DNA of 64,000 bases, taken from assembly GCA_963665325.3 (NCBI GenBank), contig CAXXWS020000003.1, positions 224,001-288,000 of the forward strand, in the 5' to 3' direction. This DNA is from Alphaproteobacteria bacterium. GTDB taxonomy: Bacteria > Pseudomonadota > Alphaproteobacteria > Bin95. The notes beneath the pieces were generated by a model. The model worked only from the letters and a program-made list of their open reading frames with translations. It was not told the DNA's origin and ran no database searches. Within the stretch, counting starts at the first letter, position 1. The number at the start of each line of letters is the position of its first letter. A program made the translations under genes and the position numbers. Positions 1-64,000 of this stretch are shown one piece after another.

Positions 1-3000
1 TTCGGTCTCATCGGCGCCGAGCGCGACCTGGTGGCCGGCGTCGTTGCTCGCATCGGCGGGCATGATCGATGCGGTCCCGCCGTCTGCCCCGGTCGCCGTC
101 ACCGTCGCCTTGTCGAGGCTCCCCGTAATCGTCGCCGTGTAGGCTCTGGTCGACCCGGCGAATACGGGCGTCAGGGCAACCTCCGAACCCCCGTAGGAAA
201 GCTGAAGCGAGCCGAGCAGCGCTGCAGCAAGTGTCTGGTCGCCCCGCACCTTGTGACCTGAGCGCGCGGTCAATCGCGTGCCACCGATATCGGCCTCGCG
301 CTGGTCCGATACCCCCTTGATGGTCGCCCCGTTCAGCACCAGCGCATTGTCCGGAACGGCGAGGCCGTCGTCGTCCCGGTCCGATGCCACCACGGTGTGC
401 TCGAAGTTGAGGGTCCGGCTCCCGGTCATGTCCACGTAGGCGAAGGCTCTCTCGACCACCGGGTTCGACGAGTCGAAATTCACCTGGAGCGTGGGGGCGC
501 CGCCAGTGGTATCGAGTGCGATGTCTGCGGTGAAGGTCACGGCGATGGCGATGCGCTCACCCTGCGCATAGGTGTCGCTGCCGTGCAGCGGCGTGGAAGT
601 GACCGTCACCTCCTGGATGCTCGGTATGCTTCGATTGACCTGTACCGTCTTGCGTCCCGGGTCCACGCTGTCGTAGCCGCCGCCGGTGCCGGTGTGGGTC
701 AAGGCAAACGTGCCGCTCGTGCCGGTCACCGGATCCGCGGCGGTCACCGTGACGGTTTGCGCCTGATACCAGGTGTCGGGCGTAAACGTCAGGCTGGTGG
801 GGCTGGTGGCGAGATTGTCTCCACCGCCGGCAATGGCCACTTCGACATTGCCGGTCGGCCGCCTCTTCAGGCGGACGCGGTAGTCGCCGGACGCGCCTTC
901 GTCGATCGTGACCGTCGCGGTCGAGAACTTGTAGCCATAGGCGATGTCGTCGTCCTCGACGAACACTGGCAGGGTGACGTCAAGCGCATCGTCGTAGCCA
1001 CCGCCGGAGGCGCTGTGCTTCAGCGAATAGTGCTCTTCGTGGTCGGCGCTCGCGTCGTTGTTCGACCTCACGCTGATCTGCTGCGGCTCATCCCAGTTGT
1101 CGGTGGTGAAGGTCAGCGACGCCGACCGGCCCCCGCTACCGGTTGGAACGGTGCTGCCGACACCGACTCGCAGTCGATTGATGCCACCACCGGCGGCCCG
1201 GCGCGCGATTGCCACCGTCACATCGCCGGTCGGCGCACTTCCCAGCACGACCGTGTAGCTCGAGACGGGCAGCTTGGTTGTCGCGTCTGCCTCCAGGACA
1301 TGCAGGAGGGTCTCGGAAAGCAGGATCGCCGGCGTGGGCGCCATTTCCGTGACCAGTACATCCAGCTTGGCGGTGACCCCCGCGTAGTCGCCTCCGCTCG
1401 CTGTGTAGGTCAGAGCCACCTGATCATCGTCCGAATCGGAAGCGGCGGCCGCAGAGACCGTGACCGTCAGCGGCTGGTCCCACACATCGGGTTCGAACTC
1501 GAGCCGGGTCGGCGTGACCGTGAGGTCGGTGCCCGCATGTCCGGCCAGGTCGAGCGTCACCTTGCCCGTCGGTTTGGTCGCCAATTGGACGGTCCAGGTG
1601 GCGCTCGTGTCTTCGGGCACCGACAGCGAAGAGACCGAGAGTGTGATGTCGGGAACATCATTGTCGCTCAGGGTGACGTCGATATCGGCACTGACCGACC
1701 GATAGTTCCCGCCGCTTGCGCTGTGCGTCAGCGTGGGGTTCCCGCCGGACGCATCGTCATCCTGGGATGCCGTCAGGCTGACGGTCTGGGCCTGGTTCCA
1801 GTCCGACGAGGTGAAGCTCAGCCGGCTCGGGCTCGCGACGATGCCGGAGCTGGCGCCGGCGTCGATCGAGACGGTGACCGCTTCGCTCGGCGCGGTCGCC
1901 AGCGCCACCGTGTAATCCACGGTCTCGCCTTCGGTGATGTCGATGGACGATACCGAGAGGCTGAGCGCAGACGCGTCGTCGTCATAGATGGTCCCCAGCG
2001 CCGCCGACATGGTCCCGAGTTCCGCGTTGGTCGAGGGGTTCGACAGAGTCAGGGTGAAGGTCTCGGGGGTTGCCTCGTCGACGCTGTCCTGCGTCGTCGC
2101 GATGCTGATCGTGCCCGACGTCTCACCCGCGGCAATGGTCAGCGTCGTGCTGTTCACCGCGGTGAAATCCGTGGCGGAAGCCGTATCGGCGGCGGCGATC
2201 GAGGTCTCGTAGTCCACCGTGACATCGTCCGCGGCCGCAGGACTCAGGGTCACGGTGAACTCCACGCTCGAGCCCTCGACGGCAGATGCAGGGGCGATGT
2301 CGAGATCGGGAACGATGTCGCTTGCGAGAATCGTGCCGGTGGCCGATGCGGGGCTGCCGAGGACGGCGTTCGCGGACGGGCTGGACAGCGTGACGGTGAA
2401 CGTTTCCGCTTCTTCTTCGATGCTGTCGTCGATGGTCGCGATGGAGATGGTGGCGCTGGTCTGCCCGCTCGAGATGGTGACGCTCTGCGCCGATGCCGAC
2501 GTGTAGTCCGAACCGCCCGTCGCGCTGCCATTGCTGGTCGCGTACTCGACCGTCACGTCGTCGGAAAGCGACTGGCTGAGCGTGACGGTGAACTCCACGG
2601 CCGAGCCCTCGGCTGCCGATGCGTCGGAAATGCTCAGTTTGGGATAGTTCGGGTTGGCGTGGCCCTGAACGCTGAAGAGGAGGGAATCGGTTTCCGTAGT
2701 GGCGTTGCTCCAGCTCGAGCCGGTTTTATTCAGCCGGTTGTCTCCGATGCTCCAACCCGAGAGGCCGGTCGAGTCCTCCGTATCCGTTTCGTGCTTCCCC
2801 CAGGTCATCCGGTCGTTTTGCGACGCGTGCTCCTCGTTCACCACCACCCAATAGGTGGTGTTGGGCTCCAAGGTGATGTCTGCGGGTGCCGCGTAGGAAT
2901 GAAATGACGGCGGGACGCCGAATTGGATGCTGACGTCGTCCGGGGAGTCAGCGAGCTCGGCAAGCAGCGTTCCCGGGCGACCGGCGTTGTCATGCTTGAC

Positions 3001-3540
3001 GGTGGCGTAGGTGCCCGACCTGGCCGAAGCGGACGAGGTGTTTGAGGGAGCGAGCCGGATAGCGGACAGCGTATAGCCGGCGGCATTGTCACCCGTGGTG
3101 AAACTGGTGGCCGCGACGTCCGTATTGACGCCACAAAAGCATGCCAGGCTCTCGTTCGAGACCAGGGTTCGCGTCGTCTGCGCCTGCGCCTGTGCCGGCG
3201 CTGCCAGCAGCATCGCGAACGCCAGCAGGGCAGCCACCGGAAACCGCTTCGCAAGAAGCCGGAAGGCAGCGCTCGACGCGGCCCACGGCCGGCAGGCTGC
3301 GACTCGCGATACGTTGGCGGGCGTATCCGACAATCCTCCGTGTGGGCTTGCGACCTTCGTCGTCGCGGGCAATACCCTCGTAGACGTCTCGTCTATCGGG
3401 CACAGCGCGCGCGCTGTGCCCTCCGGCCACCGGGGCACAACCGCCACGCACTTTTCCGTTCCCGCCTCCAAGATGGACTTGGCGAGCCTCGCCAACCGAC
3501 CCGTCACCCGATGGGACCCCCTCACACTCTCTGACCGCAT
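1..3540 (-). CDS. Large secreted surface protein/adhesin (signal peptide, choice-of-anchor-R-like domain, Calx-beta and Ig/cadherin-like repeats); 3' end outside the window, start uncertain (ATG 3540 or TTG 3333)
   Basis: Absent from the ORF track (no stop in window). My translation gives VAALLAFAMLLAAPAQAQ, then TLVSNES..SFTTGDNAAGYTLSAI..LEPNTTYWVVV..GWSIGD, then repeats such as LSISDASAAEGSAVEFTVTLS..DDSIEEEAETFTVTLS and LTFTPDTWYQAQTVTV. Confidence 0.85.
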   Translation of the reverse strand, partial: MRSESVRGSHRVTGRLARLAKSILEAGTEKCVAVVPRWPEGTARALCPIDETSTRVLPATTKVASPHGGLSDTPANVSRVAACRPWAASSAAFRLLAKRFPVAALLAFAMLLAAPAQAQAQTTRTLVSNESLACFCGVNTDVAATSFTTGDNAAGYTLSAIRLAPSNTSSASARSGTYATVKHDNAGRPGTLLAELADSPDDVSIQFGVPPSFHSYAAPADITLEPNTTYWVVVNEEHASQNDRMTWGKHETDTEDSTGLSGWSIGDNRLNKTGSSWSNATTETDSLLFSVQGHANPNYPKLSISDASAAEGSAVEFTVTLSQSLSDDVTVEYATSNGSATGGSDYTSASAQSVTISSGQTSATISIATIDDSIEEEAETFTVTLSSPSANAVLGSPASATGTILASDIVPDLDIAPASAVEGSSVEFTVTLSPAAADDVTVDYETSIAAADTASATDFTAVNSTTLTIAAGETSGTISIATTQDSVDEATPETFTLTLSNPSTNAELGTMSAALGTIYDDDASALSLSVSSIDITEGETVDYTVALATAPSEAVTVSIDAGASSGIVASPSRLSFTSSDWNQAQTVSLTASQDDDASGGNPTLTHSASGGNYRSVSADIDVTLSDNDVPDITLSVSSLSVPEDTSATWTVQLATKPTGKVTLDLAGHAGTDLTVTPTRLEFEPDVWDQPLTVTVSAAAASDSDDDQVALTYTASGGDYAGVTAKLDVLVTEMAPTPAILLSETLLHVLEADATTKLPVSSYTVVLGSAPTGDVTVAIARRAAGGGINRLRVGVGSTVPTGSGGRSASLTFTTDNWDEPQQISVRSNNDASADHEEHYSLKHSASGGGYDDALDVTLPVFVEDDDIAYGYKFSTATVTIDEGASGDYRVRLKRRPTGNVEVAIAGGGDNLATSPTSLTFTPDTWYQAQTVTVTAADPVTGTSGTFALTHTGTGGGYDSVDPGRKTVQVNRSIPSIQEVTVTSTPLHGSDTYAQGERIAIAVTFTADIALDTTGGAPTLQVNFDSSNPVVERAFAYVDMTGSRTLNFEHTVVASDRDDDGLAVPDNALVLNGATIKGVSDQREADIGGTRLTARSGHKVRGDQTLAAALLGSLQLSYGGSEVALTPVFAGSTRAYTATITGSLDKATVTATGADGGTASIMPADASNDAGHQVALGADETE

Positions 3541-4091
3541 GGCCTCCCCCAAGCCCCGAAGGTCCTGGAAAATCCCCAAACAGTGCCTGCGGCCAACGAA
3601 AACGGTGTTCGAACGAAGGACGGGACACTACACAATTGAAGATAATGTTTGTGTAAGTGTTTGAATAAAATAAATGAGCTTTTTATAATATTGGATGGAA
3701 TTTCGCCATGTCAACCGTCGGGATTCGTGCTGTCTTGCGATGCCTGCGCCGGCCGTTCGGGTCGAAACCCGGCTGGCCTGGAAAAAGAGGGCGGCACGGA
3801 GAATTCGGCCCACACCGAAAGAATTGTGTTCGACCAGACCGGACCGCTTGATACCGTGGCCCGCAACCTCGTACCGTTCTCTACCCGCTTCACGACGCGC
3901 GAAGGACTGAGGTGGCATGTGCAGGATGACTTCAGGCGAGACATGCAGGAAGTTGTAACGACAGGACGCGCCCTCGGTGCGCTGGACCCAGAGTTGAAGC
4001 AAATTCGCTTACGGTACGATTGCGGATGAGCTCGATGCTTCCTGCACAGGTGAGGCGCGAAACACCGTAATGCATTGGTGTATAACCAAGA

Positions 4092-6203
4092 ATGACTGAC
4101 AAGAAGCCCGTCTGCCGAGTAGGTATCGATGTTGGCGGCACCTTCACCGACGCAATCCTCATAAACGAGGACACGGGCGAGACCCGAATCGCCAAAGTCC
4201 CCTCCACCCCCCGGGACCCCTCGATCGGCTTTCTCGCCGCGGTGGAGCGCATCCTGCGCGAGGCGGGCATCGGGGCGGCGGATGTAGGATACCTCGTGCA
4301 TGGGACCACGGTGGCCACCAACGCCATCATCGAGGGAAAGCTGGCCCCTTCCGGCTTCATCACCACGGAGGGGTTCCGGGACATGCTGGAGATCCAGCGC
4401 CAGATCCGGCCTTCCCTCTATGACCTGCTGTTCGAGAAGCCGCGGCCGCTCGCGCCCCGCTACCTGTGTTTCGGTATCCCGGAACGTCTCGATGCGTCCG
4501 GATCGGTGGTGACGCCGCTGGACGAACAGGCGGTTGCCCGGGCGGCCGAAATGCTCAGGAAGGAAGGCGTGGAGGCGCTTGGCGTGTGCTATCTCCACGC
4601 CTACCGCAATCCCGAACACGAGCGGCGCACGCGCGAGATCGTGCACGAGGTCTTCCCGGAAGCGGCAGTCTCGCTCTCCTCGGAGGTCGCCCCCGAGTTC
4701 CGCGAGTATTTCCGGGCCAGCACCACACTCGTCAACGCCGGCGTGCGGCCCATTGTCGAGCGCTATCTCTCCAGCATCGAGGCCCGCCTGCGCGATGCGG
4801 GATTCAGGGGACAGCTGCTGGTCATGCAGTCGAGCGGCGGCGTGCTGACCTTCGAGGCCGCCCGCATCAAGCCCGTGTTCATGGTCGAGTCGGGACCCGC
4901 GGCGGGCGTCATCGTCTCCGCCCACCTCGGCGAGGTGCTGGGTTTCGACAACATCCTGTCCTTCGACATGGGCGGCACGACCGCCAAGACGGGACTCGTC
5001 GAGCACGGCACCCCCGGCATCACCAAGGAGTACGAGGTCGGCACCGCGGCCCGGGCCGAGCACGGCGCCAAGGGCGCCGGCTATCCCATCCGGACCCCGG
5101 TGATCGATCTGGTCGAGATCGGCGCGGGCGGCGGCTCCATCGCGTGGGTGGACACGGGCGGCGTGTTGCGGGTCGGCCCGCAGAGCGCCGGTGCCGATCC
5201 GGCGCCCGCCTGCTACGGGAAAGGAGGGACCGAGCCCACTATCACGGACGCGAACCTCGTGCTGAAGCGCCTCGATCCCGACCATTTCCTCGGCGGCGAG
5301 ATGCGCCTCGACGAGGACGCGGCCTGGCGGGCCATCGAGGAGAAATGCGCGGGCCCGCTCGGCCTGGACGTGGTCTCGGTGGCGCTCGGCATCGTGGAGA
5401 TCGCCAACAGCGCCATGGTCGGCGCGCTCCGGCGCATTTCGATCCAGCGAGGCCACGACCCGCGGGACTTCGTCCTCGTGGCCTTCGGCGGCGCCGGCCC
5501 CGTGCATGCCAACCGCCTCGCCGCAGAGCTCGACATCCCCACCGTGCTCGTTCCCATGAGCCCGGGCACGACCTCGGCCATGGGCCTGCTGGTCACCGAC
5601 ATCAAGCACGACTACTCCGCCACGCTGATACAGCGCACGGACGCCCTCGACCCGGGCCAGGTGGACCGGCTCTATCGCGGGATGGAGGAACGGGGCAGGA
5701 AGGCGCTGCTGGCCGAGGGAATGGGGCATGCGAGCATCGGGTTCGAGCGCCAGGTGGACATGCGGTATGTCGGCCAGAGCTACGAGCTGCCCATACCGCT
5801 CGGCAACGGCGGCGCGGCCGACGCTCTGGCCTCGATGTTGCGGAAGTTTCACGCGGAGCACGAACGCGCATACGGCTTCGCGGCCCCGGAAGAGCCGGTG
5901 GAGTTCGTGACGCTCAGGCTCACCGCGGTCGGCAATATCGAAAAGCCGAAGCTGCGGGAGCTTCGCGCGGGCGGCGGCGATGCGGCGGCGGCCCGGCGCG
6001 CGGTCCGCCAGGTCTATTTCGCGGAGGCCGGCGGTTTCACCGACTGCCCGAGCTACGACCGCTACAGGCTCCCGGCAGGCGGCGCGATTGAAGGGCCGGC
6101 CATCGTGGAGGAGATCGACTCGACCACAGTGATCCACCCGGGCTTCCACGCCGGGGTGGACCGCTTCGGCAACCTCCTCATCCGGCCCGGAAGCCGGTCC
6201 TGA
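4092..6203 (+). CDS. hyuA: Hydantoinase A/5-oxoprolinase family ATP-binding subunit
   Basis: GIDVGGTFTD, HGTTVATNA, ESGPAAG, DMGGTTAK, GPQSAGADPAP, DMRYVGQSYEL. Confidence 0.9.
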   Translation: MTDKKPVCRVGIDVGGTFTDAILINEDTGETRIAKVPSTPRDPSIGFLAAVERILREAGIGAADVGYLVHGTTVATNAIIEGKLAPSGFITTEGFRDMLEIQRQIRPSLYDLLFEKPRPLAPRYLCFGIPERLDASGSVVTPLDEQAVARAAEMLRKEGVEALGVCYLHAYRNPEHERRTREIVHEVFPEAAVSLSSEVAPEFREYFRASTTLVNAGVRPIVERYLSSIEARLRDAGFRGQLLVMQSSGGVLTFEAARIKPVFMVESGPAAGVIVSAHLGEVLGFDNILSFDMGGTTAKTGLVEHGTPGITKEYEVGTAARAEHGAKGAGYPIRTPVIDLVEIGAGGGSIAWVDTGGVLRVGPQSAGADPAPACYGKGGTEPTITDANLVLKRLDPDHFLGGEMRLDEDAAWRAIEEKCAGPLGLDVVSVALGIVEIANSAMVGALRRISIQRGHDPRDFVLVAFGGAGPVHANRLAAELDIPTVLVPMSPGTTSAMGLLVTDIKHDYSATLIQRTDALDPGQVDRLYRGMEERGRKALLAEGMGHASIGFERQVDMRYVGQSYELPIPLGNGGAADALASMLRKFHAEHERAYGFAAPEEPVEFVTLRLTAVGNIEKPKLRELRAGGGDAAAARRAVRQVYFAEAGGFTDCPSYDRYRLPAGGAIEGPAIVEEIDSTTVIHPGFHAGVDRFGNLLIRPGSRS

Positions 6204-9200
6204 CGTCGGTAGACGGCCCGCCGCGACGGTAAAGGACAGTTCCGGGGGACCGCCCGGACGTGTTCGGGGGCGAGCCCATCGTCCGCGACATGCCGATATC
6301 GGCGGAACTCATCCTGAGCCTGCTTGCGCCGGCCGTGACACCGGTACCCATTCTGGACGATTCGAAGACCCAACGCTGGCCTTGTCCCGACAACGCCGGA
6401 GACCATCCCGCCCATTGCCTTCTCACACAGACCAACAGACACACCCCGGGTGCACCCTTTCTCGTTTGGTTCCTAATTCCGCTATTCCACCGGCAGAACT
6501 GAACGCCCGTCCATCCACTTTCGAAAACGACGTTCCCCCCCGTCCGCAGCCTCCGCCCCATACCGCGCCAACTCAGGGTTCGCATCCTGCAACCTCTTCA
6601 TTCGTGCCTCCGCTTCCTTAGCCCTGGGAGGGGATACATCGTTCCACACGCACTGCGCTGCCCTAAAAGATGCTGCTGCCTCCTCCTCATTCCCAACCGC
6701 CAATGCCAACTCCCCAACCCAAAACCTTATATAGCCTCTGTTGAGCCGATCTATTTGTCCCCTTCCTTTTTCCAACATTGCTGCCGACTTCAAGTAAACT
6801 TGCTCGGCCGGTCCCAAATCTCCCTTAAAGAACAAGCACCTGCCAAGGTTGCCGTAAAAGGAAGCGTGTTCCCCCCCTTCTTCCTCCCGCGCGGCTAACA
6901 CCTCCTTCAGCTCCCGTCCCGCCAAGAACATTGTCATCGCGTCGCTGAGCCTCCCCCCGTCTCGCAGCGCCAGCGCGAGATTATGTTTCGATGAAAACCC
7001 CGTATCCACTGCCGATCTTTTCTTGAGGCTTTCGCCTTCTTCCCCCCAACTAATCGCCGCCTCGTGCTCGCCGACGTACCATTTTTCGTAACACCGAAGA
7101 TCACAAAGCAAAATATACTGCGCGCTCCTTCCTGGTATCGCCTCCTCGAATCGCCTCAACAGTTCGTCCACTCCTTCATGACCCATCTGAATCATCTGTG
7201 TAAGGCTTCTATGAAACACCGCGTCAAAATCTTTGTACATCGAGCACGCCACCGCCCAATCACAACGAGAAAGTAGGTAACGGACAATTCTGACTAACTC
7301 CTCAGAATATCCCCGATTAGCCAAAGATCCGGCGACGTCCGAAATTGTCTCTACAGCTTCCTCGTAACGCCCGAAGGTGATTTGCAACTCGGCCTTCCGG
7401 ACCCAATACTCTAAGATCGTGAACGCGGGCTCTTGTCCAAGAATGTGTCTAAATCTTCTGATATTTTCCTCGAAAAAAGTTAGAATAGTGCCGATGTATT
7501 TCTCTCTATCCTTTTTTGGGAAATTTGTTCTGACAAAATCCCGGATTATTGGGTGAAGACCGAATAACTTGGTACCATTTGCTTCCGCTCTGACTTCCAC
7601 CAAATGATAAGCATGCAATGTCCGCAATGTTCTATGTAGCCGGTTAAAATTAATCCCATTAATTAGTTGTTCGATATGTTCCTCAGGTTCTGGACGATCC
7701 AACTCGGCCATTGTGCGTAGCACTTGTTGTTGTCTTTCATTCAGCGCGTCCCAGCTAGTCTTCACTGACTGCGGTATCGCATCTCCACCCAAAGGTAACT
7801 GTTGTAATGCCGCCTGTAGACCAACTTTTTGCCAAACTGCTCGCAAAATAATTAAGTTCATCCTCAGCGGATGACCTTTGGTAGAGTTATACAGATCCTT
7901 GGCCAAATGCAGCTCGTCAGACTGAACTCCTCGTGCCTTGATAAATTCCCCCGTTTCTTGCTCCGAAAACCCTTGGAGCGGCAAAACCAATGACCTCTCA
8001 TCACTGACATCAACGTCCGGCCTACAAGTAAACACGAAGGTACATCTATGGGCTCTAGTTTGAATCTCGGAGACAAGTAAATCTAACCCCTTGACCAATT
8101 GCATTGTTTCCAGATCTACGTATTGGTCGACGTTGTCGAATACGAATAAAATTCGTTTGTCTCCGATGAACCTAAATAATATCGCGATGACAGCCTCTAC
8201 ATCGATCGAGTCTATACGTCCGACGTCGACAAAACCATCGGACAGCCTTTCAATGAGCCGCAAAAGTTGCGTGCTTAGGCGATCACTCTCTTCTCTGCAG
8301 TCGCGCCAATCCCACAGCTGATAATCTGCATTCTCAATTGCAGCTTCTTGCACAAGGCGGCCCGCGAGAGCAGATTTTCCTTGGCCTCCAATACCAGTGA
8401 TGAAGATGAGCGGGTTATTGGCGGATCGAAGCGCGGCGAGCTCATGGCTCCGACCAACCCAAGGGGCGATGAAGAGAGGGCTGTCCGGCTCAGGGGCGGT
8501 ATGAGCTAACCGAGGGTGTGCGGTGTGGGCTTTTGAGCGTGGTCTTTGGGAGAGCTCAAACGAAACGATATCGGGGACGGCGCTCGACGGCAAAGAGGTG
8601 GGTGGGTGCACGTAAGGCGTATCGCCGCGGAGATTGCGAAATGCGGCTAAAAGGTCAGAGAAAAGAGTTTGGCAATTGACTCCCTTATATAGCGAAACAC
8701 GTCCTCGATGTATGCCGGAAGAATGCGACGACAAGAGGGCCGACTGGGTGGATTGAATTCTTAGGTCGTCGTTTTCGTGAAAGGTCCAGAGAATATCGGG
8801 GGTGCTTCCTAGATCGGCAATCAAGTCAGTAAGAGTATGGGAGATGACATCATCCCAGCCACCATACCCGACGACGACTAAGGTGGAGGATGCTATGAGT
8901 CGGGCCAGAGAGTGCTTAAGGAGCGGGCGGGGTTGAGTCAATTGCTGGGGTGTGTGGAGGGTGTCAGAACCACGCCAATAGCCGTGTAAATGAACAATAT
9001 GAGTGCCGTCGGAGAAGGTTTGTTGAAGATTGCCGTCGCTCTGTAAGACAGTGTAGTAAGCCTGTCCGCCATGCTTGCGTATAGAAATGTGGATCAAGGG
9101 ATCGAAGTTAGTGGTTAATATTGTGCGGCCAAAGATATCAGGAAAGCTGACAACAAGTTGACCCAATTGATCTGATGCTCGCGGAAGATGCCAAGCTTCC

Positions 9201-9438
9201 GTATCCCGTTCCAATTCTTGATATTTGTCTGAATGATCGTCGACATTGTTTAGATCTAGCGGGGCGGAAAGTAAAGAACAATCGGGCTTTAGGGAGCGAG
9301 CGATGGCGCGAAGCAGTACTTTGGTGACGAATGCGGGGCCGCGGCTGCCGTACAAAAAGTGAAATGCGGATTGATAAGAATTATCCCGGTTTTGCGAGAT
9401 AAGTTGATCAAACTCGGAAAGAGAGGAGGAGGATTCTA

Positions 9439-10275
9439 GGTCGTGTACCCATAAGGTGTTTCGTGATTTTCGAAGATGTGATTCAAGCTCCCAACCTCAG
9501 GGAGCTTGGAGATGGGCCGCTACGATCTGACGGACTTCGAATGGCGTGTGATTGAGCCGCTGCTGCCGAACAAGCCCCGCGGCGTCCCTCGGGTGGACGA
9601 TCGCCGAGTGTTGAACGGCATTCTGTGGGTGCTTCGCACGGGGGCGCCGTGGCGTGACCTCCCGGAGCGCTACGGGCCTTATACGACCTGCTACAACCGG
9701 TTCAACCGCTGGCGCAAGAAGGGCGTCTGGGATCAGTTGATGGATGCGGTGGTGGAGGCTTACGACAGCAACGTGCAGATGATCGACAGTTCGAGCGTCC
9801 GGGTTCACCAGCACGCGGCGGGTGCAAAAAGGGGGGTCCGGATCGTTGCATGGGTCGTTCCCGTGGTGGACTGACCACGAAGATCCACGCCGTGGCGGAC
9901 GTTACCGGTCTGCCGATCCGCTACGACCTCAGCCCCGGCCAGGCACACGACAGCACGACCGCCGGCGCCATGCTGGCGAACCTGCCGCCCGACAGTTTCC
10001 TGATCGCCGACAAGGCCTATGACGCCAAATGGATCCGTGAGCTGATCGAGCAACGCGATGCCGTCGCGATCATCCCCGACCGAGAAGGCGCGAAGACCAG
10101 GCACGCCTTCAGCAAACTGTTGTATCGATTGCGAAATCGTATCGAACGCGCCTTCAACAAGCTCAAGCAGTTCCGCCGCATCGCCACCCGCTACGAAAAG
10201 CTCGCGGCCAACTTCCTGGCCATGATCAAGATCGCAACTATCAGACTCTGGCTACGTGCTTATGAGTCCACGACC
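9439..10275 (+). mobile_element. IS5-family (IS427-like) insertion sequence, 837 bp
   Basis: 17-bp terminal IRs GGTCGTGTACCCATAAG / GGTCGTGGACTCATAAG (2 mismatches); TA duplication at 9437-38 and 10276-77 within a CTAG target. Confidence 0.93.
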
Positions 10276-10278
10276 TAG
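9512..10278 (+). CDS. tnp: IS5-family DDE transposase, orfA/orfB joined by a probable -1 frameshift
   Basis: orfA LTDFEW..WRDLPERYGP; orfB GRSRGGLTTKIH..ADKAYD..RNRIERAFNKLKQFRRIATRYEK; slippery AAAAAGGGGGG at 9826-9836; stop TAG supplied by the target site. Confidence 0.9.
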
Positions 10279-10626
10279 TTCTTGTCGAACAAGGTCAACC
10301 ATTTCGGAGACGCCAGGTATGCCTGGGCCGCCGCTGGCGTCGGGAAGGGAGAGAGCGGAACCCAATAGAAATGTAACGGGACGGTTAGTGATTGATGAGC
10401 CGGATATAAGGCGCTCTGCGATATGGGACGCGGGGAAAAAGGTGTGTGACATGATCAAAGACTGGAAGCGGATGTCTCAAGGAAACGATGTTGGCAAGGG
10501 TAACGGAAGGCATTGGGTTGGTCTAGAGAAGGGGCGCATTGGACAATCGCCAACTGAGAACCAGAATGCGGCGGCGGCGCGGAAGAGTCTTGCCGGCGAC
10601 AGGGGCGTCGTGCGACGGAAGCCCGC

Positions 10627-12234
<1,608 letters not shown>

Positions 12235-12276
12235 AGGCCCGCCGCGCCTGCGCGATCGGCCAGGGGGGCCGGCCGC

Positions 12277-12678
12277 TCAGGCCGCCTCGTCGGCCTCTTC
12301 GCCGCGCGTGGAGCGCGTGTAGGCCCTGTTGCAATGCTCGGCGCAATAGGGCTTGCCCGGCTCCGCCTCGGCCTTGCAGAAGTGGAAGTCGTCATCCTGC
12401 GGGTCGCCGAAGGGCCAATTGCAGACCGCCTTGCCGAGCGGGGCGAGGCGCACCGGACGGGGCGGCGTCGGCGAGGCCGGCAGGCGGCGGATCGGCGAGG
12501 GGCGCGGCGCGAGCCCCGAACGGTGCGCCTTGCCGACCACTGCATTCTTGGACACGCCGAGGCGGCGGCCGATCTCCGCCGTGCTGGCGCCTGTCGCCCA
12601 GAGTTTGCGCAACTCCAGAACCCGTTCCGTCGTCCAGGTCATCTGTTCCGCCCCGACACTGCGATCGATAGTAGTCAT
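12277..12678 (-). CDS. gcrA: GcrA-family cell-cycle regulator (short form; start 12678 or 12642)
   Basis: WTTERVLELRKLW..GVSKNAVVGKAHR; CNWPFGDP..FHFC..PYCAEH. Confidence 0.85.
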   Translation of the reverse strand: MTTIDRSVGAEQMTWTTERVLELRKLWATGASTAEIGRRLGVSKNAVVGKAHRSGLAPRPSPIRRLPASPTPPRPVRLAPLGKAVCNWPFGDPQDDDFHFCKAEAEPGKPYCAEHCNRAYTRSTRGEEADEAA

Positions 12679-12885
12679 GGGATAGAGATATACTAGATCC
12701 TGTGGGTTGCCGCAAGCGCTTCCATGCCCGAATTCGGGCTCCAGCAGCGGTGCGCCGGAGGCGGGGCCGCTCATTAGGGCTCGCAATTTTCCGCGGGCGC
12801 TGCTATATAGTGTTGAGACGATTTCTGCGGCGGACCCGGGGAATGGAGCGGTGCGCCGTAGGGCGACGATGGAGCTTCGTGGGTC

Positions 12886-13698
12886 ATGTCGGGCCATTGG
12901 TCTCCGGAAGAGTTACCGTGGGGGGCGTTCGATCCAGAACGGGTCGAGCGGGACCTGATCCCGCTCGTCAAGGCGGCAAGCATGGTCGAGTCCAACGGCC
13001 ATGACTACGCCGCCTATCTGAACCGCGTGTTCGCGGACGATCCTCAGGTCTGCGAGATGATGACGGGCTGGGCGCATGAGGAAGTCCAGCACGGCGTGGT
13101 GCTGGGCCGCTGGGCGAAGCTGGCGGACCCCGGTTTCGATTACGACGCCGCGCTCGCGCGCTTCCGCGCCGGCTATTCCATCCAGATCGACGCCGACGCT
13201 TCCATCCGGGGCTCGCGCACGGGCGAGATGATCGCGCGCTGCATGGTCGAGGTCGGCACCTCCTCCTTCTATTCGGCGCTCGCCGACCGGACGGAGGAAC
13301 CGCTGCTCAAGGCGATCTGCAAGCGCATTGCGGCCGACGAGCTGCGCCACTACGCGCTCTTCTACCGGACGATGAAGCGCTATCTGGAGAATGAGCGCCT
13401 CAACAAGCTCGAGCGCATCCGCATCGCCTTCATGCGCGTCATGGAGACCGAGGACGACGAGCTCGCCTATGCCTGGTTCGCCGCCAATGAGGGCGGCGAC
13501 GCCTATGACCGCAGGCAGTCCAACCGCGCCTATATGCGCGAGAGCTACGCGCTTTACCGCCCGCACCATGCCCGGCGCGGCATGACGATGATCTTCAAGG
13601 CGGTCGGGCTGAAGCCGACCGGGCGGCTCTCGCGCCTCTTGAGCAGGCTTGCGATAACTCTGATAAGCTTCCGCGCCAGGCGGCTGGCCCGCGCCTGA
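12886..13698 (+). CDS. Ferritin-like di-iron domain protein
   Basis: Two ExxH motifs (EEVQH, DELRH). Confidence 0.75.
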   Translation: MSGHWSPEELPWGAFDPERVERDLIPLVKAASMVESNGHDYAAYLNRVFADDPQVCEMMTGWAHEEVQHGVVLGRWAKLADPGFDYDAALARFRAGYSIQIDADASIRGSRTGEMIARCMVEVGTSSFYSALADRTEEPLLKAICKRIAADELRHYALFYRTMKRYLENERLNKLERIRIAFMRVMETEDDELAYAWFAANEGGDAYDRRQSNRAYMRESYALYRPHHARRGMTMIFKAVGLKPTGRLSRLLSRLAITLISFRARRLARA

Positions 13699-13738
13699 CC
13701 GCCCTCCCGTTCCTCTTTCCGGAAGGACCGTCGCTGTC

Positions 13739-14695
13739 ATGTCCGATCTGCCGAAGTCCGTCTCGATCTCCGAGGAAGGCCCGCGCGAGGGCTTCCAGAT
13801 CGAGCCCGGCCCGATCCCGACCGGGCGCAAGATCGAACTGATCGACGCGCTCTCGGAGACCGGCCTCAAGCGCATCCAGGTCGCCTCCTTCGTCAGCCCG
13901 AGGCATGTACCCGGCTGGGCGGACGCGGACGATGTGGTCGAAGGCTTCCGGCGCGAGCCGGGTGTGGCCTATTCGGTGCTCTGGCTGAACGAGCGTGGCC
14001 TCGACCGGGCGCTCGGCAAGGAGGGCATCGAGATGCGCGGCGCGATCTCCACCTCCGCCTCCGAGACCTTCATGGGCAAGAACACCAATCGCGGCTATGA
14101 GCGCAACCGCGAGGTGCAGAAGAACCAGATCGACACCTATCTCGCCTATGGCATGCCGGTGCGCAAGGCGTCGGTCATGGCCGCTTTCGGATGCAATTTC
14201 GAGGGCGAGGTCCCGGTCGCCAAGGTGCTGGAGGCGGTGCGCGACCTGATGGAGATCGCGGCGGAGAAGGGCGTGGAGATCGGCACGCTTTCGCTCGCCG
14301 ACACGATGGGCTGGGCGCAGCCGGCCTCGATCAAGGCGGTCGTGGGCGCGGTGCGCGAAGAGTGGCCGGACCAGGAAATCGCGCTGCATCTGCACGACAC
14401 GCGCGGCATGGGCATCGCCAACGCCTATGCCGGACTGGAGATGGGGGTGACGAAGTTCGACAGCTCCGTCGCCGGGCTCGGCGGCTGCCCCTTCGCCGCG
14501 CACAAGGGCGCGGCCGGCAATGTCTGCACGGAGGATCTCGTGTTCCTCTGCGAGGAGATGGGCATCGATACGGGCGTGGACCTGGATGCGCTGATCGAGT
14601 GCGCGCGGCTTGCCGAGGACATTGTCGGCCACCCGCTGCCCGGCTCCGTCATGCACGGCGGCTCCCTCTCCCGCTTCCGCGACGCGCGCGCCTGA
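13739..14695 (+). CDS. hmgL: Hydroxymethylglutaryl-CoA lyase family
   Basis: EGPREGFQ, LADTMG, LHLHDTRG, GLGGCPFA, GNVCTED. Confidence 0.88.
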   Translation: MSDLPKSVSISEEGPREGFQIEPGPIPTGRKIELIDALSETGLKRIQVASFVSPRHVPGWADADDVVEGFRREPGVAYSVLWLNERGLDRALGKEGIEMRGAISTSASETFMGKNTNRGYERNREVQKNQIDTYLAYGMPVRKASVMAAFGCNFEGEVPVAKVLEAVRDLMEIAAEKGVEIGTLSLADTMGWAQPASIKAVVGAVREEWPDQEIALHLHDTRGMGIANAYAGLEMGVTKFDSSVAGLGGCPFAAHKGAAGNVCTEDLVFLCEEMGIDTGVDLDALIECARLAEDIVGHPLPGSVMHGGSLSRFRDARA

Positions 14696-14737
14696 GCCGC
14701 GGCCTCACCCTATTCCGACCCCGGAGGAACCATCCCC

Positions 14738-15319
14738 ATGACTGCGCCTATCGATGCCCACAAGGTCCTGATGACCGGCGAGAACTCCTTCATCCGCATG
14801 AGCCATGACGGCGGCGGCACCATGTCCGACCGCACCAGCCACTGGCGGGTGCTGTGGTGCCCGGCCGGGGCGGGGCATGCGCTGTTCATGCAGGGGGAGC
14901 TCACCGGCGGCGAGACCCGCATCTACAGCGACGACGTCTCCGTCGCCCGCTGGCTGCAGCGCACCATCGAAACGCTGCTGCATCCGCCCTTCGCCGACGA
15001 GTCCGTGCCGGTGCTGCCGGCGGTCTTTACCCGCGAAGGCGACCCGCGCGCGACCACGGTGGAGACGGTGGAGTCGGACGAGGACATCGTGCGCATGACC
15101 TGGTACGACGCGCTCGAGCCCTTCATCCTGAACGGCCCGCCCGGCACGGCCGGCCGGCCGATCGGCGTGCTCTCGACCTTCATTCCCCACGCCTCGGCCC
15201 AGCTTTCGCTCAACGGCCGCTTCGCCGCCGGCGCGCCCTGGCTCGAAAAGCGCGGCGACCACCAGTCGTCGAGCGCCGTGCTGGCCTGGTCGGAATCCTG
15301 GCTCCAGCCGCGCGACTGA
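14738..15319 (+). CDS. Hypothetical protein
   Basis: GGAGG RBS, host-like codon usage, co-oriented with hmgL. Confidence 0.7.
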   Translation: MTAPIDAHKVLMTGENSFIRMSHDGGGTMSDRTSHWRVLWCPAGAGHALFMQGELTGGETRIYSDDVSVARWLQRTIETLLHPPFADESVPVLPAVFTREGDPRATTVETVESDEDIVRMTWYDALEPFILNGPPGTAGRPIGVLSTFIPHASAQLSLNGRFAAGAPWLEKRGDHQSSSAVLAWSESWLQPRD

Positions 15320-15355
15320 CCGACCGAAGCCCGGGGCCGCTTTCGGGGCTCCCCG

Positions 15356-16573
15356 CTACCCGATCGCGGTCCGGGTTCCGGTCTCGAACTCGATGGCGGC
15401 CAGGTCGTCGCCGGCGATGGCGCGCTCGAAGGCGGCGAGGCGCTTGTAGATCGACATCAGCTCCACGATCGTCGTCCAGCTGTTGACCAGGAACTGGAAC
15501 GAGTTCTCCACCCGGCCGAAGGCGCGGACGATCTGCTGCATCACGCCGAGCGAGAACCCGGCCGAGATGATGGTCGGCCCGAGCACCACATAGGGCAGCA
15601 TCACGCCGGCCTGCAGATAGCCGTAGCGCACGACATTGAAATAGAGGTAGTTGAGGTAGAGGCGGAAATAGTTGCGCCGGACATCGGCGAACAGCTCGCC
15701 GAGGGTCGGCGGCTCGGCCCGGTCCTCCCGGTCCTCGCCCATGACGAGCTCCTTGCGGAAGGCGGCCTCGACGCGCTGGTTGCGGAACTCGAGCCCCGGC
15801 AGGCGGTAGCCGGCAAGCGCCAGGATGCCGGTGCCGAATACCGACCAGAAGAGCGCGACCCAGACCAGCGCCTGGCCGACTTCGCCGAAGACGGGGATCT
15901 CCTTGATATGGACCGACAGCACCCAGAGGATCGGCAGGAAGGCGATCAGAGTCATGACCGCGTCGATGAGGCGGGTGCCGAGCGATTCCATGATGCCGGC
16001 GAAGCGCATGGCGTCTTCCTGCACCCGCTGCGAGGCGCCCTCGATATGCCGTACCTGCGGCCAGAGCCGGACATAGCGGTCGTTGATCGCGGTGCGCCAG
16101 CGGAAGACGAAATGGCTGGTGAAGAAGTGGTTGAGCACGGCTGTGGTGATGAACACCATGGCGATGGTGAGGAAGGTGGCGAGCTGCGCGTAATAGTCCC
16201 CGGCCGTGACCGCGCCCGGCTCCGCCAGCGCCTTCTGGATGATGTCGTAGAAGGTCCTGAACCACTCGTTGATCATCACGTCGAGCTGCACCTGGAACCA
16301 GGTGACGAAGACGATCAGCGCCGAGCCCGCCACCGACCAGCGCGACCACGGGTGCGGCCGGAACGCCATCCAGAACACGGCGAAGGCGGCATAGGCGAGG
16401 AAGGAATAGACATAGACCCAGACGGCCCTCTCGTCCGCGCCGACCAGGCCCGAAAGCCCGGTCGGGTCGCCCCAGTCCCCGGCAACGAAATACCAGAAGA
16501 GCAGCGCGGCGAACGCCCACGCCACCGCCGAGATGCCGAACGCGCGCGGGCTCGGGAAGAAACAGCCGAACAT
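15356..16573 (-). CDS. sbmA: SbmA/BacA peptide transporter
   Basis: FRWRTA, RHIEGASQRVQED, NQRVEAAFRKELV, SWTTIVELMSIYKRL. Confidence 0.92.
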   Translation of the reverse strand: MFGCFFPSPRAFGISAVAWAFAALLFWYFVAGDWGDPTGLSGLVGADERAVWVYVYSFLAYAAFAVFWMAFRPHPWSRWSVAGSALIVFVTWFQVQLDVMINEWFRTFYDIIQKALAEPGAVTAGDYYAQLATFLTIAMVFITTAVLNHFFTSHFVFRWRTAINDRYVRLWPQVRHIEGASQRVQEDAMRFAGIMESLGTRLIDAVMTLIAFLPILWVLSVHIKEIPVFGEVGQALVWVALFWSVFGTGILALAGYRLPGLEFRNQRVEAAFRKELVMGEDREDRAEPPTLGELFADVRRNYFRLYLNYLYFNVVRYGYLQAGVMLPYVVLGPTIISAGFSLGVMQQIVRAFGRVENSFQFLVNSWTTIVELMSIYKRLAAFERAIAGDDLAAIEFETGTRTAIG

Positions 16574-16698
16574 GGGGAAACCCTTTCGCCGGAATAGCCG
16601 GCCCCGGCAGGCGCAGACGCGCCCCGGTCCGGCGGCTGGAACGATGCCCGGCGGCTATAGCAAATTCGGCGGGTGGGCGGACCATAGGGATGCGGAAA

Positions 16699-16735
16699 GT
16701 GTAGCTTGACGCTATACACCCGCCATGGATAGCAT
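16699..16735 (+). promoter_or_regulatory. Putative higBA promoter with an imperfect inverted repeat around -35; probably leaderless
   Basis: TTGACG (16706) -18 nt- TAGCAT (16730); ATG 5 nt later; GTGTAGC..GCTATACAC flanks the -35. Confidence 0.5.
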
Positions 16736-16740
16736 CGGGC

Positions 16741-17031
16741 ATGAAGATCGCGAACGTGGTCCACAGGGGGCTGCGCCGGCTCATCCAGAACGACGACACC
16801 GCCGGCGTGCAGCCTGCCGTCGCGCCGAAACTTCGGCGAATGGTATCCTTCCTCCAGGACATGGAACGGGAGGAAGAACTGCGGACGGTGCCGGGCTGGA
16901 AGGCGCACCGGCTAACAGGCGACCGCAGGGGCGTCTGGAGCCTGTCAGTCACCGGGAACTGGCGGCTTACATTCCGGATCGACCGGGAAGCGGGCGAAAT
17001 CGTCGATCTCGACTATGAGGACTACCATTGA
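16741..17031 (+). CDS. higB: HigB (RelE/ParE-like) toxin
   Basis: HRGLRRL..HRLTGDRRGVWSLSVTGNWRLTF..DLDYEDYH. Confidence 0.92.
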   Translation: MKIANVVHRGLRRLIQNDDTAGVQPAVAPKLRRMVSFLQDMEREEELRTVPGWKAHRLTGDRRGVWSLSVTGNWRLTFRIDREAGEIVDLDYEDYH

Positions 17032-17040
17032 GAGGCAGGT

Positions 17041-17343
17041 ATGGCTGAGGCACAAGGCATCCGCATGAAGAATCCCGCCCACCCCGGCGGGTTCGTGAAA
17101 AGCGAGGTCGTGGAGGCCCTAGGGCTCTCGGTGACGGGGGCGGCCAGGGCGCTCGGCGTGACGCGGGCCGCACTGTCCGCCGTACTGAACGAGCGCGCGC
17201 GCCTGTCGCCGGAGATGGCGCTGCGCATCGAAAAGGCGTTCGGCATATCGATGGACACGCTCATGCGGATGCAGAACAGCCACGATATCGCCCAGACCCG
17301 CATGCGGGCGGAAGAGATCGAGGTCGCTCTCTTCGAGATTTGA
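17041..17343 (+). CDS. higA: HigA antitoxin (XRE HTH)
   Basis: PAHPG..LGLSVTGAARALGVTR..SPEMALRIEKAFG. Confidence 0.92.
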   Translation: MAEAQGIRMKNPAHPGGFVKSEVVEALGLSVTGAARALGVTRAALSAVLNERARLSPEMALRIEKAFGISMDTLMRMQNSHDIAQTRMRAEEIEVALFEI

Positions 17344-17380
17344 GCCGCGGCGTCCGAACCGGCGCCGAACGGCGCGTCAA

Positions 17381-17500
17381 CTGGACCCCGCCATCGCCGC
17401 CAGGGCCCTCGTGCACGGGATGACTGTCGTTACGCGAAACTGCGCCGATTTCAAGACGGCAGGCGTCGAACTCCTCGATCCCTGGGCCCATAGACGGTAG
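17381..17500 (+). pseudogene. vapC: C-terminal fragment of a VapC/PIN toxin
   Basis: LDPAIAARALVHGMTVVTRNCADFKTAGVELLDPW*; no N-terminal half or proper start. Confidence 0.7.
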
Positions 17501-17605
17501 ATGGCAGCCGCCCGGTTCGGGCCATAGCTCCGGCCCGTGGGGCTGGCTTTGATAACAGCAGACTCCTCACACAAGCACACATTTTTATGTGATCGTGTAT
17601 CATAT

Positions 17606-18403
17606 TCAGTTACCTTCTCGCCGTTTGCGCAACAATTTTCTCGATGGCCTCAGAATCCTCCTTTCTGCCAATCGAAGGATTTTTCCATGAAGATTAACCG
17701 TTGCGGCCAAACCAGCATCGCTGTACTGTTTCCTGTGTGTACATTTCCCTGCGTACAAGATTTCAAATGTATCAGATATGTCGATCCACTTTCTATCGAA
17801 GAGCCTGTGATGAGTGGCACATAGAAGCATGCCGTTTCTTGGTGAGATACGGAGTAATTCATCTGACTCAGTCCAAGGAATAATATGTGCTGCCTCCAAG
17901 GCTTCTTCAAAACTAAGACTGCATACAGCGCATCGACAACCGTATGCACTCAATAGTGCTTTTCGAAAAACGATCTGTGCAATTCCACGAACTTTTACTT
18001 TCCTATAAATTTCATCGGCTCGTTTTGGATTCTCAACAAGCTCTATTGCCAGCGTCTCTATAGTATCGTGTCTACTCAAAGCACCGAAGGGATTCTCCAA
18101 ATTCTTCCAAGTGAAGCGATAAACTTTCTCATGCGCCTACCCGATCCTAGCTCTGTCATAAACATTAAATCCCTGACCAGGCTTTCTTGTCCACTTATTG
18201 ACTACTATCGAGGTTAGTGGAGGCAGATGGTTGTTCTTGCAATAGTACAAAATTGGACCAAGTCCTTTTCCAACATTTCGATTATTTGTATCAATCAGAG
18301 GAGCTAAATCCTCATAGTGCAAGGTCTGCCTCTTCTCGGATGCCTTGACGAGGGCGGGCCATAGCAACCTTGCCGCATATTCCCAGTTCTTTGCCACAGT
18401 CAT
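17606..18403 (-). pseudogene. Winged-helix-like + HNH endonuclease with one in-frame TAG (18137-18139)
   Basis: Track ORFs 18137-18460 and 17606-18100 share a frame (..RARIG*AHEKVYRFTWKNLENPF..); HNH motif CAVC..LEAAHIIPW..NGMLLCATHHRLFD; low GC; GGAG before ATG 18403. Confidence 0.8.
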
Positions 18404-18636
18404 ACTCCACAGGTCTTGAGCTATTTCGCGCTGAAGTCCCGGTACCATACAATGATACAACTCAATCTTGTCTGTAAACCCCAGGTGAATCTCGTTGGGA
18501 ATTCAGCCGTTGGCCATTCCCTAGCCCCTTCCACAGCTTCGAGTTGTCAGCTAAGCCGCCGACAGATCGCTCAAGACTTTGCCGACCTCTGCCCGGTGCC
18601 GTCTTGACGTACATTCAGGCGAAGGGAGGCGGTATC

Positions 18637-18843
18637 ATGGCTCGGGCGAACACAGCAGGAAGCGGGCGCATCGACCTGCGGCTCAGCGAAGCGGCGAAGC
18701 GGCGTATCGACAGGCGCGAAACCCTGGTGCTCGTCCGCGAGGACGCGAGGCGCTTCTTCAAGGCCCTCGCCGCTCCGCCGCCGCCAAACGACCGGCTCCG
18801 CGCCGCTCTCGAAGAACATGCCCGGCGCGTCGACTCCCGTTGA
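18637..18843 (+). pseudogene. DUF1778 (TacA/AtaR-like) antitoxin, apparently internally deleted
   Basis: RIDLRLSEAAKRRI joined directly to ETLVLVREDARRFFKALAAPPPPNDRLRAAL; the usual second RHH helix appears missing; GGAGG RBS. Confidence 0.7.
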
Positions 18844-18945
18844 CCGAAGCGCATGCGCCGACCGTCGAGCCGCCCGCGAAACGGCACGACCGGACGGCCT
18901 TTTCCTGCGGCCTGCCCCAACCGGACCGCTACCTTGCGCAGCAGC
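18840..18945 (+). pseudogene. N-terminal fragment of a GNAT toxin (TacT/AtaT-like)
   Basis: TTG overlaps the antitoxin stop; HDRTAFSCGLPQPDRYLAQQ, then similarity is lost. Confidence 0.7.
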
Positions 18946-19063
18946 CGGCCAGGGCCCGGAATCGGGTCCGGGGCGGCGGATGGGCATGAGCGCAGAAATC
19001 GATATTTATTCCTGACAAATCAATCTCATGGCAGGTGAATACGGAAATTTGTGCCCGAAGGGC

Positions 19064-19102
19064 TTGCAATCCGGTGTAGTGATAGTAGAATAAAACACGA
19101 AC
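19064..19102 (+). promoter_or_regulatory. Sigma70-like promoter with an overlapping alphaproteobacterial LexA-like box
   Basis: TTGCAA-16 nt-TAGAAT; GAAT-N7-GAAC at 19088-19102 (consensus GAAC-N7-GAAC). Confidence 0.5.
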
Positions 19103-19321
19103 ACACTGGGAAGTGGCATCCGTAGCCGCTTCCCGTCACGCCGGCGCCGGCGCAAAAAACCACCGACGGGACCGACGGGAGACGTGCGCCCTGCGACCGG
19201 CTCGCGCGCGGGTGCTCGCAGGCGCAATCAGGCGTGCGAACCGCGCCGGCGCGCCACGCGCGTCCGCCCGCCCGCGATACGCGCGGATCAGGGTCCCGCC
19301 GCGCCGGGGAACCGGGCGGCG

Positions 19322-19483
19322 CCGCTATCTGCAATGTTCGCCGCGTTCGGCGCGGCGGCGCCGCTATCTGCAATGTTCGCCGCGTTCGGCGCGGCGGCGG
19401 CGCCATCTGCAATGTTCGCTGCGTTCGGCGCGGCGGCGCCAACGCCGCCATTCGAAATGGTCGCCGCGCTCAGCGCGGCGGCG
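19322..19483. repeat. 39-bp tandem repeat, 3 copies plus 1 degenerate, with internal hairpin
   Basis: CCGCTATCTGCAATGTTCGCCGCGTTCGGCGCGGCGGCG and variants at 19322, 19361, 19400, ~19445; stem CGCCGCG-TTCGG-CGCGGCG. Confidence 0.9.
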
Positions 19484-19521
19484 GCGAGAACGGAACGAAG
19501 ACGGATCGAGAGGAGGGGCCG

Positions 19522-19671
19522 ATGCCGAAAACCGGAAGCCTGGAAAACCGGATGGAATGTCCGGCCCGAAACAGTGGCCGCATGCCCGAATCGGCTGCCG
19601 GATATGAGCCGTTCGCATGGCCGGCCATGACAAATCATGACATCGCACGACCCCCTCATGAGAAAACATGA
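19522..19671 (+). CDS. Possible 49-aa small ORF within element copy 1
   Basis: AGGAGG RBS; MPKTGSLENRMECP..; stop falls inside a CATGAC heptamer. Confidence 0.35.
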   Translation: MPKTGSLENRMECPARNSGRMPESAAGYEPFAWPAMTNHDIARPPHEKT

Positions 19672-19824
19672 CATTTCATGACATATCCGAAGGGTCTTCC
19701 CGGATACGGGCCGGACCGGGATGCGCGCATTCGCCGGCCGGCATGCCCCTGCGCAAATGCAAGCAGCCGGCGGGAGGGGGGCCCGCCGGCTGCGCTGCCA
19801 GTCAACGGTGGGAGGAAACCGTTG

Positions 19825-20007
19825 CTAGCAGGGTATGCCCGGCAGGAGGCAGGCATGCGCCGGCTCCGGGCTGCCGGTGAGCACGATCATCGCGACCGCC
19901 GCGATGGCCAGCGCCAGCCCTGCCGTGGCGAGGACCCGGCGTCCCTGCCCGTTTCCGCCGTTCCGGACGCATGGCCACTCGACGCCTGTCCATTTGCGAA
20001 TGCTCAT
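19825..20007 (-). CDS. 60-aa putative secreted peptide precursor (predicted mature CLLPGIPC)
   Basis: GGGAG RBS; RR then hydrophobic VLATAGLALAIAAVAMIVL, then PAHA cleavage-like motif, then CLLPGIPC*. Confidence 0.55.
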   Translation of the reverse strand: MSIRKWTGVEWPCVRNGGNGQGRRVLATAGLALAIAAVAMIVLTGSPEPAHACLLPGIPC

Positions 20008-20294
20008 TTGTCTGCTCCCCGGCTTCGCGCCGTCTTCATCGGAACCTCTCGTCCGGCGTGGCGCAGCGCCGAACCGGACAATTGGAATCTGGTGGCGGCA
20101 CCGAAAAAGCGCCAATACGGTTTTCCTTGGGCGGCTATAGGTTCCGGCCCGCCGGGGACCGTGACGTGGGGAGAAATGCGATGGACCGGGAGCAGGGTAA
20201 GGGCGGCGTCTTCCCGGCGCATAAGGCAGCCCGCGACGCGCCATTATCCAACCCGGACGACGCTGCCTGTTCGCCCCCTTTCGACGAGGCCCTG

Positions 20295-20921
20295 TCAGTT
20301 CCGGATACGCCAAAGCCCGCCCGCCGTCCGGCAGGCGACGACCGGCGGGGCGCCGTGCTGGAGGATGCGGCAGTCGCGGTAGGCGTAGCGCTGGCGGTGG
20401 CCGTGCCGGGGTCCGGCGCGGCCCGGATGCAGGCCGGCCGGGGCGTGGCGTCGCGGCGGCTTCCAGCCGTGGCGGGGCGGCCGGTCCGGGATATGGGCAT
20501 GGGGCGGTCCCCAGCCGTGGCGATGGACGAAGGCCGGGGCGTGGACATGGGGCCGCTTCCATCCGTGGCGATGCCCGTGCCGGTGTTTCGGGACATGGTG
20601 GACATAGGGCGGGGGATGCCGGTGGACCCGGTGTCCGCGCCAGTGCCCGTGCCGGCGCGGCGGCGGGCGGACATGCCCCGGCGGTTGGCGGCGGTGCGCG
20701 TCGATATGCTGCCCGTAGAGGGTGCCCAGCAGCGTGCCGGCGCCGATTGCGACCAGCCGCCCGTTCCCCTTGCCGATCGTCGAGCCGATCAGCCCGCCGG
20801 CAATACCGCCCCAGATCGCGCCGTCGTCTGCCCGGACGGGGCCTGCCGCGAGCGTCGAGGCGAGCGCCATGACAGCCGTCAACGCGATCCCGCCGGCGAA
20901 GCGCAGTTTCCGAATTCGCAT
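20295..20921 (-). CDS. Secreted glycine-zipper protein with a His/Pro/Arg-rich region
   Basis: Signal peptide ending VRA; GAIWGGIAGGLIGSTIGKGNGRLVAIGAGTLLG; C-terminal C..ACR..G.W; GGAGG upstream. Confidence 0.8.
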   Translation of the reverse strand: MRIRKLRFAGGIALTAVMALASTLAAGPVRADDGAIWGGIAGGLIGSTIGKGNGRLVAIGAGTLLGTLYGQHIDAHRRQPPGHVRPPPRRHGHWRGHRVHRHPPPYVHHVPKHRHGHRHGWKRPHVHAPAFVHRHGWGPPHAHIPDRPPRHGWKPPRRHAPAGLHPGRAGPRHGHRQRYAYRDCRILQHGAPPVVACRTAGGLWRIRN

Positions 20922-21254
20922 CCTTGCCGTCCTCCGCTTCCGTTGTCGGGCCCCGGCGAACGACGCTCCGGCAAGCCGGAATCCATGCGGCAGCCCGTCG
21001 TAGCCATGATCCGCGAAGCGCCGCCGCCGGGCAATCGACGGACGGTTTCCGCTTGGTGAGGAATTGTAACGATTTGTGTCGGGGCTCGATCTGGGGGAAA
21101 GCATGGCAGAATGCCTGCAGGGAGCGGCTGAGGCCGAAAAAAGCCTCGGCGGGAACGGACAGGGAAGGTGTGCCCGCGCGCCCTTCCCTCTGCGGGGGCG
21201 AGTGCTGTATGTCTCGATGCGTTGCCGCTGGCGAAACGAAAGGAACCGGGCCCC

Positions 21255-21989
21255 ATGCGCCTTGACGGGAAGACTGCGATCGTGACGGGAGCCGGCTCCG
21301 GCATCGGGCGGGCCGTGGCGGAGACGCTGGCCGGGGCGGGCGCGCATGTGGTCGCGACCGATATCGACGAGGCGGCCGTGGCCGAGACCGCGGCCGCGGC
21401 GCGCGAGGCCGGCGGCTCGGCGGAGGCGCGCGCGCTAGACGTCACCGACAAGGCCGCCATCCTGGAGACCGCCGCCTCGCTCGGCGCCGTCGATGTGCTG
21501 GCCAATGTCGCGGGCTGGGACCGGATCATGCCCTTCACCGAGAACACGCCCGAGTTCATCGAGCGCATCGTCGAGCTCAACTATCTGGGCGCGGTGCGCA
21601 TGTGCCACGCACTGCTGCCGGCGATGATCGAGGCGGGCGGCGGCAAGATCGTCTCCGTCTCCTCTGACGCCGGCCGCGTCGGCTCGATGGGCGAGACCGT
21701 CTATGCCGGCGCCAAGGGCGGGATCATCGCCTTTTCCAAGTCGCTCGCCCGCGAGATGGCGCGGAACAACATCAACGTGAACGTGGTCTGCCCCGGCCCC
21801 ACCGACACGCCGCTCTTCCGCGGCCAGCCGGAGCGGATGCAGCAGGCCCTGATCCGCGCCATCCCCTTCCGCCGGGTCGGCACGCCGCAGGACCTCGCCA
21901 ACGCGGTTCTGTTCTTCGCCGGCCCGCTCAGCGACTATGTCACGGGCCAGGTGCTGAGCGTCTCCGGCGGCCTCACCATGGTGGACTGA
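21255..21989 (+). CDS. SDR oxidoreductase (BadH/FabG-like)
   Basis: TGAGSGIG, NVAGWD, YAGAKGG, CPGPTDT. Confidence 0.9.
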   Translation: MRLDGKTAIVTGAGSGIGRAVAETLAGAGAHVVATDIDEAAVAETAAAAREAGGSAEARALDVTDKAAILETAASLGAVDVLANVAGWDRIMPFTENTPEFIERIVELNYLGAVRMCHALLPAMIEAGGGKIVSVSSDAGRVGSMGETVYAGAKGGIIAFSKSLAREMARNNINVNVVCPGPTDTPLFRGQPERMQQALIRAIPFRRVGTPQDLANAVLFFAGPLSDYVTGQVLSVSGGLTMVD

Positions 21990-22482
21990 CCGCGTCCTCC
22001 TCCCCGATGAGCGCGGCGGACAGCCGCTCGTCCACGCGGCCGGGATGGTCGGGGTCGGCGGAATCGACATATTCGACGAGGCAGAGCGCGACGGAGACCG
22101 CGCCGCCCGCGCCGTCCTCTCCGTGGAGGATGGCCGGGACCGTGTAGCCGACCTCGCGCGGATAGGCATCGTGCGGCTCCAGCCGTTCGAAGCCCTCGAT
22201 GAGCGGCGTCTCGACCTCGCCGACCAGCACGGCCGGGCCGGTGCGCCGTCCCTCCCGCCGCCCGGCGGCGAGCCAGCGCAGCTCCGCCCCGTCGGCAATC
22301 ATGCGCGCGTCGAAGGCGGCCTCGACCAGCGGCGGGCCGGCCTCGAAGGAGGCGACCCGGACGCCCTCCGCGGTGGTGAACAGCGCCGTGCCGGGGCCGA
22401 GGCCGAGCCGGCGCCAGGCATCGACGGTCCAGGCGAGCGTGGCTTCGTCGGCCCGCGCCCGGTAGAGGCGGACGGCGCTCAC
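21973..22482 (-). CDS. Csx19-like (type III-D CRISPR-associated) protein, orphan
   Basis: FDARM..AELRWL..G..GPAVLV.E and EYVD..G.VDERL resemble the Csx19/TIGR03984 pattern as I recall it. Confidence 0.5.
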   Translation of the reverse strand: MSAVRLYRARADEATLAWTVDAWRRLGLGPGTALFTTAEGVRVASFEAGPPLVEAAFDARMIADGAELRWLAAGRREGRRTGPAVLVGEVETPLIEGFERLEPHDAYPREVGYTVPAILHGEDGAGGAVSVALCLVEYVDSADPDHPGRVDERLSAALIGEEDAVSPPW

Positions 22483-22507
22483 GCGGTGGGACTTTGCGGG
22501 AGGCTGC

Positions 22508-22583
22508 TGGTGGGCCCGGCAGGATTCGAACCTGCGACAACGCCGTTATGAGCGGCGGGTTCTGACCGCTGAACTACGGGCCC
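22508..22583 (-). tRNA. tRNA with CAU anticodon, probably tRNA-Ile2 (lysidine) rather than Met
   Basis: GGGCCCGTAGTTCAGCGGTCAGAACCCGCCGCT-CAT-AACGGCGTTGTCGCAGGTTCGAATCCTGCCGGGCCCACCA; encoded CCA; upstream TTGCGG-17-TATATT. Confidence 0.93.
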
Positions 22584-22629
22584 GCTGCAATATAGCCCGG
22601 ACCGGCCGCCGCAATCGAGGGGCCGCGTC

Positions 22630-25095
22630 TCAGTCGACATCGAAAACGGCCTGCTTGAGCACGGTGGCGAGCTCCGCGACGGGGGCGGCCCAGTCGTCCA
22701 GGCGCTCCTGGCGGAACAGGCGCGAGGCCGGATACCAGGGGCTGTCGTCGCGGTCCGAGAGCCAGCGCCAGTGCGCCGGGCGGGTCAGCAGCACGGCCGC
22801 GGGCACGCCGAGCGCGCCGGCGACATGCACCGCCGGGCCGTCCGGGCCGATGACCATGTCGAGGGACGAGATCGCTGCCGCCAGTTCCGCGGCATCGGTG
22901 ATCCGGGTCGAGATGTCGGTGATGCCGGCACGGCTGCGGAGCGCCGCCAGCGTTCGCGAGCCGGCCTCGGTCTCCAGGCTGAAAAAGGCCGCGCCCTCGG
23001 TGTCGAACAGCGGCGCCATCGCCTCCAGAAGCGCGCGGTCGCCCCAGGCGACGCCGACCCGCAGCCTGGCCGGCCGGGCGAAGCGGGACCGCCAGTGGCG
23101 CGCCAGCATCTCGTTGGGCCGGATATAGGGGATGTTGGCGGGGATCGTCTCCAGCGTCGTGCGGAACAGGCGGGGCAGGGCCGCGGCCGGCAGCGTCACG
23201 GCCCCTTGCGGCCGGGCCTGCCCGGCGACGAGCACGCCGTCCACACCGTCCAGGCCGGCAATCAGGCGCTGGAGCCCCGGTCGTACCGCCGCCAGCACCC
23301 GCCCGGCGGACTCCAGCAGCGGTGCATAGCGCAGCAGCCAGATCGCCTCGATATCGTTGGCGACCGCGTCGATGATGACCTCCGCGCCCCTGACGGCCCG
23401 GAGCCCGGCCGGCGGCAGCGGCCCTGCGGGCAGCAGCGGCAGGCCCGCGTCGAAATCGCCCCGGCTCAGCAGCGCGGAGGCAAGCGCGGCCGCCGTGGCG
23501 CGATCGTCGGGCGCGAGGTCGTGGGCGTCGGTATAGACCTCCAGCGCCTCGTCGGCGCGGCCGAGCGCCTCCAACGCAGCGGCGTGCTGGAGGCGCGGCT
23601 CCGGGGAGGCCGGATCCAGGGTCACGGCGCGGGCCGCGATCCGCTCGCGGTCCCGGTGCGCGCCAATCCGCGCCAGCACCCCGGCGAAGGCGCTGTGGAC
23701 CCCGGCGTCGCCGGGCGCAGCGGCCACGGCGCGGTGCAGCGCACGGGCGGCGTCGTCAAGGCGGTCCTGGGCCAGCGCCAGATCGCCCAGCAGGCGGTGC
23801 ATCCGCGCGTCCCCGCGCCACGGGTGCCCGCCGGCGGCCAGCAGCGCCGCCGCGCGGCGCACCTGCCCCTCGGCAAGCGCGGCCTCGGCTGCGGCAAGCC
23901 GGTCCGCGTTCCGGGCAAGGCCGCGCTCGATCTCGCGCCGGACGATGGCGAGCGGCACGCTCCAGTCTCCGGCGCGCTCCTGCCGCACGAGGCGCATGGA
24001 GGGATACCACGGCGTGTCGCGCCGGGCTTGGAGCCAGCGCCAGTCGGGAGCGATGCCGAGCATCATCCAGCAGGGCCGGCCGAGCGTGCCCGCGAGATGG
24101 CCGATCGGATTGTCGTCGCTCACCACCATCTCGAACTCCTCGAGCACCGCGGCGGCAGCATCCAGCGCGAACGGCGCATCGGCCAGCGGCGTCATGCCTG
24201 GCACCGGCTCGAGGAAAGTGTAGAAGTGGGCACCGGCGAGATCGCGAAGCCCTTCCGGCCAGGGCTCGACGCCGCTCCAGGCGACCGCGATGCGCGGCGA
24301 GGGCGCTCCGGCCAGCGCCTCCTGCCAGTAGCGCCGCTGCCTGGGATTCACGTGCAGGCCGGCGGGCGGCGGCACGGTCGCCGGCGTCGTCTCGAACACG
24401 CGCGGCAGGTCGTCGAAACCGACCGTGAGGTCGTAGGGCGGGCGGTTCTCGCCCGGTGCAGCGAGCCAGAGCAGGCCGGGCAACTCCGACAGCAGTCCGG
24501 CGGCCGCCTCGCTGCAGGCAATGGCCGGCACGGCGCCCCGCGCGCGCAGCGCCGGCAGGTAGCGGGAGAACTGTACGGCGTCAACGTCGTTCTCGCCGGC
24601 GTCCACCAGCAGGGTTTCGCCGTCGAGGCGCCGTCCCTCCCAACGTGGCGGCCGGTAGCGGCTGGTATCGCCGGCAGTGTCTTCCAGCGCCCGCGCGCGC
24701 CCCCAGGCGGCCCAGCCTTCCGCATAGCGGCCGTTCAGAAGCAGCAGCGTGCCGTTCAACCAGTGAATGTCGATATCGCCCGGCGCCAGCTGGGCAGCGC
24801 GCGCGGCCGAAACCGATGCCTCGCCGGTCAAGCCGATCTGGCGCAGAACCAGTGCCAGTTCGCCCAGAATCCCCGCATCGGAGGGCCGCAGGTCCGCGGC
24901 CAAGCGCAAATGCCGGGCGGCCTCGTCCTGGCGGCCCTGTCCGTAATGCAGCCGTGCCAGGCCCAGATGGCCGTCGGCGCGGCCGGCCTCCATTTCCAGC
25001 ATCCGCTCATAGAGCGCCGCTGCACGCTCATGATCCCCGGCGGCAAGCAGCTCGGCGGCGTGCCGGACCGTTTCTTCAAGGGACGAGGCGTTCAT
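22630..25095 (-). CDS. TPR + glycosyltransferase-like protein with two tandem modules
   Basis: Two copies of TPRs followed by HLAGTLG..DWRW..TPWYPSMRLVRQ / HVAGALG..HWRW..SPWYPASRLFRQ. Confidence 0.8.
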   Translation of the reverse strand: MNASSLEETVRHAAELLAAGDHERAAALYERMLEMEAGRADGHLGLARLHYGQGRQDEAARHLRLAADLRPSDAGILGELALVLRQIGLTGEASVSAARAAQLAPGDIDIHWLNGTLLLLNGRYAEGWAAWGRARALEDTAGDTSRYRPPRWEGRRLDGETLLVDAGENDVDAVQFSRYLPALRARGAVPAIACSEAAAGLLSELPGLLWLAAPGENRPPYDLTVGFDDLPRVFETTPATVPPPAGLHVNPRQRRYWQEALAGAPSPRIAVAWSGVEPWPEGLRDLAGAHFYTFLEPVPGMTPLADAPFALDAAAAVLEEFEMVVSDDNPIGHLAGTLGRPCWMMLGIAPDWRWLQARRDTPWYPSMRLVRQERAGDWSVPLAIVRREIERGLARNADRLAAAEAALAEGQVRRAAALLAAGGHPWRGDARMHRLLGDLALAQDRLDDAARALHRAVAAAPGDAGVHSAFAGVLARIGAHRDRERIAARAVTLDPASPEPRLQHAAALEALGRADEALEVYTDAHDLAPDDRATAAALASALLSRGDFDAGLPLLPAGPLPPAGLRAVRGAEVIIDAVANDIEAIWLLRYAPLLESAGRVLAAVRPGLQRLIAGLDGVDGVLVAGQARPQGAVTLPAAALPRLFRTTLETIPANIPYIRPNEMLARHWRSRFARPARLRVGVAWGDRALLEAMAPLFDTEGAAFFSLETEAGSRTLAALRSRAGITDISTRITDAAELAAAISSLDMVIGPDGPAVHVAGALGVPAAVLLTRPAHWRWLSDRDDSPWYPASRLFRQERLDDWAAPVAELATVLKQAVFDVD

Positions 25096-25223
25096 GGAAC
25101 GCCCTCCGGCGTGGCTCCGGGGCGAAGAAAAGGCATAGAGTACCTACATAAAGTATCCGGGCTTGCGAGAAGGAACACAAGCATGAAACGGTCCGGCATA
25201 TCGGGCGGCGGAGAGGCAGACGG

Positions 25224-26651
25224 ATGACGGAAACGGTCCATGTGGATATCGCGGTGGTCGGCGGCGGTTCGGGCGGGCTCTCCGTGGCGGCCGGAGCCGC
25301 GCAGATGGGCGCCTCGGTGCTGCTGTTCGAGAAGGGCCGGATGGGCGGCGATTGCCTGAACTACGGCTGCGTGCCGTCCAAGGCCACCATCGCCGCCGCC
25401 CACGCCGCCTCGGCGTTCCGCAAAGCGGGCCGCTTCGGCATTGCCCCTGAGGCACCCAGAGTCGATGCCGCCGCGCTCCGCAGCCATGTGCAGGGCGTCA
25501 TCGCCGCCATCGCGCCGCATGACAGCGTCGAACGCTTCGAGGGCCTGGGCGTGCGCGTGGTCGAGGCGCCCGCCCGGTTCGTCGGCCGGCGGCTGCTCGA
25601 AGGCGGCGGCGTTCGCACAAAGGCCCGCTGGATCGTGCTGGCGACCGGGTCCGGGCCGGTGGTGCCGCCCGTTCCCGGCCTCGACCGTCTGCCGTTCCTC
25701 ACCAACGAAACCGTCTTTGACCTGGAGGAAACGCCGGCGCATCTGCTGGTGCTCGGCGGCGGTCCGGTCGGCATCGAGCTTGCCCAGGCGCACCGCCGGC
25801 TCGGCGCGGAGGTGACGGTGGTGCAGCGCGGGCCGATCCTGCCACGCGACGATGCCGACGCCGCCGCGCTCATCCGCGCGCGCCTCGTGGCGGAGGGCGT
25901 GCGGCTCTGCGAGCATGCGGCGGTGACCGAGGCGTCCGGCGGGCCCGGCAACATCGTCCTGCATTTCGAGGCGGATGGCCGCCGGGAGACCGCGCAAGGG
26001 ACGCATCTCCTGGTCGCGGCCGGGCGCCGTCCCGACCTCGCGGGCCTCGACCTCGACACCGGCGGCATCGCGTGGACGCCGGAAGGGGTCACGGTGGATG
26101 CGAGGCTGCGCTCGTCGGACAGGCGCGTGCTCGCGGTCGGCGATGTCGCAGGCGGGCTGCGCTTCACCCATGTCGCGGGCTACCACGCGGGCATTGCGAT
26201 CCGCAATGCGCTGTTCCGTATCCCCGCCAGGGCGGATACGACCGCCGCGCCCTGGGTGACCTATACGGATCCCGAGCTCGCCCATGTCGGCATGACCGGG
26301 GCGGAGGCGAAAGCGGCGTTCGGGAACAGGGCGCGGGTGTTGCGCCAGGAATTCGCCGAAAACGACCGCGCCCGGGCGGAGCGCGACACCGAGGGATTCA
26401 TCAAGGCGGTGGTCGGGCCGAGGGGGAGGGTGCTGGGCGCCACGATCGTCGGCCCCCATGCGGGGGAACTCATCCAGCCCTGGGTGCTGTCGGTGTCGCA
26501 GAAGCTCCGCATCGGAGCGCTGGCAGGCATGATCGCGCCTTATCCGACGCTCGGCGAGGTGTCGAAACGCGCCGCCGGCAGCTACTACACCGATGCGTTG
26601 TTCGGCCCTCGCACCCGCCGTCTGGTTCGCTTCCTGATGCGCTTTGCCTGA
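25224..26651 (+). CDS. Pyridine nucleotide-disulfide oxidoreductase (Lpd/MerA-like)
   Basis: GGGSGG, GGDCLNYGCVPSK, GGGPVGIE, YTDPE, PYPTLGE. Confidence 0.9.
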   Translation: MTETVHVDIAVVGGGSGGLSVAAGAAQMGASVLLFEKGRMGGDCLNYGCVPSKATIAAAHAASAFRKAGRFGIAPEAPRVDAAALRSHVQGVIAAIAPHDSVERFEGLGVRVVEAPARFVGRRLLEGGGVRTKARWIVLATGSGPVVPPVPGLDRLPFLTNETVFDLEETPAHLLVLGGGPVGIELAQAHRRLGAEVTVVQRGPILPRDDADAAALIRARLVAEGVRLCEHAAVTEASGGPGNIVLHFEADGRRETAQGTHLLVAAGRRPDLAGLDLDTGGIAWTPEGVTVDARLRSSDRRVLAVGDVAGGLRFTHVAGYHAGIAIRNALFRIPARADTTAAPWVTYTDPELAHVGMTGAEAKAAFGNRARVLRQEFAENDRARAERDTEGFIKAVVGPRGRVLGATIVGPHAGELIQPWVLSVSQKLRIGALAGMIAPYPTLGEVSKRAAGSYYTDALFGPRTRRLVRFLMRFA

Positions 26652-26690
26652 CCGGGCGCGACAAGACCGCCTGGATGCTCGACACGCATC

Positions 26691-27821
26691 TCAGATGAGC
26701 AGGTAGCGGATCACCGCGTCCAGCCGCTGCCGCCCGGAAGCGGTCGCCTGCAGGCGGTCCGGGCGATCGCATAGCAGCCCTTCATCGTGAAGATGCGCCA
26801 GCCGATGCATGTCGATGGCGGGCTCCAGCCCTTCTGCCGGGATGCCTTCCGCAAGCCGGAGGCCCGTCTGGATGCGCTCTTGCATCGCTTCGAGCGGCGT
26901 GAGCCGGCGGCGCTCCCGGACGGCGCGGCCCGCGCAGGCAGCTTCGGCCAGCCAGGGTTCCGGAGCGCGCCGCTCCTCCGTCGCGATACGCCCCTCGACC
27001 GTGTCGATGCGGCCGTGCGCGCCCGGCCCGACGCCGATCCACTCCCCGCCCCGCCAATAGACCAGGTTGTGCCGGCAGGCGGCGCCCGGCAGGGCGTGGT
27101 TCGAGATCTCGTAGGCAAGCAGGCCGGCGGCGACGAGGCGCTCCTGCGTGGTTTCGTAAAGCGCCGCCGCCTCGTCTTCATCGGGGACGCGGAATTCGCC
27201 CCTCGCAGCGCGCGGCGCAAACGCCGTGCCCGGTTCGATTGTGAGCTGGTAGAGGGACAAGTGCTCACCCGCGAGCGCGAGCGCCTCATCGAGGCGTGCG
27301 GCCCACTCGGCGGCGGTGTGGCCGGGCAGCGCATAGATGAGGTCGAAGGAGACGCGCGGGAAGCTGCGGTGCGCCAGTTCGAGAGCGGCGCGGGCGGCGC
27401 GCGCATCGTGGCGGCGGCCGAGAAAGGCGAGCTCGTCGTCCCGAAACGACTGGACGCCGAGCGAGAGCCGGTTGATGCCGGCTGCGGCGAAGTCACGAAA
27501 GCGCCCGGCCTCGACCGAGCCGGGATTGGCTTCGAGCGTTACTTCGAGACCGTCGGCGACAGGCCAGAGCGCGCGCACCCGCTCCAGCACCGCGCCGGCG
27601 GTTTCCGGCGCCATAAGCGAGGGTGTGCCGCCGCCGAAGAAGACGCTCCCGACCGTGCGCCCCGGCGTTTCGGCGGCCCAGCTCTCCAGCGAGCCCAGCA
27701 AGGCGGCGCGCCAGACCGCCTGGTCCACACGCTCGCGCACATGGCTGTTGAAGTCGCAATAGGGGCATTTGGACTCGCAGAACGGCCAATGCACATAGAC
27801 GGCGAAGCCCCGGTCGGTCAT
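26691..27821 (-). CDS. hemW: Radical SAM heme chaperone HemW
   Basis: [35 protein letters not shown]. Confidence 0.93.
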
Positions 27822-28408
27822 GGAAAACAGGCCGCAGCGAGCTTCTCGAAGGCCCGCGCCCGGTGACTGATGCGCGCCTTCGCTTTCGGGTCCATCTCGC
27901 CGAAGGTCTCGCCGTGGCCTTCCGGCACGAAGATCGGGTCGTAGCCGAAGCCCCGCTCCCCGCGCGGCGGCCAGACCAGCCGGCCCTCCACCCGGCCCTC
28001 GAAGGACTCGACATGCCCGTCCGGCCAGGCGAGCGCCAGCGCGGCGACGAAAGCGGCCTCGCGGAGCCGGTCTCCGAGGCGCTCATGCACAGTCGCCATT
28101 GCGCGTGAGAAATCCCGGTCGGGCCCGGCCCAGCGGGCGGAATAGATGCCGGGCGCGCCGTCGAGCGCGGCGACTGCAAGGCCGGAATCGTCCGCCAGCG
28201 CCGGCAGACCGGAGCGGGCGGCCGCATGCGCCTTGAGTTCGGCATTGGCGAGGAAGGTGTCGCCCGTTTCCTCCGGCTCCGGAAGGCCGAGCAAGGCCGC
28301 CGCCATGCCCTTGATGCCGTATGGCGCCAGCAATTCGGCGACCTCGCGAACCTTGCCGGCATTGTGGCTGGCGATGACGAGCCGCTTGCCGCCCAGGCGC
28401 CGGGTCAC
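27818..28408 (-). CDS. rdgB: RdgB non-canonical purine NTP pyrophosphatase
   Basis: [27 protein letters not shown]. Confidence 0.93.
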
Positions 28409-29133
28409 GGGGCGAGAGCGCGGCGCTGCGCCTCTGCGAGCCGGGCGCAGCCGGCCTCGGCGAGATCGAGCAGGGCGTCCAGCCGGGCGCGGGGAAAGGC
28501 CGTCTTCTCCGCCGTCGCCTGCACTTCGACCAGCGCGCCGGAGCCGGTCAGCACGAAATTCGCGTCCGCCTCCGCCGTACTGTCCTCGGCGTAGTCGAGA
28601 TCGAGAACCGGTTGGCCGCGCCAGAGCCCGCAGGAAATGGCGGCGACCGAATCCGCCAGCACCGGTTTCTTCACCGCGCCGATGCGCTGCAGGTGCCGGC
28701 AGGCGAGCGCCAGCGCCACATAGCCGCCTGTCACGGCAGCGGTGCGCGTGCCGCCATCGGCCTGCAGCACGTCGCAATCGATGCGGATCTGGATCTCGCC
28801 GAGCGCTTCCAGATCCGCGACCGCGCGCAGCGACCGGCCGATCAGGCGTTGGATCTCCTGCGTGCGTCCGCTCTGGCGCCCGCGCGCCGCCTCGCGGTCG
28901 GTGCGCTCATGGGTGGAACGCGGCAGCATGCCGTATTCGGCCGTGATCCAACCGCGCCCGCGCCCGCGCAGCCAGGGCGGAACGCGGGTTTCCACCGAGG
29001 CCGCGGCGAGCACGCGCGTTGCGCCAAAGCTCGCAAGGCAGGAGCCTTCCGCGTAGGGCGCCCAGCCGGGCTCCAGGAGGACGGCGCGGAGTTCGTCGGG
29101 GCGGCGTCCGGAGGGTCGGACGGTCTCTGTCAT
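28405..29133 (-). CDS. rph: Ribonuclease PH
   Basis: [43 protein letters not shown]. Confidence 0.96.
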
Positions 29134-29229
29134 GGGCTCGCTACTCGCTTCCGGGGCCGGGCGCCCGGTTGACGCCTGCCCGGCGGGTTCCTAAATCGTC
29201 CGGGCACCGCTTGGAAGAGTCTTTGTTTC

Positions 29230-30297
29230 ATGGCCGGCTCGCCGGGACTTGCCGATCTCGACGAACGCTCGCGCGAGGTCTTCGGGTTGATCGTGGACGC
29301 CTGGATGGAGACGGGCGAGCCGGTCGGCTCGCGCACGCTCGCGCGCAAGCTCGACACGCCGCTCTCGCCCGCCACGATCCGCAATGTGATGGCGGACCTC
29401 CAGGAGCTGGGGCTCCTGTTCTCGCCGCACACCTCGGCCGGACGGCTGCCGACGGACGGGGGGCTCCGGCTATTCGTGGACGGCATCATGCAGACCGGCG
29501 GGCTGACCGACAGCGAATGCGCGGATATCGAGGCGCTTTGCGCCGGCACGGGCATCACCCTGGAGCAGAGTCTGGAGCGGGCGAGCCGGCTGCTGGCAGG
29601 CCTGACGCACCATGCTGGCCTGGTGGTGGCGCCGAAGCGGGCACAGCGGCTGAACCATATCGAGTTCGTGAATCTGGGCGAAGCGCGCGCGCTCGCCGTG
29701 ATGGTGGACGAATCCGGCCAGGTCGAGAACCGGATGGTGGCGCTGCCAGCGGGTCTGCCGGCCGATGCGCTGCAACGCGCCTCCAACTATCTCCAGTCCC
29801 GGCTTTCCGGGCGCTCGCTGGACGAGGCGCTGGCGGAGATCCGCACGGAGTTGGAGAATCGCCGCGCCGAGATCGACACACTGGCGCAGAGCGTGGTCGA
29901 GGCCGGGCTCGCGGTATGGGCGGGGGAACGCAGCCATGACGGCGGGCGGCTGATCGTCACGGGGCGCGCGCGGCTCCTGGACGATGTGCAGGCGGTCGAG
30001 GACCTGGAACGGCTGCGCGGCCTGTTCGACGCACTGGAGACGCGCGAGAACATCCTGCGCCTGGTGGAGGCGGCCCAGTCAGGCGAGGGGGTGCAGATCT
30101 TCATAGGGGCGGAAAACACGGTTTTCAGCCAGACGGGCATGTCCATGGTGGTCAGCCCCTACCGCGACGGGCAGGAGCGCGTCGTCGGCGCCATCGGCGT
30201 GCTGGGGCCGACCCGGCTGAATTATGCCCGCATCGTGCCGATGGTGGACTATACCGCACGGGTGATTGAACGAATGCTGGCTCCGGAACGGGGGTGA
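29230..30297 (+). CDS. hrcA: Heat-inducible repressor HrcA
   Basis: GEPVGSRTL, SPATIRNVMADL, PHTSAGRLPT, GPTRLNY. Confidence 0.95.
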   Translation: MAGSPGLADLDERSREVFGLIVDAWMETGEPVGSRTLARKLDTPLSPATIRNVMADLQELGLLFSPHTSAGRLPTDGGLRLFVDGIMQTGGLTDSECADIEALCAGTGITLEQSLERASRLLAGLTHHAGLVVAPKRAQRLNHIEFVNLGEARALAVMVDESGQVENRMVALPAGLPADALQRASNYLQSRLSGRSLDEALAEIRTELENRRAEIDTLAQSVVEAGLAVWAGERSHDGGRLIVTGRARLLDDVQAVEDLERLRGLFDALETRENILRLVEAAQSGEGVQIFIGAENTVFSQTGMSMVVSPYRDGQERVVGAIGVLGPTRLNYARIVPMVDYTARVIERMLAPERG

Positions 30298-30302
30298 GAG
30301 GA

Positions 30303-30950
30303 ATGGTGGACGGGGAACCGAAACCCGAAATGGAAGCGGAGCCGCCGGAAGCGGAGGCGGTGGCCGCCTCCGGCGACGGCGCGCCCGAGGAGGAAGCCGG
30401 GGCCGAGGCCGCCGGTCCGGAAGAGGTCGATCCGCTTGCCGAGCAGGCGGCGCGCATCGCCGAACTGGAGGTGGAGGCGCAGACGCTCAGGGACGAACGG
30501 CTGCGCGCGCTCGCCGAGGTGGAGAACATGCGCCGGCGCAGCGAGCGCGAGCGCCGGGAAGCGTCGCGTTACGGCGCCACTGCGCTGGCTCGCGACCTGC
30601 TGGGCATCGCGGACAATCTGCGCCGCGCGCTCGCCACCGGCGCGGCGGACGGGTTGCTGGAAGGGGTCGAGATGGTGGAGCGCGAACTCGGCGCCGCCTT
30701 CGCCCGCCACAATATCGCGCGTATCGAGGCCGAGGGAGAACGCTTCGACCACAATCGCCACCAGGCAATGTTCGAGATCGAAACCGCCGACGCCGAGGCC
30801 GGCACCGTCGTGCAGGTCGTCCAGGAAGGCTACCTCCTCCACGACCGCCTGCTGAGGCCGGCGATGGTGGGGGTGGCAAAGGCGCCAGCGGCGGCCGAGG
30901 AAGTTGCGCCGGCGAGCGGCGAGGAAACGGAAGCCAGCGACTCCGCTTGA
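30303..30950 (+). CDS. grpE: Nucleotide exchange factor GrpE
   Basis: LRALAEVENMRRR, FDHNRHQAM, GYLLHDRLLRPAMVGV. Confidence 0.95.
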   Translation: MVDGEPKPEMEAEPPEAEAVAASGDGAPEEEAGAEAAGPEEVDPLAEQAARIAELEVEAQTLRDERLRALAEVENMRRRSERERREASRYGATALARDLLGIADNLRRALATGAADGLLEGVEMVERELGAAFARHNIARIEAEGERFDHNRHQAMFEIETADAEAGTVVQVVQEGYLLHDRLLRPAMVGVAKAPAAAEEVAPASGEETEASDSA

Positions 30951-30992
30951 CCGGACACGGACAGGTATTTCGGCGGCGACGTGCCGCCGACG

Positions 30993-31580
30993 CTACCGCT
31001 TCATGAGGAATTGCATCAGGAATCCGACCGCTTTCGAAGCGTGAGACCGGAGTTCCGGCGGCAATTCTTCAACCGAAGACAGAACGATGTCGGCAGCCAC
31101 GTCGTTCAGGGCTTCCGCCTTGGAGAGCCGCCCATTGTCGTCGTAGTCGAAGTTCGCGATCACCGCATGCGACACCACCGGGCCGACCGTCGCAGTCCCG
31201 ACCACGACGACCGCCTCATTAGGTTCAGGGCGGCTTCCCTGCGGCCCGGCGGTCTGAAATTCCCGATAGTTCTCGGTATAGGCTTGATGAGCGGCCTTTC
31301 CGGATATGATGCGAAAAATCCTTGTGATCTCCGCGACGCTCAACTCCCCGTCTCCGGAGACGTCTGCGACATCCCAGAACCCGTTGATGCATGCAACCGG
31401 CCGATCACGGCCGTCGCAGACGTCGAGCAACGGCTGCAAATGGGCATCGAACAGACGCGCATGAAGTCCGGGACCGACCGGACCGCGCCTATCAGGATTG
31501 CCGCTCGATTGTCCCTGAGCGAAGCCGGCTGCAGCGACAAGGAACACTGCTGACAGAAAAGCGGAGACTGTCGTCTTCAT
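30993..31580 (-). CDS. Secreted EF-hand-like protein
   Basis: Signal peptide; DVSGDGELSVAE and DYDDNGRLSKAE loops. Confidence 0.7.
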   Translation of the reverse strand: MKTTVSAFLSAVFLVAAAGFAQGQSSGNPDRRGPVGPGLHARLFDAHLQPLLDVCDGRDRPVACINGFWDVADVSGDGELSVAEITRIFRIISGKAAHQAYTENYREFQTAGPQGSRPEPNEAVVVVGTATVGPVVSHAVIANFDYDDNGRLSKAEALNDVAADIVLSSVEELPPELRSHASKAVGFLMQFLMKR

Positions 31581-31632
31581 CGCACCCTCCTACCGATGTC
31601 GCGGGCGGTCCTGCGACCGCAAGGCTTCTTCC

Positions 31633-32061
31633 TCAAACGTAACGCCACTGGACCAGCGTATAGGGCGGCTCCGCCTCGTCGCGGTGCTCGAAGACGGCCT
31701 CGACCTCGGCACCGATGCGGACTTCCTGCATGGGATCGCCCAGCAGGTTGCCGACCATGCGCACATTGCCGGCCTCCGGCAGCTCCACCAGCACGACGAT
31801 ATAGGGGTCCCGGCCGCGCAGCGAGGGATGGACCGGGTGGTAGTTGCGCTCCCATGAGTAGATGCGGCCCTGACGGCCGGCCTCCGCCCAGCCGACATCG
31901 AACGACCGGCAGGCGTGGCAGCACCATTCCGGGCCCCACTGCCAGGCGCCGCAGGCTCCGCAGCGCTGCACCATGAGCCGCTCCTCGCGCGCCGCAGCCC
32001 AGAAGGGTTCGGTCAACTCATCCGCGATCGGGCGCGGCATCCCTTCCGGCAGGTAGCTCAC
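31633..32061 (-). CDS. Zn-ribbon/OB-fold (DUF35) thiolase partner
   Basis: QRCGAC..CHAC..GRIYSW; overlaps the thiolase stop. Confidence 0.88.
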   Translation of the reverse strand: MSYLPEGMPRPIADELTEPFWAAAREERLMVQRCGACGAWQWGPEWCCHACRSFDVGWAEAGRQGRIYSWERNYHPVHPSLRGRDPYIVVLVELPEAGNVRMVGNLLGDPMQEVRIGAEVEAVFEHRDEAEPPYTLVQWRYV

Positions 32062-33239
32062 AACGCCGCCGCCGCTCCGAACACCGAACTGCTCACCGGC
32101 GTCACCATCGGCCCGGACCCGACGACGGAAATCTCGGCGCCCTCGACCTGGTTCGGCGAGAGACCGCGGACCTGGCGCACCGCCTCGATATTCAGCTCCA
32201 GCCCGTGCATGTAGCACTCCGCCAGATTGCCGCCGCTGGTGTTGAGCGGCAGACGGCCGCCATCCGCGCGGAGATTGTCGAGGGTGAGGAAGTCGTTGGC
32301 CTCGTCCGGCGCGAAGAAGCCGTGCTCGACCAGGCTCATCAGCACCCCGCCGGTGAAGTTCTCATATGACTGCGCCACATCGACATCCGCCGACGAAATC
32401 CCCGCCATGGCGAAGGCGCGCGGGGCGACGGTGGTGAAGCTGGACGTGCCGTAGAGCGGCGCATTGTGGACCGGCGCGCCGTTGCGGTATTCGGAGCCGG
32501 CGGCCGCGCCCAGCAGGTAGCAGGGCCTGTGCGGCAGGTCGCGCGCACGCTCTGCGGACACCAGCAGGATGGCCGCTGCGCCGTCATTCTCCTGGCAACA
32601 GTCGAACAGGCGGAACGGCTCGGCGATCCAGCGCGAGGCGTCATAGTCTTCCTCGGAAAGCGGCCGGCCGTACATCACGGCGCGCGGGTTCTGCTGGGCA
32701 TGGTGGTAGGACGCCATGGAGATCGCCCGGAGCGCGGACCTCTCGATGCCGTGCTCATGGGCGAAGCGCTGGTAGCGCATGGCGTATTTCTGCGCCGGCG
32801 ACATGACGCCGTAGGGCACCGTGAAAGCGTCGTGGCCCGCCGCCGCGCCGCCCGCCGCCGCCTGGCCGAACCTCTGGAATTGCCCCTGGGCGAGCGCGCG
32901 GAAGACGACGACGCAGCGCGCATAACCGCAGGCGATGGCCGCGGCCGCATTGGCGATGGCCGCCGACCCGCCGCCCCCGCCCCCGCCCCACTGCATGTTG
33001 GAGAAGGCGAGGTCCCGGCAGCCGAGCGCGGCGGCGATGCGCGAGGGGTCGTTGCGGTCGTTCGAATAGGAGGCGAAGCCGTCGATCTCCGTCGGGTCGA
33101 TACCCGCGTCCTCGGCTGCCGCCAGAATCGCCATCAATGCAAGCTTGAACTCGGCGTGAGGACTCTGACTGTGTTTCCAGTAGGTCGTCTCGCCGACGCC
33201 GGCGACCGCCACCTTGCCCCTGATCGTGAATTCGCCCAC
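32058..33239 (-). CDS. SCP2-type thiolase-like protein (Ltp2-like)
   Basis: VAGVGET, FDCCQENDGA, YENFT, NTSGGNLAE. Confidence 0.85.
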   Translation of the reverse strand: MGEFTIRGKVAVAGVGETTYWKHSQSPHAEFKLALMAILAAAEDAGIDPTEIDGFASYSNDRNDPSRIAAALGCRDLAFSNMQWGGGGGGGSAAIANAAAAIACGYARCVVVFRALAQGQFQRFGQAAAGGAAAGHDAFTVPYGVMSPAQKYAMRYQRFAHEHGIERSALRAISMASYHHAQQNPRAVMYGRPLSEEDYDASRWIAEPFRLFDCCQENDGAAAILLVSAERARDLPHRPCYLLGAAAGSEYRNGAPVHNAPLYGTSSFTTVAPRAFAMAGISSADVDVAQSYENFTGGVLMSLVEHGFFAPDEANDFLTLDNLRADGGRLPLNTSGGNLAECYMHGLELNIEAVRQVRGLSPNQVEGAEISVVGSGPMVTPVSSSVFGAAAAL

Positions 33240-33389
33240 GGCACCCCGCCCCTCTCAGACGTCGCGGAGCCTATAGCGTTTCAGCGCCCGGTGGAATCAT
33301 GCGCCCACCTCGCAATCCGCCGCATTTGCAGCCCGGGCGAAGGCGGTTAGGGTCGCGCGCGAAATTCGGAGAAGGGGACCCGAGAGGCC

Positions 33390-35081
33390 ATGCCGGAGAA
33401 CAGAACCGTCGCCCGCCTGCTGGTGGAGAGCCTGGAGGCGCACGATGTGGACCGCGTCTATTGCGTGCCCGGCGAGAGCTATATCGGCCTGACCAGCACC
33501 ATGGTCGAGCGCAACTCGATCCAGGTCGCGGTCTGCCGGCACGAGGCGGGCGCAGGCTTCATGGCCGCCGCCGACGGGCGGATGCGCGACCGCGCGGGCG
33601 TGGCCATGGTCTCCCGCGGTCCCGGCCTCGCCAACGGGCTGGTCGCCATGCACTCCGCCTGGCACGACGCGACGCCGCTGGTGATGCTTATCGGGCAGGT
33701 CGAGCGGCGCGACATGGGCCGCCTCGCCCTCCAGGAGCAGAACTATTCCCGCCTGCTCTCCGACATCTCCAAGGACGTGATCGAGGTCAACGAGCCGGAA
33801 CAGGCCTCGGAGGCGATGGCGCGCGCCTTCCATCTCGCCGAGTCCGGAACGCCGGGGCCGGTGGCGGTCATCCTTCCGGAGGACATTTTCGACGAGGAGA
33901 CGGACACGGCGCTTGCCCCGCCGCGGCCGCGGCCGATACCCGCCGCCCGGCCCGAGGATATCGACCGGCTGATTGCCATGATCGAAGCGGCCGAGCGCCC
34001 GCTGCTGCTGGCCGGCGGCGGCGCGATGGCGGACGCGGTGCGCGACCCGGCACTGTTCAGCGACCTTGTCCGCCTCGCCGAGACCTGGGTGCTGCCGGTC
34101 GTGCCGACTCACCGCCGGCCGCAGCTCTTCGACTACGACCACCCGAACCATGGCGGCTATATGGGCATCCGGGTGCCGAAGGAGCTGCTCGACGAGATGA
34201 AGCGCTCGGACCTGATGATCGCACTCGGCGAGCGGCTGACCGACAGCGTGAGCCAGTCCTACACCTTCCCGACGGCGCCGGAGCCGCAATTGCCGCTGGT
34301 CCACATCTGGCCGGATCCCAACGAGATCGGCCGCGTCTGGCGCCCGACGCTCGGCATCGCCGCGAGCCCGCATGAGGTGGTGAAGGCGCTGCTCGCGCGT
34401 CCCGCGCCTTCCGACGGCGAGCGCCGGCGCGGCTGGGTCGAAGGGCTGCACAGCACCCACCGCCGCCTGCTGGAAAAGCCCTGGGAGCCGCGCGAGGACG
34501 GGGTGAACTTCTCGGCCGTCGTCGCGGAGATCGGCAAGCATCTCGCCCCGGACGCCACGGTCACCTCCGACGCCGGCAATTTCGCGACCTTCCTGCACCG
34601 CCATATCGGCTTCCGGCAGGGGCAGGTGTTCCTGGCCTCGGTGGTGGGTGCGATGGGCTCGGGCATGCCGATGGCGGTGGCCGCCGCCATCCGCCGCCCG
34701 GGCACGCAGGTGGTGGCCTTCATGGGCGACGGCGGCGCGCTGATGATGGGCAACGAGCTCGCCACGGCCTGCCAGTACGGCGCCTGCCCGATCGTGGTGA
34801 TCGCCGACAACGGCATGTACGGCACCATCGGCATGCACAGCCATCTGCGCTATCCGGGCCGCCCGTTCATGGCCGGCACGCGCCTCACCAACCCCGATTT
34901 CGCCGCCTGGGCGCGATCCTTCGGCGCGGAGGGCATTACCGTCGAGGCGGAATCGCAGGTAGCGGATGCGGTCGCGCAGGCCTTCGCCGTGCGCTCGCGC
35001 CCGGTCGTGCTGCATGTGCGCACCTCGCCGCTCCAGATCAGCGCCTGGCAACGCTACGAAGACGGCGACCGGCTGCCGTAA
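33390..35081 (+). CDS. Thiamine diphosphate-dependent enzyme (AHAS-like)
   Basis: VPGESY, CRHEAGA, GDGGALM..DNGMYG. Confidence 0.88.
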   Translation: MPENRTVARLLVESLEAHDVDRVYCVPGESYIGLTSTMVERNSIQVAVCRHEAGAGFMAAADGRMRDRAGVAMVSRGPGLANGLVAMHSAWHDATPLVMLIGQVERRDMGRLALQEQNYSRLLSDISKDVIEVNEPEQASEAMARAFHLAESGTPGPVAVILPEDIFDEETDTALAPPRPRPIPAARPEDIDRLIAMIEAAERPLLLAGGGAMADAVRDPALFSDLVRLAETWVLPVVPTHRRPQLFDYDHPNHGGYMGIRVPKELLDEMKRSDLMIALGERLTDSVSQSYTFPTAPEPQLPLVHIWPDPNEIGRVWRPTLGIAASPHEVVKALLARPAPSDGERRRGWVEGLHSTHRRLLEKPWEPREDGVNFSAVVAEIGKHLAPDATVTSDAGNFATFLHRHIGFRQGQVFLASVVGAMGSGMPMAVAAAIRRPGTQVVAFMGDGGALMMGNELATACQYGACPIVVIADNGMYGTIGMHSHLRYPGRPFMAGTRLTNPDFAAWARSFGAEGITVEAESQVADAVAQAFAVRSRPVVLHVRTSPLQISAWQRYEDGDRLP

Positions 35082-35103
35082 GGGGACGAACGAACCCGCG
35101 GTT

Positions 35104-35811
35104 TCAGTTCCGCGGATGCCTCTGGCGCTTCCGACGTTCCAGGTGCTTGAACGCCTCCCGCCGGCTCAGGTCGGAGAGGCCGGCATGGGTCCTGACGAAT
35201 TCCGTCACCCAGACCGGGTCGGTCTTGGAATATTCGCGCAGCGCCCAGCCGATAGCCTTGCGCAGAAAGAACTCCGACTCCCCGATGGACGGTCGGATCG
35301 CGTCGGCCAGCAGCACAGTGTCCGTCGTGCTCTTTGCCCGGAGCTGGGCGAGGATCGCCGTCCGCCGCTTCCAGATGTTGCCGGCCTCCGCCCATTCGCG
35401 CAGCACGGCCTTCGTCGGGCCGGGGTGGGCGGCAAGCATGGCCCCGACGCCCCTGCTGGCAATCGCATCGACATGGTCCCACCAGGCGCCGGTGGTCACC
35501 AGTTCCTCGATCAGGGGGAGTCTCGCGGGCTCCAGCCATCCGGAATAACGCCGGAAGAGCAACAGTTCCACCGCCGCATAGCGTTCCTCGCGGTGGGCGG
35601 CCAAACGCCAGAGCTCGAGAATCGCCGCCTCCCATGCGCCGGCGTCCGGCAGCGGGTGCGCCCTGAACACGGAACCGGCGATGCGCCGGCATTGCGGTAC
35701 GCCTACGCCCAGATAGGGCATGGCCGACTTCATGTATGCCTGTTGCTGCGGCGCCCTGACTGGGTCGGCGGCTTCGCTGAGCGCGGCAATAACAGAATCT
35801 CGAATGCTCAT
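35104..35811 (-). CDS. AlkD-like DNA alkylation repair protein
   Basis: AYMKS, REERY, WWDHVD, EFFLRKAIGWALREY. Confidence 0.88.
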   Translation of the reverse strand: MSIRDSVIAALSEAADPVRAPQQQAYMKSAMPYLGVGVPQCRRIAGSVFRAHPLPDAGAWEAAILELWRLAAHREERYAAVELLLFRRYSGWLEPARLPLIEELVTTGAWWDHVDAIASRGVGAMLAAHPGPTKAVLREWAEAGNIWKRRTAILAQLRAKSTTDTVLLADAIRPSIGESEFFLRKAIGWALREYSKTDPVWVTEFVRTHAGLSDLSRREAFKHLERRKRQRHPRN

Positions 35812-36045
35812 CGCAAGGCCGGGCTGAACCGGGGGCGCGACCGACTCCGTCGCGCGGTCCTTCCTACATGGCTCGTTGCCGGAAGCAAAGCCAACACTCG
35901 AACCGCAGAACCCGGAAACCGGACGGCGTTCTAGCAGCCTTGGCCCGCATCTCCCGCGAAGGTCATGGTCTGCGCGGCGCTGTTGGACCGACGGGATTGC
36001 AGCGGCGCACTGGCAGCGGCCGACGGGGGCAGGGTATAAGGGGCC

Positions 36046-37386
36046 ATGGCTGCCTTCGCGGACACTCCGGTCCAGGTTATCGGCGGCGGGCTTGCCGGCG
36101 CGGAGGCGTGCTGGCAGCTCGCACAGCGCGGGGTGCGCTCGGTCCTTTACGAAATGCGGTCCGAGACAGCCACGGCAGCGCACAAGACGGACAAGCTGGC
36201 TGAGCTGGTCTGCTCCAACTCCTTCCGCTCCGACGATGCCGAGCACAACGCCGTCGGCCTGCTGCATGAGGAGATGCGCCGGGCGGGCTCGCTCGTCATG
36301 GCGTGCGCCGACCGGACGCGGCTGCCCGCGGGCGGCGCGCTCGCCGTGGACCGGGAAGGCTTCGCCGACGCGATTACCGCCGCGTTGGAAGCCGAGCCGC
36401 TCGTCGAGTTGGAGCGCCGGCGCATCGACCGGCTGCCGGAGTCCGGTTCTGTCATCGTCGCCACCGGGCCGCTGACCGACGGCGCGCTGGCCGAGGCCAT
36501 ACAGGCGCTGACCGGGCGCGAGGCGCTCGCCTTTTTCGACGCCATCGCGCTCATCGTCTATTTCGACTCCATCGATCTCGACACGGCCTGGTTCCAGTCC
36601 CGCTACGACAAGCCGGGGCCGGCGGGCAGCGGGGCCGACTACATCAACTGCCCTCTCGACGAAGACGGCTATGAGGCGTTCATTCAGGCGCTGCTCGACG
36701 CCGACCGGATCGAGTTCAAGGAATGGGAGGCCCTCACGCCCTGGTTCGAGGGCTGCCTACCGGTGGAAGTGATGGCGGCGCGTGGGCCCGAGACGCTGCG
36801 CTTCGGCCCGATGAAACCGGTGGGCCTGACCGATCCCCGCACCGGCAGCCGGCCCCACGCCGTCGTGCAGCTTCGCCGGGACAATGCGCTCGGCACGCTC
36901 TACAACATTGTCGGTTTCCAGACGAAAATGCGCCACGGCGAACAGGCGCGCGTCCTCCGCACGATTCCCGGCCTCGAAAACGCGAGGTTCGCGAGGCTCG
37001 GCGGCATCCACCGCAACAGCTTCATCGACGCGCCGGCGCTGCTGGACGGGCAGTTACGCCTGAAGGCGGCCCCGCATTTGCGGTTCGCGGGCCAGATCAC
37101 CGGGGTCGAGGGCTATGTCGAGAGCGCGGCCATCGGCCTGCTGGCGGGGCGCTTCGCCGCGGGCGAGGCGGACGTGCCGCCTGCGACGACCGCGCTCGGC
37201 GCAGTGCTGGCCCATGTGACCGGCCCGAGGCCCGCCTCTGCCGGGGCCTACCAGCCGATGAATGTCAATTTCGGCCTCTTCCCGCCGCTCGACGGGCGGT
37301 TCCGGGGCCGCGAACGCAAGCGCGCGCATGCGGCCCGCGCGCTCGCCGATCTCGACCGCTGGCTCGGCCGCCGCGAGGCAGCCTGA
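36046..37386 (+). CDS. trmFO: tRNA m5U54 methyltransferase TrmFO
   Basis: [29 protein letters not shown]. Confidence 0.96.
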
Positions 37387-37387
37387 C

Positions 37388-38407
37388 ATGGACGGAAACG
37401 GCATGGCCAATCGCCGGATCGACCTGCGCAGCGATACCGTAACCCTGCCGACGCCGGCGATGCGCCGGATCATGGCGGAGGCCGAGGTCGGCGACGATGT
37501 GCATGGCGAGGACCCGACCGTCGCCCGGCTGGAGGCGCGCGTCGCCGACATGCTGGGGCTTGAGGCGGGGCTGTTCCTGCCCTCCGGCACGCAATCCAAC
37601 CTGACGGCGCTGATGAGCCATTGCGGGCGCGGCGAGGCATACCTCACCGGCGAGACCTACCACACGGTCGCTTCCGAAGCGGGTGGGGCCGCCGTGGTGG
37701 GCTCCATCGTGCCGATCGTGCTTCCGGTGGAGGAAGACGGCACCGTGGCGCCGGACCGGCTCCGCGCCGCGATCCGCCCCGAGGACTTCCACCGCCCGGT
37801 GCTGCGGCTGATCGCGGTGGAGAACACCACGCTCGGCCGCGTGCTGCCGGAAGGCTACATGGAGGAGGTGGGCGAACTTGCGGGCGAGCACGGGCTCAAG
37901 GTGCATCTCGACGGCGCGCGCCTGCTGAACGCAGCCATTGCCACCGGAAAGACGCCGGCTTCCGTCGCTGCGGGCGCCGATTCCGTCTCGCTCTGCCTTT
38001 CCAAGGGATTGGGCGCGCCGGCCGGCACGGTGCTTGCCGGCGACGGGGAGTTCATCGGACGCGCGCGCCGGGCAAGGAAGATGCTGGGCGGCGGCATGCG
38101 CCAGTCCGGCGTGCTCGCCGCCGCCGGCCTGCATGCTCTCGATGCCCATGTCGAGCGGCTGGCCGACGACCACGAGCTTGCCGCGGCGCTCGGAGAACGC
38201 CTCGAGCCGGTGGTCGAGGTGCAGCGGGTCTCCACCAACATGGTCTATGCCGGCCTGCCGGGCGGCGCCGCGCTCAAGCGGCATCTGGAGGCGCGCAATA
38301 TCGTCATTACGGCGCCCGGCCCAGTAACGCGGCTGGTGGTGCACAGGGATATCGAGCCGGGCGATGTCGAGCGCGTCGGCGCCGCGTTCGAGGCGTTCTA
38401 CAACTGA
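37388..38407 (+). CDS. ltaE: Low-specificity L-threonine aldolase
   Basis: DLRSDTVT, SGTQSN, HLDGAR, CLSKGLGAP, GGGMRQSG. Confidence 0.92.
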   Translation: MDGNGMANRRIDLRSDTVTLPTPAMRRIMAEAEVGDDVHGEDPTVARLEARVADMLGLEAGLFLPSGTQSNLTALMSHCGRGEAYLTGETYHTVASEAGGAAVVGSIVPIVLPVEEDGTVAPDRLRAAIRPEDFHRPVLRLIAVENTTLGRVLPEGYMEEVGELAGEHGLKVHLDGARLLNAAIATGKTPASVAAGADSVSLCLSKGLGAPAGTVLAGDGEFIGRARRARKMLGGGMRQSGVLAAAGLHALDAHVERLADDHELAAALGERLEPVVEVQRVSTNMVYAGLPGGAALKRHLEARNIVITAPGPVTRLVVHRDIEPGDVERVGAAFEAFYN

Positions 38408-38417
38408 GGGAAGCCCC

Positions 38418-40118
38418 ATGCACGATCTGGTTATTCGCGGCGGCACGATAATCGACGGGAGCGGGGGCGAGCCCTTCGCCGGAGACGTTGCGGTCGAGAG
38501 CGGGCGCATCGCGCAAGCCGGCGGCAAGGCCGGGCCCGGCCGGCGCGAGATCGACGCAGCAGGCGCGCTGGTGACGCCGGGATTCGTCGATGTCCACACC
38601 CACTATGACGGCCAGGCGACCTGGGACAGCGAGCTCGCGCCGTCGAGCTGGCACGGCGTCACCACGGTGGTGATGGGCAATTGCGGCGTCGGCTTCGCGC
38701 CCGCCCGTCCGGACGCGCACCATGCGCTGATCCGCATGATGGAGGGCGTGGAGGACATTCCGGGCGCGGCACTCGCCGAGGGCCTTACCTGGGACTGGGA
38801 GACCTTCCCCGAATATCTCGACGCGCTGGAGGTGCGTCTGCGCGCAATCGACGTCGCCGCGCAGGTGCCGCATTGCGCCGTGAGGGCCTATGCGATGGGC
38901 GAGCGCGGCATCGCCAACGAGCCGGCGGACGAGGACGATGTCCGCACGATGGCGGCGGTCGTCAGGGAAGCGCTGGAGGCGGGCGCACGCGGCTTCACGA
39001 CCACACGCACCATTGCGCATCTCACCGCCGATGGCGACCGCGTGCCGGGCGCCTTTGCCGAGGAGCGCGAATTGCTCGGGCTGGCCGATGCGGTGGGCTC
39101 CGTCGGCGGGCGGACCATCGGCTGGATTTCGGACCTCGACGAGGAGGCATATGAGCTGGGTCTCCTGCGCCGCATGGCGGAACGGGCGCGCGGGCGCACC
39201 TGGCTCACCGTGGTGCAGCGTGACGAACGCCCGGACCAGTGGGCGAGCGTACTCGGCTATCTGGAGGAGGCCGCCGCCGACGGCGTGGCGCTGCACGCGC
39301 AGGTGGCGGCGCGGCCGGTCGGCCTGATGCTAGGCCTCTCCGCCTCGCTGCACCCCTTCTCGACCATGCCCGCCTACCGGGAGATCGCGCATCTGCCGCT
39401 GGCGGAGCGGGTGGCCATCCTCCGCAAACCGGACTTCCGCGCCCGCCTGCTCGGCGAGCGCCGCAACCATCGCAGCCGGCTGATGCAGGACGTGACCGGC
39501 GGCTTCCACAAGATGTTCACCCTGGGCGATCCGCCCGACTACGAGCCCGCGCCCGAGACATCGGTGCTCGCCGAGGCGGAGCGGAGGGGCCTCGACCCGC
39601 GCGAACTGGTGCTGGACCGGATGTTGGAGCGCGAGGGGCGGGAGCTCATCTTCTTCCCCTTCGTGAACTACAGCCGCCTCGACCACCGGGACATCCGCCG
39701 GATGATGGACCATCCGCGCACCGTGCTCGGCCTCGGCGATGGCGGAGCGCATTGCGGGCTGATCTCCGACGCCAGCATTCCGACCTATGTGCTGACCCAT
39801 TGGGGCCGCGACCGCAGCAGGGGGCCAGGCTTCCCGCTGCCCCGGTTGGTCAGGGCGCTGACGGCAGAGACGGCCGCCCTCTACGGCTTCTCCGACCGGG
39901 GCCGGCTCGAAGCGGGGCTGCGCGCGGACATCAACATCGTCGATTTCGACCGCCTGCGCCTTCGTCCGCCGGTCATGGCGCACGACCTGCCTGCCGGCGG
40001 CCGCCGGCTGGTGCAGCGGGCGGAAGGATATCGGGCGACGGTCTGCGCGGGCGAGGTCACCTTCGAGGAGGGCGAGGCCACCGGCGCGCTGCCCGGCCGG
40101 CTGGCCCGCGCGGCGTAA
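38418..40118 (+). CDS. N-acyl-D-amino acid deacylase family amidohydrolase
   Basis: [27 protein letters not shown]. Confidence 0.88.
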
Positions 40119-41017
40119 TGGCCTCGCCCGGCGCATCGCCGAAGCTCGAAATCCACCTGGGCGACAATCTGGAGGTGCTCTCCGGCTTCGAGGACGGCGC
40201 CTTCGACCTCATCTATATCGACCCGCCCTTCAACACAGGCAAAGCACAGGCCCGCACGCGCCTCAGGACAATCCGCGACGACAAGGGCGACCGGACCGGC
40301 TTCCAGGGCCGGCGCTACCGGACGGTTCGTCTCGGAACCTCCTCATGGAACGACACCTTCGACGACTTCATGGCCTTCATCGAGCCCCGGCTTCGCGAAG
40401 CGCACCGGCTGCTGGCGCCCCAAGGCTCGTTCTTCCTCCATATCGACTACCGGGAATCGCACTACTGCAAGGTGCTGCTGGACGAAATCTTCGGGCGCGA
40501 GTGCTTCATCAACGAGATCGTCTGGGCCTACGACTACGGCGCGCGGTCGAAACGGCGCTGGTCCGCCAAGCACGACAACATCCTCTGGTATGCGCGCGAC
40601 CCGGAAAACTACACCTACCGCCATGACGACATAGATCGCATTCCCTATATGGCGCCGGGCCTTGTCGGACCCGTGAAGGCGGCGCGCGGCAAGACGCCGA
40701 CGGATGTCTGGTGGCAGACGATCGTGAGCCCGAACGGCAGGGAGAAGACCGGCTACCCGACGCAGAAGCCGATAGCGATCCTCAACCGCATTGTGGCCGT
40801 GCATTCCAATCCGGGCGACCGGGTGCTCGACTTCTTCGCCGGCAGCGGCACCACCGGCGAAGCGGCGGTCCGCAACGGCCGGTGCGCCGTGCTGGTGGAC
40901 AGCAACCCGGAGGCGGTCCGCGTCATGGCCCGTCGCCTCGCCTTTGCCGATCCGACCTTCCACGAAGCGGGCCGCCCGGTTCCCGCCCCCGGAGATTCTT
41001 CGCCCCGCGCCGCTTGA
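40118..41017 (+). CDS. Orphan N6/N4 DNA methyltransferase (beta class)
   Basis: IYIDPPF precedes YPTQKP and LDFFAGSGTT; start coupled by TAATG overlap. Confidence 0.9.
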   Translation: MASPGASPKLEIHLGDNLEVLSGFEDGAFDLIYIDPPFNTGKAQARTRLRTIRDDKGDRTGFQGRRYRTVRLGTSSWNDTFDDFMAFIEPRLREAHRLLAPQGSFFLHIDYRESHYCKVLLDEIFGRECFINEIVWAYDYGARSKRRWSAKHDNILWYARDPENYTYRHDDIDRIPYMAPGLVGPVKAARGKTPTDVWWQTIVSPNGREKTGYPTQKPIAILNRIVAVHSNPGDRVLDFFAGSGTTGEAAVRNGRCAVLVDSNPEAVRVMARRLAFADPTFHEAGRPVPAPGDSSPRAA

Positions 41018-41104
41018 CGGACGCCGTCATTCCGTTATCTCGGTAACATCGGAACGAATCCCGCGCTCGCGGGCCAGGGCTCCCCGGCCCTGAAGGAGGC
41101 TGCC

Positions 41105-41557
41105 ATGCGCCTGCAACTCGCCCTCAATGTGGACGATCTCGAACAGGCCATCGACTTCTATTCCAAGATGTTCGATGCGCCCGTCCACAAGCGCAAGCCG
41201 GGCTACGCCAATTTCGCTATCGACAACCCGCCGCTCAAGCTCGTGCTGTTCGAGCGCCCCGGCGCGGGCGAGCGCATCAACCATCTGGGCGTGGAGGTCT
41301 TCCGCGAGGAGGATGTCGATGCCGCGACGGAGCGCCTCGAAGCCGCCGGCATCGAACACCTGATCGAGGAAGAGACGCGCTGCTGCCACGCGACCCAGAA
41401 CAAGGTCTGGGCGACGGAGCCGCAGGGCCTGCGCTGGGAGTGGTACCGGATCACCGACGACACCGACGCGCTGTTCAACGCGCTCGGGCCGCGCAAGGAC
41501 GACCGGCGCCAGACAGAGTGCTGCCCGACCGGGAAGCCTCTCAGTCCCGCAGCCTGA
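41105..41557 (+). CDS. ArsI/CadI-family VOC protein
   Basis: QLALNV, PGYANF, RCCHATQNKVW. Confidence 0.85.
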   Translation: MRLQLALNVDDLEQAIDFYSKMFDAPVHKRKPGYANFAIDNPPLKLVLFERPGAGERINHLGVEVFREEDVDAATERLEAAGIEHLIEEETRCCHATQNKVWATEPQGLRWEWYRITDDTDALFNALGPRKDDRRQTECCPTGKPLSPAA

Positions 41558-41571
41558 ACGGGCGCTGCCCG

Positions 41572-42771
41572 TTAGCTCCCGGCCTCGACCAGGAATTGGC
41601 GAAAACTCGGAATCGGGCAGGCGAGGCGCCCGGTCCCGTCGTCCTGAAGCGCGCCCCGATGGACTAGATGGTCCAGATAGCCCTCCGGCCGCATGCCTGC
41701 CGGCAGTCGCCAGCCGCTTGCGGCTCCGGCGCTGTCCTCGATGACGCGAAGCATCTCGATGTAGCCGAGGCCTTCTTCGGGAACCGCGTTCATCACCGCG
41801 GCCAGCAGCAGGCCGGAGCTGAGCATCTCGGGGCTGCGCCGTGCGCGATAGGAGTCCAGTCTCCGTTCCTCCGCCCCGGCCAGAACCACGTTTTCGTCAA
41901 CGGAAGCCAGCGCGCCTGCCGACGCGAGCAGTCCTTCCGCCAGAGCGCGCATGCCGTTGCGGAGATGCTGCGGCCAGCGGTCCGACCGGTCTTCCAGCAG
42001 AGCCGCCCAGCGTGCCGCCTCCGCCTCGGCCGCCTCGACCCGGAAGCCTTTCAGCATTGCTCTCACGGACTCCGCCGGCTGGCCCGGCTCCAGCCGCCCC
42101 AGCATGTGGACGGCTCCGTCCGACAGACGCGAAATGCCGTGTTTCGCCAGCACATCGCGCGCATTGGCCAGCCCCGCCAGCACCGGCGCGACGGGCAGGC
42201 CGTCCACCGCCTCGTGCAGGCGCTGGAGAACCTCCGCTTGGGCGGATTCCAGATTTTGCACTTCGTCCACCAGCAGGCAGAGAGGGTGCTCCCAGCGCTC
42301 TGGCGGAAACATCTCGCGCAGTGCGCCGAATCCGACCGGCGGCGCGGTTTCGGCGGCCCACGCGCCACCGACGCCGCTAATGCCTATGCTGCCGCTGCGG
42401 GTCTCCGTGCGCCGGAACCGCTCCGCCCGGCGCGGATCGAGACGCGCCGCAATGGCCTGCGCGATGCGGTCGGGGTCTGCGAGCTCCCCCAGGTAGACGA
42501 GGAGGACATGTGGCGCCCGCGGGCCGGCCTGCGTCCATTTCTCCTCCAGATGGGCGAGCAGGGCGGACTTGCCGGCTCCCGGCGCGCCCTGGATCAGGCG
42601 GGTGGCGCCTGCAGACCGCTGCCCCGCCTGCGCATGGCGCAATGCCCGCGCCAAGGCGCGCTCGATGTCCTCGATTTCACCGGCGCGGCCGACGAAGAAG
42701 GGCGCACTTTCGCGGTCCGACGGTTCGCTGAAGAAGCGCAGCCCTTCGAGGTCCGGTCCGCCGCTCGTCAT
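41572..42771 (-). CDS. Stand-alone P-loop ATPase (AAA_16/STAND-like)
   Basis: FFVGRAGE, GAPGAGKS, LLVDEVQ. Confidence 0.8.
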   Translation of the reverse strand: MTSGGPDLEGLRFFSEPSDRESAPFFVGRAGEIEDIERALARALRHAQAGQRSAGATRLIQGAPGAGKSALLAHLEEKWTQAGPRAPHVLLVYLGELADPDRIAQAIAARLDPRRAERFRRTETRSGSIGISGVGGAWAAETAPPVGFGALREMFPPERWEHPLCLLVDEVQNLESAQAEVLQRLHEAVDGLPVAPVLAGLANARDVLAKHGISRLSDGAVHMLGRLEPGQPAESVRAMLKGFRVEAAEAEAARWAALLEDRSDRWPQHLRNGMRALAEGLLASAGALASVDENVVLAGAEERRLDSYRARRSPEMLSSGLLLAAVMNAVPEEGLGYIEMLRVIEDSAGAASGWRLPAGMRPEGYLDHLVHRGALQDDGTGRLACPIPSFRQFLVEAGS

Positions 42772-42803
42772 AGCCGCCTACTGTTCCGATCCCCGGGCCG
42801 CCC

Positions 42804-43565
42804 TCAGAGGCGGATGCGGAAGTCGTTGCGGCCTGAGCGGTCCTCGCCGCGCATGAGGAAGAGCGTGCGCTCGGCATGGTCCACCAGGCCCTTCTCGCGG
42901 GCGAGGCGCGACGCGATCTCGCGGTCGAACACGGACGTGGTCGGCATGTAGCGCAAGGTCATGCCGCGGCGCGGCCTGGGGGAGTTGTTGGCCTCCGAGC
43001 CGTGCACCAGATAGACATCGTGCAGCGAGACCTGCCCGGCCTCCAGCTCGATGGGGGCGGCGAGGTCCTCGTCGAACTCGTCCTCGCGCAGCTCCTGGTT
43101 CAGCGTGTAGCTCGGGTCGTCGTTGGTGTTGTGCGCCCGGAGCCGTTTGTCCCGGTGCGAGCCGCGCAGCACGTTCAGGCAGCCGTTTTCCTGCGTCGAG
43201 GCGTCCACCGCGATCCACACCGTGCAGGTCGCGAGCGGGCGCAGGGGCCAGTATTCGCCGTCCTGGTGCCAGGGCGTCTTGCGCCCGTTCAGCGCCGGCT
43301 TGGCGAAGAAGCTGGAGTTCCAGAGCGCGATATCCGGGCCGATCGCCTGCTCCACCATGTCCAGGATTTCGGGCACCCGCGCCCAATTCAGGAAGGCGAG
43401 ATCGTGGGCCAAGAGATTGGGGCAGTAATCGCGATATTCCGGGTGGCGCGAGACCAGCCGCCCGTGATGCGCCCGGATGTCCTCCAGGTCCCGTTCCGGC
43501 AGCCGGAAATCGGGCGTTACGTAGCCGTCCGCGCGGTATTTTTCCAGCTCTTCGGCACTCAACAT
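42804..43565 (-). CDS. Phytanoyl-CoA dioxygenase (PhyH) family
   Basis: WHQD, ENGCL, HGS. Confidence 0.88.
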   Translation of the reverse strand: MLSAEELEKYRADGYVTPDFRLPERDLEDIRAHHGRLVSRHPEYRDYCPNLLAHDLAFLNWARVPEILDMVEQAIGPDIALWNSSFFAKPALNGRKTPWHQDGEYWPLRPLATCTVWIAVDASTQENGCLNVLRGSHRDKRLRAHNTNDDPSYTLNQELREDEFDEDLAAPIELEAGQVSLHDVYLVHGSEANNSPRPRRGMTLRYMPTTSVFDREIASRLAREKGLVDHAERTLFLMRGEDRSGRNDFRIRL

Positions 43566-43651
43566 GGTTTCCCCTCGCGAATCCGGACTGCTATACTGTG
43601 CGGCTACCGTAAAGACAGCCGCGCGACACCATAGCCGCTCCGGGAGCGACG

Positions 43652-44785
43652 ATGAAGCTCACCATCGAACGCAGCCAGTTCCTGAAATCGCTCAGCCATG
43701 CGCAGAGCGTGGTCGAACGGGCCAACACCATCCCGATCCTGGGCAATGTCATGCTGGAGGCGGCGGACGGGCGGCTGCGCCTTTCGGCGACCGACCTGGA
43801 GCTGGGCGCCGTCGAGACGGTGGATGCCGATGCGGTCTCGGGCGGCGGCACGACATTGCCGGCGCAGGTGCTCTACGACATCGCCCGCAAGCTGCCCGAC
43901 GGCGCGCAGGTGGAACTGGAGACCGAAGACGGCTCGGACCGTATCCGACTGCGCTGCGGGCGGTCCACCTTCACCTTGTCCGCCCTGCCGCCGGAAGAGT
44001 TCCCGGCGCTCTCCAAGACCGAATTCGCCTGCCGCTTCCAGCTCACCGATAAGGAACTACGCGGCCTGATCGACCGGACCGGCTTCGCTGCCTCGACCGA
44101 GGAGACGCGCTACTACCTGAACGGCATCTACCTCCACACCACCGAGCATGAGGGCGTGCCGGTGCTGCGCGCGGTCGCGACCGACGGCCACCGGCTGGCG
44201 CGCGTCGAGGTGCCGAGGCCGGCCGGCGCGGAGGACATGCCGGGCGGCGTGATCGTGCCGCGCAAGGCGGTCCAGGAGCTCCGCAAGCTGCTAGGAGACG
44301 GGGAAACTGGGAAGGATCTTTCTGTTAATATCTCAGTCTCGGAAACTGGGATTAAGTTTGTTATCGAAAGCGTTGAGCTTACCTCCAAGCTGATTGACGG
44401 CACCTATCCCGACTATGAGCGGGTGATCCCGGTCGGCAACGACAAGCGGCTCGAAGTCGAAAGCGGCATGCTGGCCGAGGCGGTGGACCGGGTCGCGGCG
44501 ATCTCCTCCGAACGCACCCGTGCGATCAAGCTCGCCATCGACGGCGACAGTGTGCAGCTCTCCGCCGCCGACCCGACCTACGGCATGGCGACCGAGGAAA
44601 TCGACGTACGGTTCGACGGGCCGCCGATGGAGATCGGCTTCAACGCGCGCTACCTGCTTGAAATCCTGCGCCGCATCGACGGCGGCACGGCGGCGCTCGA
44701 GCTCGCCGACCCGGCTGCGCCCACGCTGGTGCGCGACATGGCGGACCCGAGCGCGCTCTATGTGCTGATGCCGATGCGCGTCTGA
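43652..44785 (+). CDS. dnaN: DNA polymerase III beta clamp
   Basis: ATDLE, ETRYYLNG, ATDGHRL, GFNARY, VLMPMRV. Confidence 0.97.
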   Translation: MKLTIERSQFLKSLSHAQSVVERANTIPILGNVMLEAADGRLRLSATDLELGAVETVDADAVSGGGTTLPAQVLYDIARKLPDGAQVELETEDGSDRIRLRCGRSTFTLSALPPEEFPALSKTEFACRFQLTDKELRGLIDRTGFAASTEETRYYLNGIYLHTTEHEGVPVLRAVATDGHRLARVEVPRPAGAEDMPGGVIVPRKAVQELRKLLGDGETGKDLSVNISVSETGIKFVIESVELTSKLIDGTYPDYERVIPVGNDKRLEVESGMLAEAVDRVAAISSERTRAIKLAIDGDSVQLSAADPTYGMATEEIDVRFDGPPMEIGFNARYLLEILRRIDGGTAALELADPAAPTLVRDMADPSALYVLMPMRV

Positions 44786-44788
44786 TCC

Positions 44789-48363
<3,575 letters not shown>

Positions 48364-48496
48364 GGAGACAGCCATTCATATCTCGACTCAATGAGTCTAT
48401 TCGACCTACAGCGCGTGAGGATTGACGAAGGATATCAGCCAGGTTAGCTATGAGCGTTTTGCACAATGCTGCAAACTTGGCAGGGGGAGAGTTGTC

Positions 48497-48847
48497 GTGG
48501 CGACCAAGATCATGCTTAAGCACGAAGCAAGTGGGCTAGTAAAGCCAGGATATTATGGCTTTAGCTGGACGTATCTGCTATTTGGATTTTTCGTTCCTGC
48601 TTTCCGGGGAGAAATAATCATCGCAATTCTTCACCTATTTTTGAATCTTATTACGTTTGGGATTTGGTGGATAGCCATGTGGTTCTTGTACAATAAGCAG
48701 TTTATGAGGCGTATGTTGGAAAGTGGTTGGACTCTTGCGGGTAGCGATGCAGAGAATCGAATTGCTGCTGCATCGATTGGTGTAATTTTGCCAAATCCAA
48801 CGGACCCGGCATTGGCAACACCGGTTAAACAAAAATCCGATGAGTAA
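48497..48847 (+). CDS. Small low-GC membrane protein (DUF2628/HrgC-like)
   Basis: GFSWT.LLFGFFVP.FRG..YNK; AT-rich insert after gyrB; GGAGA RBS. Confidence 0.65.
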   Translation: MATKIMLKHEASGLVKPGYYGFSWTYLLFGFFVPAFRGEIIIAILHLFLNLITFGIWWIAMWFLYNKQFMRRMLESGWTLAGSDAENRIAAASIGVILPNPTDPALATPVKQKSDE

Positions 48848-49071
48848 ACTAAGTGGCGTTCCAGAAAGCATTTTCTAATTTCTGCTTTCCGCAAGTTTAA
48901 CTCTGAAGCCTGACGCCTGAATGGCACTTGTACCATTCATCAAGGCTTATTCTAGTTCCGCGGACGACTATCCTTCATTTTCCGAACGCCCTTGACGCGC
49001 AGGCGCCTGCCGGGGCAGTTTCGACACCCTGCGAACACCGCCCATAGCGCCCCGGGGAGGGCACCCGTCCC

Positions 49072-50187
49072 ATGCATGTCGGCCTGAGCTGCTTTTTCCA
49101 GAATCCGGACAAGAAACTGACCGACCGGGAGGTCTGGCAGCAGGAGGTGGCGCTTGCGGACGCGGCGGAGCCGATGGGCTTCGACAGCATCTGGTCGGCC
49201 GAGCACCATTTCACCGACTACACCATGTGCCCGAGCGTGACCCAGTTCCTGACCTACATGGCCGGGCGGACGACGCGCGCCGGCCTCGGCACCATGGTTG
49301 TCGTGCTGCCCTGGCACGAGCCGGTCCGGGTCGCCGAAGAGCTTGCGCTGCTCGACCACCTGTCGAACGGGCGGGTGATCTTCGGCATGGGGCGCGGCCT
49401 CGGACGGGTCGAGTTCAACGGCTTCCGCCTCGAAATGGGCGAGAGCCGCGAGCGCTTCGTCGAATATGCCGAGGCCGTGATGGGCGCGCTGGAGACCGGC
49501 ACCATCGAGAGCGACGGCAAGCATCTCCGCCAGCCGCCGACGGACATCCGCCCGCAGCCCTTCAAGTCCTTCCGCGGGCGCACCTACGCCGCCTCCGTCT
49601 CGCCGCAGTCGGCGGAGATCATGGCGCGCCTCGGCATCGGCATCCTCATCATCGCCCAGAAGCCCTGGGAGAAGACGCTGGAGGAGCTGGAGAACTATCG
49701 CGAGCTCTACCGCCGGCACAATGGCGGCGAGGAAGCGCCGAAGCCCATCATCGCCAGCTTCGTCGCGGTGCATGAGGACCGCGAGAAGGCGCGCGAGATG
49801 TACGAGAACTACATCGTCGGCTACTGCCGCTCGGCGCTCAAGCACTACGAGTTCCACAATGAGGGCCTGGCCGACATTCCGGGCTACGAATATTACGGCG
49901 CGCTCGCCCGCAACATCCACAAGCACGGCATCGACACCTTCGTGCGCTTCCTCGCCGACCTCCAGGTCTGGGGCACGCCGGACGAGGTGGTCGAAGGCGT
50001 GCTCGCCAATGTCGAGCGGGCCGGCTGCGGCGGCTTCCTCGCGGCGCTCTCCTATGGCGGCATGCCCTACGACATCGCGCGCGAGAACCAGCGCCTCTTC
50101 GCCGAGAAGGTGCTCCCCCGCCTCAAGGCGCACGACACCGGCGTCGAGATCGGCGCCGCCCCGCCGCTGGCAGCGGCTGCCGAATAG
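49072..50187 (+). CDS. LLM-class flavin-dependent oxidoreductase
   Basis: [25 protein letters not shown]. Confidence 0.9.
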
Positions 50188-50199
50188 GCCGGGCTCGAC

Positions 50200-50508
50200 G
50201 TGGGCACCTGCGAAGCCCTGCCGAATGCCGATTGTCCGGGCGCGAACCTTGAGGATGCGAACCTCGAGGACGCCAATCTGGAAGATGCGAATCTGAGGGG
50301 CGCCAACCTGAAACGGGCGAACCTGAAGGCGGCGAATTTAGCGGGAGCGAACCTTGAGAAAGCCGACCTGGCGGACGCGAACCTGGAGGACGCGAACCTG
50401 CAGGGCGCGAACCTGAAGGACGCCAATCTCTCGGGAGCCTCGCTTGTCGACGCCAATCTTGCCGGTGCCAACCTGTCGGGTGCGAGGCTTTCGGGCCGAA
50501 CCGGCTGA
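50200..50508 (+). CDS. Pentapeptide-repeat protein, possibly 5'-truncated
   Basis: About 17 A(N/D)Lxx repeats; no clear RBS or signal peptide. Confidence 0.7.
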
Positions 50509-50521
50509 GGGCGGCGCGACT

Positions 50522-51694
50522 ATGCTTGCGGAGGATTTCGGGCTCGGCGAGGAACAGCGGCTGCTTCGTGACATGGTGCGCGCGTTTGCCCGCGGGAGGG
50601 TGGCGCCGCGCGCGGCGGAGATCGACCGGGAGGCCGCCTATCCGCACGACATGTTCGCGGCGCTGCGCGACCTCGGCCTCTTCGCGCTGCCCTTCCCGGA
50701 GCGCTACGGAGGCACGGACAGCGTGCTCTCCGGCTGCCTCGCCATCGAGGAGCTGGGCCGTGTCTGCTACAACACCGCCTACCTGCTGCTGGTGCAGTGG
50801 ACGCCCTTCGCGGCCGTGCTGGCGGGCGGCTCGCCGGAGCAGCATGAGCGCTGGCTGCCGGGCCTCGCCAGCGGCGAGTTGAAGGCCGCCATTTCCGTCA
50901 CCGAGCCGCAATCCGGCTCCGACGCCGCCGGCATTACGACGCGCGCGACCCGAACGGAGGGCGGCTACCGGATCGACGGGGCCAAGGTCTGGTGCACCAA
51001 CAGCCCGGAAGCCGATTTCATCGTCGTGGCCGCCAAGACGGATCCCTCGGCAAGGCATCGCGGCATTTCCATGTTCGCGGTGGAGAAGGGAACGCCCGGC
51101 CTCACCGTCGGCGCGCCGGAGCGCAAGCTCGGCTCGCGCGGCATCCCCTCCTGCCCGCTCTTCTTCGACGGCGCCTTCGTGCCGGAGGAGAACCGGATCG
51201 GGCCGGAGGGCGAGGGGTGGCTCACGGTGATGGAGGCCTTCAACCGCTCGCGCCCGATGATCGGCGCACGCGGCGTCGGCCTGGCTCAGGGCGCGCTCGA
51301 CCTCGCGGCGGATTTCGTGCGCGGCCGCCGGGCCTTCGGTGAGCGGGTCGCCGACTTCCAGGGCGTGCGCTGGATGCTGGCGGACATGACCATGCGCACC
51401 GAGGCCGCCCGCCAGATGGTCTACAAGGCGGCCGCGCTCGCGGACGCGGGCGTTTCGGGCCGCGCGCTCGCGCCCTGGGCGGCGATGGCGAAATGCATGG
51501 CCACCGACGCTGCCATGTCGGTCGCGACCGATGCGGTGCAGCTCTGGGGCTCCGCCGGCATTTCGGCCGACAATCCCGTCGAGCGCTTCTTCCGCGACGC
51601 CAAGGTGCTCCAGATCGTCGAGGGCACCAACCAGATCCAGCGCAACATAATCGGCCGCCACGCCGTCGAGACGCTGGGCGCGGGGTCCGCCTGA
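50522..51694 (+). CDS. Acyl-CoA dehydrogenase
   Basis: TEPQSGSD, GAKVWCTN, RDAKVLQIVEGTNQIQR. Confidence 0.92.
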   Translation: MLAEDFGLGEEQRLLRDMVRAFARGRVAPRAAEIDREAAYPHDMFAALRDLGLFALPFPERYGGTDSVLSGCLAIEELGRVCYNTAYLLLVQWTPFAAVLAGGSPEQHERWLPGLASGELKAAISVTEPQSGSDAAGITTRATRTEGGYRIDGAKVWCTNSPEADFIVVAAKTDPSARHRGISMFAVEKGTPGLTVGAPERKLGSRGIPSCPLFFDGAFVPEENRIGPEGEGWLTVMEAFNRSRPMIGARGVGLAQGALDLAADFVRGRRAFGERVADFQGVRWMLADMTMRTEAARQMVYKAAALADAGVSGRALAPWAAMAKCMATDAAMSVATDAVQLWGSAGISADNPVERFFRDAKVLQIVEGTNQIQRNIIGRHAVETLGAGSA

Positions 51695-51746
51695 TACCAG
51701 CGGTCTCGGTGCAAGACTCTTGGCGGCTATCCGGAGGCCCCACATT

Positions 51747-51847
51747 GTCGCCCCGGCCTTGAGCCGGGGCCCAGCCTTGCCGGCTCAGCCCTCAGACGCC
51801 TCGACAGGCTGGGCCCCGGATCGCCGCTCCGCGCCGTCCAGGGTGAC
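51747..51847. repeat. REP/RIME-like palindromic extragenic element
   Basis: Terminal IR GTCGCCCCGG / CCAGGGTGAC; hairpin GCCCCGGC-CTTGA-GCCGGGGC; inner IR GGGCCCAGC / GCTGGGCCC. Confidence 0.6.
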
Positions 51848-52033
51848 GAGAGGGGACCGGTCCTGCCGGCCGGCAACGCATGCCCCGGCTCCGCCTGACT
51901 GCCGTGGAACCCGGTCTCCGTCATCGGTTCCCGCCAATGACCGCCGGTATGACGCACGGTTCCTGTTGACAGCGCAGCAGGCGGCGGGCTGGAGTCCCGG
52001 CTGTGCGCAAAGGCGGCGCCGGTGGAGAGTGCC

Positions 52034-54256
52034 ATGCTGTTTCACCACGCATCGAAGAACCGGCCGTTCCATCTCGGCACCTATCCGATGGAGGTGCTGC
52101 CGCGCGACGGGGCGGTGATTGCAGCAGAAGCGGCCCGCCCCCGGGCCGGGCCAACGGACGCCGCTGTGGCAGGCGGGGCGCTCGGGCCTGCCGTGCTCCA
52201 CTACCGGGACCTGTTCGCACGGTTCGCGGAAGGCGGGCCGGCGGAGGAAACGGCCCCCGTCCCCGCAAGGCTCGACAGGCGCGCACAGGACATCAAGGGC
52301 TGCTCCTACTTCATGGATGCTGACCAGGTCGGCATCTGCCGGATTCCGGAAAGCGCATGGCTCGAGGGCCTGCCCGCAATCGACGGGCACAGCCACGCGG
52401 TCGTCATACTGGTCGCGCTGCCCGCCGTGCCAGACCGGGACAATCCCGCCCGCGCCTGGGTCGAGGACGCCGTCGCCGCGACGGCGGAGATGCGCGTGCT
52501 GGAGATTGCCGCCTGCACCGCCGGCCATATCCGCCAGATGGGCTTCGAGGCCCGTATCCACCATCCCGGCAACGAAAGCCTCGACCGCGAGCGGCTCGCC
52601 GTTCTGTCCGGACTCTGCCTGCGCGCGGAGGGCGGCGGGCTGCTCAACCCCTATATCGAGGGCGGTTTCGCGCTCGCTGCGATCTCGACCAACTACGAAC
52701 TGGAATGCGACAGCCCGCTCGGCTCCGGCGCCGCCCATGCGCGCAACCGGGCCTGGCGCAAGGGCATCGCCGGCGCCGTCTCCGGCCGCGAACGCGCGCG
52801 CCGCGCCCGGCGGAAGTCGCACCAAAGCCGCTACCCGATGGAGCAGGTCCGGCGCGTGGACCGGCCCACCACCCTCATCATCGACGAAGAGGTGCCGCGC
52901 GTGCCGCAGCGCGCCGCCTTCTTCACGCGGGCAGCCAAGGGCGATCTCGGCGAGAAGTCGCGGCGCGAGCGCGCCCGCTTCGCCTTCAAGCACCCGCTCT
53001 CCTTCAGCCAGCTCCAGCTCATCCGCGCCATGGTGCCCCACCAGGACGGCGAGACCGCCGGCCCGCCGGACGGGGACCGCTATGGCGACCCGGCGGCGAA
53101 TGCGCGCGCGGTCAAGGCGCTCTCCTATTTCCTGGGCTCGGACCTGACGGGCATTTGCGAGATCCCGCGCTATGCCTGGTTCTCGCACCGGGAGGACGGC
53201 AGCCCCATCGAGATGAACCACCGCTATGCCGTCGTCATGCTGATCGACCAGGGCTACGACACCATGGAAGGGGCGAGCGGCGACGACTGGATTTCCGGCG
53301 CCCAGTCCATGCGCGGCTATCTGCGCGGCGCGGAGATCGCCGGCATCATGGGCGAGACGCTCCGGGGCCTGGGCTTCCCCTCCCGCGCCCAGACCAATGC
53401 GGACAGCGACGTGCTCCACATTCCGCTGCTGCTATGGGCGGGGCTCGGCGAGCTCAGCCGCATCGGCGAACTGGTGCTCAACCCCTTTGTCGGCCCGCGT
53501 TTCAAGTCCGTGGTGCTCACCACCGACATGCCGATGGAGGTGGACCGGCCCATAGACTTCGGCCTCCAGTATTTCTGCGACCATTGCCACAAATGCGACC
53601 GCGAATGCCCCTGCGACGCCATTCCGCACGGGCCCAAGGTGATGTTCAACGGCTACGAGATATGGAAGCCCGATGTCGAGCGCTGCACCCGCTACCGGCT
53701 CACCAACATGCGCGGCTCGGCCTGCGGGCGCTGCATGAAGACCTGCCCGCTCAACAAGGTGGTGGACATGGACGGCGGCCTGCTGCCGCGCGCGGCAAGC
53801 TGGCTCGGCGTCAATGCGATGTTCCTGAAGCCGGCGCTGGTGCCGGTCGCGACATGGCTCGACGACAGGCTCGGCAACGGCCGGCGCAACCCCGTGAAGA
53901 AATGGTGGTTCGACCACGAGATCGTGGACGGCGTGACGGTCGCCGCGAAAGGCGCCAACGAGCGCGAGATCGACCCGGGCAAGACGGTCGATGCGGCGCG
54001 CCAGAAGATCGCCTACTACCACGCCGACGCGATGCCCCCGCCCGACCGGCAGACGCCCCTGCCCGTGGACCGCAAGGCGGCGCTGGCCGCGGCGGCACTG
54101 GTCGAAACGCCGGCGGAGGCGCGCAAGCGCCTCGCGGCAGGCGGCGCCGCGCCGGCGCACTATGTTCCGACGCCTCCTGCGGACGGCGAAGGTGAGGACG
54201 CTGATGGCGGCGAGGGCGGACGGCCTGCCGCCAGCCCCTACGGGAAGGGCGGGTAA
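52034..54256 (+). CDS. rdhA: Catabolic-type (non-respiratory) B12-dependent reductive dehalogenase
   Basis: AGLGELSRIG..NPFVGPRFK; CDHCHKCDRECP; CGRCMKTCP; KKWW; degenerate duplicate N-terminal domain; no Tat signal. Confidence 0.88.
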   Translation: MLFHHASKNRPFHLGTYPMEVLPRDGAVIAAEAARPRAGPTDAAVAGGALGPAVLHYRDLFARFAEGGPAEETAPVPARLDRRAQDIKGCSYFMDADQVGICRIPESAWLEGLPAIDGHSHAVVILVALPAVPDRDNPARAWVEDAVAATAEMRVLEIAACTAGHIRQMGFEARIHHPGNESLDRERLAVLSGLCLRAEGGGLLNPYIEGGFALAAISTNYELECDSPLGSGAAHARNRAWRKGIAGAVSGRERARRARRKSHQSRYPMEQVRRVDRPTTLIIDEEVPRVPQRAAFFTRAAKGDLGEKSRRERARFAFKHPLSFSQLQLIRAMVPHQDGETAGPPDGDRYGDPAANARAVKALSYFLGSDLTGICEIPRYAWFSHREDGSPIEMNHRYAVVMLIDQGYDTMEGASGDDWISGAQSMRGYLRGAEIAGIMGETLRGLGFPSRAQTNADSDVLHIPLLLWAGLGELSRIGELVLNPFVGPRFKSVVLTTDMPMEVDRPIDFGLQYFCDHCHKCDRECPCDAIPHGPKVMFNGYEIWKPDVERCTRYRLTNMRGSACGRCMKTCPLNKVVDMDGGLLPRAASWLGVNAMFLKPALVPVATWLDDRLGNGRRNPVKKWWFDHEIVDGVTVAAKGANEREIDPGKTVDAARQKIAYYHADAMPPPDRQTPLPVDRKAALAAAALVETPAEARKRLAAGGAAPAHYVPTPPADGEGEDADGGEGGRPAASPYGKGG

Positions 54257-54332
54257 CGCCGGTTTCGGCGGGCGCCGGGGTCCGCGCCGCTGACCCCGGC
54301 TGTCGGAACGCACAAGCAGGAGAGCAAGCCCA

Positions 54333-54692
54333 ATGATTGCCGTCATATTCGAAGTGGAGCCCGCCGAGGGCCAGCGGGACACCTATCTCGATATCGCTGC
54401 GGGGCTGCGTGACGAGCTGATGGAGATGGACGGCTTCATCTCCATTGAGCGGTTCGAGAGCCTGAACCGACCGGGCAAGCTGTTGTCGCTGTCGTTCTGG
54501 CGCGACGAGCAGGCGGTGCGCGCATGGCGCAGCAGGCCGCGCCACCGCGCCGCGCAGACACGCGGCCGCGGCGGGGTCTTTTCCGGCTATCGCCTGCGGG
54601 TGGCGTCGGTAGTCCGTGACTACGGGTTGGAGGAACGGGCCGAGGCTCCTTCGGATTCCCGCGACCTGCACGACCCGGCACCCATTGCCTGA
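54333..54692 (+). CDS. Antibiotic biosynthesis monooxygenase family
   Basis: MIAVIFEV, DGFISIERF, LSLSFWRDE. Confidence 0.88.
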   Translation: MIAVIFEVEPAEGQRDTYLDIAAGLRDELMEMDGFISIERFESLNRPGKLLSLSFWRDEQAVRAWRSRPRHRAAQTRGRGGVFSGYRLRVASVVRDYGLEERAEAPSDSRDLHDPAPIA

Positions 54693-54753
54693 GAATGTTT
54701 GCCGGGGTTTCGTGAAAAATTGCTGCATATTCACATTTTGTTTAATTTCGAGC

Positions 54754-55275
54754 TTGACATAAGGGAAAATAAACCGATATAAGACCTGCAGAAGGGGCAT
54801 CCGGAGCCGCTTCTCCGGCGCCGCGCGGCCGGCGGCGCCATTTTCGAAAACCCCTGAGAAACTGACGGGAGACGTGCGCCCTCTGCCTCGCGCGCGCAAT
54901 CAGGTGCGCGAACCGCGCCGGCGCCAACGCGCGCCCGCGCCCGTGTGCGAAACGCGCGCGGCAAAGGGTCCGCCGCTCCCGGACCGGCAAGGAGACAGGA
55001 ATGACCGCAACCGACCCCCGCCCCGCACTCGCGGCGATGCCAGCCCGGAGCCGCCGCCCCCGGACGAGGCGTCGTGACACCCCCGGTGAGCCGGAGGCGG
55101 TGTCCGGCTACGACGGCAGCCGGGACACGCCCGAAATCAGGGCGTGGGACGAACGGCAGAAGCGCCGCAAGGAGGCCTCCAGCGCCCGCTACCTCGAGGC
55201 CGCCGGCCGGCGCGGAACATGACAAAACATGACATTCCGCAGCCGGAACATGACAAAACATTACATTCCATGACG
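54754..55275 (+). repeat. Dispersed element, copy 2
   Basis: TTGACA-18-TATAAG; same leader blocks and same heptamer phasing as 19064-19683. Confidence 0.8.
55001..55222 (+). CDS. Possible 73-aa small ORF within element copy 2
   Basis: AAGGAG RBS; stop falls inside the first CATGACA heptamer. Confidence 0.45.
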   Translation: MTATDPRPALAAMPARSRRPRTRRRDTPGEPEAVSGYDGSRDTPEIRAWDERQKRRKEASSARYLEAAGRRGT

Positions 55276-55368
55276 TGTCGCGACGGGTCCGGCCGGCCCT
55301 CCGGTTCCGGTCCGCGAGCGGTGGTATAACGCCCGGCATGCGATACCGGCCGGGAAAGGAGTAGGCGC

Positions 55369-56157
55369 ATGCGCCCGACAGAACGCGAACAGGCGGATTT
55401 CGACCGCGACGGCGCAGTGCTGATGAAGGGGGTCGTGCCGGCCGAATGGCTGGGCGTGCTGGCGGAGGCTGTCGAGCGCGACATCGCGGAGCCGGGGCCC
55501 TATTTCAACGGATACCGGCCGGAAGCCGGGCGCTTCCACGGCAATCTGCGCATCTGGGAAACGCATGAGGGCTTCCGCGCCTTCTGCTGCGAGGGCCCGC
55601 TCCGCGAAGTGGCGGCGCGGTTCCTGGGAGCAAACCGTCTCAACCTCTTCTACGACCAGCTGTTCGTGAAGGAGCCGGGCACGCCGCAGCCGACGCGCTG
55701 GCACAACGACCAGCCCTACTGGCCCGTACGCGGCTGGCCGGTCATGTCGTTCTGGCTGCCGCTCGATCCCGTCACGCGCGAGAGCGGCGCGCTTTCCTTC
55801 GTCGCCGGCTCGCACCGCTGGGAGCGCTGGTTCCAGCCGGAGCCGTTCGCGAAGGGCGGCGCGGACTATGAGCGCGGCGAGAACTACGAGCCGATGCCGG
55901 ATATCGACGCCGGCGGCTACGACATCCTCTCCTGGGACATGGAGACCGGCGACGCGCTCGCCTTCCATGCCATGACGGTTCACGGCGCGGGCGGCAACCT
56001 GACTTCCGATACCCGCCGGCGCGGCTATGCGGTGCGCTATTGCGGCGAGGGCTGCACCTATTTCGCCGGCCCCGGTCCGAACAACGACCTGCGCAACCCG
56101 GCGCTCGCCGATGGCGCCCCGCTCGACAGCGCGCAGTTCCCCGCGGTCTGGCCGTGA
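55369..56157 (+). CDS. PhyH-family dioxygenase
   Basis: WHNDQPYW, GSHRW, HGAGGN. Confidence 0.88.
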   Translation: MRPTEREQADFDRDGAVLMKGVVPAEWLGVLAEAVERDIAEPGPYFNGYRPEAGRFHGNLRIWETHEGFRAFCCEGPLREVAARFLGANRLNLFYDQLFVKEPGTPQPTRWHNDQPYWPVRGWPVMSFWLPLDPVTRESGALSFVAGSHRWERWFQPEPFAKGGADYERGENYEPMPDIDAGGYDILSWDMETGDALAFHAMTVHGAGGNLTSDTRRRGYAVRYCGEGCTYFAGPGPNNDLRNPALADGAPLDSAQFPAVWP

Positions 56158-56267
56158 AGCCGGCCTCGTTCGCGCACCCGATTAGCAGTTGACCCTGCTG
56201 CGTTTTCTTGGCTAGCCTTACGGCAGGGCACGGATTAGCCGCGGCCCGGTCGGAGGAGGAGTATGCA

Positions 56268-58652
56268 ATGCCCGACGGTATGTCTGGACAGGAGAGGTTT
56301 GAGAACGGGAGCAGCGTGCTCAAGAATGTCGTCTGCACAAGCTGCGACGGGTTCTGCCCGGTCGCGGCCAAGGTAGAGGACGGGCGCGTGGTCAAGGTCA
56401 CGACGCGCGATCACCCGATCCTGAAGGACGTGCTCTGCATGAAGGGCGCCTATGCGCCGAAGCATTTTGCGCATCCCGACCGCATCCTCTATCCGCTGAA
56501 ACGCGTGGGCGCGCGCGGCGACGGCCAGTGGCAGCAGGTGACCTGGGACGAGGCGATGGACGACATCGCCGAGCGCCTCCAGGCGGTGATCGACCGCTAC
56601 GGGCCGGAAGCCTTCGCGGTCGGCCAGAGCGGCGCGACCGGCCTTTCCGACCACGGCCTCAGCCGGCGTTTCATGAATCATCTCGGCTCGCCCAACTGGA
56701 TCAGCGGCGTGGCCTATTGCGCCGGCAACACGGCGGCGGTGAACCGCTATGTCTATGGCTGGTTCCCGCGCGGCGACATCCTGAATTCCAAGTGCATCGT
56801 GCTGCTCGGCCACGACCCGCGCCGGCACAGCTGGACGATGGAATACAAGGCAATCCGCATGGCGCAGGCCGCGGGCGCCAAGCTCATCGTGGCCGATCCG
56901 CGCCGCAGCGGGAACGCCGAGCGCGCCGACATCTGGCTGCCGCTCCGCGCCGGCACCGACGCGGCCCTGCTGCTTGGCTGGCTCCGGGTCATCGTCGATG
57001 AGGAGCTCTACGACAAGGAGTTCGTACGCGACTGGACGGTCGGCTTCGACAAGCTGGTCGAGCGCCTCCGGGAATACCCCGTCGAGCGCGTCGCGGAGAT
57101 CACCGGCCTCACAGAAGAGCAGATCCGCGACTCGGCCCGGATGTATGCGACGACGAGTCCCGCCTGCATCCCCTGGTCGCCGATCACCGACCAGCAGGTG
57201 TCCAGCACCTCGGCGATCCGGCTGCAGGCCATGCTGCGGGCGCTCACCGGCAATGTCGATGTCAAGGGCGGCGATGTGTTCATCGGCCCGAGCCCGGTCA
57301 TGCGCTCCGACTCCGAGATCGAGATGGTGCACCTGCTGTCCGAGGAGCAGAAGGCCAAGCAGCTCGGCGCGGACCGGCACCCGGTCTTCACCTTCCGCGG
57401 CATGAAGGCCTTCGAGGACGCCACCGAGCGCGTCTGGGGCCAGCGCTACGTCAATCTCGTCAACGGCTGCTACATGGCCAACCCCATGGCGGTGTTCAAG
57501 GCCATGGAGGACAGCGACCCCTACCCGGTCAGGGCCTTCTTCATGATGGCCAACAACGCGCTGATGGCCTACGCCAACGCCGACCGGGTGTACCGGGCGA
57601 TGATGAAGCAGGACCTGCTCGTCTCCTTCGAGCACAACATGACGCCGAGCGCGCAGATCTCGGACTACATACTGCCGGGCGATTCCTGGCTGGAGCGGCC
57701 CTCCATGCAGGCCGGCATCAGCGAACAGTCGATGGAGCCGCCGGGCGAGTGCCGCAATGTCACCTATTTCTGGCACATGCTCGCCAAGCGCATGGGGCTC
57801 GGCGACGCCTTCCCCTGGACGAACCAGGAGGACTTCATCAACTACCGGCTGGAGCCAGGCGGGGCGACCTGGAACGACGTCGTCGCGAGCGGGCGGCCGC
57901 CCAACCTGCATAAAGGCCAGGCGCCCGATCCCGAGGAGAAGCAGTATCTCAGGAACGGCTTCGCCACGCCGTCCGGCAAGGTGGAGTTCTATTCCGAGGT
58001 GCTCGAAAATCTCGGCTTCGATCCGCTGCCCTATTACCGCGAGGCGGCGGAACCCTCAGAGCGCTTCCCGATGGCGTTGTTCATAGGCTGGCCCGAGGAC
58101 GAGTATTTCCGCTCCGGCCACCGCCATATCCCGGAGCTTCGCCGGCGCGCGGCGGATCCGATGTTCATGATCGCACCTGCGGACATGGAGCGGCTCGGCT
58201 TCGAGGAAGGCGCCTGGGCCCGGCTCGAGACCTCGACCGGGGCCATGGTGGCCCGCGTCTATGGGCGCTCCTCCATGCCGAAGGGCCTGGTGCGGGTGCC
58301 GCATGGCTGGTGGAAGCCGGAATCGCGGCCGGGGCTGGAGAACATGTCCGGCATGTGGGCCTTCAATGACGGGCAGGTGACGCCCGACGACGAGGAGGCG
58401 CTGATCGACCGCGAACAGGGCATCCCGCACATGAAGGGCATGCCGTGCTCGCTGGTCGCGCTGACGGCGGACGAGGTGGCGGCGCTCGAGGCCGAATTCG
58501 GCCCGACCAACGAACTGCCGCGCGGCCCGGAAGGCAAGGTGCTGCAGTCCACCTCCAAGCCCGACGATTTCATGTTCGACGACATCACCGGCGACGGCGT
58601 GGAGTTCGAGGCGATATCCCTCTCCATCTACGGCCGCACCTCGGCGATGTAA
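56268..58652 (+). CDS. Mo/W-bis-PGD enzyme, acetylene hydratase-like
   Basis: CTSCDGFC..CMKG, RRFMNHLGSPNW..YCAGNT, GFATPSGKVE; GGAGG RBS. Confidence 0.85.
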   Translation: MPDGMSGQERFENGSSVLKNVVCTSCDGFCPVAAKVEDGRVVKVTTRDHPILKDVLCMKGAYAPKHFAHPDRILYPLKRVGARGDGQWQQVTWDEAMDDIAERLQAVIDRYGPEAFAVGQSGATGLSDHGLSRRFMNHLGSPNWISGVAYCAGNTAAVNRYVYGWFPRGDILNSKCIVLLGHDPRRHSWTMEYKAIRMAQAAGAKLIVADPRRSGNAERADIWLPLRAGTDAALLLGWLRVIVDEELYDKEFVRDWTVGFDKLVERLREYPVERVAEITGLTEEQIRDSARMYATTSPACIPWSPITDQQVSSTSAIRLQAMLRALTGNVDVKGGDVFIGPSPVMRSDSEIEMVHLLSEEQKAKQLGADRHPVFTFRGMKAFEDATERVWGQRYVNLVNGCYMANPMAVFKAMEDSDPYPVRAFFMMANNALMAYANADRVYRAMMKQDLLVSFEHNMTPSAQISDYILPGDSWLERPSMQAGISEQSMEPPGECRNVTYFWHMLAKRMGLGDAFPWTNQEDFINYRLEPGGATWNDVVASGRPPNLHKGQAPDPEEKQYLRNGFATPSGKVEFYSEVLENLGFDPLPYYREAAEPSERFPMALFIGWPEDEYFRSGHRHIPELRRRAADPMFMIAPADMERLGFEEGAWARLETSTGAMVARVYGRSSMPKGLVRVPHGWWKPESRPGLENMSGMWAFNDGQVTPDDEEALIDREQGIPHMKGMPCSLVALTADEVAALEAEFGPTNELPRGPEGKVLQSTSKPDDFMFDDITGDGVEFEAISLSIYGRTSAM

Positions 58653-58661
58653 CGCAAGGCA

Positions 58662-58700
58662 CCGCCCCCTTCCCCGGCTCCGGCCGGCGGGAAGGGGCGG
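58662..58700. terminator. GC-rich hairpin after the Mo/W enzyme gene
   Basis: CCGCCCCCTTCCC..GGGAAGGGGCGG; no U-tract. Confidence 0.35.
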
Positions 58701-58739
58701 CGGTTCCACCTGCAGCGGAAATGCTGTAGGGGACGGCGC

Positions 58740-59615
58740 ATGTCTCTTCGGGGGGATGCGCCGTTGTCTTATGAGACGCTGACAGCCGGGGTCGAGGACG
58801 GCCTGCTGACGCTGACGCTCAACCGGCCGGACCGGCTGAACGCCGTCAATGCGGCCATGATCGGCGAATATATTGACGCGCTGGACGCGGCCGACCGCGA
58901 CGACGGCGTGCGCGCAGTCATCGTCACCGGCGCAGGCCGCGCCTTCTGCGCCGGCGCGGACCTCTCGGGCGGGCCGGGCACCTTCGACCGCACCGCGCCG
59001 GAGCCGGGCGCGCGCCACCGCGACGGCGGCGGCCTGGTGGCGCTCCGGCTGTTCGACATGAAGAAGCCGGTGATCGCGGCAGTGAACGGCCCGGCAGTCG
59101 GCTTCGGCGCGACCCAGATCCTGCCGATGGACATGCGCCTCGCCTCCACGGAAGCCCGTTTCGGCTTCGTCTTCTCCCGGCGCGGGGTGGTGATGGAAGC
59201 AGCGTCCTCCTGGTTCCTGCCACGCCTGGTGGGCATGCAGCGGGCGATGGAGTGGGTGGCGACGGGCCGCATCTTCTCCGCCGAGGAAGCGCTCGAAGGC
59301 GGGCTGGTGCGCTCGCTGCACGCGCCGGAGGAGCTGTTGCCGGCGGCGCGCGCGCTCGGCCGCGAGATCGCGGACAACGCCTCGCCGATGTCGGTCGCAC
59401 TCTGCCGGCAGATGATGTGGAAGATGCTGGGCGAGGACCACCCGATGGCCGCGCACCGGATCGACTCCCTCGGCATGGCCTACACCGGCGCCTCGGCGGA
59501 TGCGCGCGAGGGCGTCGCCTCCTTCCTGGAGAAGCGCCCGCCCGCCTTCGGCTCCACGCCCGGCAAGGCGATGCCGGCCTTCTACCCCTGGTGGGACGAG
59601 CCCCGCCACGGCTGA
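58740..59615 (+). CDS. Enoyl-CoA hydratase/crotonase family
   Basis: LNRPDRLNA, AFCAGADL, AAVNGPAVG. Confidence 0.9.
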   Translation: MSLRGDAPLSYETLTAGVEDGLLTLTLNRPDRLNAVNAAMIGEYIDALDAADRDDGVRAVIVTGAGRAFCAGADLSGGPGTFDRTAPEPGARHRDGGGLVALRLFDMKKPVIAAVNGPAVGFGATQILPMDMRLASTEARFGFVFSRRGVVMEAASSWFLPRLVGMQRAMEWVATGRIFSAEEALEGGLVRSLHAPEELLPAARALGREIADNASPMSVALCRQMMWKMLGEDHPMAAHRIDSLGMAYTGASADAREGVASFLEKRPPAFGSTPGKAMPAFYPWWDEPRHG

Positions 59616-59655
59616 GGTACGGGGCCCGCCCCGAATCCCGCGCCCGGAGAGCATC

Positions 59656-61167
59656 ATGGCCCGCGACCTGCCGAACATCCTGCTGATCCAGGCCGACCAG
59701 CTCAAACCGCAGGTGCTGCCCGGCTATGGCGGCCCGGCGGCGACGCCGCATATCGAGCGGCTGTGCGGGGAAGGCGTGGTGTTCGAGAACGCCTATTGCA
59801 ACTTCCCGCTCTGCGCGCCGTCGCGATTCTCGATGCTGGCCGGAATGCTGCCGTCGCGAGTGCGGGCCTTCGACAACGCCGCGGAATTCGCTGCCGCCAC
59901 GCCCACCATGGCGCACTATCTGCGGCTCGCCGGTTACCGCACGGCGCTCGCCGGCAAGCAGCATTTCGTCGGGCCGGACATGCTGCACGGCTTCCACGAA
60001 CGCCTCCTGCCGGAGCTCTATCCGACCGACTTCCACTGGACGCCGGACTGGGACGAGACCCGCATGGAGTCGAACAACGATTCGAGCGGCGTCATCAAGT
60101 CCGGCATTTGCACGCACAGCATGCAGATGGACCATGACGAGGCGGTGCTCTCCCGGGCGGCGGCGTGGCTGCTGGACGTTTCGGACCGGCAGCCCTTCTT
60201 CCTGGCGGTCTCCTTCACCCATCCCCACGAGCCCTATTTCGCGCGCCGCGAACACTGGGAGCGTTACCGCCACGAGGACATCCCGATGCCGGCGACGTCG
60301 CTGCTGCCCGAGTCCGAGCGCGACCTCCACAGCCGGCGCATGCTCGCCCATCACGGCCTGCTCGAAGGGGACATTACGGACGCGCACGTGCGGACTGCCC
60401 GCCATGCTTACCTCGCCAATTGCTCCTGGCTAGACGACATGGTCGGGACGCTGCTGAAGTCCTTGGAGGCGACCGGCGCCTCGGACAACACGGTCGTCCT
60501 CTTCACCTCGGACCATGGCGACATGCTCGGAGAGCGGGGCCTCTGGTTCAAGAAGCACTTCTTCGACCACGCGGCGCGGGTGCCGCTCATCCTCCACGCG
60601 CCCCGGCGGTTCCCCGCCGCGCGCCGGCCGGAACCCGTCTCGCTGGTGGACCTGCTGCCGACGCTTTGCGGCCTGGCGGAGATCGACCTCGCGGAACGCG
60701 CCCCCCGCCCGCCCGACGGCGCCAGCCTGTTGCCGCTCTGCGAGGGTGCGGCCGAGAGCGGGGAGAGGCCGGTATTCGCGGAGATGACTTCCGAGGGAGT
60801 GCCCTCGCCGATGTTCATGGTCCGCCACGGCCGCTTCAAGCTCATGACCGGGGGCGGCGCGCCCGACCTCCTCTTCGACCTTGAGGCCGACCCCGAAGAA
60901 CGGAACGATCTCGCCGCCGATCCGGACAGCGCGGAGTTGCTCGCCGCGCTTCGCCGCCTCACGGAAGAGACCTGGGACGCGGCGGCGCTGGAGGCGGAGG
61001 TCTGCGCCAGCCAGCGCGAGCGCCGACTGGTCCAGGCCGCGCACGGAAACGGCCCCGCGCCGGTGTGGGATGCGCTCGAAACCGATCCCGTGCGCGCGTC
61101 CTGCCTGCGCGCGCCCGACGACTACAATGACTGGGCGTGGCGCGGAATCGAGCCCTCGGCTCCCTGA
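59656..61167 (+). CDS. betC: Choline-sulfatase-like sulfatase
   Basis: CAPSR, GKQHFVGPD, SFTHPHEPY, SDHGDMLGERGLW. Confidence 0.85.
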   Translation: MARDLPNILLIQADQLKPQVLPGYGGPAATPHIERLCGEGVVFENAYCNFPLCAPSRFSMLAGMLPSRVRAFDNAAEFAAATPTMAHYLRLAGYRTALAGKQHFVGPDMLHGFHERLLPELYPTDFHWTPDWDETRMESNNDSSGVIKSGICTHSMQMDHDEAVLSRAAAWLLDVSDRQPFFLAVSFTHPHEPYFARREHWERYRHEDIPMPATSLLPESERDLHSRRMLAHHGLLEGDITDAHVRTARHAYLANCSWLDDMVGTLLKSLEATGASDNTVVLFTSDHGDMLGERGLWFKKHFFDHAARVPLILHAPRRFPAARRPEPVSLVDLLPTLCGLAEIDLAERAPRPPDGASLLPLCEGAAESGERPVFAEMTSEGVPSPMFMVRHGRFKLMTGGGAPDLLFDLEADPEERNDLAADPDSAELLAALRRLTEETWDAAALEAEVCASQRERRLVQAAHGNGPAPVWDALETDPVRASCLRAPDDYNDWAWRGIEPSAP

Positions 61168-61179
61168 GCGTTTCGACCC

Positions 61180-62025
61180 TTACGCCTCCGCGAATTCGAG
61201 CGGTATGCCGCAGGCGTCGGCAGGAGCGATGCGAATGCAGCCGGGCGCCTCGGAGGCGGGTGCAATGCCCCCCCGGCGGAGCGCCTCTTTCGCAGCCTCG
61301 ACGGAGGCGACCTCGATCCTGAGCCCCAGATAGAAGGGCCGCGCGGGCAGCGGGTCGGGCAGCGGCCCGTAGGGGCCGGCGCTGTCTGCCGCATCTGCCG
61401 GTGTCGCCAGATAGACATGGCCCCGCCCGATATCGAGCGCGCCGCCTGCCGCCGGGCGGCCGAGCAGCCGCGCCCAAGGCCCGGCTACTGCCTCAACATC
61501 GTCCACGACGGCGGCGGCGGCGGCGAGATTGCGCGCGCCGTTCCCGTGGTTCATCGAGCCTGCCGGGCGCATCAGCTCGGGCGTCTTGTGGCCGCAGAGG
61601 AAAGTGCCGAGGTTCCCCGTCTCCGCCTCCGGGATCTGGAGGTTGCGGAACCGCACGATGGCGTCGGGCCGGTCGGTCAGCGGCCGGGCGAGGTCGTCCG
61701 GCCCGGTCGGTGAGAAGCCCTCAGCCTCGATGTCGGCGCGGGCGGCGTCGGCGTCCGGCGTGCCGAGCGCGATCTTCACCAGCCCCTCGCCGCGCGCCTC
61801 CAGGAATTCGCCGAGCCCGAGCGTGTCGCGGTGTTCGGGCTCGTTGATGCCGAGCAGCTCCAGATAGCTGTCGGCGAACATGATGCAGTGGTTCGCCGTC
61901 GCCTTGCCGACATGGTTGCCGAGCGGGGCTGCGGTGAAGCCGAGGCGCTCGAACTGCGCACGCGCGGCGTCGAGGTCGCGGACGCCGATAATTGCATGGT
62001 CGATCCCCCGGATCGCATCGGTCAT
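61180..62025 (-). CDS. VOC (Glyoxalase_3-like) protein
   Basis: IDHAII.VRDL..LGF..TANH..YLEL; HGNGA. Confidence 0.8.
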   Translation of the reverse strand: MTDAIRGIDHAIIGVRDLDAARAQFERLGFTAAPLGNHVGKATANHCIMFADSYLELLGINEPEHRDTLGLGEFLEARGEGLVKIALGTPDADAARADIEAEGFSPTGPDDLARPLTDRPDAIVRFRNLQIPEAETGNLGTFLCGHKTPELMRPAGSMNHGNGARNLAAAAAVVDDVEAVAGPWARLLGRPAAGGALDIGRGHVYLATPADAADSAGPYGPLPDPLPARPFYLGLRIEVASVEAAKEALRRGGIAPASEAPGCIRIAPADACGIPLEFAEA

Positions 62026-62048
62026 TGGGCTGGTCTCCTTGGTTCGGA

Positions 62049-64000
62049 TTAGCGCATGGCGGCGGCGATATTGCCGCCGTCCACGGTGAGCACGGCGCCC
62101 GTGGTCTTGCGCGCACGGGCGAGATCGACGAAGGCGCGGGCGACATCCTCCGCCAGCACCTCGCGGCCGAGCAGGTTGCCGCGCATATAGTCCGCCTCGC
62201 TGACGCCGCGCGCCCAGGCCCTGGACGCTACCATCGCATCGTCCAGCAGGCCGCTGCGGATGCGGTCGGCATTGACGGCGTTGGCGGCGATACCGTCGCG
62301 CCCGTAGTCGATGGCGTATTGGCGCATGAGGGCAAGCGTCGCGGCCTTGGGCAGGCCGTAGGGGCCGAAATCGGGGCCGGGATTCACCGCCTGCTTCGAG
62401 ACATTGAACAGCAGGCTGCCGCCCGTGCCCTGCGCCTGCATGATCCGCACTGCTGCCTGGGCGGCGGTCTGGTGGGCGAAGAAGTTGAGCTCGAAGCTCC
62501 GGCGCAGCACGGCGTCCTCGACCTCGCCGATGCGCCCCTGCCAGGCGGCGCCCGCATTCGAAACGAGGATATCGACGCCGCCGTGGCGTCGGCAGACATC
62601 GGCGAAAGCCGCCTCGACCGCTTCCGGTCGCGTCACGTCGCATTCGAGGACGCCCGGCCCGGCCTCCAGGTCGAGGCCGACCGGCTCGGCGCCCTCGGCG
62701 CGGAAGGCCGCCATGATGGCCTGCCCGATGGCACCGGCCGCGCCGGTGACGACCGCGACCTGGCCCGCGAGCGGCGGGGGCGTAGCCCTGCCGAGCTTCG
62801 CCTGTTCGAGCGGCCAGTATTCGATGTCGAACAGGTCGTCCTCGCCGATGCTCGTAAACCGCCCGATGCGCTCGGCGTTGGCAATGACCTCAATGGCAGC
62901 CTCGGCGATATCGGCGGCGATGGCCGCCGCCTTCGCGTCCCCGCCCGCCGCGAAGAGGCCGACGCCCGGCGCGAGCAGCACGCGCGGGGCGGGGTCCAGC
63001 GCAGTGCGGCTGTAGTCTGCCCGCGCATTGCCGCGCTCGAAATAGGCCCGGTAGTCGGCCTCGAACCGCCCGATCGCCGCTTCGGCCCCGCGCGCGAACT
63101 CGTCTGGCGCGTCCGCCTGCGCCGGCGGCAGCAACACGGGCCAGGACTTCACCCGGAGCGAATGGTCGGGCGTGACGGTGCCGGCGAGCCCGTAACGGGA
63201 GACCTCCACACCGTCCACGAAACGGCGAATATGCGCCCCGCCCCGGAAAGTGAGTACGAAGCGCTTCGTGTCGCCGCCGGGCTTCCCGGCCGAACGCGAG
63301 AGCAGGCCGCGCAGCAGCGGCGCGATCTCCTCCGGTTCGGCGGACCGGGCCGGCAGCGCGGTGCTCGCGAAGACCTTGCCCGGGGCCTTCGCCAGGTGCG
63401 CTTCGGCGCGGTCGGCGAGCCGGATCATGCGCTCATAGGCCTCGCGCGCCGTCTCACCGAAGGTAAAGGCACCGTGGTTCAGCAGGATCATCGCCTCGCA
63501 GTCGGGGGTCTCCTCGAACAGTTCCGCCGCTCTCCGGGCGAGCGCAAAGCCCGGCATGATGTAAGGCACCAGCACGACCTTCTCGCCGAAGACCTCCCGG
63601 CAGAGCGCCGCCCCGTCCGGCTGGTCGGTCAGCGCCAGCACGGCGTTGGCATGGGTGTGGTCGATATAGCGGTGCGGCAGGAAGGCGTGCAGCAGGGTCT
63701 CGACCGAGGGCGTCGGCGCCGAGGGGTCGAGCAGGTTTGCACGGTGCGCGGCCACCATGTCCTCGTCGGAGAGCACGTCCCGCTGCCGGAGCCGCCTCAG
63801 CGGCTCCAGCCGGACCGCCGGCAGGCCCGCCGGCTCGATCCGGCCCATGTCCCAGCCCGAACCCTTGACGCAAAGCACCTCCACCTCGTCGCCGGCGAGG
63901 TCGGTCATGCGCGTCTTCAGCGACGTGTTGCCGCCGCCGTGCAGCACCAGGCGCGGCTCGCCGCCGAGCAGCCGCGTCGTATAGACCCGGACCGCCAGGT
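62049..64000 (-). CDS. Bifunctional class II aldolase/SDR (RhaD-like); 5' end outside the window
   Basis: HGGGNTS, VKGSG, PSVETLLH, DHTH, EYWPLEQAK, TGAAGAIG, SNAG. Confidence 0.9.
   Translation of the reverse strand, partial: LAVRVYTTRLLGGEPRLVLHGGGNTSLKTRMTDLAGDEVEVLCVKGSGWDMGRIEPAGLPAVRLEPLRRLRQRDVLSDEDMVAAHRANLLDPSAPTPSVETLLHAFLPHRYIDHTHANAVLALTDQPDGAALCREVFGEKVVLVPYIMPGFALARRAAELFEETPDCEAMILLNHGAFTFGETAREAYERMIRLADRAEAHLAKAPGKVFASTALPARSAEPEEIAPLLRGLLSRSAGKPGGDTKRFVLTFRGGAHIRRFVDGVEVSRYGLAGTVTPDHSLRVKSWPVLLPPAQADAPDEFARGAEAAIGRFEADYRAYFERGNARADYSRTALDPAPRVLLAPGVGLFAAGGDAKAAAIAADIAEAAIEVIANAERIGRFTSIGEDDLFDIEYWPLEQAKLGRATPPPLAGQVAVVTGAAGAIGQAIMAAFRAEGAEPVGLDLEAGPGVLECDVTRPEAVEAAFADVCRRHGGVDILVSNAGAAWQGRIGEVEDAVLRRSFELNFFAHQTAAQAAVRIMQAQGTGGSLLFNVSKQAVNPGPDFGPYGLPKAATLALMRQYAIDYGRDGIAANAVNADRIRSGLLDDAMVASRAWARGVSEADYMRGNLLGREVLAEDVARAFVDLARARKTTGAVLTVDGGNIAAAMR

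Follow-up and report, generated by a model that had tools for sequence, protein, structure and literature searches.

A modular intergenic repeat family with predicted promoters, a conserved leader and a phased heptamer array, apparently confined to one group of uncultured marine bacteria

The window, that is, the whole stretch of 64,000 nucleotides analysed here, contains two loci described in a preliminary reading of the letters as sharing ordered sequence blocks (Table 1). This pairing is real: all five blocks are in place in both loci, in identical order and on the same strand, and both loci end in the heptamer array that had been noted. The copy 1 promoter has 9 of 12 matches and is the only promoter-like match in 18900-19900 (shuffles gave a mean of 0.2). 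The homology of copy 1 to the copy at C5:46102 starts at about -99, and an A/T-rich GAAATAATTCC-type block lies upstream of the -35 element in most copies. The copy 2 promoter was missed by the promoter scan because the last T of its -10 element (position 6) is absent. The 39-nt tandem repeat of copy 1 is a sub-module present in several other family members and is read as MFAAFGAA... Each locus had also been credited with a small open reading frame (ORF) led by a ribosome-binding site, and here the two copies part ways. In copies related to copy 1, nucleotide blocks of the ORF region are kept and indels are not multiples of three, so the frame is not conserved and the 49-codon ORF is probably not a gene. 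By contrast, the copy 2 ORF is a deleted member of a protein family (MTATDPRP..., 150-190 amino acids, one member having 187), and its stop codon sits inside the first array unit.

Table 1 Features of the two modules in the window
Feature	Position	Strand	Details
AT-rich block, UP-element-like, upstream of copy 1 promoter	19009..19063	+	common to copy 1 and two or three other copies of the same promoter subclass
Copy 1 predicted sigma-70-type promoter	19064..19091	+	TTGCAA (19064-19069), 16-nt spacer, TAGAAT (19086-19091)
P1 hairpin, leader 5' end	19108..19134	+	GGGAAGTGGC / loop / GCCGCTTCCC
Copy 1 conserved leader	19108..19304	+	family profile positions 2-189; C4:243108-243304, E 2e-41
Near-invariant leader core	19222..19252	+	GCGCAATCAGGCG(C/T)GCGAACCGCGCCGGCGC
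Second conserved leader block	19273..19296	+	CGCGATACGCGCG..AGGGTCC
39-nt unit, 3.2 tandem copies	19315..19440	+	95% matches, score 231
49-codon ORF (MPKT...) after GGAGG	19522..19671	+	no Pfam family
Copy 1 3' array, six units	19626..19683	+	spacings 10, 10, 11, 10, 10 nt; four exact CATGACA (19626, 19636, 19667, 19677), two degenerate (19646, 19657)
Right-end tail	19684..19705	+	TATCCGAAGGGTCTTCCCGG; family consensus cTTCnnnnGGAGTGGGCCCC, after which similarity between copies stops
Copy 2 predicted promoter	54754..54783	+	TTGACA (54754-54759), 18-nt spacer, TATAAG (54778-54783); read from sequence
Copy 2 leader	54791..54977	+	C4:278791-278977, E 1.7e-33
Copy 2 cargo, 73-aa ORF	55001..55222	+	internally deleted MTATDPRP... 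family member; no Pfam family
Copy 2 array	55218..55275	+	three exact CATGACA (55218, 55228, 55249) plus CATTACA and CATGACG (degenerate units at 55259, 55269)

The number of copies is far larger than the two first noted. A genome-wide search of the kind that the preliminary description had proposed for the module ends (iterated nhmmer, E <= 1e-5, own genome) found 69 copies of the leader of about 190 nt in the 5.58-Mb genome, 62 of them full length. In 65 of the 69, a CATGACA array (two to six units with a 10-11-nt period) follows on the same strand, and of the genome's 77 arrays, 71 have a leader upstream on the same strand at a distance of at most 2.4 kb; the two parts seldom occur without each other. 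The genome contains 36 instances of a three-unit array pattern and none of its reversed control. Homology between copies begins about 40-105 nt upstream of the leader and ends just past the array. The promoter therefore belongs to the repeated unit, which amends the earlier view of a sigma70-like promoter standing before each locus. One module measures 406 bp (C4:510104), and modules reach 1.4 kb where a protein gene is included. With these 69 copies, and hundreds more in 13 related genomes, a two-copy duplication or chance resemblance is refuted and retains practically no probability.

The family has no counterpart in the collections searched. Across the whole window at the gathering score, the sole Rfam match was a tRNA, and around copy 1 (E <= 10) nothing exceeded 21 bits or came close to a gathering score. 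BLASTN of promoter plus leader against plasmid and phage collections returned no match, as the suspicion of a new dispersed family had implied, and literature searches on the array sequence, on sponge-symbiont intergenic repeats and on multicopy small terminases found no account of the family. It is thus apparently a modular repeat family of about 70 copies that had not been described before.

Most copies, on our reading of the sequence nearly every one, are preceded by their own predicted sigma-70-type promoter. A promoter with at least 9 of 12 matches lies within 66 nt of the leader for 42 of 66 full-length leaders, compared with 105 of 20,000 random windows, and 33 of these 42 carry a TGn (extended -10) motif; the other 24 promoters fall below the 9-of-12 rule. 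The leader itself is GC-rich and about 190-230 nt long, with a hairpin (P1) at its 5' end and a near-invariant core inside, most columns of which are identical in 41 of 41 sequences. The core pattern is limited to related uncultured alphaproteobacterial assemblies and two odd contigs. P1, with at least 8 bp, is found in 126 of 127 distinct leaders, and in 113 of 144 the hairpin folds more stably on the sense than on the antisense strand. In an alignment fitted to the model, 91.4% of the P1 cells are paired, four of the nine pairs have changed on both sides, and the covariation score was reached by none of 500 shuffles. The structured RNA suggested in the preliminary description has a candidate in P1, a conserved hairpin with some compensatory change. 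Consensus folds of MAFFT alignments gave inconsistent structures and almost no compensatory pairs (1 of 24 and 2 of 35). Self-complementary GC-rich stretches allow many alternative pairings in such folding, and invariance makes covariation uninformative within the core. A sense-strand preference for folding of the whole leader was rejected, as sense was favoured in only 62 of 144 and the antisense folds slightly better.

Several of these features would suit modules that are host-serving small RNA genes or 5' leaders, selected locus by locus and mobile only incidentally, in which the core and the CAUGACA repeats would be sites for RNA-binding proteins or for Rho loading. The core is near-invariant while the rest differs by 20-25%, both among paralogues and across species. 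Promoter hexamers are retained at one orthologous site in three species despite differing spacers, and the module at C4:979950 is 89-92% conserved in three species, similar to its flanks. P1 contains G-U pairs and shows some compensatory change. The array is G-poor (15% G and 27% C in a genome of 67% GC), as are Rho sites. We nevertheless consider this explanation rather unlikely, on account of the array geometry, gene neighbourhoods, distribution, copy number, insertion pattern and cargo described below.

The array spacings of 10, 21, 10 and 10 nt keep helical phase, a property relevant to DNA and not to RNA. All three reading frames are closed by the array in 54 of 65 modules versus 44 of 5,000 random segments. 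With ATGA recurring every 10 nt, each of the three frames receives a TGA stop and an ATG; as this is automatic for a 10-nt repeat containing ATGA, it is not independent evidence of selection for such a role. The array is followed by a tail of about 20 nt with a Shine-Dalgarno-like GGAG. A Pho-box-like backward promoter built from the reverse-strand TGTCAT repeats was discarded, there being no -10-like sequence at the right place. By crude gene calls (longest ORF with a GC3 filter, for which start codons are unreliable), 46 of 65 modules share the orientation of the next gene and 19 face a convergent gene, which rules out driving of the next gene as a general role. Twenty sampled downstream genes have unrelated functions, and only three are paralogues of each other. 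A regulon was rejected on these grounds, and the want of a common function among neighbouring genes also speaks against host-serving RNA genes.

By sequence comparison, the family is genus-restricted and confined to one uncultured marine bacterial group. Among 16 other genomes in the genus, 13 have many leader matches, G001 and G014 have a single weak match apiece and G003 has none; eight genomes from two sister genera gave no match. Three-unit arrays number 7-129 per genome in 13 of the 16 and are missing from G001, G003 and G014; 20 sister-genus genomes have none, and the reversed control scored 0. The three genomes of the genus that lack modules also diverge most in their flanking genes. 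Absence from three species of the genus, together with copy numbers running from a handful to more than 100 per genome, is hard to reconcile with RNA genes that serve the host.

Presence differs between genomes in an insertion-like way, as a proposed check for empty sites in relatives has revealed: single modules have been inserted where close relatives have an empty site. The clearest case is the 406-bp module at C4:510104, present only in this genome and placed exactly between the Shine-Dalgarno spacer and the ATG of a gene, with a flank that is 96% identical in the nearest relative. In 9 of 16 other genomes both flanks are joined on one contig with no module, a gap of 20-73 bp separating the flank matches in G003 and G014; in the other seven the flanks lie on different contigs or apart, or only one was matched, and no module was shown. 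Such a lineage-specific insertion counts against the RNA explanation. At C1:289248, seven genomes have an overlapping stop/start junction and at least five have the site filled. One module with an aldolase gene is present in only three genomes. Some modules are orthologous and conserved like their flanks, as at C4:979950, which fits stable and possibly useful residents as well as selfish ones. The best within-genome copy pairs are 80-93% identical and none is near-identical, arguing against a recent burst. In four runs of DNA contigs, assembly breaks off at the repeat and depth accumulates there, with no junction usable for calling presence or absence.

The modules have no terminal inverted repeats: inverting the left edge (TTGTTC..., family form T(T/C)GTTC) does not give the right edge (...CATGACA followed by the tail). 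Left of the promoter, an inverted GTCAT[CG] occurs in 4 of 66 modules versus 4.9% of random windows and an ATGAC-like direct motif in 9 of 66 versus 4.8%, a weak enrichment; with so few in either orientation, ATGAC motifs were rejected as terminal repeats. Possible target-site duplications are GGGC, which flanks the C4:510104 insertion on either side, and CGGCC at the C1:289248 site; both are short GC-rich matches that could be chance.

The middle of the module may consist of ordinary host genes, non-coding mosaic blocks, a terminase-like gene or a member of the lineage-specific protein family. That modules contain protein genes, and host genes that they have captured, again argues against an RNA gene. 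The conserved ends with an exchangeable middle that had been proposed from two copies are borne out at one orthologous site, where the array is kept and the cargo differs in five of the eight genomes aligned, each from a different species. This cargo exchange at a single site invites comparison with a site-specific cassette system, in which the leader end and array would be recombination sites (compare attI and attC of integrons) and the recombinase would lie elsewhere. An AGGGTCC-like motif does recur at the leader end and after the array, and in three cases (C3:762134, C1:2515652 and C3:65287) a single leader is followed by ordinary genes with an array on either side. However, no integrase was found in or beside the modules examined, and the arrays are direct heptamer repeats and not attC-like imperfect palindromes. 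Leader subtype and cargo type also go together, pointing to lineages with deletions and not to free shuffling, and the same pattern would also result from ordinary homologous recombination at the conserved ends. Such a system is accordingly a slim prospect. Deletion derivatives do exist (C1:2447100), and the shorter modules look like internal-deletion derivatives.

No transposase, integrase, reverse transcriptase or nuclease was detected among the cargo ORFs checked in any module, nor was an HUH (Y2) transposase seen among them; the non-autonomous element with a trans factor envisaged in the preliminary description thus stays conjectural. The one protein that recurs in the family is a predicted DNA binder, a small-terminase-like protein of 326 amino acids with a long acidic tail. 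Five intact copies score above the family cut-off, all within modules; a sixth match, weak and below the cut-off, is a remnant adjoining a leaderless array. Residues 11-80 match the Terminase_2 domain (PF03592; E 4.7e-12; score 47 bits, cut-off 26.1; positions 2-71 of the 141 in the profile). The structure model (mean pLDDT 57.5) is confident only for the N-terminal helix-turn-helix (HTH; pLDDT above 90) and two helices, and neither Pfam nor the model revealed a catalytic domain. With dN/dS values of 0.16-0.31 among the five intact genes, the protein is intact and selectively maintained in full-length members. Copies within the genome are 92-93% identical in amino acids and at most 84% identical to any copy in other genomes, unlike the genes flanking modules, which are 92-96% identical between genomes. 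The gene is multicopy in 12 of 13 module-bearing genomes and absent from all three module-free genomes; the exception, G009, has modules and arrays only.

This protein raises the prospect that the arrays are pac-like landing pads for it, marking chromosomal points for packaging or another DNA transaction. Like the arrays, the sites of small terminases in SPP1 and at P1 pac consist of direct repeats spaced about one helical turn apart; the protein has the HTH of an SPP1-type small terminase; its gene, in all five copies, ends within the array and is then followed by unrelated genes; and arrays and protein co-occur in 12 genomes and are both missing from three. We regard this prospect as very improbable all the same. 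No large terminase adjoins any of the five copies: PF03354 has no match in the genome, and the sole PF03237 gene belongs to a Mu-like prophage distant from all modules. The genome also yielded no HK97-type capsid gene, and a link to a packaging machine was rejected for it on both counts. Viral contigs yielded only three distant relatives, 31-32% identical over the HTH alone; G009 has arrays without the protein; and promoter and leader would be left without explanation.

Taken together, the evidence favours, with somewhat better than even confidence, a reading of copies 1 and 2 as genus-restricted modular intergenic elements, mobile or formerly mobile, each forming a small transcription unit. 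The parts are, in order, an A/T-rich block with a predicted sigma-70 promoter, the leader, the variable middle, two to six CATGACA units and the GGAG tail of about 20 nt. Such elements would be mobile DNA, now or until recently, that brings its own outward-reading promoter. The transcript would begin with a stabilising 5' hairpin and run through the cargo to the array, where a stop and an ATG in three frames, followed by the Shine-Dalgarno-like GGAG, could allow a module to lie between genes, even within an operon, and carry both transcription and translation over into the gene that follows. A candidate for what moves the modules is the terminase-like protein, which would bind the phased CATGACA repeats, a suggestion that we make tentatively and consider possible but doubtful. 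A still bolder proposal is a new kind of self-transcribing mobile element, in which a domesticated terminase-type binder would recognise the repeats and recruit host replication or recombination, host functions would copy the module and swap its cargo, and the RNA of the leader would contribute to the mechanism in cis, perhaps as scaffold, guide or antiterminator; this we judge distinctly unlikely.

If modular mobile elements are indeed what these copies represent, about 20 to more than 100 predicted strong promoters, each with a fixed RNA leader, would be scattered through the genomes of this apparently sponge-associated, uncultured genus, rewiring the expression of many unrelated genes. The repeats also fragment short-read assemblies of these genomes. 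Empty sites, bare modules, captured genes and protein-coding members form a natural series for the study of how repeat families with no recognisable transposase spread and persist, the terminase-like protein and the phased repeats are a testable protein-DNA pair, and the leader, available in hundreds of natural variants, is a candidate RNA not yet catalogued.

The modules share traits with several known systems. BOX elements of Streptococcus pneumoniae have a conserved 5' box, variable internal repeats and a conserved 3' box, are intergenic and have a predicted RNA fold. The modular mosaic and dispersed intergenic copies are alike, but BOX elements, from a different phylum, are not known to have a promoter of their own, coding members or a phased heptamer array. 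Mycobacterial MIRUs are tandem units of 46-101 bp that lie between operon genes and carry stop and start codons; the modules similarly could sit between operon genes, with stop and start codons that would keep the flanking genes translationally connected, whereas MIRUs are not known to have a promoter or leader. In SPP1-type phages the small terminase gene is next to pac, with direct repeats about one helical turn apart. The HTH family (PF03592) and the spacing of repeats beside or inside the gene are the same here, but the protein has 326 amino acids and an acidic tail, is multicopy without a large terminase partner and occurs with about 77 arrays per genome. IS91 and ISCR elements are not known to have inverted repeats or a clear target duplication, and one end abuts a GTTC-type motif. 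The modules resemble them in having no inverted repeats and no clear target duplication, in the T(T/C)GTTC left edge and in genes seemingly captured beyond the first 3' end, some of which lie between two arrays; they differ in that no HUH transposase was found in any module copy and in ends without known similarity. MITEs are likewise multicopy with insertion polymorphism, but the modules have no terminal inverted repeats and their longest members encode, among cargo ORFs, only the terminase-like HTH and no transposase. In integron cassettes the 3' element is an attC palindrome, as opposed to a direct heptamer repeat with no integrase beside the modules examined.

Correia repeat-enclosed elements (CREE) of Neisseria are about 100-150 bp long and bounded by inverted repeats, with promoters arising at their ends and a TA duplication. 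They are reported to be short multicopy intergenic elements that bring promoters to their neighbours, can be transcribed and processed and differ in position between related genomes (PMC2649163). The modules are similar in being multicopy, intergenic and variable in position, and would likewise bring promoters; they have no inverted repeat, however, reach 1.4 kb with a protein gene and combine a complete predicted promoter and a leader of 190 nt with cargo and an array of direct repeats. REPIN/RAYT populations are reported to be long-lived, lineage-confined intragenomic sequence populations that vary in copy number (PMC8049555), as does the present family. REPINs consist of doublets of short palindromes that a RAYT transposase, present in single copy, mobilises, and no such palindrome is found here. 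Reused or mobile promoters are highly similar promoter segments that precede unrelated genes within a genome (PMC3575422). Similar promoter segments also precede unrelated genes here; yet those are promoter-only and defined by similarity, whereas the modules have ends, a leader, cargo, a 3' array and insertion polymorphism.

The module is a bounded, promoter-first unit in intergenic DNA that carries variable cargo and, in its longest members, a maintained protein gene. Both loci, when read and aligned, agree with the preliminary description on the promoters, on the five blocks and their order, and on the heptamer repeats at the end. In a BLASTN comparison of copy 1 with the source genome (5.58 Mb in five contigs, C1–C5; 67% GC), window positions 19215-19300 were matched at ~65 further places, and the onset of similarity was sharp near position 19108. 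The window corresponds to C4:224001-288000. A leader profile of ~190 positions (nhmmer, three rounds) gave 69 matches in the genome, 62 of which were full length. One tandem pair of modules was seen (C1:1882789-1883199 of the source genome, G000), where the first array is directly followed by a second, 5′-truncated leader with its own array.

Leader copies and other features in and near the window
Feature	C4 position	Window position	Strand	Basis
Copy 1 leader	243108-243304	19108-19304		nhmmer
Copy 2 leader	278791-278977	54791-54977		nhmmer
Further leader copy		2.2 kb past window end		nhmmer
Separate ~250-bp repeat left of copy 1		18706-18950		
Possible weak intrinsic terminator opposite the copy 1 leader		19160-19178	minus	
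GC hairpin right of copy 1		19763-19793	minus	
tRNA gene		22511-22583	minus	Rfam
119-aa ORF left of copy 2		54333-54692		

Within the 90 nt upstream of nearly every leader copy, T(T/C)GTTC is followed by an A/T-rich GAAATAATTCC-like block, cTTGAC and a −10 box such as TGcTAGAAT; copy 1 and copy 2 each show one of two less common upstream arrangements. When promoters were scanned for within 66 nt upstream (spacers of 15-18 nt, at least 9 of 12 positions matched), they were found at 42 of the 66 full-length leaders, compared with 105 of 20,000 random windows. The TGn extension is present in 33 of these 42; in the 24 full-length leaders outside this set the arrangement is similar, with longer spacers or weaker −10 boxes. 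Downstream, same-strand ATGACA at 10-nt steps follows 65 of the 69 leader copies by our own rule, starting 70 to ~2300 nt past the leader, and the longer arrays are spaced by 10, 21, 10, 10 nt or 21, 20, 21, 20 nt. Of the 77 arrays in the genome, 71 have a leader no more than 2.4 kb upstream; one of the six orphans adjoins a terminase-gene remnant. All-against-all comparison with flanks placed the left limit of similarity at about −40 to −105 and the right limit just beyond the array, where the tail has the consensus cTTCnnnnGGAGTGGGCCCC. No terminal inverted repeat was found at the module ends; an ATGAC-containing motif lies to the left of 9 of 66 modules. Around copy 1, the separate repeat on its left has copies of 82-90% identity in five or more further genomes of the genus, and the strong 12-bp GC hairpin on its right, followed by TTGCATTTGC, is likely to be the terminator of a convergent gene. 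The tRNA gene is the only Rfam match in the window.

RNA-level support for a leader structure is modest. A hairpin of at least 8 bp begins a few nucleotides past the expected start in 126 of 127 distinct leader sequences. The covariance model of this 5′ hairpin (P1) had 48 matches, 43 of them distinct, with 91.4% of cells paired versus 6-83% when the partners were slid. The P1 alignment, which was fitted to the model and thus favours it, has both partners altered in four of nine pairs and G-U pairing at eight of these nine; its covariation score was equalled by none of the shuffles. The sense strand of the P1 region is the more stable in 113 of 144 copies; the region folds only ~3 kcal/mol more stably than dinucleotide shuffles, with 95 of 127 sequences ahead of their own shuffle mean. 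Over the whole leader the antisense strand folds slightly better, and consensus folding of leaders yielded almost no compensatory pairs. The core, the best conserved part of the leader, does not vary, so its pairing lies beyond the reach of covariation. On the opposite strand, at the same place in most leaders, a conserved A5-7 run and an adjoining hairpin resemble a weak intrinsic terminator (hairpin then U5-7); hairpins of −6 kcal/mol or lower ending within 3 nt of the U run were seen in 78 of 132 leaders. Such a terminator could block antisense transcription entering the module promoter.

The middle of the module is a mosaic. The preliminary description gave each copy a small ORF: that of copy 2 is indeed a 73-aa member of the lineage-specific MTATDPRP... 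family, whose forms in other modules (ORFs of 28-522 codons) include frameshifted and internally deleted ones, and in the copy 1 type the reading frame is not kept between copies. In short modules such as copy 1 the blocks are non-coding and comprise purine-rich stretches with GGAGG, hairpin-like CATG-rich segments and a tandem repeat of a 39-nt unit, of which copy 1 has 3.2 copies. Ordinary genes also occur as cargo (isochorismatase-like, epimerase-like and hydrolase-like ORFs), some between two arrays, and an IS transposase has inserted into one module.

An intact 326-aa ORF is present in five modules, and its residues 11-80 match Pfam Terminase_2, the small terminase family. These five are the only matches above the family cut-off in the genome; a sixth, weak match (21.4 bits, below cut-off) is the remnant at C3:1325052. 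Pairwise dN/dS among the five genes is 0.16-0.31 at dS of 0.12-0.24, and the ORF has its stop codon, TGA, in the second array unit. Copies within the source genome are 92-93% identical in amino acids and between-genome pairs at most 84%, despite flanks of 92-96%, which points to amplification after speciation or gene conversion. The protein has more than 300 cluster representatives; among the matches listed, identity is 64-93% at similar length, and the two source-named representatives bear the name terminase small subunit and come from uncultured Alphaproteobacteria. Its AlphaFold model is confident only for a helix-turn-helix (HTH; pLDDT >90, residues ~10-60) and the two following helices, and contains no catalytic domain. 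There is no packaging machinery near the modules, and a link to packaging was rejected for this genome: its single large terminase belongs to a Mu-like prophage. We regard as improbable a mobility system that derives from a terminase and uses a cis-acting RNA, and favour, as somewhat the likelier account, a genus-restricted modular promoter-bearing element that is mobile or formerly mobile. The prophage itself (L232, G000:C1:474500-494000) encodes a Mu I protease, Mu portal, GemA, MT-A70 methylase, lysozyme and the T4-type large terminase, and its Mu F-like protein bears a C-terminal ADP-ribosyltransferase domain. Separately, a 282-bp repeat abuts the left edge of one terminase-bearing module (locus L194, ~2822-3103; query 876-1157) and has at least 11 copies at ~90% identity in G012.

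Insertion evidence comes from individual sites. At C4:510104, a 406-bp module is present in the source genome only. Of 16 further genomes from the genus (labelled G), 9 have both flanks on one contig without it, the flank matches abutting or overlapping in seven and lying 20-73 bp apart in G003 and G014. No module is seen there in the remaining seven, where the flanks fall on separate contigs (G010, G004), lie far apart (G013), or are matched on one side or not at all (G001, G002); G016, also among the seven, shows a 44-bp gap with a shorter left match. The flank of the nearest relative is 96% identical. Read by hand, the empty state is ...TGA-CGG(G/A)GGGCGGGGC-ATGGAGCAC...; in the filled state the module lies between GGCGGGGC and ATGGAGCAC, at the boundary of ribosome-binding spacer and start codon, with GGGC at both junctions. 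The C1:289248 site is occupied by a module in at least five genomes; in seven it is an overlapping stop/start junction (CTTTGAACCGGCC/CAATCTCG), and in two it holds a 130-bp filler with many REP-like palindromes. In loci L225 (G008, ~2880-3010), L222 and L227 (G007, G013), beside this site, the spacer in which modules sit is filled by palindromes of REP type (such as GTCATGCCCGGACTTGTTCCGG with its inverse) and by repeated GGGYATGACGG motifs. At C4:979950, three genomes share the module and the next gene (class II aldolase) at flank-like identity, and the block is missing in the rest. The copy 2 module and the neighbouring 119-aa gene are missing in G016 and G013, where the adjacent genes abut. 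This ORF (MIAVIFEVEPAEGQ...), putatively ABM (antibiotic biosynthesis monooxygenase)-like from its sequence, lies between a conserved upstream gene and copy 2, and is found elsewhere in G015 and G008. Eight genomes were aligned at the terminase-bearing module C3:84201; in five of them an array occupies the corresponding position but is preceded by different sequence. Copy 1 sits in ~3.9 kb that is non-syntenic with every relative and is composed of several repeated pieces.

Leader BLAST gave many matches in 13 of the 16 other genomes (up to ~20 listed per genome), one weak match each in G001 and G014, none in G003, none in eight genomes drawn from two sister genera, and two isolated weak matches elsewhere in the class. 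In the same 13 genomes the exact three-unit array is found 7 to 129 times each; it is absent from G001, G003, G014 and 20 sister-genus genomes; the reversed array, as a control, was absent from every genome scanned. The terminase-like gene is multicopy in 12 of the 13 module-bearing genomes and missing in G009 (few arrays, divergent leaders) and the three module-free genomes. These four have the lowest flanking-gene identity to the source genome (82-90%; the rest 91-94%), which suggests an origin or expansion of the family within the genus. A sequence-pattern scan of the genomes of 185,579 species returned at least 103 stretches; 78 of the 80 listed are in records titled uncultured Alphaproteobacteria, and the other two are in a 1.8-kb contig binned as Pseudohongiella and a Rhodospirillales MAG contig. 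The module matched no Rfam family, plasmid or phage. In four public runs (window 16500-23500), short-read contigs stop at the leader (~19250) and restart at ~19420, and summed depth over the leader rises 10- to 30-fold; the module family thus fragments metagenome assemblies of this lineage.

From its sequence, the promoter would fire rightwards, and the 5′ hairpin may protect the transcript, as in ompA-type leaders, where a 5′ hairpin protects the RNA. Cargo ORFs would end in the array, and the tail would supply GGAG. Of 65 modules, 54 have an array that closes every one of the three frames, as do 44 of 5,000 random segments, and 51 have an array with ATG in every frame. Because ATGA recurs every 10 nt, frame closing is a built-in consequence of the repeat and not separate proof of purpose. 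Many modules end less than 100 nt from the start of the next gene, and 46 of 65 are co-directed with it, ~3.3 standard deviations above an even split by our arithmetic. This layout fits an element whose presence between genes could cause little polar damage and which feeds expression into its neighbour. Neighbour-driving cannot be the whole story, as 19 of the 65 face a convergent gene. The array may be a set of phased protein-binding sites on DNA, which the 10/21-nt spacing favours, with the terminase-like HTH protein as the obvious candidate binder; it may also be a G-poor Rho entry site. A regulon was considered and rejected, as 20 downstream genes range from H+-pyrophosphatase and LepA to hydrolases and a transposase fragment.

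Among known systems, the module differs from MITEs in having neither inverted repeats nor a transposase partner, and it matches none of the catalogued RNAs. It works most like Correia elements, which are promoter-bearing miniature repeats, and BOX elements, which are modular mosaics, and we file it as a new member of this kind, the dispersed repeat elements of intergenic DNA whose promoter points outward.

What the first reader, a model, noticed from the sequence alone, without database searches (positions are those of the whole stretch)
56268..58652. Acetylene-hydratase-like enzyme with catalytic Asp kept and pocket Ile changed to Ala
Seen: VVCTSCDGFC, CMK, RRFMNHLGSPNW..YCAGNT, HSW, CIPW. 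As I recall the Pelobacter acetylenicus enzyme, it has VVCQSCDINC (catalytic Asp13), CMK, RRFMNLLGSPNW..MCIGNT (Cys141 metal ligand, Ile142), HNW and SIPW. Inference: a non-redox hydratase with a roomier site, possibly for larger alkynes such as host polyacetylenes, or nitriles. A crotonase follows it. The natural substrates of such homologs are largely unknown.
Basis: partly seen in the sequence, partly recalled or inferred. Interest (0 to 1): 0.72.

Follow-up and report, generated by a model that had tools for sequence, protein, structure and literature searches.

The report
Acetylene-hydratase-like enzyme, uncharacterised long clade
This gene encodes a stand-alone molybdenum/tungsten enzyme that keeps the whole catalytic core of acetylene hydratase but has a rebuilt substrate pocket and an extra tail; it belongs to a large, untested group found mostly in oxygen-breathing marine bacteria, so its substrate is unknown.

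Summary
Window 56268-58652 (+) is an intact 794-aa ORF. Its best solved relative by far is Pelobacter acetylene hydratase (AH, 2e7z): E 2.6e-193, and the model superposes at TM 0.94. All the motifs quoted for both proteins are present.

It keeps the four FeS cysteines, Asp13, Lys48, Cys141 and Trp179/293/472. The three Ile of the pocket are Gly28, Ala123 and Ala152.

The Ile-to-Ala change is not special:
- Ala stands there in 137 of 238 close homologues examined, and Ile in none.
- Bulkier Phe29 and Tyr150 flank the small residues, so a roomier site is plausible but unproven.

The gene sits in a "long" clade (about 780 aa, 60-aa C-terminal tail in 118 of 121). This clade is sister to a "short" clade (about 730 aa) that holds a second copy in the same genome.

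The crotonase neighbour is conserved only within the genus. The genome carries about 40 crotonase-family matches, and a strong hairpin follows the stop codon. A shared pathway is therefore not supported.

Most likely it is a Mo-dependent, AH-type non-redox hydratase of unknown substrate. The eight notes shown for "acetylene hydratase" concern other, mostly Asp-less or multi-subunit, AH relatives.

The parts
56252..56261 (+). Shine-Dalgarno-like run GGAGGAGGAG, 6 nt before the ATG at 56268
   Evidence: Read directly from the sequence.
56268..58652 (+). AH-like gene, 794 aa. Pfam domains: Molybdop_Fe4S4 (aa 22-66), Molybdopterin (72-497), Molydop_binding (607-683). No twin-arginine leader.
   Evidence: GC by codon position is 0.64/0.45/0.90, typical of coding sequence here. 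dN/dS against relatives is 0.14-0.36.
56334..56357 (+). CTSCDGFC (aa 23-30). Holds FeS ligands Cys23, Cys26 and Cys30 (AH Cys9, 12, 16), catalytic-type Asp27 (AH Asp13), Gly28 (AH Ile14) and Phe29 (AH Asn15).
   Evidence: Alignment to 2e7z; column tallies.
56436..56444 (+). CMK (aa 57-59): fourth FeS ligand Cys57 (AH Cys46) and Lys59 (AH Lys48)
   Evidence: Lys in 121 of 121 and 117 of 117.
56634..56636 (+). Ala123, at the position of AH Ile113
   Evidence: alignment; in the long set Ala 88, Trp 16, Gly 9, Val 4, Ser 3, Pro 1; in the short set Trp 117 of 117.
56715..56723 (+). Tyr150-Cys151-Ala152: the metal-ligand Cys (AH Cys141), flanked by Tyr (AH Met140) and Ala (AH Ile142)
56832..56834 (+). 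Trp189 (AH Trp179)
   Evidence: 238 of 238.
57174..57176 (+). Trp303 (AH Trp293)
   Evidence: 238 of 238.
57687..57689 (+). Trp474 (AH Trp472). The loop that follows is 8 residues shorter than in AH.
   Evidence: alignment (gaps of 3 and 5 after ERPSMQA). The short-clade proteins keep the AH length here.
58470..58649 (+). C-terminal tail (aa 735-794) that Pelobacter AH lacks. Conserved in the long clade. Helix 734-744 is modelled with confidence; the rest has low confidence.
   Evidence: At least 35 residues align past query position 735 in 118 of 121 long-set proteins and 1 of 117 short-set proteins. Nearly invariant residues listed. Per-residue pLDDT.
58658..58707 (+). GC-rich hairpin just after the stop codon, with no T tract. 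Terminator-like or a repeat element.
   Evidence: RNA fold -37.6 kcal/mol, z -2.79; 1 of 200 shuffles folds as well.
55369..56157 (+). Context only: upstream PhyH-family dioxygenase. Adjacent in the genus and in L025, not elsewhere.
58740..59615 (+). Context only: downstream crotonase-family protein. Its adjacency is not conserved outside the genus.

Best explanation
The gene encodes a cytoplasmic, single-subunit bis-MGD metallopterin / [4Fe-4S] enzyme of the acetylene-hydratase subfamily. In this aerobic marine alphaproteobacterium it most likely carries Mo rather than W.

Proposed mechanism, by analogy with AH (inferred, not shown):
- The metal, held by Cys151 and two dithiolenes, binds a water.
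- Asp27, next to FeS ligand Cys26, activates or orients that water.
- Trp189, Trp303 and Trp474 wall the site.
- Water is added to a small unsaturated substrate, most likely a C-C triple bond, with no net redox change.

The three Ile that fit AH to acetylene are Gly28, Ala123 and Ala152. A loop next to Trp474 is 8 residues shorter, and a conserved 60-residue tail is added. I therefore think the preferred substrate is not simply acetylene but another small alkyne-type molecule, still unidentified.

The gene is its own unit and does not form a pathway with the crotonase.
For: Shown:
- Domain architecture.
- AH is the best solved relative at 647.6 bits, against 211 bits for the next.
- The AF2 model built from 104 sequences (pLDDT 90.5, pTM 0.92) superposes on 2e7z at TMt 0.94 and rmsd 2.4 A over 737 columns.
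- The signature Cys9/12/16/46, Asp13, Lys48, Cys141, Trp179/293/472 is kept in the query, in all 38 aligned close relatives and in 3 of the 64 more distant cluster representatives (P0124, P0126, P0127). The other 61 lack it.
- The signature group is one clade (57 rows, SH-aLRT 100). The window is nested in the long clade (30 rows, SH-aLRT 99).
- In the long set Asp is kept in 115 of the 115 sequences that cover the site; Lys, Cys and the three Trp are kept in 121 of 121.
- All 44 named loci examined keep Asp, Lys, Cys and the three Trp.
- Purifying selection: dN/dS 0.14-0.36 in 5 pairs.
- The long form is kept in 13 of 16 other genomes of the genus, and 12 of those also hold the short paralog. 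Two functions are therefore likely.
- No neighbour family recurs in more than 8 of 37 divergent loci. A hairpin follows the stop.
- Mo supply: ModA is present (179 bits), MobA is present (200 bits) and WtpA was not found. A heme-copper oxidase is present.
- Contigs from four RNA libraries (two studies) cover 56267-58687 at 95-99% likeness. This shows presence in RNA libraries, not proof of transcription.

From the literature:
- Asp13 and Cys141 define the AH subfamily, whose other members are uncharacterised (PMC12096430, passages).
- An Ile-to-Ala pocket variant of AH loses most of its activity (PMC6013536, section 10).
Against: - No activity data exist for any member of the long or short clade.
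- Pocket size was not measured because no coordinates were available to me. Phe29 and Tyr150 may refill the space left by Gly28 and Ala152.
- The short clade shows that Ala at position 142 can coexist with Ile14 and Trp113, so Ala alone says little.
- The FeS cluster and Lys48 are the standard electron path of redox enzymes in this family, and they are kept.
- AH needs strong reduction and is oxygen-sensitive, which is awkward for an aerobe.
- Pelobacter AH itself could not be placed in my tree, because no tool returned its sequence.
- TupA-type tungstate uptake was not searched.
Confidence: 0.45

Rival explanations
1. It is a true acetylene hydratase of the aerobic, Mo-dependent kind: it hydrates C2H2 to acetaldehyde. 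The pocket is rebuilt with other residues (Phe29, Tyr150) but stays the same size.
For: - The full catalytic signature is kept.
- Bulky Phe29 (111 of 115) and Tyr150 (120 of 121) co-occur with the small Gly28 and Ala123 across the long set. This looks like compensation.
- Aerobic acetylene users exist, and their enzyme is Mo-dependent and uncharacterised (PMC7858054, passages).
Against: - An Ile-to-Ala pocket variant of AH loses most of its activity (PMC6013536, section 10). Here all three Ile are small residues.
- The same genome, and 12 of 16 genus relatives, also keep a short-clade paralog whose pocket (Ile14, Trp113, Ala142) is closer to that of AH. Two copies with one function is less likely.
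- No acetaldehyde-handling gene is linked.
Confidence: 0.25
2. It is a redox enzyme, for example a reductase or dehydroxylase acting on an organic substrate. It exchanges electrons through the FeS cluster with an unlinked ferredoxin-type partner, and the Asp acts as a general acid.
For: - FS0 and Lys48, the usual electron path, are strictly kept.
- Almost all characterised enzymes of the family are redox enzymes.
- More distant AH relatives include a sulfur-transfer enzyme, MES (PMC9516567, abstract and section 5).
Against: - AH itself keeps FS0 and Lys48 without net redox chemistry.
- The Asp and Trp triad that marks AH is kept here and lost in the 61 more distant representatives that lack the signature.
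- No FeS or flavin partner gene recurs next to it in 37 loci.
Confidence: 0.2
3. One reading: it hydrates larger alkynes of a host (polyacetylenes) or nitriles, and feeds the neighbouring crotonase in one pathway.
For: - Runs labelled sponge metagenome hold the stretch; two of these were laid.
- The crotonase is adjacent on the same strand.
- CoA enzymes lie next to the gene in two other lineages: a CoA-transferase III 4-34 nt downstream in 5 loci, and a crotonase plus acyl-CoA synthetase in L020.
Against: - Of the 35 loci with the AH-like protein at 77% identity or less that extend past its gene, only one has a crotonase directly next to it (L020, opposite strand).
- Genus relatives have inserts between the two genes (L013, L046).
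- The genome holds about 40 crotonase-family matches. A hairpin separates the genes.
- The same pocket occurs in diverse non-genus records.
- AH does not convert nitriles.
Confidence: 0.07

Closest known systems
Acetylene hydratase of Pelobacter (Syntrophotalea) acetylenicus, PDB 2e7z, EC 4.2.1.112
   Same: - Same three-domain architecture, about 730 aligned residues, and fold (TMt 0.94).
- Stand-alone and cytoplasmic.
- Keeps the four FeS Cys, Asp13, Lys48, Cys141 and Trp179/293/472.
   Different: - Ile14, Ile113 and Ile142 become Gly, Ala and Ala. Asn15 becomes Phe and Met140 becomes Tyr.
- The loop after Trp472 is 8 residues shorter.
- About 60 extra C-terminal residues.
- The host is an aerobe with molybdate uptake.
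- Activity and metal are unknown.
Short clade of AH-like proteins (about 730 aa; records named Cupriavidus necator, Paraburkholderia phytofirmans, Bradyrhizobium sp. Arg68, Trinickia mobilis, Planctomycetia; includes this genome's own paralog at G000:C1:1921358-1923475)
   Same: Same catalytic signature. It is sister to the long clade in the tree. It is 54-60% identical to the query.
   Different: Its pocket is Ile14 (106 of 117), Trp113 (117 of 117) and Ala142 (108 of 117). It has no C-terminal tail (1 of 117) and keeps the AH-length loop after Trp472. It is also uncharacterised.
Metallopterin-dependent ergothioneine synthase (MES, Caldithrix abyssi)
   Same: An AH-related metallopterin module with an FeS motif and a Cys metal ligand. 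It is a non-classical reaction in this family (PMC9516567).
   Different: MES is only 27% identical to AH, is fused to a cysteine desulfurase and occurs in anaerobes. The window protein has no such domain.
Polysulfide/thiosulfate reductase PsrA/PhsA (2vpw)
   Same: It is the next-best solved relative (211 bits) and the top NCBIfam row (PhsA 259.8 bits).
   Different: The PhsA score is far below that family's cutoff (694 bits). The window protein has no Tat leader and no PsrB/C partners, and PsrA is not an Asp/Trp-signature enzyme.

Membership tests
Acetylene hydratase subfamily of the DMSO reductase (MopB) family | Molybdop_Fe4S4 + Molybdopterin + Molydop_binding architecture | tested here: met
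   Pfam scores 27.8, 139.8 and 47.5 bits, all above their cutoffs.
Acetylene hydratase subfamily of the DMSO reductase (MopB) family | N-terminal [4Fe-4S] motif (AH Cys9, 12, 16, 46) | tested here: met
   Cys23, 26, 30 and 57 align to them.
Acetylene hydratase subfamily of the DMSO reductase (MopB) family | Cys141 as metal ligand, strictly conserved in the subfamily (PMC12096430) | tested here: met
   Cys151 aligns to it; kept in 238 of 238 homologues.
Acetylene hydratase subfamily of the DMSO reductase (MopB) family | Asp13 directly after the second FeS cysteine, specific to the subfamily (PMC12096430) | tested here: met
   Asp27 aligns to it in an ungapped stretch. It is lost in the 61 more distant representatives that lack the signature. 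Three-dimensional superposition of the side chain could not be checked because I had no coordinates.
Acetylene hydratase subfamily of the DMSO reductase (MopB) family | AH is the nearest characterised relative, in sequence and in fold | tested here: met
   647.6 bits against 211 for the next. TMt 0.94 and rmsd 2.4 A, against TMt 0.79 or less for others.
Acetylene hydratase sensu stricto (EC 4.2.1.112) | Tight hydrophobic ring fitted to acetylene: Ile14, Ile113, Ile142, Trp179, Trp293, Trp472. The ring list is recalled from Seiffert 2007, which I did not read. Ile113, Ile142 and the three Trp are named near the site in PMC7970554. | tested here: not met
   The three Trp are kept. The three Ile are Gly28, Ala123 and Ala152.
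Acetylene hydratase sensu stricto (EC 4.2.1.112) | Hydration of acetylene to acetaldehyde; tungsten-dependent; oxygen-sensitive | not testable with these tools
   Needs an enzyme assay and metal analysis. The genome has ModA and MobA, WtpA was not found, and TupA was not searched.
Acetylene hydratase sensu stricto (EC 4.2.1.112) | Single subunit, cytoplasmic, no electron-transfer partner | tested here: met
   There is no twin-arginine motif in MPDGMSGQERFENGSSVLKN. No FeS partner recurs in 37 loci.
Metallopterin-dependent ergothioneine synthase (MES) | C-terminal PLP cysteine desulfurase fused to the metallopterin module | tested here: not met
   No such Pfam domain. The 60-residue tail matches nothing except fragments of its own family.
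Respiratory Psr/Phs-type reductases | Score above the family cutoff, Tat leader, PsrB/PsrC partners | tested here: not met
   PhsA scores 259.8 bits against a cutoff of 694. No RR leader. No partner genes nearby.

The most novel reading that the evidence does not exclude
The long clade (about 780 aa, Gly-Phe / Ala / Tyr-Ala-or-Met pocket, conserved C-terminal tail) is a new, widespread, Mo-dependent hydratase of aerobic marine and soil bacteria. It acts on an alkyne or other small unsaturated metabolite larger than acetylene. It works beside a short-clade paralog that is the real aerobic acetylene hydratase. This would make non-redox metallopterin hydratases a family with several substrates, not a one-enzyme curiosity.
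Probability: 0.3. Interest if true: 0.75.

Novelty: new variant of a known kind. Interest (0 to 1): 0.45.

Why it matters
Acetylene hydratase is the only known non-redox enzyme of the Mo/W-bisMGD family. A 2025 review states that the similar proteins of its subfamily have not been characterised (PMC12096430).

This work shows two large sister clades that keep the full AH catalytic signature. At least 1814 and 2020 database clusters scored below the E-value limits of 1e-50 and 1e-100, among the 8000 candidates scored in each search, and the two sets overlap. Most named records come from aerobic Proteobacteria. Both clades co-occur in one genus.

This gives concrete targets, including records from cultured strains (Cupriavidus, Paraburkholderia, Bradyrhizobium). 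With them one can test two things: whether acetylene use is as widespread as claimed, and whether the AH scaffold has been adapted to other substrates.

Tried and rejected
1. Getting the Pelobacter AH sequence for the tree failed.
- Two degenerate motif scans of genome contigs found 0 stretches.
- It was not among the 120 rows listed by either homologue search, nor recognisable among the 150 representatives.
- P0124, the top representative, is another AH-like protein with Ile14, Thr113 and Leu142.
- AH is therefore absent from the tree, and its position relative to the two clades is open.

2. The first structure job, run on the single sequence, was useless (pLDDT 31.9). The second, run on alignment A2, was used instead.

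3. Neighbour analysis found lineage-specific neighbours only:
- DUF3047 in 6 SAR116-type loci;
- CoA-transferase III in 5 loci;
- SDR in 8 loci at varied distances;
- PhyH next to the gene in the genus and in L025.
I do not regard these as a pathway.

4. The own paralog's surroundings hold an IS110 transposase, a LolA-like protein, an acyl-CoA synthetase and an LLM oxidoreductase. They gave no lead.

5. A protein-atlas look-up of the tail (aa 722-794) returned only fragments of the same family, with scores of 0.86.

6. RNA-library contigs left 55300-56181 and 58975-59700 without cover. The tool says uncovered parts prove nothing. Loose ends at 58658 and 58687 are adapter-like. I draw no transcript boundaries from this.

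7. The promoter scan found one weak site inside the ORF. I ignored it.

8. The hairpin between the PhyH gene and this gene is not better than shuffles (z -0.21).

9. Papers not held, so what I say of them is recalled or second-hand:
- Seiffert 2007 (PMC1805521);
- tenBrink 2011 (PMC3067604);
- Akob 2018 (PMC7190893);
- the Bradyrhizobium I71 paper (DOI tried; search found 0).

10. Searches for a description of this clade in print found none. Supplements were not seen. Table S5 of PMC7858054 and the alignments of PMC9516567 may bear on homologue lists.
Full report
**The gene.** Window 56268-58652 (+) is an open frame of 794 codons. GC by codon position is 0.64/0.45/0.90, like the other real genes of this 67-70% GC genome. 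A GGAGGAGGAG run sits 6 nt before the ATG. The N-terminus has no twin-arginine motif. Pfam finds Molybdop_Fe4S4, Molybdopterin and Molydop_binding. No NCBIfam model reaches its cutoff; the best is PhsA at 259.8 bits against 694.

**Check of the observation.**
- Against all PDB sequences, the best match is acetylene hydratase 2e7z_A: E 2.6e-193, 647.6 bits, query 19-724 on chain 2-718.
- The next is polysulfide/thiosulfate reductase 2vpw at 211 bits.
- Chain positions are residue numbers minus 3. This gives: Cys9/12/16/46 = Cys23/26/30/57; Asp13 = Asp27; Lys48 = Lys59; Cys141 = Cys151; Ile142 = Ala152; Trp179/293/472 = Trp189/303/474.
- Further differences from AH: the loop after Trp474 is 8 residues shorter, and the chain runs about 60 residues past the AH end.

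**Fold.** A single-sequence model failed (pLDDT 31.9). With a 104-sequence alignment (A2), AlphaFold2 gave pLDDT 90.5 and pTM 0.92, and only residues 750-794 were poorly defined. Foldseek ranks 2e7z first (E 4.5e-79, TMt 0.94, rmsd 2.4 A, 737 columns). All other chains have TMt 0.79 or less and rmsd 5.4 A or more. I had no coordinates, so the side-chain superposition of Asp27 on Asp13 is inferred from the ungapped alignment and was not measured.

**The family.**
- The homologue search returned 1814 clusters at E 1e-50 or better among the 8000 candidates scored. The best 120 are 58-95% identical (one truncated row reads 67% over 78% of the query) and mostly 775-800 aa.
- A search seeded with a 716-aa Planctomycetia relative (L049, 739 bits to 2e7z) returned 2020 clusters at E 1e-100 or better. 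The best 120 are mostly 720-750 aa. Named records include Cupriavidus necator, Paraburkholderia phytofirmans, Trinickia mobilis and Bradyrhizobium sp. Arg68.
- The exhaustive representative search found 1763 proteins at E 1e-30 or better.
- I aligned 64 of its representatives with 40 close relatives. The full signature (four Cys, Asp, Lys, Cys, three Trp) is present in all 40 close sequences and in P0124, P0126 and P0127. It is broken in the other 61, where the Asp is mostly replaced by His, Tyr, Gln and other residues and the Trp triad is gone.
- A quick maximum-likelihood tree (65 rows, LG+G4) makes the signature group one clade (57 rows, SH-aLRT 100). A short clade (24 rows, 99) is sister to a long clade (30 rows, 99). 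The window is nested in the long clade with P0003 and P0005 (98), inside an 11-row subclade (97).
- Pelobacter AH is not in this tree. Two motif scans of the genome collection found nothing, and no search returned its sequence.

**How unusual is Ala152?** I tallied the two hit lists. These are only the best 120 rows of each search, so the tallies lean towards near relatives.

| Position (AH numbering) | Long set, n=121 (includes the query) | Short set, n=117 |
|---|---|---|
| 14 | Gly 91, Cys 9, Asn 7, Ser 5, Gln 2, Ala 1, gap 6 | Ile 106, Ala 6, Val 4 |
| 15 | Phe 111, Leu 4 | not summarised here |
| 113 | Ala 88, Trp 16, Gly 9, Val 4, Ser 3, Pro 1 | Trp 117 |
| 140 | Tyr 120, Phe 1 | not summarised here |
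| 142 | Met 88, Ala 29, Asn 2, Thr 1, Leu 1 | Ala 108, Ser 5, Met 4 |
| C-terminal tail present | 118 of 121 | 1 of 117 |

Ile at position 142 occurs in 0 of 238, and Ala in 137 of 238. The exact pocket of the window (Gly, Phe, Ala, Tyr, Ala) is found in 19 of 121 of the long set. Among named loci it occurs in the window's genus and in Thalassobaculaceae, Ca. Entotheonella, Burkholderiales, Betaproteobacteria and Rhodospirillaceae records.

**Genomic context.**
- All genes from 49048 to 61167 lie on the + strand. In order they are: an LLM monooxygenase; an acyl-CoA dehydrogenase; an NpRdhA-type reductive dehalogenase; an ABM protein; a PhyH dioxygenase; the AH-like gene; a crotonase; a choline sulfatase.
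- The PhyH / AH-like / crotonase order is kept in 10 of the 11 full-length loci with the AH-like protein at 86% identity or more. L054, a locus that holds only the gene's 3' end, also has the crotonase.
- L012 and L016 have inserts between PhyH and the gene. L013 and L046 have inserts between the gene and the crotonase.
- Of the 35 loci at 77% identity or less that extend past the AH-like gene, only one has a crotonase directly next to it (L020, opposite strand).
- All-against-all clustering of ORFs from 37 divergent loci found no neighbour family in more than 8 loci. The recurrent neighbours are lineage-specific.
- The genome holds about 40 crotonase-family matches.
- A GC-rich hairpin (-37.6 kcal/mol, z -2.79) follows the stop codon.
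- I conclude that the gene is a stand-alone unit, as AH is, and that the crotonase gives no evidence about function.

**Distribution and selection.**
- The genome also carries a short-clade paralog (55% identity; Ile14, Trp113, Ala142; 684 bits to 2e7z) next to an IS110 transposase.
- Among 16 other genomes of the genus, 13 hold the long form (86-97% identity). Of those 13, 12 also hold the short form. One genome holds only the short form, and two hold neither.
- None of 14 genomes from other genera of the family or class has a match at E 1e-100 or better.
- dN/dS against five relatives is 0.14-0.36.
- Two conserved paralogs argue for two functions.

**Physiology.** The genome has ModA (179 bits), MobA (200 bits) and a heme-copper oxidase (550 bits). 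WtpA was not found, and TupA was not searched. Molybdenum is therefore the likelier metal; this is an inference.

**Occurrence in sequencing runs.** Twenty runs from 10 studies hold the stretch or part of it, among them runs labelled sponge metagenome. Contigs from four RNA libraries (two studies; two pairs look like the same data filed twice) cover 56267-58687 at 95-99% likeness. This shows that a close relative is present in RNA libraries. The tool warns that this does not prove transcription.

**Literature.**
- A 2025 review says AH forms a subfamily with similar, uncharacterised proteins, with Cys141 strictly and Asp13 highly conserved. D13A kills the enzyme and D13E does not (PMC12096430, passages).
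- A 2018 review reports, after tenBrink 2011, that an Ile-to-Ala pocket variant lost most of its activity. [quoted passage not shown]
- PMC7970554 names Trp179/293/472, Ile113 and Ile142 around the site (passages).
- PMC7858054 states that no AH of an aerobe has been characterised, and that the Rhodococcus enzyme is Mo-dependent (passages).
- MES, the only other characterised AH relative I found, is 27% identical to AH and fused to a desulfurase (PMC9516567, abstract and section 5).

**Verdict.** This is a genuine member of the AH subfamily with an intact AH-type catalytic core, but not an acetylene hydratase in the strict sense by the pocket criterion. My best reading (0.45) is a Mo-dependent, non-redox hydratase of an unidentified small alkyne-type substrate. 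The rivals are a true aerobic acetylene hydratase (0.25), a redox enzyme (0.2) and the host-polyacetylene/crotonase pathway (0.07).

Noticed in passing
window 52022-54256 (+): A 744-aa protein with no Pfam hit. It matches the oxygen-tolerant catabolic reductive dehalogenase NpRdhA (4ras) at E 6.3e-195 and carries two ferredoxin-type Cys motifs. TIGR02486 scores 154.3 bits, just under its cutoff of 160.35. It is kept in genus relatives L011, L013 and L014 at 90-91% identity.
   Followed up: partly
window 6482-9355 (-) and 9850-10278 (+): A low-GC island (54% against about 68%) holds a 957-aa SIR2 + NACHT/NB-ARC + TPR protein, which looks like a STAND-type anti-phage defence gene. A DDE transposase fragment lies next to it.
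   Followed up: partly
G000:C1:1921358-1923475 (-), locus L002/L084: A second AH-like gene of the short clade (55% identity; Ile14, Trp113, Ala142; no tail) lies next to an IS110 transposase. It co-occurs with the long form in 12 of 16 genus relatives.
   Followed up: partly
L032, L034, L035, L036, L052 (4-34 nt after the AH-like gene): In five pelagic Rhodospirillaceae/Alphaproteobacteria loci, a family III CoA-transferase starts 4-34 nt after the AH-like stop on the same strand. In six SAR116-type loci, a DUF3047 protein takes that place.
   Followed up: partly
window 43613-48363 (+): dnaN and gyrB lie here, so the window is in the replication-origin region of its contig.
   Followed up: no
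window 59500-61167 (+): A sulfatase passes the choline-sulfatase equivalog TIGR03417 (558.9 bits against a cutoff of 433.45). Its listed ORF overlaps the crotonase by 115 nt, so the true start is probably later.
   Followed up: no
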